From Macrostomum lignano (taxonomy: Eukaryota): a stretch of 26,166 nt of DNA. The DNA lies in NCBI GenBank assembly GCA_002269645.1, contig NIVC01002922.1, positions 1 through 26,166 on the forward strand, read 5' to 3'. Below are positions 1 through 26,166 of the stretch, one piece after another. Under the pieces are notes generated by a model, which was not told where the DNA came from, searched no databases, and was given only the letters and a program-made list of their open reading frames with translations. Both the position numbers and the translations under genes were made by a program. Every line of letters starts with the position of its first letter. Position 1 is the stretch's first letter.

Positions 1-146
1 CCGCTGCTGCAGTCGGGCTAGGCGAGGCTGGACTCCGGTGTTAGCCCGGGCAGCAGTGCCAGCTACCGGCGCTGCTGGCGCTGGCGCGGAGCAAAGAGCG
101 CCGCGCCGTTTTATTTGGCACGGCGGCGGCAACGTTTTGAGAAACA
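1..146 (-). CDS. Possible partial exon running off the left window edge (product unknown)
   Basis: GC-rich block ending abruptly at ~140. The minus frame is open to base 1 (VFLKTLPPPCQIKRRGALCSAPAPAAPVAGTAARANTGVQPRLARLQQR), with a candidate acceptor cttcag| at 148-147. A +strand frame (2..159) is also open, so the strand is uncertain. Confidence 0.25.
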
Positions 147-633
147 CTGAAGCGTGTTGAAGCGGTTAACACTGGATTTTAGTGTACATACGAGCGTATC
201 ATATAGTCATGGCTTGAAATAGTAACAAAAATCGTTACAATGCACACATGTATCACTCATTAACAGCATCGGTTTATTGAACGTTAAATGCATGAATAAA
301 TGTGCAGTGCATGCATGTACGCGCGCGGTTAAAAATCAGCATAGACTACTACACTTTAATCTGAATTAAACGGAACTTTAATGAACGTACAGTTAGTCTA
401 GCGGTGAAGGTTATTCCGTCTATCCTACCAGCCAAGAGATAAGAGACACACCCCTTGGTGATTTGGGATGAATATACTTATAATCATTAAATTGTGTTCG
501 GTCTTAACGATCCATGCAGTGTCCAGACCGCTGCACATTGTTGTTGTCGGTGTGCATGAGTCTTCTCTAGTGCCCTTTAAGGCGTTAAGGCTGAACTATA
601 TGTGCTACAATTCATGTTATTGAACAGATGAAA

Positions 634-717
634 GCTAGCCTAGACGTGAACAGACTGAACTGCTAATGCAGCGACGTGGGTTCGAATCATAAGAGTGTAA
701 TTTTTTTATTTAAAGCT
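634..717 (+). mobile_element. Degenerate tRNA-derived SINE-like head / tRNA pseudogene remnant
   Basis: A-box-like TAGCCTAGACG (636-646), anticodon-arm-like ACTGCTAAT, and B-box GGTTCGAATC (679-688) followed by a T-run. No complete cloverleaf. Confidence 0.3.
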
Positions 718-756
718 TTTTAATGTCCAGAAAACTTAATAGAACTTAATGTGAAA

Positions 757-878
757 AATAAAAGAAGCGTCATGTAAAACATACGAGAAGTGAACCTCAC
801 ACTTCGTAAAAAAAGTGTCATGTGACAAATAAAAGGAGCGTCATGTAGACATACTGTAAAATAAGCGTCATGTAAAAA
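757..878. repeat. Short dispersed direct repeats (aagcgtcatgta core, 3-4 copies)
   Basis: gcgtcatgta at ~767, ~838 and ~866, and a variant gtgtcatgtg at ~815. Confidence 0.6.
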
Positions 879-907
879 TGTGGGATGTGAGGGCTCACTG
901 GGGGATC

Positions 908-997
908 GCTAAGATATCAAAGCTGAGATGTCAAGGCTTACGGGGGGGGAATTGCTGAGATGTCAAGGCTTACGGGGGGAATTGCTGAGATGTCAAG
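908..997. repeat. 30-32 bp tandem repeat GCTGAGATGTCAAGGCTTAC(G)6-8AATT, ~2.5 copies
   Basis: Units at 922-953 and 954-983, a partial unit at 984-997, and a degenerate copy at 908-921. Confidence 0.85.
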
Positions 998-1451
998 TCA
1001 AATTGCCTTGCATATTCAAAACTTTATTAGTTGAGTACCTTCATTGTCATTCGATGAAAGTTCTATAGTGCGGAAATTTCCAAATCACGCCATCCTGCAG
1101 CGGCACCCTTTAGCTGCCAGCTACTTACTTGTTGTGCAGGTCGAAGTGGGCTATAGTACTACTGCACTGAAGGAAAATGAGTGCATCAAATTTGCATCCA
1201 ATTAGAGTTTGGATGACACATTGGGGTGGGGTGACACATCCAAAGGGAGCGCATAAAAATGGGGTAAAAGGGGTGCTCAGAAAGGTATTTAAAAGCCGAC
1301 AGCCGCGCCCTGATGCTCAGCAGATAGCTTTCGCAAGCAATAAAAACTGGTTGAAACTTCACTGTTTACCTTGGACAGGCCAGACGGTAAGCATTCTGGT
1401 TTATAACTGTATGAGCTAAATATGCCAAATCTCAAACTTTTTCTCGGAAAC

Positions 1452-1462
1452 TTGTTTTTCAG
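1452..1462 (+). other. 3' splice acceptor just upstream of the VWA-gene start codon
   Basis: ttgtttttcag| lies 16 nt before ATG 1479, which begins a signal peptide. This makes the ORF-track start at 1422 unlikely. Confidence 0.55.
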
Positions 1463-1478
1463 AAAGCAAATCTTCCCG

Positions 1479-3102
1479 ATGGTCCGCTGGGTCCCAATCC
1501 TCGTACTGCTGTGCGCCATCCTGCACGCTATGCGGCCCGTGACCGCGGCTGTGGACCAAACTCTGCAGCCGAAAGCTAAAGGGGCCGACGTGGTCCGAGC
1601 CACAGTTCGCAAGATCCGCAACAGCTGCATCTTTCCCAACGACTTAGGATTTCTATTGCGCGTCGCATATGTGGATTCGAAATTCGGCCTCAACGCCAAC
1701 ACGTTTCGTTCCGACGCTGATGGTTTTGGCAAAGGCATCTGGCAGTTGGACAAGATCGGCTTCGACGACACCAAACTCGGAAGCAGTACAAAAAGAAACT
1801 TGGTGAAGGAGAAGTTCGGAATTGACTGGACAACTATGACATACGCATCCGCTAACATGAACGTGCCGCTCTACAACGCTCTTGCTGCGCGACTGCTGCT
1901 CTCTCGAAAACCGGAGGCGATTCCATCTGGCATTGAAGCGCAGGTCGACTATTGGAAGACCTATTACAACAGTGGCGCTGGCAAAGGCTCTGTAGATAAA
2001 TTTATCAACGACGTCAAAAGCATACAGCCTTGCAGTACCGTTGGTGCCGACCTGCTATTCATCCTGGACGCTAGCGGCAGCATCGGATCCAGCAACTTTC
2101 AGCTCATGAAGCAGGTGCTGATTGCAGTTGCTAATAAATTATCGATTGGTCCCGCGGCTACGCAGGTGGCTGTGATCACGTTTTCCAGCCGAATAAATGA
2201 GACGATCGAATTTGGCCAACATTCAACACTGAGCTCTTTGACTTCGGCCATTCAAGCGCTGTCATACGTAGGCGGAGGCACGTACACAAACCTGGCATTG
2301 GATCTCGTAGGATCCACGTTCCAGTCTGCTAGACCTCTGAAGGAAGGCTTTCCCCGGCTGCTTATCGTGCTGACAGACGGTGGATCGAGTGACCGTGAAG
2401 CCACTCGCCTGGCCGCGAACAGACTTAATGCGTACAGCTGGCTTGAGCGCTACGCCGTTGGCATGGGATCGGGCGTAAATAAGGATGAACTGGAAACCAT
2501 TGCGTCATGCTCGCACGTTTATATTATACAATCTGTCAGCGCTATCACCGGCCTGACGGACGATCTTTACGAGCTCGCCTGCCAATCGTCGGTTGCGCTG
2601 CCTACGGACAATGCCGGCTTCGCAACCATGTCTGGAACGCTCCCACCGGGCACGCCTCGGAATGTGCGCGACACGGCGGTCTCTAGCGCTATCGGAAGAA
2701 CCTACGCTCTGCAAGTGATTTCCGGTCGAGCTAATCTCTACGTGTCCCTCGGCATGGAGAACCGAGCTCCGCTGTCAATGACTACTCAGCGGAGGCGACG
2801 CCAAGCCGATTGGAGTCGTGTTTGTCAGCTCCGCAGACCTGGCAGCCTCGTCCGCTCCGCTGAGCAGGCGCAAACGTGAGCTGTCCAGCAGCAGCAGCAG
2901 CAGCAGCTCCAGTACCGTTCTGTACCTGTCGATTGTACCCGAAGAAGACAGCGGGTCGGTGATGTACACGCTCGAAGCTCGCGATGGCGACACTCGCTCG
3001 CTTTATCAGAATTCGATCGCCGGCGGGCCAACATTGCTGCACTGGCCGAAGCTGGCTCTGCTCGCGGCCATGGCGATTGGCGCGATGGCGCTGTTTGATT
3101 GA
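1479..3102 (+). CDS. Secreted/GPI-anchored protein: signal peptide + lysozyme-like (lytic transglycosylase-like) domain + VWA domain + beta-sandwich (PPC-like); two apparent frameshifts near 2761 and 2790-2800
   Basis: Signal peptide MVRWVPILVLLCAILHAMRPVTAA. Lysozyme-like motifs AYVDS (1665-1679), GIWQ (1734-1745) and YWKTYYN (1950-1970). VWA (~2046-2580) with MIDAS DASGS (2067-2081), GGTYT and LTDG. The C-terminus continues in other frames (PSSAVNDYS, then GDAKPIGVVFVSS...RRKR...GGPTLLHWPKLALLAAMAIGAMALFD*) and ends in a GPI-type hydrophobic tail. About 540 aa if repaired. Confidence 0.85.
2886..2910 (+). repeat. (CAG/AGC)n trinucleotide run encoding poly-Ser
   Basis: cagcagcagcagcagcagcagc, read as AGC (Ser) in the C-terminal frame. 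Confidence 0.85.
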
Positions 3103-4330
3103 GTCGCTTCAACTGGAAAGTGACAAGTGACGCTGTTTATACTTTAACTTTAATATTCCAGAAAAATTAGCCACACGTACTTTTATCGCAAACTAACACT
3201 AAGCTTGTTATTCAGATGAAAACTTAGCAACAGAACTAACAAAAAACTAACACAAGTGCCCGTATTTTCTCATAGCTGCGACGACAGCCGACCCGCAGCC
3301 AGCCAGAAAGAGCAGAAGACATGCCCATTTTCCTCTGACTAAATTTTTCATTATATATATTTTTTTTCAAAATTCTCCACGAACTCTAAAACAAATATTT
3401 GCTTTCGGTTTCTAACATTTACTTTTCCAAATTTTTTAACACTGCTTTACGAATCTTATTAAAACAAAGCGAACGCAGAAAATATTTAAACTTTATTTTT
3501 TTATTGACGCAAAAATTAAACTAAGCAAAAATGTACTGCACCTAATTTTTCATATTTAAAAAGAAACAATGAATAAATATATGAATGAATGTATTTTGGG
3601 ATTAGAAAAGTATTGCACCTTACCAAATAATGCTTTTTATAAATATCGGGAATCAACGGAAATAGACGCACTCGTGCACTTTTACACGCGTGAGCAAAAA
3701 GAAAAATGACTAACCCTCACTATGCAGGAACAAAAGCTCAAATTATCATGTACCTTACATACTCGTACATGTATACATATTGCTGTGCTTAAATTATTTT
3801 AACAGCATATGGACAATCATCTCCAATGCAAGTCCTACATGAAGGTATTAAAAAATGCCAACTGGTAAACACACAATACTAATTACTTTCGAAACATATC
3901 GGCAATAATAACTATGTTCCTTTCTGCAGTACTGCACTTCACTTAGATGCAGGGAATGAAATTCGGAAATCGCTGACAAGAAAACTTCTGTACAGTGCGA
4001 CAGGAAAATATCTACTTTCGATACATATCGTCATTTACCTATGTTAATTCTACACCCACGAGTAGGTCTTAACTGCTACATATACATACGATGTAATTTA
4101 GCTTACAATGGCCGTCCGGAAAATCAATCCAAAATAGGAGCTACAACTACTGTCTGAAAATTTCCAGAATAAACAATTTCGATACATGTCGGAGAGCAAT
4201 AAAAATCGCCCCAATTTTATACTAGATGCTCACACACGCAATAGGTCCTGAAAATCAGACAGCAAAGTTGACTAACCGCCGTCAGAACAAAATCCCTCCG
4301 GCAACAAATAAAAGTCGCCACTCCCTACAT

Positions 4331-4543
4331 CAGGGGCCGCGAAGCCTCTCTAAGACCCTTGGGTCCTTTGAAACTTCGCAATAGCAATCCGGCCTGCTGA
4401 AGGTTTGTGTCACTTCTCAGCTCTCTTCCCTCTAATATCCTCTCTCTTATCTCTTCCCTCCCCTCTCTCTCCCACTCTGGCCAGCAGTCATGCGCCAGAT
4501 TCTCTATCTGGCCCTTGAGGTACAGAAAGTTTGCCGACCCCTG
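4331..4543 (-). mobile_element. Non-autonomous hAT/Charlie-type MITE (MER58-like ends), ~213 bp
   Basis: Imperfect TIRs CAGGGGCCGCGAAGCC (4331-) and CAGGGGTCGGCAAACT (reverse complement, -4543). Subterminal AAGGGCCAGATA and GGCCGGATT motifs resemble recalled hAT-Charlie MITEs. Degenerate 8-bp TSD with central TA: ccctacat (4323-4330) / ccctaaac (4544-4551). Confidence 0.7.
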
Positions 4544-4545
4544 CC

Positions 4546-7500
4546 CTAAACGCACGCGTAGGTCCTGGGCGCAACGCAGATAATTTGACTGTCCTCCGCC
4601 ATTCGGTCCAGCAGGCGGCGCAGCCCGGCCTCCGTCAGGCCCGGGTAGCAGCCGCGCCGCTCCCTCCGCAGCCGGCCCAGCAAGGCCAGCTCACTGACTC
4701 CGCCGCCGCTGCCCGTAGGAGCCGCCGCCGCCGCCATCGACGCCGATGCTCCATCTCCTCCTGTTGAAGCGTCTCGCAGATGGCGCAGCGTCGCCACAAT
4801 GTCCGCCCGAAGTCTCGAGTCGGCCTCGCACAGCTGGTACTGCTGGCGGCCAGTGTCCTCGCATAGCCAGGCCCGCAGCTGGCCGGATGCGACCAGCGGA
4901 TCCAGCAGCCCCGACTTGATCGCCTGCTTGGTGCCAATCGACGACAGCCAGTTGGCGCTGAGCAGCAGATCCGGCAGAGTGAACTGGTGCAACCGGTGCG
5001 CGCGCAGGTGCTCAACCAGGCGCTCCTGAGACTGAGTCTCCTGGGAGATTGTGTTTTCGTTATTGAAACTGACTTTAAATCAGTTAGAGTTGCTTGTTTG
5101 GCGATAAATTAAAATAGAAAACTGAGAATCCGAATTAGGGCTTCGACGTGTTATGAATTTCTGTACACTAAAGCCTAACCTCCTCTAACCTCAACACCCA
5201 GCTTATTTCTGTGTTTCATCAGAGAATACACTTACTGTGTTTGTTACATTTTAATGTCGAAAAAGTTGCATAATAATGCCCGATACATACGGTACAGCCG
5301 GGGCGTCGCCACAAAGGGAAAGGGGACATGTCCATGTCTTCATGTCTTCAGGACGCCTAAATGAGTGCCTGCGGCGCCTAAATGAGTGCCTGCGGCGCCA
5401 AAATGAGTGCCTGCGGCGCCTAAATGAGTGCCTGCGGCGCCTAAATGAGTGCCTGCGGCGCCAAAATGAGTGCCTACTGTGCCAAAATGAGTGCCTGCGG
5501 CGCCAAAATGAGTGCTTGCGGCGCTAAAATGAGTGCCTGCGGCGCCAAAATGAGTGCTTGCGGCGCTAAAATGAGTGCCTGCGGCGCCAAAATGAGTGCC
5601 TGCGGCGCCTAAATGAGTGACTGCGGCGCCTAAATGAGTGTTTGCGGCGCCAAAATGAGTGCCTGCGGCGCTAAAATGAGTGCCTGCGGCGCCTAAATGA
5701 GTGTCTGCGGCGCCAAAATGAGTGCCTGCGGCGCTAAAATGAGTGCCTGCGGCGCCTAAATGAGTGACTGCGGCGCCTAAATGAGTGTCTGCGGCGCCAA
5801 AATGAGTGCCTGCGGCGCCTAAATGAGTGTCTGCGGCGCCAAAATGAGTGCCTGCGGCGCTAAAATGAGTGCCTGCGGCGCCTAAATGAGTGCTAACAAC
5901 ACCAATTCCCAAAATAATGTAGGAATTTTTTCATGTAGAATTCCTGACATTGTCCCCCCATCATAAAAGCCGTTTTGATGGTTCCAGGCTAATTAGTAAA
6001 TGTGACGAGGTTTTGTTCGAAATTTAAATTCATATTGGCTTCTCCGTTGCGTTAATTTCGGCCCTGTAATCTGATTTGATAGCCTGTCTACTAACGGTAG
6101 TATATACCGGTATGGAGATACGCAGCTATACATGTGAGCGAAGCGGCATCACAACGTTTTCGCATCTCTTTCACTCTGTAGTAACGGAAAAAGACTTAGG
6201 TTCGATTTTATTGAGAAGCCAATAATGCTGCAAGTATTGTATAAGCGAATGCAACTCAGCGGCAAACGCGTTCCACTTTCGCGCATCTCTTCGTCCAATT
6301 CTCTCCTATTAGGGCTCGCCCCGAAGGCACAGAGCGTGTGTGCTGAATAGCCTTAGCGTTGGCGTTGTGACAGGATGCCCGCAACCCTCCTGCGAGCATT
6401 CATGTACATGTATATTTATCTACAGGCCGAGTTCTCACTCACCCGGTGCCTGGCCGCCTCAGCCAGGCGAACCTGCCTGCTCAGCCCGTCGGGCAGCCGC
6501 AGCCGCAGGATGTAGCCAAACTGGCAGCTCGGATCGGCCAGCTGGGCCAGCCTGCTCAGCCTGAGCAGCTCCTCGTCAGGCTCGGCCATCCGATGATAGC
6601 CGCAGCTGAGCTCCCGGCTGCCGCGGAATTCCCGCACCAGGCCCCTGGCGTGCAGGCTGAGGCCCGGCCTGGGCGCCGGCTGGGCCGCCTCGGCCGCCTG
6701 CGTCTCCGCTAGCAGCAGCTCAGCCAGGCTGTCCTCAGCACCCAGCGTTGTCAGGCCGGCCAGCGCGGCTGTTGCGACGGCGCTGCTATCGCCGTAGGAA
6801 CTGCCAGTCGTGGTTGCTATGGCAACCGCGTCGAGCTGCCTGGCCGCTCGGAAACTGTGCAGCGACGGCGGCGGCGGCTGCCGCGGCTTCCACAGGGTGC
6901 AGCCGATTGAGCCGGTACCGTCGTCAACTGCAAGGAGGAAGATGGGACGACTGCACTCAGATACTGGCAGTTTGGGAAGGGGGGCAGGGTATGATTCAGA
7001 TAGGGCTGATGGCCAACTCCTAATCCTCAGTGAGTCGCTACGATCACATGACCCTTTAGTGAGTCGCTACGATCACATGACCCTTTAGTGAGTCGCTACG
7101 ATCACATGACACTTTAGTGAGTCGCTACGATCACATGACACTTCAGTGAGTCGCACCTACCCTCAATATTTCAGTGAACCGCAACTATGCCAAGATGAAT
7201 CAGGGAAGTCGCCACTATCCCCTGACACTAGTGGGCTGCCACTATTCCGGGACTCAAAAAGCAGCAACTACACCAACTACTAACAAGTAGCATAACTACG
7301 AGTAGCAAAAAAGTATCTTTTACGGTAAATCCAAATTGAACGTGAGACAGGGCAGAGGTGTGCACTATTATTGCTAATTATTAAAACTCAGCTGTGCGGG
7401 TGTGGCACAAAAACTTCGCTCACATCTGGTTTGGCCCACCGCCCCCCCCCCTAGTCCGCGCGAACTCACCCAGGCACTTGAAGTAACCGTCAAACTCCGT

Positions 7501-9123
7501 AGCCGAACGGCACAGCCCGATGACGTCAAACTTTCTGACCAGCTTTCTGCCTACTCGATATGAGACTCCGCCGTCTATAGCGGGTAGATGGAGAGATGGA
7601 AAGAGATAGGAATTACATAATGAGTAAACAATTTTCTCTTAAAGCAAGCGGAGCTTTTAAAAAGAGCGCGGCGGAGGAAGAGACTGATATTTGGAGGGCA
7701 AGAAAACTTTTTGGAGAAGTACTTTTAACTTTCTAAGCTAGAGATAGTCAACAATAAGTAGCTGTTTGATAAGCTTGCTGAGCAGGTGAGATAGAGTGAC
7801 AGCGGCGACAGGTAAAAGACTGGTAGATGGCGTAGAAGAGTAAGTGCGACAGGTAGAAGGTGTACAAGAGCAAGGAAGACAGGTAGAGGGCACAGAAGAG
7901 AGAGGGAGACAGGTAGAAGGCACAGAAGAGAGAGGGAGACAGGTAGATGACGCAGAAGAGAGAGGGAGACAGGTAGATGGTACAGAAGAGAGAGGGAGAC
8001 AGGTAGATGGCACAGAAGAGAGAGGGAGACAGGTAGATGACGCAGAAGAGAGAGAGGGAGCCAGGTAGAAGGCACAGAAGAGAGAGGGAGACAGGTAGAG
8101 GGCACAAAAGAGAGGGAGACAGGTAGATGGCACAGAAGAGAGAGGGAGACAGGTAGATGGCACAGAAGAGAGAGGGAGACAGGTAGAGGGCACAGAAGAG
8201 AGAGGGAGACAGGTAGAGGGTACAGAAGAGAGAGGGAGACAGGTAGAGGGCACAGAAGAGAGAGGGAGACAGGTAGATGGCACAGAAGAGAGAGGGAGAC
8301 AGGTAGAGGGTACAGAAGAGAGAGGGAGACAGGTAGATGGCACAGAAGAGAGAGGGAGACAGGTAGAGGGCACAGAAGAGAGAGGGAGACAGGTAGATGG
8401 CACAGAAGAGAGAGGGAGACAGGTAGATGGCACAGAAGAGAGAGGGAGACAGGTAGAGGGCACAGAAGAGAGAGGGAGACAGGTAGATGGCACAGAAGAG
8501 AGAGGGAGACAGGTAGAGGGCACAGAAGAGAGAGGGAGACAGGTAGATGGTACAGAAAGGAGAGGGAGACAGGTAGAGGGTACCGAAGAGAGAGGGAGAC
8601 AGGTAGAGGGTACAGAAGAGAGAGGGAGACAGGTAGATGGCGCAGAAGAGAGGGAGACAGGTAGAGGGTACAGAAGAGAGAGGGAGACAGGTAGATGGCG
8701 CAGAAGAGAGGAAGACAGGTAGAGGGCACAGAAGAGAGAGGGAGACAAGTAAATGACGCAGAAGAGAGAGGGAGCCAGGTACATGGCGTAGAAGAGAGAG
8801 GGAGCCATGTAGAGGGCTTAGAAGAGACTGCTTGTCACGCCGGCTGCGGGTCAACTTTCGCCTCGATTTTCTATAGAGCCTAAAGCCCACACTGAAAGCT
8901 AAAAAGCGAAGAGACAGACGGATAGATGGCGCATAGAAACTAAAAAAAACGAGCTAAAAAGTCTATAATGCCATTAGGCACGCCGCTAGCACTCACCGAG
9001 AGTGGACACAGCAGGTGCACTCAAGATGGCGCCAATGCAGACTGGCAGGTGCTGGCAGCAGGCTGGATCCAGCTGGGCCGCCTGCTGCTCCGCTGTAGGC
9101 TGGCCGTCATCGCCCAGCTGCAT
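4546..9123 (-). CDS. STN1: CST complex subunit STN1 (OBFC1), 4 exons, ~403 aa
   Basis: Exons 9123-8997, 7574-7470, 6927-6443 and 5040-4546, all with GT-AG and compatible phases (1,1,0). The spliced protein has LDP..., KFDVIGLC, VDDGTGSIGCTLWK and LHARGLVREFRGSREL (STN1 OB fold), and a C-terminal winged-helix PGLTEAGLRRLLDRMAEDSQII matching the recalled human STN1 PGLSEAVLQQVLELLEDQSDIV. Confidence 0.9.
5355..5893. repeat. 21-bp minisatellite (GCCTAAATGAGTGCCTGCGGC), ~25 copies, in STN1 intron 3
   Basis: Direct inspection; variant units gcctaa/gccaaa/gctaaa are interspersed. Confidence 0.95.
7029..7154. repeat. 29-bp tandem repeat (AGTGAGTCGCTACGATCACATGACCCTTT), 4 copies plus a partial, in STN1 intron 2
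   Basis: Units start at 7029, 7058, 7087, 7116 and 7145; degenerate units continue to ~7290. Confidence 0.95.
7807..8828. repeat. 30-bp purine-rich minisatellite (GACAGGTAGATGGCACAGAAGAGAGAGGGA), ~33 copies, in STN1 intron 1
   Basis: Direct inspection; both edges are degenerate. Confidence 0.95.
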
Positions 9124-10655
9124 TATGACAGTGCCGAGCAGGGCTGCAACTATAGGCAACGTAAACTGCCTAAATTCAATACAATCATCAGTATATCTCA
9201 TAATTAGTCTCTACTGAAGTTGTTAGGCTGCGCTACAATGAGGCCCCCAGCTGTGATTCAGCTTGAGTATCTTAAAATTTATCGGTTACTTTCGAAATTG
9301 CGCCACTTGGCTCATTACCGTATAGGAAAGCTCGAATAAATGTGCAAAAAATAAACTTGCAAAGCTCGGTTTGATTTGGTATAATTCAAGGCTGCGAATT
9401 TCCGCTCAGATAACTTATTTGAATCATTCGAATTAATGGACAGATGATGTTCGAAAAAGGCGTGTGTGGACAAATCGACTAAACGATTTCCCTTTTGTGC
9501 CGTCATTTAAGTTTCTTCCATAGACAATGAAGGCGTGGGGTGTAGAGGGATGAGTGAGTGGTTTTTGCCATAGACAGCTTGCGCTGTTGCACGTTTTTGT
9601 GGTGAAGGGAATTAAAAATCAAATAATTTAATTTGAGTTTCAATGGTAAAGACAGGCATTAGTAAAGATCAAATCGTTAGTCAATGGGAAAATCAATGTG
9701 GGACTCGAACAGAAGGTAATCTGCTAAGGTAATGATTAGGTATAGGATAAAACATTATTTTTGAGGGAGCTATTTGTATAGAAATGAAAAAAGCTACCGA
9801 AAAAGACACGTTTATCTCATATCAAACATAGACGTAAAGATTTACGAGATTTACGAGAGTCTTTCAAAGTCTTGAAAGTCTTTAAAGCAATCCAGTTTCC
9901 GTAAGTAATTACGGTTTGTTATAGAATTGAAAGCATAGACGGGTCTCATCCACTGATAAAATTTTACATAATAGAACCAGAAGACAGGCAAAACCTGCTT
10001 CTGAAGTGCGCTCTCAAGAGATTGTGCACGAATAGAGTTTAATCATGCAATTATAGACTTGTCTAATCCTGTCTCAGAGATTGACAGGCAAATCCTAAGT
10101 CTGTCCCTTCTACAAAAACAGCAATTATTGTCTCATTAAACGGCGCAGCGAAGGACAGAAAGAGAGCACAGCCCCGCTTGCGCTTGTTTACCCGCTTTCA
10201 CTGTTGCTGCCCCAGCAATATATGCCCTGCCTGTCGTTATGAAAGCTTATTAGAGCTACAGGCCTGGAGTGTAGCGATAAAACTAAAATCCGTTGGTTGT
10301 CAGCCACGGAGAGAAAAATCTGGGTCGCACAGCAAGAAACCATCGCAGTGGCATTATTAGGCAGGGGCCAGAGGGAGGGGAGGCAGCGAGAAAGCGCTAC
10401 TCTGACCCTCGCTGAGGCTCGCTTGCCAGCTAGTACGAGTAGAGCTGAGCAGACTCGCATTAGCAGCACGATTATGCAGATAAGGAGCACTGCATCAAAA
10501 AACAATGAGTTGTTGCGCTAAATTGTGCTTGTATTAGGCTCGTATAGAGATGCTTAGATGAGTACAGCAAGGGACTTTTATGCTAGAACCGACAACGTTT
10601 AACTAAATCTCAGCTGGTCTTAATTCAACTCATACTTGCAGCATTCCTTGTATAG

Positions 10656-10796
10656 AAAGAGAGACAGACAGACAAGGACCGACCAGAGTGTTTACTGCAT
10701 GGCAAAAGAGTAACCCGAGACCCAGACAAACTGGTCGAAAAAGAAACGAATGTCAGGGGGGCTTGTACGAACTATACTATTCTATTGAACACGAGG
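10656..10796 (+). CDS. Candidate upstream exon of the 11449-12776 gene
   Basis: tatag| acceptor and |gtgaga donor. Open frame ERETDRQGPTRVFTAWQKSNPRPRQTGRKRNECQGGLYELYYSIEHE ends in phase 1, matching the phase-1 acceptor at 11448. No homology support. Confidence 0.25.
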
Positions 10797-11448
10797 GTGA
10801 GAAAAAATCTACCGAAAAGATACAATACTATTGGTTTACGAATAACACACACCCGTCAATTCCTAGAAAGAAAGCTAAGAATCGTAATACATATATAAAC
10901 TTTTTCTGCCAAGGAGTTGAAACAGACAGTCACTAAACTTTCGCAACATCACAGAACACAGAATTGAGATCAGTGCGTTAATTAACCTGGCTTCAACACT
11001 GGAATTCTATCGAATCGGCAAATGACAACGGGTAGGTGAAACGTGTTTACAATGGTCCAACTGCACCAGTGGTCGTTCTGATCTGATAGAATACGATATA
11101 ATTGAAATAGGCCTTACCCACTGCAAGATGGCTAGGTGGTATGCAACAGAACAGCCGTTGCAATAGCGCGGCGCATCCAAAGGCTGCGTACAGTTTTTAC
11201 AGTGCTGAGACTGGGAAGTCGCAACTCCCAGCCTGTATTTATATGAGCTGCTTCTACCGCAGCTCAAATCTGCTATCCTATCACAGCAGAGTAAACTGGA
11301 GCTTAGATTAAGTTGCCACTCGTTCACGGTGGATGCTTTAAGGAATGACAAAAGGCAATTCAGCTTGCATGATAACCATGACAAACTCTGCTTAACAAGT
11401 CCCGATTGCAACAAGACTTAAAAACCTATTTTAACCTTTTAATTGCAG

Positions 11449-12776
11449 AAAGCAGCCAGCGCATATTCCTGACCCAAAGCAGCCGCTCACCATCCGCTGA
11501 GGAGGCGACCACCACGCTGGCTGTGACTCGAACCATGACCACAAGAACAAGCGCCACAACGCCAATGACTACGAGGTCTCGAACGGCAACGGTCGCCGAG
11601 AGTAATGAGCGAATGGCAACGGAGCGTCAGCGCCGAGCTGAGGGCGCGAAACGCCTAGCCAGGCTGGAGCGAGCCAGCAGCGAGTTGGCCACCTACGGCC
11701 GGCGCAGGTTTGAAGCTACAACCGACGAGACAACAGTGCCAGCATCAGCCAGGCAACAAGTCGACGAAATTGGGTCTAAGTGCGGCCTATCGCCATACAC
11801 AACAGTTGTCATGGAGACAGAGACTACGCCGTCGCCGCGCGGTCCAGACAGCGGCGAGAGGCAAGCCGGTCGGATGCGGGCACGTCTAATGAATGAGCTG
11901 AGGCTGCGCCAGCCAGAGCTACCAGTCCGGTTCAGGCACGATCGGACAGCACAAGAGCTGACCCAGGAAGGCTGCCTGACCTCTCGATCTACTCGCATCG
12001 CCGGCGGCTACCCATGGCCAGTGAACTACAAGTACACTCCATTTCCAGAGCCGCGCTTGCAGCGTTGGACTTCGGCCCAGCGACGTCTTACAGCGGAAGC
12101 TATTGCCGCGGCAGAGGAATCGGAGCATGCGAAGGACGCGGGAGCAGACGACAGCATGGCCCAGACTGTGCTAATTGAACTGGCAATTCCGGCGATGTCA
12201 CAGAAATCGCCTTCGCCGACGCATCCGCACGTTGTATTTGATTTGCCAATGGTGACAATGTCGCTGCCGCAGCACCACCCACGCAAAGCAAGCGACAGTC
12301 AGCTGCCGACGACTACGGGCAAATTCACCGGCCTGGCACCGGCGGACAATTCTAGCGTGAAGTGGCAGCGAAGCAAGTCGCAGTCGACGGTGCAGAAGCA
12401 CGCGCCGCACCGATTGCTGTCCGTGTCAACCATTGGCGACGAAGAGCGGTCCAGACGGCAGACCCAGCTGCAGAGACTGGCCCAGGTGTGCAACAGGCTG
12501 AGCAGCCATCGCCAATGCACCAAGGACGGCGCAGCGGAGGCCAGTAAAACGGAGTGCAAGCACAAGACAGATGCTATAGACTATCTAGTGGAGGAAATCG
12601 AGGCGGCCGTGGCCAACGGCGGGCCGCTGTTCCGCACTGGGGCTGAAGAGTCAGACGATCAACTACCGGCACTGGCTTGCCCTGGCTCACTCGCTAAATC
12701 GCGTCAGCACCTGACCCGAAACTGGCTGCGGCAGCACCGCTTCCAAGGAGCTGGACCGTCGGTCATCATTGGCTGA
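11449..12776 (+). CDS. Large terminal exon of an uncharacterised, largely low-complexity/disordered protein (>=413 aa)
   Basis: 1.3-kb GC-rich open frame after the acceptor ttttaattgcag| (11448). First internal ATG at 11535. Thr/Ser/Arg-rich, no recognised domain. Confidence 0.7.
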
Positions 12777-14403
12777 TTCGCGAATCAACCACAAGTCAGT
12801 GTAGCAGCAGTGCGCACGAGCTTACAAAAATTATATTTAGCAGTAGCAAGGCGTCAGCAGCAACCAAGCAATAATGCTCGCTAACGCCTGGTTTGCGCAT
12901 CCATTTGTATAGTACATGCTTATTACTACTGCCTTTTGAGCCGAGCTCTTTAGAACTCGTAAATTTACTAGAAACAAAGCTCCGATCTTTACAGTAGATT
13001 TATGAAGGCATACCAAGCAGTTGTCTTTAATGTTATCCGACTGTCTGCTCGAAAATGTATTCTCGTAATGAATCAAAATGTTGTTTAACTATTAAATTGT
13101 AAAGCTTTGAATGTGGCCTAAGGTACTGCTATATCTCTGCTATACTATTTTTGTGCCCAATATAACACATTAGGTGTGTAGTTCACCAAATCACGATGCA
13201 AAAATCGCGGATTATTGTAAATACATTCATTTAAAACTGCATTAAAATTAATAACATATACACAAACCAATATTCGCACAGGCCATTATGAATTGTTTAT
13301 GCGCCATTTAAAAAAGGAAAATGGAGCAATCCAACAAAATGGTTTAATTTTAAATTTTGCTTCGGCATGCAGCTTCGGAGATGGTCGAGATGCCAATTCT
13401 TCCTCAAAACAGCCAGAAAATTTTTTTGGTACTTTTAACACGACGAGGTTTGGAATTCAAAGCTAGTCTAAGTCATTTGAGTTTTTATTTCTAGGACTCT
13501 TCGGTCGAAAAAATAAAATAGTAAAACAGTAAATAGTATAATAATGGAGTAACTTACTGGATAGCAAAGCTAAGGATTAACAATTTGTTGGCCTAGCATA
13601 CTACTTATGCTACTTACGAGCATAAGTAGAGGGTAAAGAACACAATAAGCTGCCCACGAAACGATTGAGTTACCTACCAATTAGCTAGCTATTAGTGCAG
13701 ATAAATTGTGCTACAGAGAAATGACCCATAACTATTTTATGATATGCAAAATCCTTTACAAAGAAAGTAAATAAATTAAAGTAAACCTTTATTGAAATAA
13801 TCCATGTAGAGAAATTGCCCTTGCGCAAGATTCTATTATTTAAGTTAAAGCAAAACGGCAATAAATAAGTGTTTATGTAACAAACAAATAAAAACAAATA
13901 AGCACAGCAACTGTAAGACTTTGAAGTAATACAAAGCGCTTTATCATTTGAAAAGTGAAAGAAAATGTTGTCGGACAATATTCAATTTCACAATAAGTCA
14001 ATAAAACATAATAGTGCACTCGTGTTTGTCAATTACAAAAACGGCATTACGCAAATAGATAAGTGAGTTGAGTAGTTAATTGAGATCTATCCAGTTACAA
14101 AATTTCCGTGGAGTCACGAGGGATAAATAAATAAACGGTTTACTTTGAACTGTATTAAACAATTTATTGCTGTACTGAGTCGCCAATAATAAAAAAGTTT
14201 CTCTCTCTTTCTTAGTCTGAAAATTCGGGCTGGTCGGTGCAGTAATGCAGTTACGAGCGTAATCGGCACATACTGGACTTTAAGTGAATCCGTCCTTCCT
14301 ATATGCATGTACATGGCGTAGTAGGTTCGGGCCATTAAAACTTTATTTAGCAAATTTTAAATAGCTACGAGTGTACGCAGCCGCGAGTGAGTGAAGCGGT
14401 TAG

Positions 14404-14690
14404 TTTATCGATTTTTTCAACCCTACAGTCCTAGATTTTCTAACCCCGGCTATTGGCTACGCCGCTCTGGCTAGAGGTGGCTGAGGCTTATCGATTTTAT
14501 TATCTGTTTTTTAAACCCCAACCATTAATCTTTTCTAACCTCCGATAGCCGTCATAATGAATGGCTATAGGCTAAGCAGACTTCTAGCCACAACGGCGGC
14601 CTGACTGACTGGGGTAATTGAGGAATATCGATTTTTTTGGTGTTTTCCACCCTAGCCTCTAACCCCGATAACCATGCTAGGCTTATCGGT
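14404..14690. repeat. Degenerate ~85-140 bp repeat units (TATCGATTTTT ... CTAACCCCG)
   Basis: tatcgatttt at ~14406, 14490 and 14626; ctaacc(c/t)cg at 14440, 14535 and 14659; ggcttatcg at 14485 and 14680. Confidence 0.45.
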
Positions 14691-15845
14691 TAACAGACGT
14701 GAACTTTTAATCGTTTTGTTATTAACTACGCTACCCCACTTCACGAAGTGTGTTGATAATACAAGACACGGAATCAAGTTATTTTGTACAACTCCTAGGA
14801 CAGGGCAGGGCCCATACATTATAAAGTAACAAGCTGTAGGTGTAGATTATTAAACTGACAAAAACGATACTGAATTAAAATATAAAGGATACGTTAGTTG
14901 AGAGCAATAAACGCCTGATTAAAATGTCAGGTAAGTGCATTTGCAAAGATTAACGACAGGACAGGGAGATAAAATATTGAAATACACTCAGTACTTGTGA
15001 TTGAATGAACAAACTGTAAAGATGCATAGTTGCGAACTATAAGCAACTGTCAAAACTCTGATGAATGCAGAAATACGAGCAAATACGTACAACTTGGACT
15101 GTCATGCTGATAAGAAAATTGTCATTGAGAAACTGCACACAGAAACACGTGCATGGACTTCCGTCGCTCCCGCCTCAACTCAAAATGCAAGCAAGATCAA
15201 TTTTAATAAAACTCCCTAAACACCAGTATTGATTATTTATTGATAGGTACAAATATATAAATAGATTTTTGGTCTACTAAAAAACTTGAAAACAGCACAA
15301 TAAAGATGTGACAATGTGGACTCTCACCGAGTAGTGCATAGTTGACACACTGCTTGCAGATATAAGACGTTTATAAAAAAATAAACATAAAGCAGTGGAA
15401 AAATCAAGGATTTAGCTTTATATATGTATTATCGTAAGGAATCAAAGAAAATAAACAGGATTGTGGGCGTTGAGTGAGCAACCAGTGGTTTAGTACAACT
15501 TAATACAAAAATATAAGTGATTTGTTTGAAAATAAATCGGCTATATGATGCCTAAATAGTGACAAAAATACGTGTCATATGTGATTATAATAAACACAGG
15601 TAAAGATTAACAAACAGCATGTACAGGTTACAGATACAATGTGACATGCAGAGTTTAGATATGATATATAAATGCTCAGAAGCACACAAAAACAATCTTA
15701 TCGAAAGTTTAGATTATTTTAACTTGGCTGACAGTGATTGTGACAGGAAAAAGTTGCGGGCAGGAAGAAGGGCTATTATATACATGCGCACAAAAAAGTA
15801 CACAGCTGGTCATGCAATCGAGACTAAGATAAGCGGCGTCACGAA

Positions 15846-18800
15846 TCACTTAACAGCCCAAGAGCAGGTGGGATTAATCTTGAGCAGGTAATAAATCTGT
15901 GTGTTACCGGGCAGCCGGCGCTCATTGATGTTGCCGCCAACCTCGTACAGGGAGGTGGTGGAGGGGTCGCAGCCCAGCCCGTGAAGAACTTCGGCAGCGG
16001 TGGTGGACGGCGAGATTGGAACCAGCTGGCTGCGGTTGGTGCTGGCCTGGTGAACACTGATGCTTACCTTGGTGAGAGGGGGTGAAGTGGTCAGGTATGG
16101 GAAGTTGCTTGATTAGCGCCGAAGTGTGCAGGAGTGGGCAAGCGGCCTACTTTTACTAAAGGCTGTTAGTGAATTTGGGAGGCTACTGAAGGATCTGAGA
16201 GGCTACTAAAATCTGACGGGCTGTTGAAGGATCTGATGAACAGATAAGTTTAGATCTATTTATAGATCAAAAAGGGGTCACTAAAAACAGGGGATTAGAT
16301 TACTGAATTAGGATCAGATAAGACAGCTGATGTATTGGATGGGGCAGCTGAAGTATCGGATGAGACAGCTGAAGTATCGGATGGGACAGCTGAAGTATCG
16401 GATGGGACAGCTGAAGTATCGGAAGGGACAGCTGGAGTATTGGATGGGACAGCTGAAGTATCGGAAGGGACAGCTGGAGTATCGGATGGGACAGCTGAAG
16501 TATCGGAGGGACAGCTGAAGTATCGGATGGGACAGCTGAAGTATCGGATGGGACAGCTGAAGTATCGGAGGGACAGCTGAAGTATCGGATGGGACAGCTG
16601 AAGTATCGGATGGGACAGCTGAAGTATCGGATGGGACAGCTGAAGTATCGGATGGACAGCTGAAGTATCGGATGGGACAGCTGAAGTATCGGATGGACAG
16701 CTGAAGTATCGGATGGGACAGCTGAAGTATCGGATGGACAGCTGAAGTATCGGAGGGACAGCTGAAGTATCGGATGGACAGCTGAAGTATCGGATGGGAC
16801 AGCTGAAGTATCGGATGGGACAGCTGAAGTATCGGATGGGACAGCTGAAGTATCGGATGGGACAGCTGAAGTATCGGAGGGACAGCTGAAGTATCGGATG
16901 GACAGCTGAAGTATCGGATGGGACAGCTGAAGTATCGGATGGGACAGCTGAAGTATCGGATGGACAGCTGAAGTATCGGATGGGACAGCTGAAGTATCGG
17001 ATGGGACAACATGCGACAACTCACCTGCTGGTTTTGGATCGATGTCGCAGAAGTTGAGCTGTTAAACACCGGACTGTCAACAACTGCAGCTGCCAGAGAG
17101 GATACGGGCGTTTTTGCTGCAGCAGCAGCTGCCTGCTTGCGCAACAGTTTGGCCGCCTTCTTGGCGCTGCCGCCGCCGCTGGTGCTGGCAAGCTGGCTTA
17201 ATTTATTAGGCGGCTCGCGCAACTGTTTAATTAGAAACTCTGGCACGCTCCACACTATGGTGCGATATTTAATGAGCATCTCAACTAATCCGATTAGATT
17301 GCCAGTCTCAGCCAACAGATTGGCGCCTTCTCGTTGCGCTTTCTTCGAAGATTGAATGGCGAATAAATTTGGCGCCATGACGGTTGCTATGGCTTTCAGA
17401 TTCATTCGATTGTGCTTGTGCTGCTCGATTACCTGACAGAGGGTGAATTGTGTGTGGGAGATCGAATATCATACTGATTAAGCTGAAGCTCAACTTACAC
17501 AGGACTTCGCGCCGATGGGCTAGGGAGGAGCGGGTAAGATAGAGAATAGCTGGGGCAGGGAGTAGGGAGAGAATAGCTGGGGCAGGGGGTAAGGGAGAGA
17601 ATAGCTGGGGCAGGGGTAAGGGAGAGAATAGCTGGGGCAGGGGTAAGGAAGAGAATAGCTGGGGCAGGGGTAAGGGAGAGAATAGCTGGGGCAGGGGTAA
17701 GGGAGAGAATAGCTGGGGCAGGGGGTAAGGGAGAGAATAGCTGGGGCAGGGGGTAAGGGAGAGAATAGCTGGGGCAGGGGGTAAGGGAGAGAATAGCTGG
17801 GGCAGGGGGTAAGGGAGAGAAAACAGGCAAAGAAAACTTGGGGTGGTTGAATATAGAGACCCAATTTCAAATCACGATATGTGGAAAAAAACTCTACACT
17901 AAACTTAGGGTTGAAAAAAAACAATCAAGAAATGCGCAAATCATTTTCATGAGACAGACGCGCACCTTAGCAAACAAGTCGACCATCAGGCGCAGCGTGC
18001 TACAATTAGGCGTTGGCAACAGCAGCACAAGCAGATTAAGGCCTAACAATCTGTCCATATCGTGCTGAATACAGCGCAGTTTTAAATAGAAATCTGCATA
18101 GGCTGTTGAAGTCAGCGGCTCGGGCAGCTCACGCAGGAAGGCCTTCAACAGGCCGGCTAGGTCGTGCCAGTCAGCGGTCAGACGCTGATGCTGCTGCTCG
18201 GTGTCGGCCATCAGCGCCTTGATGCCGGCTGACTCGGCCCGCTCCCTGGCCTGGCGGATTCTCTGCAGCGAGCCGGGGACGCGGAACAGGCCTTCGGTGC
18301 GCAGCGCTTCCGGCCGTTCAAGCTGACCGACAATCCAGCGGACCAGCTGAGGCACCCCGTCGCTACTGGAGCTGCCGCTCTCCTTAGCAACCAGCTGGTC
18401 AAGCGGCACGCCGAAACAGCTGGCAACAACAGAGCGCCGCGAAGCCGACCGGCCGCGTGACGACGGCTTCCTAAACGCCGGATCGCAGTCGTATTTATCG
18501 AACAGGGCGGCCAGCTCCAGGTGGGCCAGAGCTCGAATCTGCTGCCTATCTGGCTCGCTGAAATCGAATATGCTGGCATTGCCCAGGCGGTTGTTGGGCA
18601 GTACGAAGGTCGGGTATTGCTCAAGGCCCGACGTGGCAACAGGTGTAGCACCGCTGCTGCTTACAGATGGAGCCTGTGAGGAGAGGACAGAGAAAAACAG
18701 TGATACGAGTAGTAGCGTGTGGTCCGTGTGGAATTAAAACAATTTTTGAAGGCCGATCGATTGTAATTTGTCAAATTGAAATAATAAAAGATGACAATAA

Positions 18801-19524
18801 AATAAGCCCCTGATCCTCTGGCAAGGCGGCCAGGTGTGACAGACAGCGACACGGTCTGTATGATAATTACCTGATCTGCGTGTAGTGGCGTTGCCCCGGC
18901 AACAGGCGCTGCAGTTCGTCCCGTCACTTGCAGCAGATCGTCCTCCGAGTCGCCGGTGTCCTCCGATCCGGTGTCCGCGTCGGCAACGCCCGAAGTTGCC
19001 GCTGCTGTCCCGGCGACCCCAGCCTCGCTGAACAGCTGTCTAACATCCTGCCTAGAGGCCAGGCCTCGTTTAGCTTTCAAAGTAGCGATCCGCTTCATCA
19101 CGGCATTGAGCTGCTTCCTGCTCATTCTTTGATAGTGCGCGTCTAGTGCCGAATCTGCGGCGCTTAAATCGGCCCCAGCTTGATGATCGCCGATGGCGTT
19201 TGACGATGCCGTCGACGCTGACTCGGTCGACGTTGACATTGGCGACGATTGCAATAGTCGGCGAGCGATGTCGGCCAGCAGCGGTGAGCCGGTCTGTTCG
19301 AGCCAGTCCGCCGCGCTCTCGGCTTCGTCCGGGGTGCGCGAGTCCAGCTCATCATCGTCAGACTGGTAGCCGGCACCGTTGCGCCAGCTGCGGACGGCCG
19401 CAAGCTCGGCCGCGAACTCGCCGCTGCTACTGCTCGGCTCGCTGCACAGGCCGCTGTCGGCGCCGCCGCCGCCGCCGCCGCCGTTTTGGCTGCCGTTTTT
19501 GCCCAGTTGCTGTGCCTTGGCAGC
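15846..19524 (-). CDS. ARHGAP18: Rho GTPase-activating protein, ARHGAP18/28/40 (Conundrum) family, 4 exons, ~663 aa
   Basis: Exons 19524-18871, 18673-17966, 17432-17025 and 16067-15846, all phase 0. Family motifs: PDEAESAADWLEQTG, RKQLNAVMKRIATL..DVRQLF, LAHLELAALFD, FGVPLDQL, arginine finger EGLFRVPG, NRMNLKAIATVMAPNLF and C-terminal LYEVGGNINERRL...INPTCSWAVK. Start codon unresolved (see findings). The symbol is family-level; the exact paralogue cannot be assigned. Confidence 0.88.
16322..17007. repeat. 20/21-bp minisatellite (GGGACAGCTGAAGTATCGGAT), ~33 copies, in the last RhoGAP intron
   Basis: Direct inspection. Confidence 0.95.
17532..17820. repeat. 28/29-bp G-rich minisatellite (GGGGTAAGGGAGAGAATAGCTGGGGCAG), ~10 copies, in RhoGAP intron 2
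   Basis: Direct inspection. Confidence 0.95.
19462..19483 (-). repeat. (GGC)n encoding poly-Gly in RhoGAP exon 1
   Basis: gccgccgcc run on the + strand; reads NGGGGGGGA in the RhoGAP frame. Confidence 0.8.
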
Positions 19525-19590
19525 CTATAGGCGGGGGGGAGTTAACGAGCATAGTAGCTGGGCCTGTGCCTGAACTGAACGTTAAAAAGT

Positions 19591-19839
19591 AATCTACGCT
19601 ACATATCGGTAGCTGATCTAGTCTGGGTAAGACTCTACCACCCGTCAATTCTTCTAAATCTCTCTTTGAGAACTCCTCCTGAACTCTAAAAGCAATTTAC
19701 GCTACATGTCGGTAGTGGAGCTATTCGGGAAAACTACTTCGTACTATATCCTGATGTCTATCTAGTCAAGGCAGCACTCTTAAGACACTAATTACTAAAG
19801 GATTAAATTACTTAAACAATTTACGCTACATATCGGTAG
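19591..19839. repeat. Three spaced copies of a 22-bp motif AATTTACGCTACATATCGGTAG
   Basis: Copies at 19591-19612, 19694-19715 and 19818-19839; copies 1 and 2 each have one mismatch. Confidence 0.8.
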
Positions 19840-20387
19840 TCAATAATCACATTATATAATAGTTAGACTTTATTTATCAACATAAAATAGGTATATGATC
19901 ATATGATTATACGTAATATATTGACATACAAAGACCGAAAAGAAGATGCCTCATAATACAAGACCAACTTATACCAAATTACAGTATATAAGTAGCCGCA
20001 GCTGGCAGATGCTTGCTTGAAGAGTTTAAAAATGGTGCAGACGAAGATTAAGAGACTCTGTTTTTATATTATAAAGTTTGGATCCCGATAGCTTTAATAA
20101 AACTCAATACAAGTCAGGCGAATTGAAAGCTACTCGAGTATATATATGCTACTAACAATAGCAGTAAATTCCGCGGATCGCATTGAAAAACATTTATATT
20201 AGGCGGCAAAAATAATCTATAACTAACAGAATAAAACCAGTTATATTGAGATTATTGGATATAAGCTGTGAAAATCATAAATTCCATTCCATTAGTAACG
20301 ACAACCAAATTTTAATAATACTGCGAACATCAGAACGGAGATAGAACACAAATATTACTGGAGGTCCTGGGTTCGATTTCTCTCCCC

Positions 20388-21038
20388 TTAGCCGCTGCGC
20401 GAATCGCAGGACGCCAGCATTAGCTGATAGACAGTCTCCAATCGCTGGTCCAGCACCGCAGAGAATTCTTTCAACCAAAATGCAGAAGTTTCCGATTGCC
20501 TAGTTGCCAGACTGACCGTTGACATCATAGATGCGATATTACTGTTCACTCTGCCGCTGGCTACATCGCCCCCTGCGCCAACCGTCATTAGTAAACTACT
20601 ATTAGTAGCAGGCTGATTCTGACAATCGGATGTTAGAGTGATAGCTCGCAGCTGGTCTCGCAGGGTATCAGCCATAGACAGTGCGCATTCGTGCGCGGCT
20701 CCGATGATAGAATGCATCCACAGGGCGGCCTCGGTGGCAGACGAGGCGGTCAGATGATAAACGGTTGGAGCGTCCTGATAGGACAGGCAGAATGTGGCAG
20801 CCTGGTCCCGACTGTCCGACGGTTCAACCATGTGTCCGGCTAGCAGCAGGGCGCCAACCGGCTGATCATCCTGCGGCTTATCCAGGTAGTAGAGAAAGTT
20901 GCCGCACAGTTTGAAATAGTACCGCTTCTCGCTGCCGCCGCCGCTGGCTGTCACTCGCCGCATCCGTAGGTAGCCTTCGCGACTGCATCGACGGCGCTGA
21001 CAGAGCCGCTGCAGTGTTTTCTCATTTAGCACTCGCAT
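20388..21038 (-). CDS. PLEKHJ1: PH-domain protein, PLEKHJ1/Sesquipedalian-like, single coding exon, ~216 aa
   Basis: MRVLNEKTLQRL, FKLCGNFLYYL, QPVGALLL, TFCLSY..VYHL and W in the C-terminal PH helix (EAALWMHSI) match the recalled PLEKHJ1 pattern (MRYNEKELQAL, NFLFYF, EPVGALLL). Acceptor tttctcag| at 21058-21057 lies 18 nt upstream of ATG 21038. Confidence 0.72.
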   Translation of the reverse strand: MRVLNEKTLQRLCQRRRCSREGYLRMRRVTASGGGSEKRYYFKLCGNFLYYLDKPQDDQPVGALLLAGHMVEPSDSRDQAATFCLSYQDAPTVYHLTASSATEAALWMHSIIGAAHECALSMADTLRDQLRAITLTSDCQNQPATNSSLLMTVGAGGDVASGRVNSNIASMMSTVSLATRQSETSAFWLKEFSAVLDQRLETVYQLMLASCDSRSG

Positions 21039-21595
21039 GCCGATCGGCCTGACTGGCTGAGAAATAATTAGGGTCACTTGTGTTAGGTGGGCATTAAGCA
21101 ATAGAGCAATGTCGGTAGGAGCTGTCACTCCAGTGCAATATGCTATGGGGCAAGTGGAGCTAGGGTAGACGGGCTACAGACTGGGGGTCTACCGTAGCCC
21201 GCCAAGTTAATCAATTATAAGCCTTTAACAGCATGCATGTAGCCTATCAAAGATAGAGATTATATTAAATTAAATCGACATAATACCCGGAGCGCAACAA
21301 CGAAGTACGAGCGTAATGTACGCTTGCTGTGTCTTGACTAAGGTAAAAAACCAGTGTTTTTACTAATAGTAGAGTATTGAATACATTTTAAGCATTTTTC
21401 TTATATTTCTACAATTAGTAGAAAGTCTATGAGAGCTCATTATATAAATTTCATATGTGTAATATTTGGCTATTTTGCTATTTATACTGTATGTAAAGCG
21501 CCACAACGAGAATTTCGCGGCGATTTATCTGTTAGAAGGATTAGTCTCCTCTAGGCCTAGGCCTTCTCTAGGCACAATTTAGTCACGCGATACTA

Positions 21596-24500
21596 CTAGG
21601 AAGCCAAAGCACCGGCCCGGTCGGCCAGCCGGCGCTGCTCTGACTCGGCCAGCTCAGCGCAGCAAACGGCTCCGTAGCCGTCTCTAAAGTACACCCGACC
21701 AGGAAGCGAGTCCGGCTCGCAATAGAAACTGTGCGGACCGGCGCCAAGGCCAGGCAGGAAGCTGAGCAGCTGGCCGGACCAATTAAACAGGTACAGCACC
21801 TCCTGGCGGAGCGGCTGCTCATCCGATGCGGCGTCCGATTCGGCGTCGGCATTGCCGAACACCTGGGCTAGGGGAGCGGCGCACACTAGCAAGCCGACAT
21901 TCGGCACGCATCTGGCTTCGCGCGCCTGGCCGGGGACAGCGGCAGCGCAGACAACTCGAACTCGATGACCTGCCTCATCGTTAGCAGGCGTATCTAACAC
22001 GTATACGTTGCCTTGAACTGACAGGACGGTGCGGAATCCGCTGCCATTGGCTAATGGCTGCTCCTCCAGGGTGCGGTAGCAGCGAATCTCACTCTGGGCC
22101 TGCAGGGTCTGGCCAGCCTGCCAGTTCAGTGCGTGTACGTTTGGCACCTGGCCATGGCAAGGGTGGGGAATTTCTTATATAAGCTGTGCGATTACTAATT
22201 ACTTATTAATGAGCACATCGCACTGGAAAAAACAGCTCTATAGACCTCTAGTTAATCTCTATAGGCGACAAGCTAATCTCTATAGGCGACAAGCTAATCT
22301 CTATAGGCGACAAGCTAATCTCCATAGGCGAGAAGCTAATCTCCATAGGCGAGAAGCTAATCTCTATAGGCGATATGCTAATCTCTATAAGCGACAAGCT
22401 AATCTCCATAGGCGAGAAGCTAATCTCTATAGGCGACAAGCTAATCTCTATAGGCGACGAGCTAATTTCTATAGGCGACGAGCTAATTTCTATAGGCGAG
22501 AAGCTAATATTCATAGGTGACAAGCCAATCTCCATAGGCGACAAGCTAATAATCACACTTTGCAATAATCTAAATGTTTCTATAGGCGACGAGCTAATTT
22601 CTATAGGCGAGAAGCTAATATTCATAGGTGACAAGCCAATCTCCATAGGCGACAAGCTAATAATCACACTTTGCAATAATCTAAATGTTATATTCATTGT
22701 TAATCTGATTCTATCTTAAGGTAATTGCTACAAATAAAGACTACTCTAGCTCGAGGTCACTCAGCTCCAGACTACTCAAGCTAAACAAAACTAAGACAGC
22801 CGACGCCCACGCACCGAAGGCACTCGAAATCCATAGAGATCATCTCCAACAGCCTGGTTGCCGCACAGTTCAACAAAATTTCGACAGTCGTCAGCTATGG
22901 GCACGGCATCGAATGTGTCGGGATTCAGCAGAGCCAGCCGATCCGGCAAGAACACAGCCAGAAGGCGACCGCAGTCAGTCAGCCACTGGATGCCCAGAAT
23001 GATGCGAGAATAAGCTAGATTATTGCTAGTAGGAATTTCATCTTCTGAAGCCGCCGCTGCGTCCACTTTAGCGACGTCTGTCTTCGTGTCCTCGTCGCTG
23101 CCATCTTCGTGTCCACTCTCAGGCGACCAGGTGCAGCGAACCAGTCTGGTAATATCCGGCGTACGCAACAGATCCAAGCCTTCAACGGAGAACAATGCGT
23201 TGCCTACAATAGCGTGGCCAAACAGCGCCCAGCAGCCGATGCTCCAAGCCTCATCTAAAGCTTGGCGCCTAGACAAAATTTCAGCCTGCCGTTTTACAAC
23301 GGCATCCTCGCCAAGGTAGGGGCTGGAGAACAGGCGAAGGCCGTCAGAGCTGCAAGCTGTCACAAAGCAGCGCTGGGATTCGTGATGCCGAACGGCCAAA
23401 TCCGATTTAAGGAATCTGCGCCTGCCAGCTCTGGGCATGAACGATGTCGAAAGGGATATTGAAGCGCCAAAGAAATTACTGAGAGACTGATGCCATGAAG
23501 CGCTGCATAGTGTCGGATTCTCCGGTGTCATCAAAGCGACGTGCTCGCGCTCGGAGCTGGCAACGAACAGGCGCGGCCTGCACCCAGTTGAATCCTCATC
23601 TGTGCACCTGACGTACACGTGACAGGTGGCTAGGATTGAATCCACTTGAGAATTGATATACGCTTTAGACCGGTCACATGGACAGCTGTGATGGTAGTGC
23701 AGAATAAAGCCGCTCTGCACAGTGCTGACATCTAGCAGAACTGTCAGCTCCTGCTGCCCGCTGTACACGTAATCGTCCAGGCGCGGACGGCGACGGCCTC
23801 CGCCGGCTTGCCGACCTTTGGATCCTGGCGAACAGGTGGGAATTATAATCTAAATATCTAATTTATAACAATATAAAACTTGTAACAAGACTGAGAAAAA
23901 GACATGCATAGGCAAGATAGACATTCTGATACAGGTATGTGCACAAAGGTAAACCTGTGGTTGACAATTCGGCACCTGGCCATTGCAAGACAAAATTCAT
24001 ATAAACATATTGATAGAAATATAGACAGAAATATCTGTAGAGTAAGGCACACCTAGACAGACAGGTGGACAAATATAGTTAGACAGACAAAAGTTGACAG
24101 ACATAGGTGGACACAGACGTAGTCAGACACAGCGAGACAGACAAACAGCTAGATAGACACAACTAGACGGACACAGCTAGACAGACACAGCTGAACACTG
24201 AACAGACACACAGCTAGACAGGCACACAGTTAGACAGACACAGCTGAACACTGAACAGACACACAGCTAGACAGGCACACAGTTAGACAGACACACAGCT
24301 AGACAGACACACAGCTGGACAGACACACAACTGGACAGGCACACAGCTAGACAGACACACAGCTAGACAGACACAAAGCTGCATGGACAGGCACACAGCT
24401 AGACAGACACACAGCTGGACAGGCACACAGCTAGACAGGCACACAGCTAGACAGGCACACAGCTGGACAGGCACACAGCTAGACAGGCACACAGCTAGAC

Positions 24501-26166
24501 AGGCACACAGCTAGACAGGCACACAGCTAGACAGGCACACAGCTAGACAGGCACACAGCTGGACAGGCACACTTAGACAAGCATCCGATCCCATAGAAAG
24601 ACAAATTCTAGGCACAGACAGGCAAATTCAGAGACAGACATGCAGGCAGATAAGAGATTCAGACTAGCAATTCGTGTTCAAAATTGCTCATAAACACAAA
24701 CGAATTGCACTAACCTTCCTTATGCCGCTGCAGTGCAGCGTGATAATCTCTAATTTTAAGCACCAGCTCACTGGCAGTTAAAATAGCCTGCCGATGGTAC
24801 AGAGTGGACAAAGCTTTCTCGGCCGCATCCCACAGGTGCGGATTAGCTGAGAATAGTTCAGCCGCCTTCTTTGAGCTCTTAAACAGGCGAGGAGACCGTT
24901 TTCGAAGCAATTCAAGATTCTCTTTAAACAGGTGACGCCTAATCAGTTTAATAGGCGACTCGCGCCAGACCTCGCCGCTGTCGCTAACAGAGTAGAGCGT
25001 ATCGAGCCGGCAGCCGTGCTTTAATCTGGCATAGCCCGAATAGCAGTAGGTGAATTCGCGACCGCAGGGCGCCCGCAGCACCAGCTGCCTGGGCTCGTCC
25101 GATTCCAGACGTTTTGACTGAAAAATCGCATTGGATTATATATCTAGGTATTATGTAAGGTAATGCATTAATTGCAGTTTCTAGCCTATTCTAGCCTAGC
25201 CTATTGGTTGCATATCCCATAGAAATCAAAATCATGAGCCTGTCATACCATAACAACAACAATCATAGCCTGTCCAGTGCCATAGCAACCAAATCACAAG
25301 CCTGGCATATCTAATAGCAACCAGAATCACCAGCCTGTTATTTACCATAGCAACCAAAATCATGAGCCTGTCATATACCATAACAACAAGAATCATTAGC
25401 CCGTCCAGTTCCATAGCAACCAGAACCACCAGCCACTCATATCCGATAGAAACCAGAATCTCTAGCCTGTCCTGTGGCATAGCAACCAGAATCTCTAGCC
25501 TGTCCTGTGCCATAGCAACCAGAAGAAACAGCTAGTCCTGTCCCACAGCAACCAGAATCACCAGCTAGTCCTGTCCTAGGGTGACACTGTTCAGTCCAGC
25601 TCATTACCTTGCTGCAATCAGCGCCCACCGGTGGCTCCAACCAGCATGGCGAATCGCTGCTGCCGCCACCGCCGCCGCCGTAGCCCTTCAACAACAGTCG
25701 GCCAGTCAGGGGTTCCAGACGAATCCTGGGCACCCTGGGGGCCAGCAGTTGCACATCGCCAGTCAGGTAGCCTTCAGAGTCCAGACGCAGATTAAGCGAC
25801 TCGCTGCAATCGTCCCCAACCAGCCAGGCAAACTGCTGAGTCTCCTCTGATTCGCGAACAGCCGTAGGCAGCAGAGGAGCAGACAGACTGCGCCGCCAAG
25901 CCAATCGCATCGGAGACGGCAGGCGGCCGTGGAAGCTAATCTGGTCTAGCAGCGGCTGCCAGAGCTGAGCTGCCAGCTGGCTGACGTCGAGTCCAGGCTG
26001 CGGCTCGTTGAACTGATCATTCTCCTCTCGGCCAATCAGAGGCACCAGCGATCGCAGCAGCCATATGGCGTCGCGAGCGTAGTCGATGGCGGCCCGGCGC
26101 TCGCCTAGGACTGCGTGCAGCATCGACTGGTAGATGCTGGTGAGGTTGGTGAACTCGTGCAGCCTG
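21596..26166 (-). CDS. Uncharacterised multi-exon protein (5'-truncated by the window, >=~837 aa); helical N-terminal part, beta-strand-rich (propeller-like) C-terminal part
   Basis: Exons >26165-25608, 25117-24715, 23824-22815 (or 22824) and 22147-21596, with GT-AG and compatible phases (0,1,0). The frame stays open to the window edge. No family recognised. Confidence 0.75.
22247..22689. repeat. 21-bp minisatellite (CTATAGGCGACAAGCTAATCT) with a terminal 111-bp higher-order duplication
   Basis: Direct inspection; the unique flank aatcacactttgcaataatctaaatgtt occurs at 22551 and 22662. Confidence 0.92.
24048..24580. repeat. 16-bp minisatellite (GACAGGCACACAGCTA) grading into degenerate ACAG-rich sequence
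   Basis: Near-perfect units at ~24410-24570, degenerate towards 24048. Confidence 0.9.
25215..25575. repeat. Degenerate 33-bp tandem repeat with CCATAGCAACC core, ~10 copies, intronic
   Basis: atagcaacc recurs at ~33-bp multiples (about 25282, 25314, 25347, 25413, 25479, 25512), with variant cores in between. Confidence 0.85.

Follow-up and report, generated by a model that had tools for sequence, protein, structure and literature searches.

Does an animal surface protein carry a module akin to the cell-wall-degrading proteins of phages, and is that module still an enzyme? The question is raised by a gene of Macrostomum lignano near the start of the window analysed here, the 26,166 nucleotides of contig NIVC01002922.1 (assembly GCA_002269645.1; coordinates below are those of the window). 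The reading that we favour, with a probability of roughly 0.62, is that its product is a secreted lysozyme-like/VWA protein, probably held by a GPI anchor, whose N-terminal domain belongs to a family of probable phage endolysins, and that this copy, with aspartate in place of the family's glutamate, is probably a weakened enzyme or pseudo-enzyme. The predicted layout runs from a signal peptide through the lysozyme-like domain, the VWA domain and a C-terminal domain bearing a furin-type site to a hydrophobic tail.

Gene layout and the family of the N-terminal domain

The protein sequence under study is encoded by a 485-aa open reading frame at 1422–2879 (+ strand; stop codon 2877–2879), whose first ATG would add 19 residues without support in any homologue. 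The ATG at 1479 is the likely start, preferred because two homologues—one on the metagenomic contig L001 (‘contig_23547’; protein P0062), the other an intact protein of 539 aa, P0196—align only from 1479/1497 onwards. The mature N-terminus expected from this start, AVDQT, is kept in P0062, P0004 and P0012. The gene is collinear with P0196 over the coding sequence, with 64% identity, and thus has no introns. For the intronless coding sequence that the original prediction described, the lack of introns holds, but the sequence is not intact, as the frame stops at 2877–2879 with the hydrophobic tail (3052–3099) out of frame. The features are as follows.

1479–1547, + strand: signal peptide (MVRWVPILVLLCAILHAMRPVTA) with the probable initiating ATG, from homologue alignment (P0062/L001, P0196)
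1548–2030, + strand: lysozyme-superfamily-like domain, phrog_3108 (phiKO2 Gp54-like) family, from a phrog_3108 match (E = 9.9e-17), AF2, Foldseek and HHalign
1671–1679, + strand: V-D-S at the end of a helix, with Asp codon GAT (1674–1676) in place of the near-invariant family Glu
1734–1745, + strand: G-I-W-Q, counterpart of SLT motif II (GLMQ) by HHalign pairing; MltD itself has GIWQ
1866–1883, + strand: P-L-Y-N-A-L, where HHalign sets the SLT motif AYNxG with low confidence
1941–2012, + strand: signature Q-x-x-Y-W-K-x-Y-Y-N-[ST]-x-x-G-x-G-[ST]-x-x-x-F-I, common to the phage members, from phage/animal alignments
2049–2558, + strand: VWA domain with MIDAS residues (PF00092, E = 3.1e-35, aa 210–379 of the 485-aa frame)
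2600–2990, + strand: C-terminal domain conserved with L001 and P0196 (tblastn), split by two frame shifts
2762–2763, + strand: first frame break, +3 to +2; CC where homologues (P0196, L001) imply CCC (AAC CCG, Asn-Pro)
2803–2804, + strand: second frame break, +2 to +1; AA where AAA is implied (CCA AAG CCG, Pro-Lys-Pro), from P0196 aa 450–533 in frame +1 from 2812 and three-frame translations
2866–2877, + strand: furin-type site R-R-K-R in the corrected frame, overlapping the stop of the uncorrected frame (2877–2879), from homologue alignment
3052–3102, + strand: GPI-signal-like hydrophobic tail, LALLAAMAIGAMALF-D and stop, with the small residues NSIAGG before it; in frame only after both corrections

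The N-terminal domain comprises 160 residues and begins directly after the signal peptide. In its match to phrog_3108, protein residues 36–158 align with profile positions 31–154 of 160; true phage members reach E-values of 1e-25 to 1e-53 with the same profile. The phage/bacterial hypothetical family named in the original prediction exists: tblastn returned 23 phage genome records with a match, and further relatives were found at 147 loci in bacterial species genomes and on at least 438 IMG/VR contigs. Phage examples include Klebsiella phage phiKO2 Gp54 (which reads ...IPATREARAAYWKKYYNTSAGKGTPQDYI), VLCpiS6a S6a_00066, Salmonella phage PMBT28, Pseudomonas phage PSA28 and Shewanella phage 1/44. 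Phage and animal sequences align over all motifs of the set E-[ST]...G-x-G-[ILV]-x-Q-x-D...R...I-P...YWK-x-[YW]-N-[ST]-x-x-G-x-G-T, with Asp replacing Glu in the M. lignano domain, and they agree in domain size (~150–165 aa) and in predicted fold. Unlike the phage members, which are standalone cytoplasmic proteins encoded in lysis cassettes, the M. lignano domain comes after a signal peptide, is joined to a VWA domain and tail, and shares 24–38% identity with them. Homology of the domain to this phage/bacterial family is supported by these comparisons. PHROG labels the family ‘unknown function’; the domain sequence had no Pfam (E ≤ 10), NCBIfam or PDB sequence match, its phage members had no Pfam match at E ≤ 1, and the family profile had no meaningful match in the PDB, two rows at E = 0.2–0.75 being noise. 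Neither a description nor an experimental test of the family was found in the papers searched on phiKO2 and phage endolysins, phrog_3108, Macrostomum lysozymes, HGT of endolysins in invertebrates and lytic transglycosylase/VWA proteins.

Three lysozyme-like motifs had been predicted—VDS, GIWQ and YYNSG (1962–1976)—and all three lie where they were placed, but VDS is not the family motif, which is V-E-S/T. Glutamate occupies this position in 100 of 102 aligned sequences, Asp being found in the M. lignano copy alone, and in 268 of 278 domain instances (96%). The GIWQ columns are similarly uniform at their first three positions (G 102/102, I 99/102, W 100/102; Q 76/102), W136 is invariant, Y140 is present in 100/102, and P107, L112, A113, A114 and R115 are invariant or nearly so; further departures of the M. 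lignano copy from the family are A133V and Y60F. As for YYNSG, its equation with the SLT motif AYNxG is not supported: HHalign puts AYNxG on PLYNAL, with low confidence, and does not align YYNSG to it. YYNSG falls inside the family's own signature. Because a near-invariant Glu is replaced by Asp, it is doubtful that the M. lignano copy would be an active hydrolase.

Downstream, the predicted fusion to a MIDAS-intact VWA domain was borne out: PF00092 scores 122.4 bits against a cut-off of 23.8, and the MIDAS residues can be read from the sequence as DASGS (2067–2081), the Thr in GGGTYT and the Asp in LTDGGS. A canonical VWA with MIDAS is shared with matrix and adhesion proteins of the collagen VI/XXI-like and matrilin-like types (PF00092), and it is on account of this domain that relatives bear names such as ‘collagen alpha-6(VI) chain-like’ and ‘Collagen alpha-1(XXI) chain’; unlike those proteins, the M. 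lignano protein has no collagen repeats, carries a lysozyme-like domain N-terminal to the VWA and ends in a short GPI-like tail. The corrected C-terminal domain had no Pfam match, and a single-sequence AF2 model of P0196 was unusable for it (pLDDT 33.9). The putative furin-type site aligns with RRKR in L001 and RTKR in P0196, both of which have comparable hydrophobic C-terminal tails. The expected signal peptide and a GPI-signal-like tail are both present, but the tail joins the frame only after two single-base corrections.

Frame breaks and the integrity of the gene

The stretch homologous to P0196 is read in frame +3 up to 2762, in +2 over 2762–2803 and in +1 from 2812, and these two changes of frame imply two missing bases. 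With both bases restored, the coding sequence would come to 541 aa. P0196 aa 433–446 (PSSAINDYSAKAKP) match the intervening +2 segment with 79% identity, and L001 reads MENPSESLYDF at the first break. We considered an intron as the cause of the frame change and rejected it, since the 42 nt between the breaks match P0196 in the third frame. Both breaks are contractions of implied 3-nt homopolymers; they are probably homopolymer errors of long-read assembly, but could be real.

Were they real, the locus might be a decaying paralogue, a pseudogene of a functional lysozyme-like/VWA gene that yields no functional protein, the Glu-to-Asp change and the other departures then reflecting relaxed constraint. 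We regard this as unlikely, though it deserves serious weight. The frame ends at 2879 with the tail in another frame, Asp takes the place of the Glu that 96% of domains keep, and the residues V133 and F60 are uncommon. An exact look-up of the 485-aa frame found it on no recorded contig. No protein of this gene was found in a collection of 5.8 billion proteins in which the neighbouring gene's product is present, and this absence together with the broken frame means that the gene may be unexpressed or a pseudogene. The M. lignano genome is, moreover, partly duplicated, so that redundant copies are to be expected. Against decay, both breaks are single-base contractions (CCC to CC, AAA to AA) typical of long-read consensus error, and 1.6 kb are otherwise open in the correct frames at the identity to P0196 given above. 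The MIDAS and signal peptide are intact, and the furin-type site and tail are kept. The homologue on L001 also has two frame breaks, at different places, which suggests that such breaks can be technical, and Asp also occurs in one of the two domains of an annotated Acanthaster protein (P0123).

Probable lysozyme likeness of the predicted fold

The original prediction had proposed comparing an AlphaFold model of the domain with lysozyme-like folds. Our AF2 model (pLDDT 91.7) places VDS at the end of a helix formed by residues 35–44 and GIWQ in a short beta-hairpin. Searched against the PDB with Foldseek, it returned a lysozyme-like neighbourhood: 16 of 22 neighbours, including all with probability ≥0.03, belong to the lysozyme superfamily (the GH23 chitinase 3w6f/3w6b, phiKZ gp144, GH19, i-type and g-type lysozymes, muramidases and destabilase), with individual matches that are not significant (E ≥ 0.4, TM 0.17–0.46). 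Against BFVD, uncharacterised phage proteins were recovered with probability 1.00 (TM 0.66–0.82, E = 8.7e-7 to 5.7e-4), and the neighbours next after the family's own members were LT_GEWL, SLT, muramidase and destabilase proteins.

Profile comparison pointed the same way. A broad family profile of animal, phage and bacterial sequences aligned with the domains of E. coli Slt70 and MltC/D/E/F over 132 columns (probability 78.7%, P = 1.7e-5; reversed control, P = 0.36). This breadth was needed to reach 78.7%; an animal-only profile gave a weak alignment (35 columns, P = 0.007, probability 5.6%). The broad profile pairs the family Glu (vES) with the catalytic Glu of the SLT domains (qES), and GIWQ with GLMQ; for the third SLT motif the alignment is unconvincing. 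Foldseek neighbours, HHalign similarity to SLT and the endolysin position of the phage genes (described below) thus form three converging lines, each of moderate strength, for a lysozyme-superfamily-like domain; the large unnamed family to which it belongs is probably a divergent offshoot of the lysozyme/SLT (GH23-like) superfamily. Neither outcome named as refuting the original prediction (no lysozyme-like fold match, or no prokaryotic or phage homologues) was observed.

Compared with SLT/GH23 proteins themselves (PF01464; family-1 lytic transglycosylases and goose-type lysozymes, among them E. coli Slt70, MltC/D/E/F and phiKZ gp144), the family probably has a similar helical lysozyme-like fold, shares a Glu-Ser/Thr that ends a helix with a G-[LI]-[MW]-Q hairpin next, and may share the role of phage cell-wall lysin, which gene context suggests for phrog_3108; its closest solved structures include GH23 enzymes. 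It differs in having no PF01464 match, in TM-scores to solved members of at most 0.46, in the lack of a clearly conserved AYNxG and in a C-terminal half with a signature of its own (QAxYWKxYYNT...G.GT..FI), and the M. lignano copy differs further in its Asp-Ser (1674–1679) where SLT domains have Glu-Ser/Thr.

It is improbable, in our judgement, that the lysozyme likeness of this helical module is superficial, the phage family serving another late function (lysis regulator, or virion/host interaction) and the animal domain binding proteins or other ligands without catalysis. The absence of Pfam, NCBIfam and PDB sequence matches, the low Foldseek scores to solved lysozymes, the PHROG label and the occurrence of some phage copies with no recognisable lysis genes adjoining would all agree with this. 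They are set against a structural neighbourhood dominated by the lysozyme superfamily in the PDB and, next after the family itself, in the viral list; an HHalign score far from its reversed control, in which precisely the two catalytic-site motifs are aligned; a single acidic residue conserved at the helix end in 96% of domains; recurrent holin and spanin neighbours; and the co-occurrence, in animals, with chitin-binding CBM14.

Phage gene context, animal distribution and proposed role

The phage genes recurrently lie beside those of host lysis. In VLCpiS6a the order is phrog_3108, LydA holin and Rz-like spanin, and in phiKO2 Gp54 is preceded by Gp53, a protein with three hydrophobic segments and a basic C-terminus. 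For PMBT28, a holin was reported and no endolysin was named among the assigned ORF functions (PMC6025938). At 77 bacterial loci, the named PHROG matches of flanking genes were mostly holins (9), Rz-like spanins (7), lipoproteins (5) and Q antiterminators (3); some phage members lie away from lysis genes, for example in Vibrio phage 1.293.O. Because the gene adjoins holins and spanins, the phage family is probably an unrecognised endolysin: phage and prophage members of ~150–165 aa sit where an endolysin gene is expected, between those for holin and spanin, and would most likely cut peptidoglycan glycan strands, putatively at the MurNAc-GlcNAc bond, with the helix-end Glu as general acid.

The only gene annotated as ‘endolysin’ in VLCpiS6a encodes a dATP/dGTP diphosphohydrolase, and we accordingly rejected it as a separate endolysin of that phage; the label ‘endolysin; inhibits RNA polymerase’ on such a gene is a propagated misannotation.

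Clustered at 50% identity, the family falls into 2,878 clusters at E ≤ 1e-3, or 453 when the threshold is E ≤ 1e-30, with named members from corals, annelids, molluscs, echinoderms and mites. Long members carry a VWA domain in 29 of 55 cases and chitin-binding CBM14 in 9 of 55, and EGF, MAM and LDLa domains are further fusion partners in animals. In Amphiura, for example, a VWA domain (193–364) directly follows the family domain (7–190); similar domain-plus-VWA proteins are present in other invertebrates and labelled only ‘uncharacterized’, as the original prediction stated. All source-named eukaryotic matches were animals, in a search not aimed at non-animal eukaryotes, and chromosome-scale animal assemblies contain family members. 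In a midpoint-rooted NJ tree of limited sampling, the animal sequences are monophyletic (84/100) with the M. lignano gene inside, and join a pair of megaphage sequences (96/100), at a distance from the remaining phage and bacterial members.

As for the proposed horizontal acquisition, a lineage-specific event is not what the tree suggests: with one animal clade spanning Cnidaria and Bilateria, any transfer would be ancient, and might have run in either direction, once or more often. Bacterial or phage DNA mis-assembled into an animal scaffold, by contamination or chimerism, is very improbable: the nearest named non-animal relatives are phages and the contig of the homologue P0062 is bacterial in its first 7 kb, but a GC shift from 64–67% to 37–52% at the junction marks L001 as the chimera, and the M. 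lignano gene has eukaryote-type sequence on both sides (minisatellites and a multi-exon M. lignano RhoGAP/PH gene), a domain make-up of eukaryotic type (signal peptide, VWA, furin-type site, GPI-like tail), a place inside the animal clade rather than with prokaryotic sequences, and kin in chromosome-scale animal assemblies.

On the lysozyme-like/VWA reading, animal members are secreted proteins in which the domain stands alone or in tandem and is often joined to VWA or CBM14, and they probably act on glycans that contain GlcNAc (peptidoglycan and/or chitin), since the Glu is kept in nearly all domains. The M. lignano domain, with its Asp, would more likely be a weakened enzyme or a glycan-binding pseudo-enzyme, displayed on the cell surface beside a metal-dependent VWA adhesion site; convertase cleavage could release the protein. 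An immune, mucus or microbiome role, as originally proposed, is conjecture. A bolder account is possible though tentative. The family would be the missing endolysin of several phage groups, among them PMBT28-like 2-aminoadenine phages, phiKO2-like telomere phages and numerous marine phages. In animals it would be an ancient, metazoan-wide set of secreted modules that cleave or sense glycans, gained in a single event from a (jumbo-)phage-like donor close to the animal base and repeatedly joined to VWA and chitin-binding domains as an extracellular antibacterial or matrix-remodelling system, with the M. lignano copy a catalytically crippled, surface-tethered glycan receptor.

Cell-wall-degrading genes that animals acquired from phages or bacteria include those of the GH25 muramidases and, in ticks and mites, of the Tae-to-Dae amidases. 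Bivalves, too, have co-opted bacteriophage lysozyme genes (PMC5303276). The present family resembles these cases in that a typical phage/bacterial cell-wall-degrading family is encoded in animals as secreted proteins, and differs from them in being separate, undescribed and far broader (Cnidaria and many bilaterian phyla, in one clade), and in its many fusions with VWA, CBM14, EGF, MAM and LDLa domains.

Should the family prove muralytic, a ‘hypothetical’ phage gene of hundreds of viral contigs would gain a function, and the empty endolysin slot would be filled in phages that figure in therapy and biocontrol research, for instance the PMBT28-type phages of Klebsiella, Salmonella and Pseudomonas. 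It would also constitute a new invertebrate lysozyme-like family beside the c-, g-, i- and phage-type lysozymes, with ~450 strongly matching clusters over Cnidaria, Annelida, Mollusca, Echinodermata, Acari and Platyhelminthes, and an unusually ancient and widespread gene family common to phage lysis machinery and animal secretomes. That VWA and chitin-binding domains are such frequent fusion partners points to a candidate extracellular defence or matrix system, and the M. lignano locus offers a natural Glu-to-Asp variant, useful for the question of whether such domains become glycan receptors.

Organisation and assembly state of the VWA gene

As assembled, the gene lies on the plus strand of the window, which it shares with a neighbouring multi-exon gene and seven minisatellite arrays.

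Features of the window (P0196 is an intact homologue)
1422-2879, plus: VWA-gene ORF as assembled, 485 aa
1497-2762, plus, frame +3: match to P0196 residues 9-432
1548-2030, plus: lysozyme-like domain under study, the encoded residues after the signal peptide
1671-1679, plus: VDS motif
1734-1745, plus: GIWQ motif
1962-1976, plus: YYNSG motif
2049-2558, plus: VWA domain (PF00092, E=3e-35)
2762-2763, plus: first frame break, CC (implied CCC)
2762-2803, plus, frame +2: match to P0196 residues 433-446
2803-2804, plus: second frame break, AA (implied AAA)
2812-3075, plus, frame +1: match to P0196 residues 450-533
2866-2877, plus: furin-type site RRKR, in the corrected frame
5354-5893, 7817-8827, 16322-17008, 17532-17821, 22253-22661, 24127-24572 and 25215-25576: minisatellite arrays
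17894-26123, minus: neighbouring multi-exon gene
17894-18409, minus: its RhoGAP exon
20388-21128, minus: its PH exon

Alignments of homologues to the ORF begin no earlier than its second ATG (1479), and a start there yields a typical signal peptide, MVRWVPILVLLCAILHAMRPVTA, followed by a mature N-terminus, AVDQT, that is conserved in several relatives. The fusion to a MIDAS-intact VWA domain proposed in the original prediction was borne out, with DASGS, Thr and Asp read directly from the sequence, and the three motifs it had named in the N-terminal domain were all located. No protein of this gene was found in a collection of 5.8 billion proteins, and the gene appears to be unannotated.

The stop codon of the ORF lies at 2877-2879, and three-frame translations place the serine run, the remaining C-terminal domain and the hydrophobic tail in a different frame. 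P0196 (539 aa, from a 1.8-kb Logan contig; 64% identity to the window over 424 residues) shows homology running through frames +3, +2 and +1—in the +2 segment, PSSAINDYSAKAKP pairs with PSSAVNDYSAEATP at 79% identity (P0196 vs window)—and two bases are therefore missing in the window. Since each break is the contraction of a short homopolymer, and since the gene for the close homologue P0062 on an ENA metagenome contig (L001, 'contig_23547') is broken elsewhere, we consider an assembly error likelier than pseudogenisation; an intron is ruled out, as homology to P0196 continues through all three frames. The two breaks in the P0062 gene (about 11005 and about 11460, one in the VWA domain after GMGSGVDD and one before SVSFQLDSHDGD) occupy positions unlike those of the window and are consistent with indel errors of long-read assemblies. 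L001 is itself a chimera with a junction at ~7.2 kb, positions 1-7200 encoding bacterial genes (DctM, UxuA, Fur, TctA/TctC) at 64-67% GC and positions 7200-15903 being eukaryote-like DNA of 37-52% GC.

With the frame corrected, the window protein reaches ~541 aa, and its C-terminus, NSIAGG...LALLAAMAIGAMALFD, is a GPI-signal-like tail. The expectation of an intronless coding sequence with such a tail thus held as to the intron, but the coding sequence is frame-broken as assembled and the tail lies in another frame. Inside the C-terminal domain, directly upstream of a Ser/Asn-rich stretch, the furin-type site is conserved as RRKR on L001 (about 11398-11409) and as RTKR in P0196 (residues about 466-469), which suggests that these proteins are processed by a convertase.

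The neighbouring gene has 99% identity to a protein that shares a 90%-identity cluster with BOX15_Mlig000081g10 of M. lignano, a marine free-living flatworm, which assigns the window to that species. The large minisatellite arrays, with units of 16-33 nt in 10-34 copies, give rise to spurious long ORFs on either strand and to marked local GC/AT skew. A 456-aa, Thr-, Ser- and Arg-rich ORF at 11406-12776 (plus strand) had no Pfam match.

Relatives in phages, bacteria and animals

The suspected resemblance to a phage or bacterial hypothetical family was confirmed—the window domain matches phrog_3108, labelled 'unknown function' in PHROGs (E=9.9e-17), and 23 phage records matched by tblastn, with hosts in Klebsiella, Salmonella, Pseudomonas, Vibrio, Shewanella, Pseudoalteromonas and Komagataeibacter, and with one 636-kb uncultured phage. 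Pattern scans found 147 relatives in bacterial species genomes of many phyla and at least 438 in IMG/VR contigs, so that prokaryotic and phage homologues do exist. The family-carrying bacteria include Endozoicomonas, a genus of symbionts living with marine invertebrates, with two genomes. Searches of Pfam, NCBIfam and PDB sequences returned nothing for the domain or its family, and a literature search found no paper describing the latter, which thus seems undescribed.

On the animal side, an exhaustive profile search with a 50%-identity clustering gave 2,878 clusters at E<=1e-3, of which 453 reached E<=1e-30. Named animal members occur in corals (Montipora, Orbicella, Porites, Oculina, Desmophyllum), the annelid Owenia, echinoderms (Acanthaster, Amphiura), molluscs (Haliotis, Tegillarca) and mites (Medioppia, Halotydeus). 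Mostly secreted proteins of 160-230 aa, they are named 'uncharacterized' in databases or after their VWA part. Among 55 longer representatives, VWA was found in 29, chitin-binding CBM14 in nine, and EGF, MAM or LDLa domains in a few, in keeping with the earlier mention of uncharacterised domain-VWA proteins in other marine invertebrates; in the Amphiura member VWA directly follows the lysozyme-like domain, as in the window. On a contig of animal type, next to fn3 and EGF_CA genes (L004/L005, 6001-7949), the homologue P0029 (50% identical) has a separate VWA ORF about 700 nt downstream, and for this reason an intron probably separates the two domains in its species, whereas the M. lignano gene is intronless.

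Fold and phage gene context

An AF2 model of the window domain, built on a 102-sequence alignment, reached a pLDDT of 91.7. Foldseek against BFVD returned uncharacterised phage proteins first (TM up to 0.82), then LT_GEWL, SLT, muramidase and destabilase proteins. Against the PDB no match was significant (E of at least 0.4, TM at most 0.46), and lysozyme-superfamily enzymes made up 16 of the 22 matches listed, including all with probability >=0.03, headed by a Ralstonia GH23 chitinase and the phiKZ gp144 transglycosylase. In profile-profile comparison with a few aligned SLT domains from E. coli (Slt70, MltC/D/E/F), the animal-only profile gave a weak local match (P=0.007), and a profile with phage and bacterial members gave 78.7% probability over 132 columns (P=1.7e-5; reversed control, P=0.36). 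Both routes point towards the predicted lysozyme-like fold, neither of them decisively. Both profile alignments paired the family's Glu-Ser with the SLT catalytic Glu-Ser and GIWQ with GLMQ; AYNxG fell, with low confidence, on PLYNAL rather than YYNSG, which leaves YYNSG doubtful as a third lysozyme-like motif.

In Klebsiella phage VLCpiS6a a LydA-type holin and an Rz-like spanin come after the family gene, and in phiKO2 the family member, Gp54, comes after Gp53 (three hydrophobic segments, basic tail). Across 77 bacterial loci, small membrane proteins adjoin the family gene at 31 of 71 upstream and 26 of 61 downstream positions, and where these flanking genes have named PHROG matches, most are to holins, Rz-like spanins, lipoproteins and Q antiterminators. 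Structure, profiles and phage gene context are three independent lines that agree on a lysozyme-like domain, each alone falling short of decisive; on the model, profiles and gene context, we read the family as an undescribed and divergent offshoot of the lysozyme/SLT superfamily, with the role of endolysin in phages.

The sole annotated 'endolysin' of VLCpiS6a, S6a_00032 (13577-14461, 'endolysin; inhibits RNA polymerase'), was rejected as such, its Pfam matches (PF18909, PF04447) being to dATP/dGTP diphosphohydrolase; it adjoins an adenylosuccinate-synthetase (PurZ-like) gene. For these 2-aminoadenine phages the label taken over from PHROG is a misannotation. The genome paper of PMBT28, a related phage, reports a holin and no endolysin among assigned ORF functions (PMC6025938).

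Origin and likely activity of the animal copies

In a neighbour-joining tree of 92 sequences (100 bootstraps), a single clade unites the animal domains (84/100). Together with the megaphage copy and the metagenomic protein P0010 this clade makes up a larger group (96/100), and the remaining phage and bacterial sequences all fall outside it; the window domain clusters with P0196 and P0062 (84/100). Compared with animal domains, the window domain has a median identity of 39%; the values are 34-38% against the megaphage pair and 19-30% against everything else. The uncultured phages L009 and L099 measure 636 kb and 348 kb; megaphage record LR756504 matches in three places, and among non-animal relatives its copy stands closest to the animal clade. 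This picture fits a single ancient origin followed by domain shuffling, in a tree that fixes neither root nor direction of transfer. The idea of a domesticated, possibly acquired module survives in part: any acquisition would be ancient and metazoan-wide, and recent domestication is not borne out.

Of 102 aligned relatives, 100 have the Glu that aligns to the SLT catalytic Glu, as do 268 of 278 domain instances, and the family as a whole looks enzymatic. VDS, named in the original prediction as a lysozyme-like motif, is present in the window but departs from the family's V-E-S, with Asp (GAT) in place of Glu; the only other Asp is in one of two domains of an Acanthaster protein. The closest relatives, P0196 and P0062, retain Glu, and the window copy has further unusual residues (A133V, Y60F). 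By inference, this copy is more probably an enzyme of reduced activity or a module that only binds.

In the mechanism proposed, the signal peptide would direct secretion of the window protein and the GPI-type tail would anchor it to the cell surface, with possible release of the ectodomain at the convertase site. The VWA MIDAS may bind a protein ligand in a metal-dependent manner, and the N-terminal groove would bind GlcNAc/MurNAc polymers—peptidoglycan or chitin, both kept as candidate substrates because relatives have CBM14 fusions and the closest structure is a GH23 chitinase.
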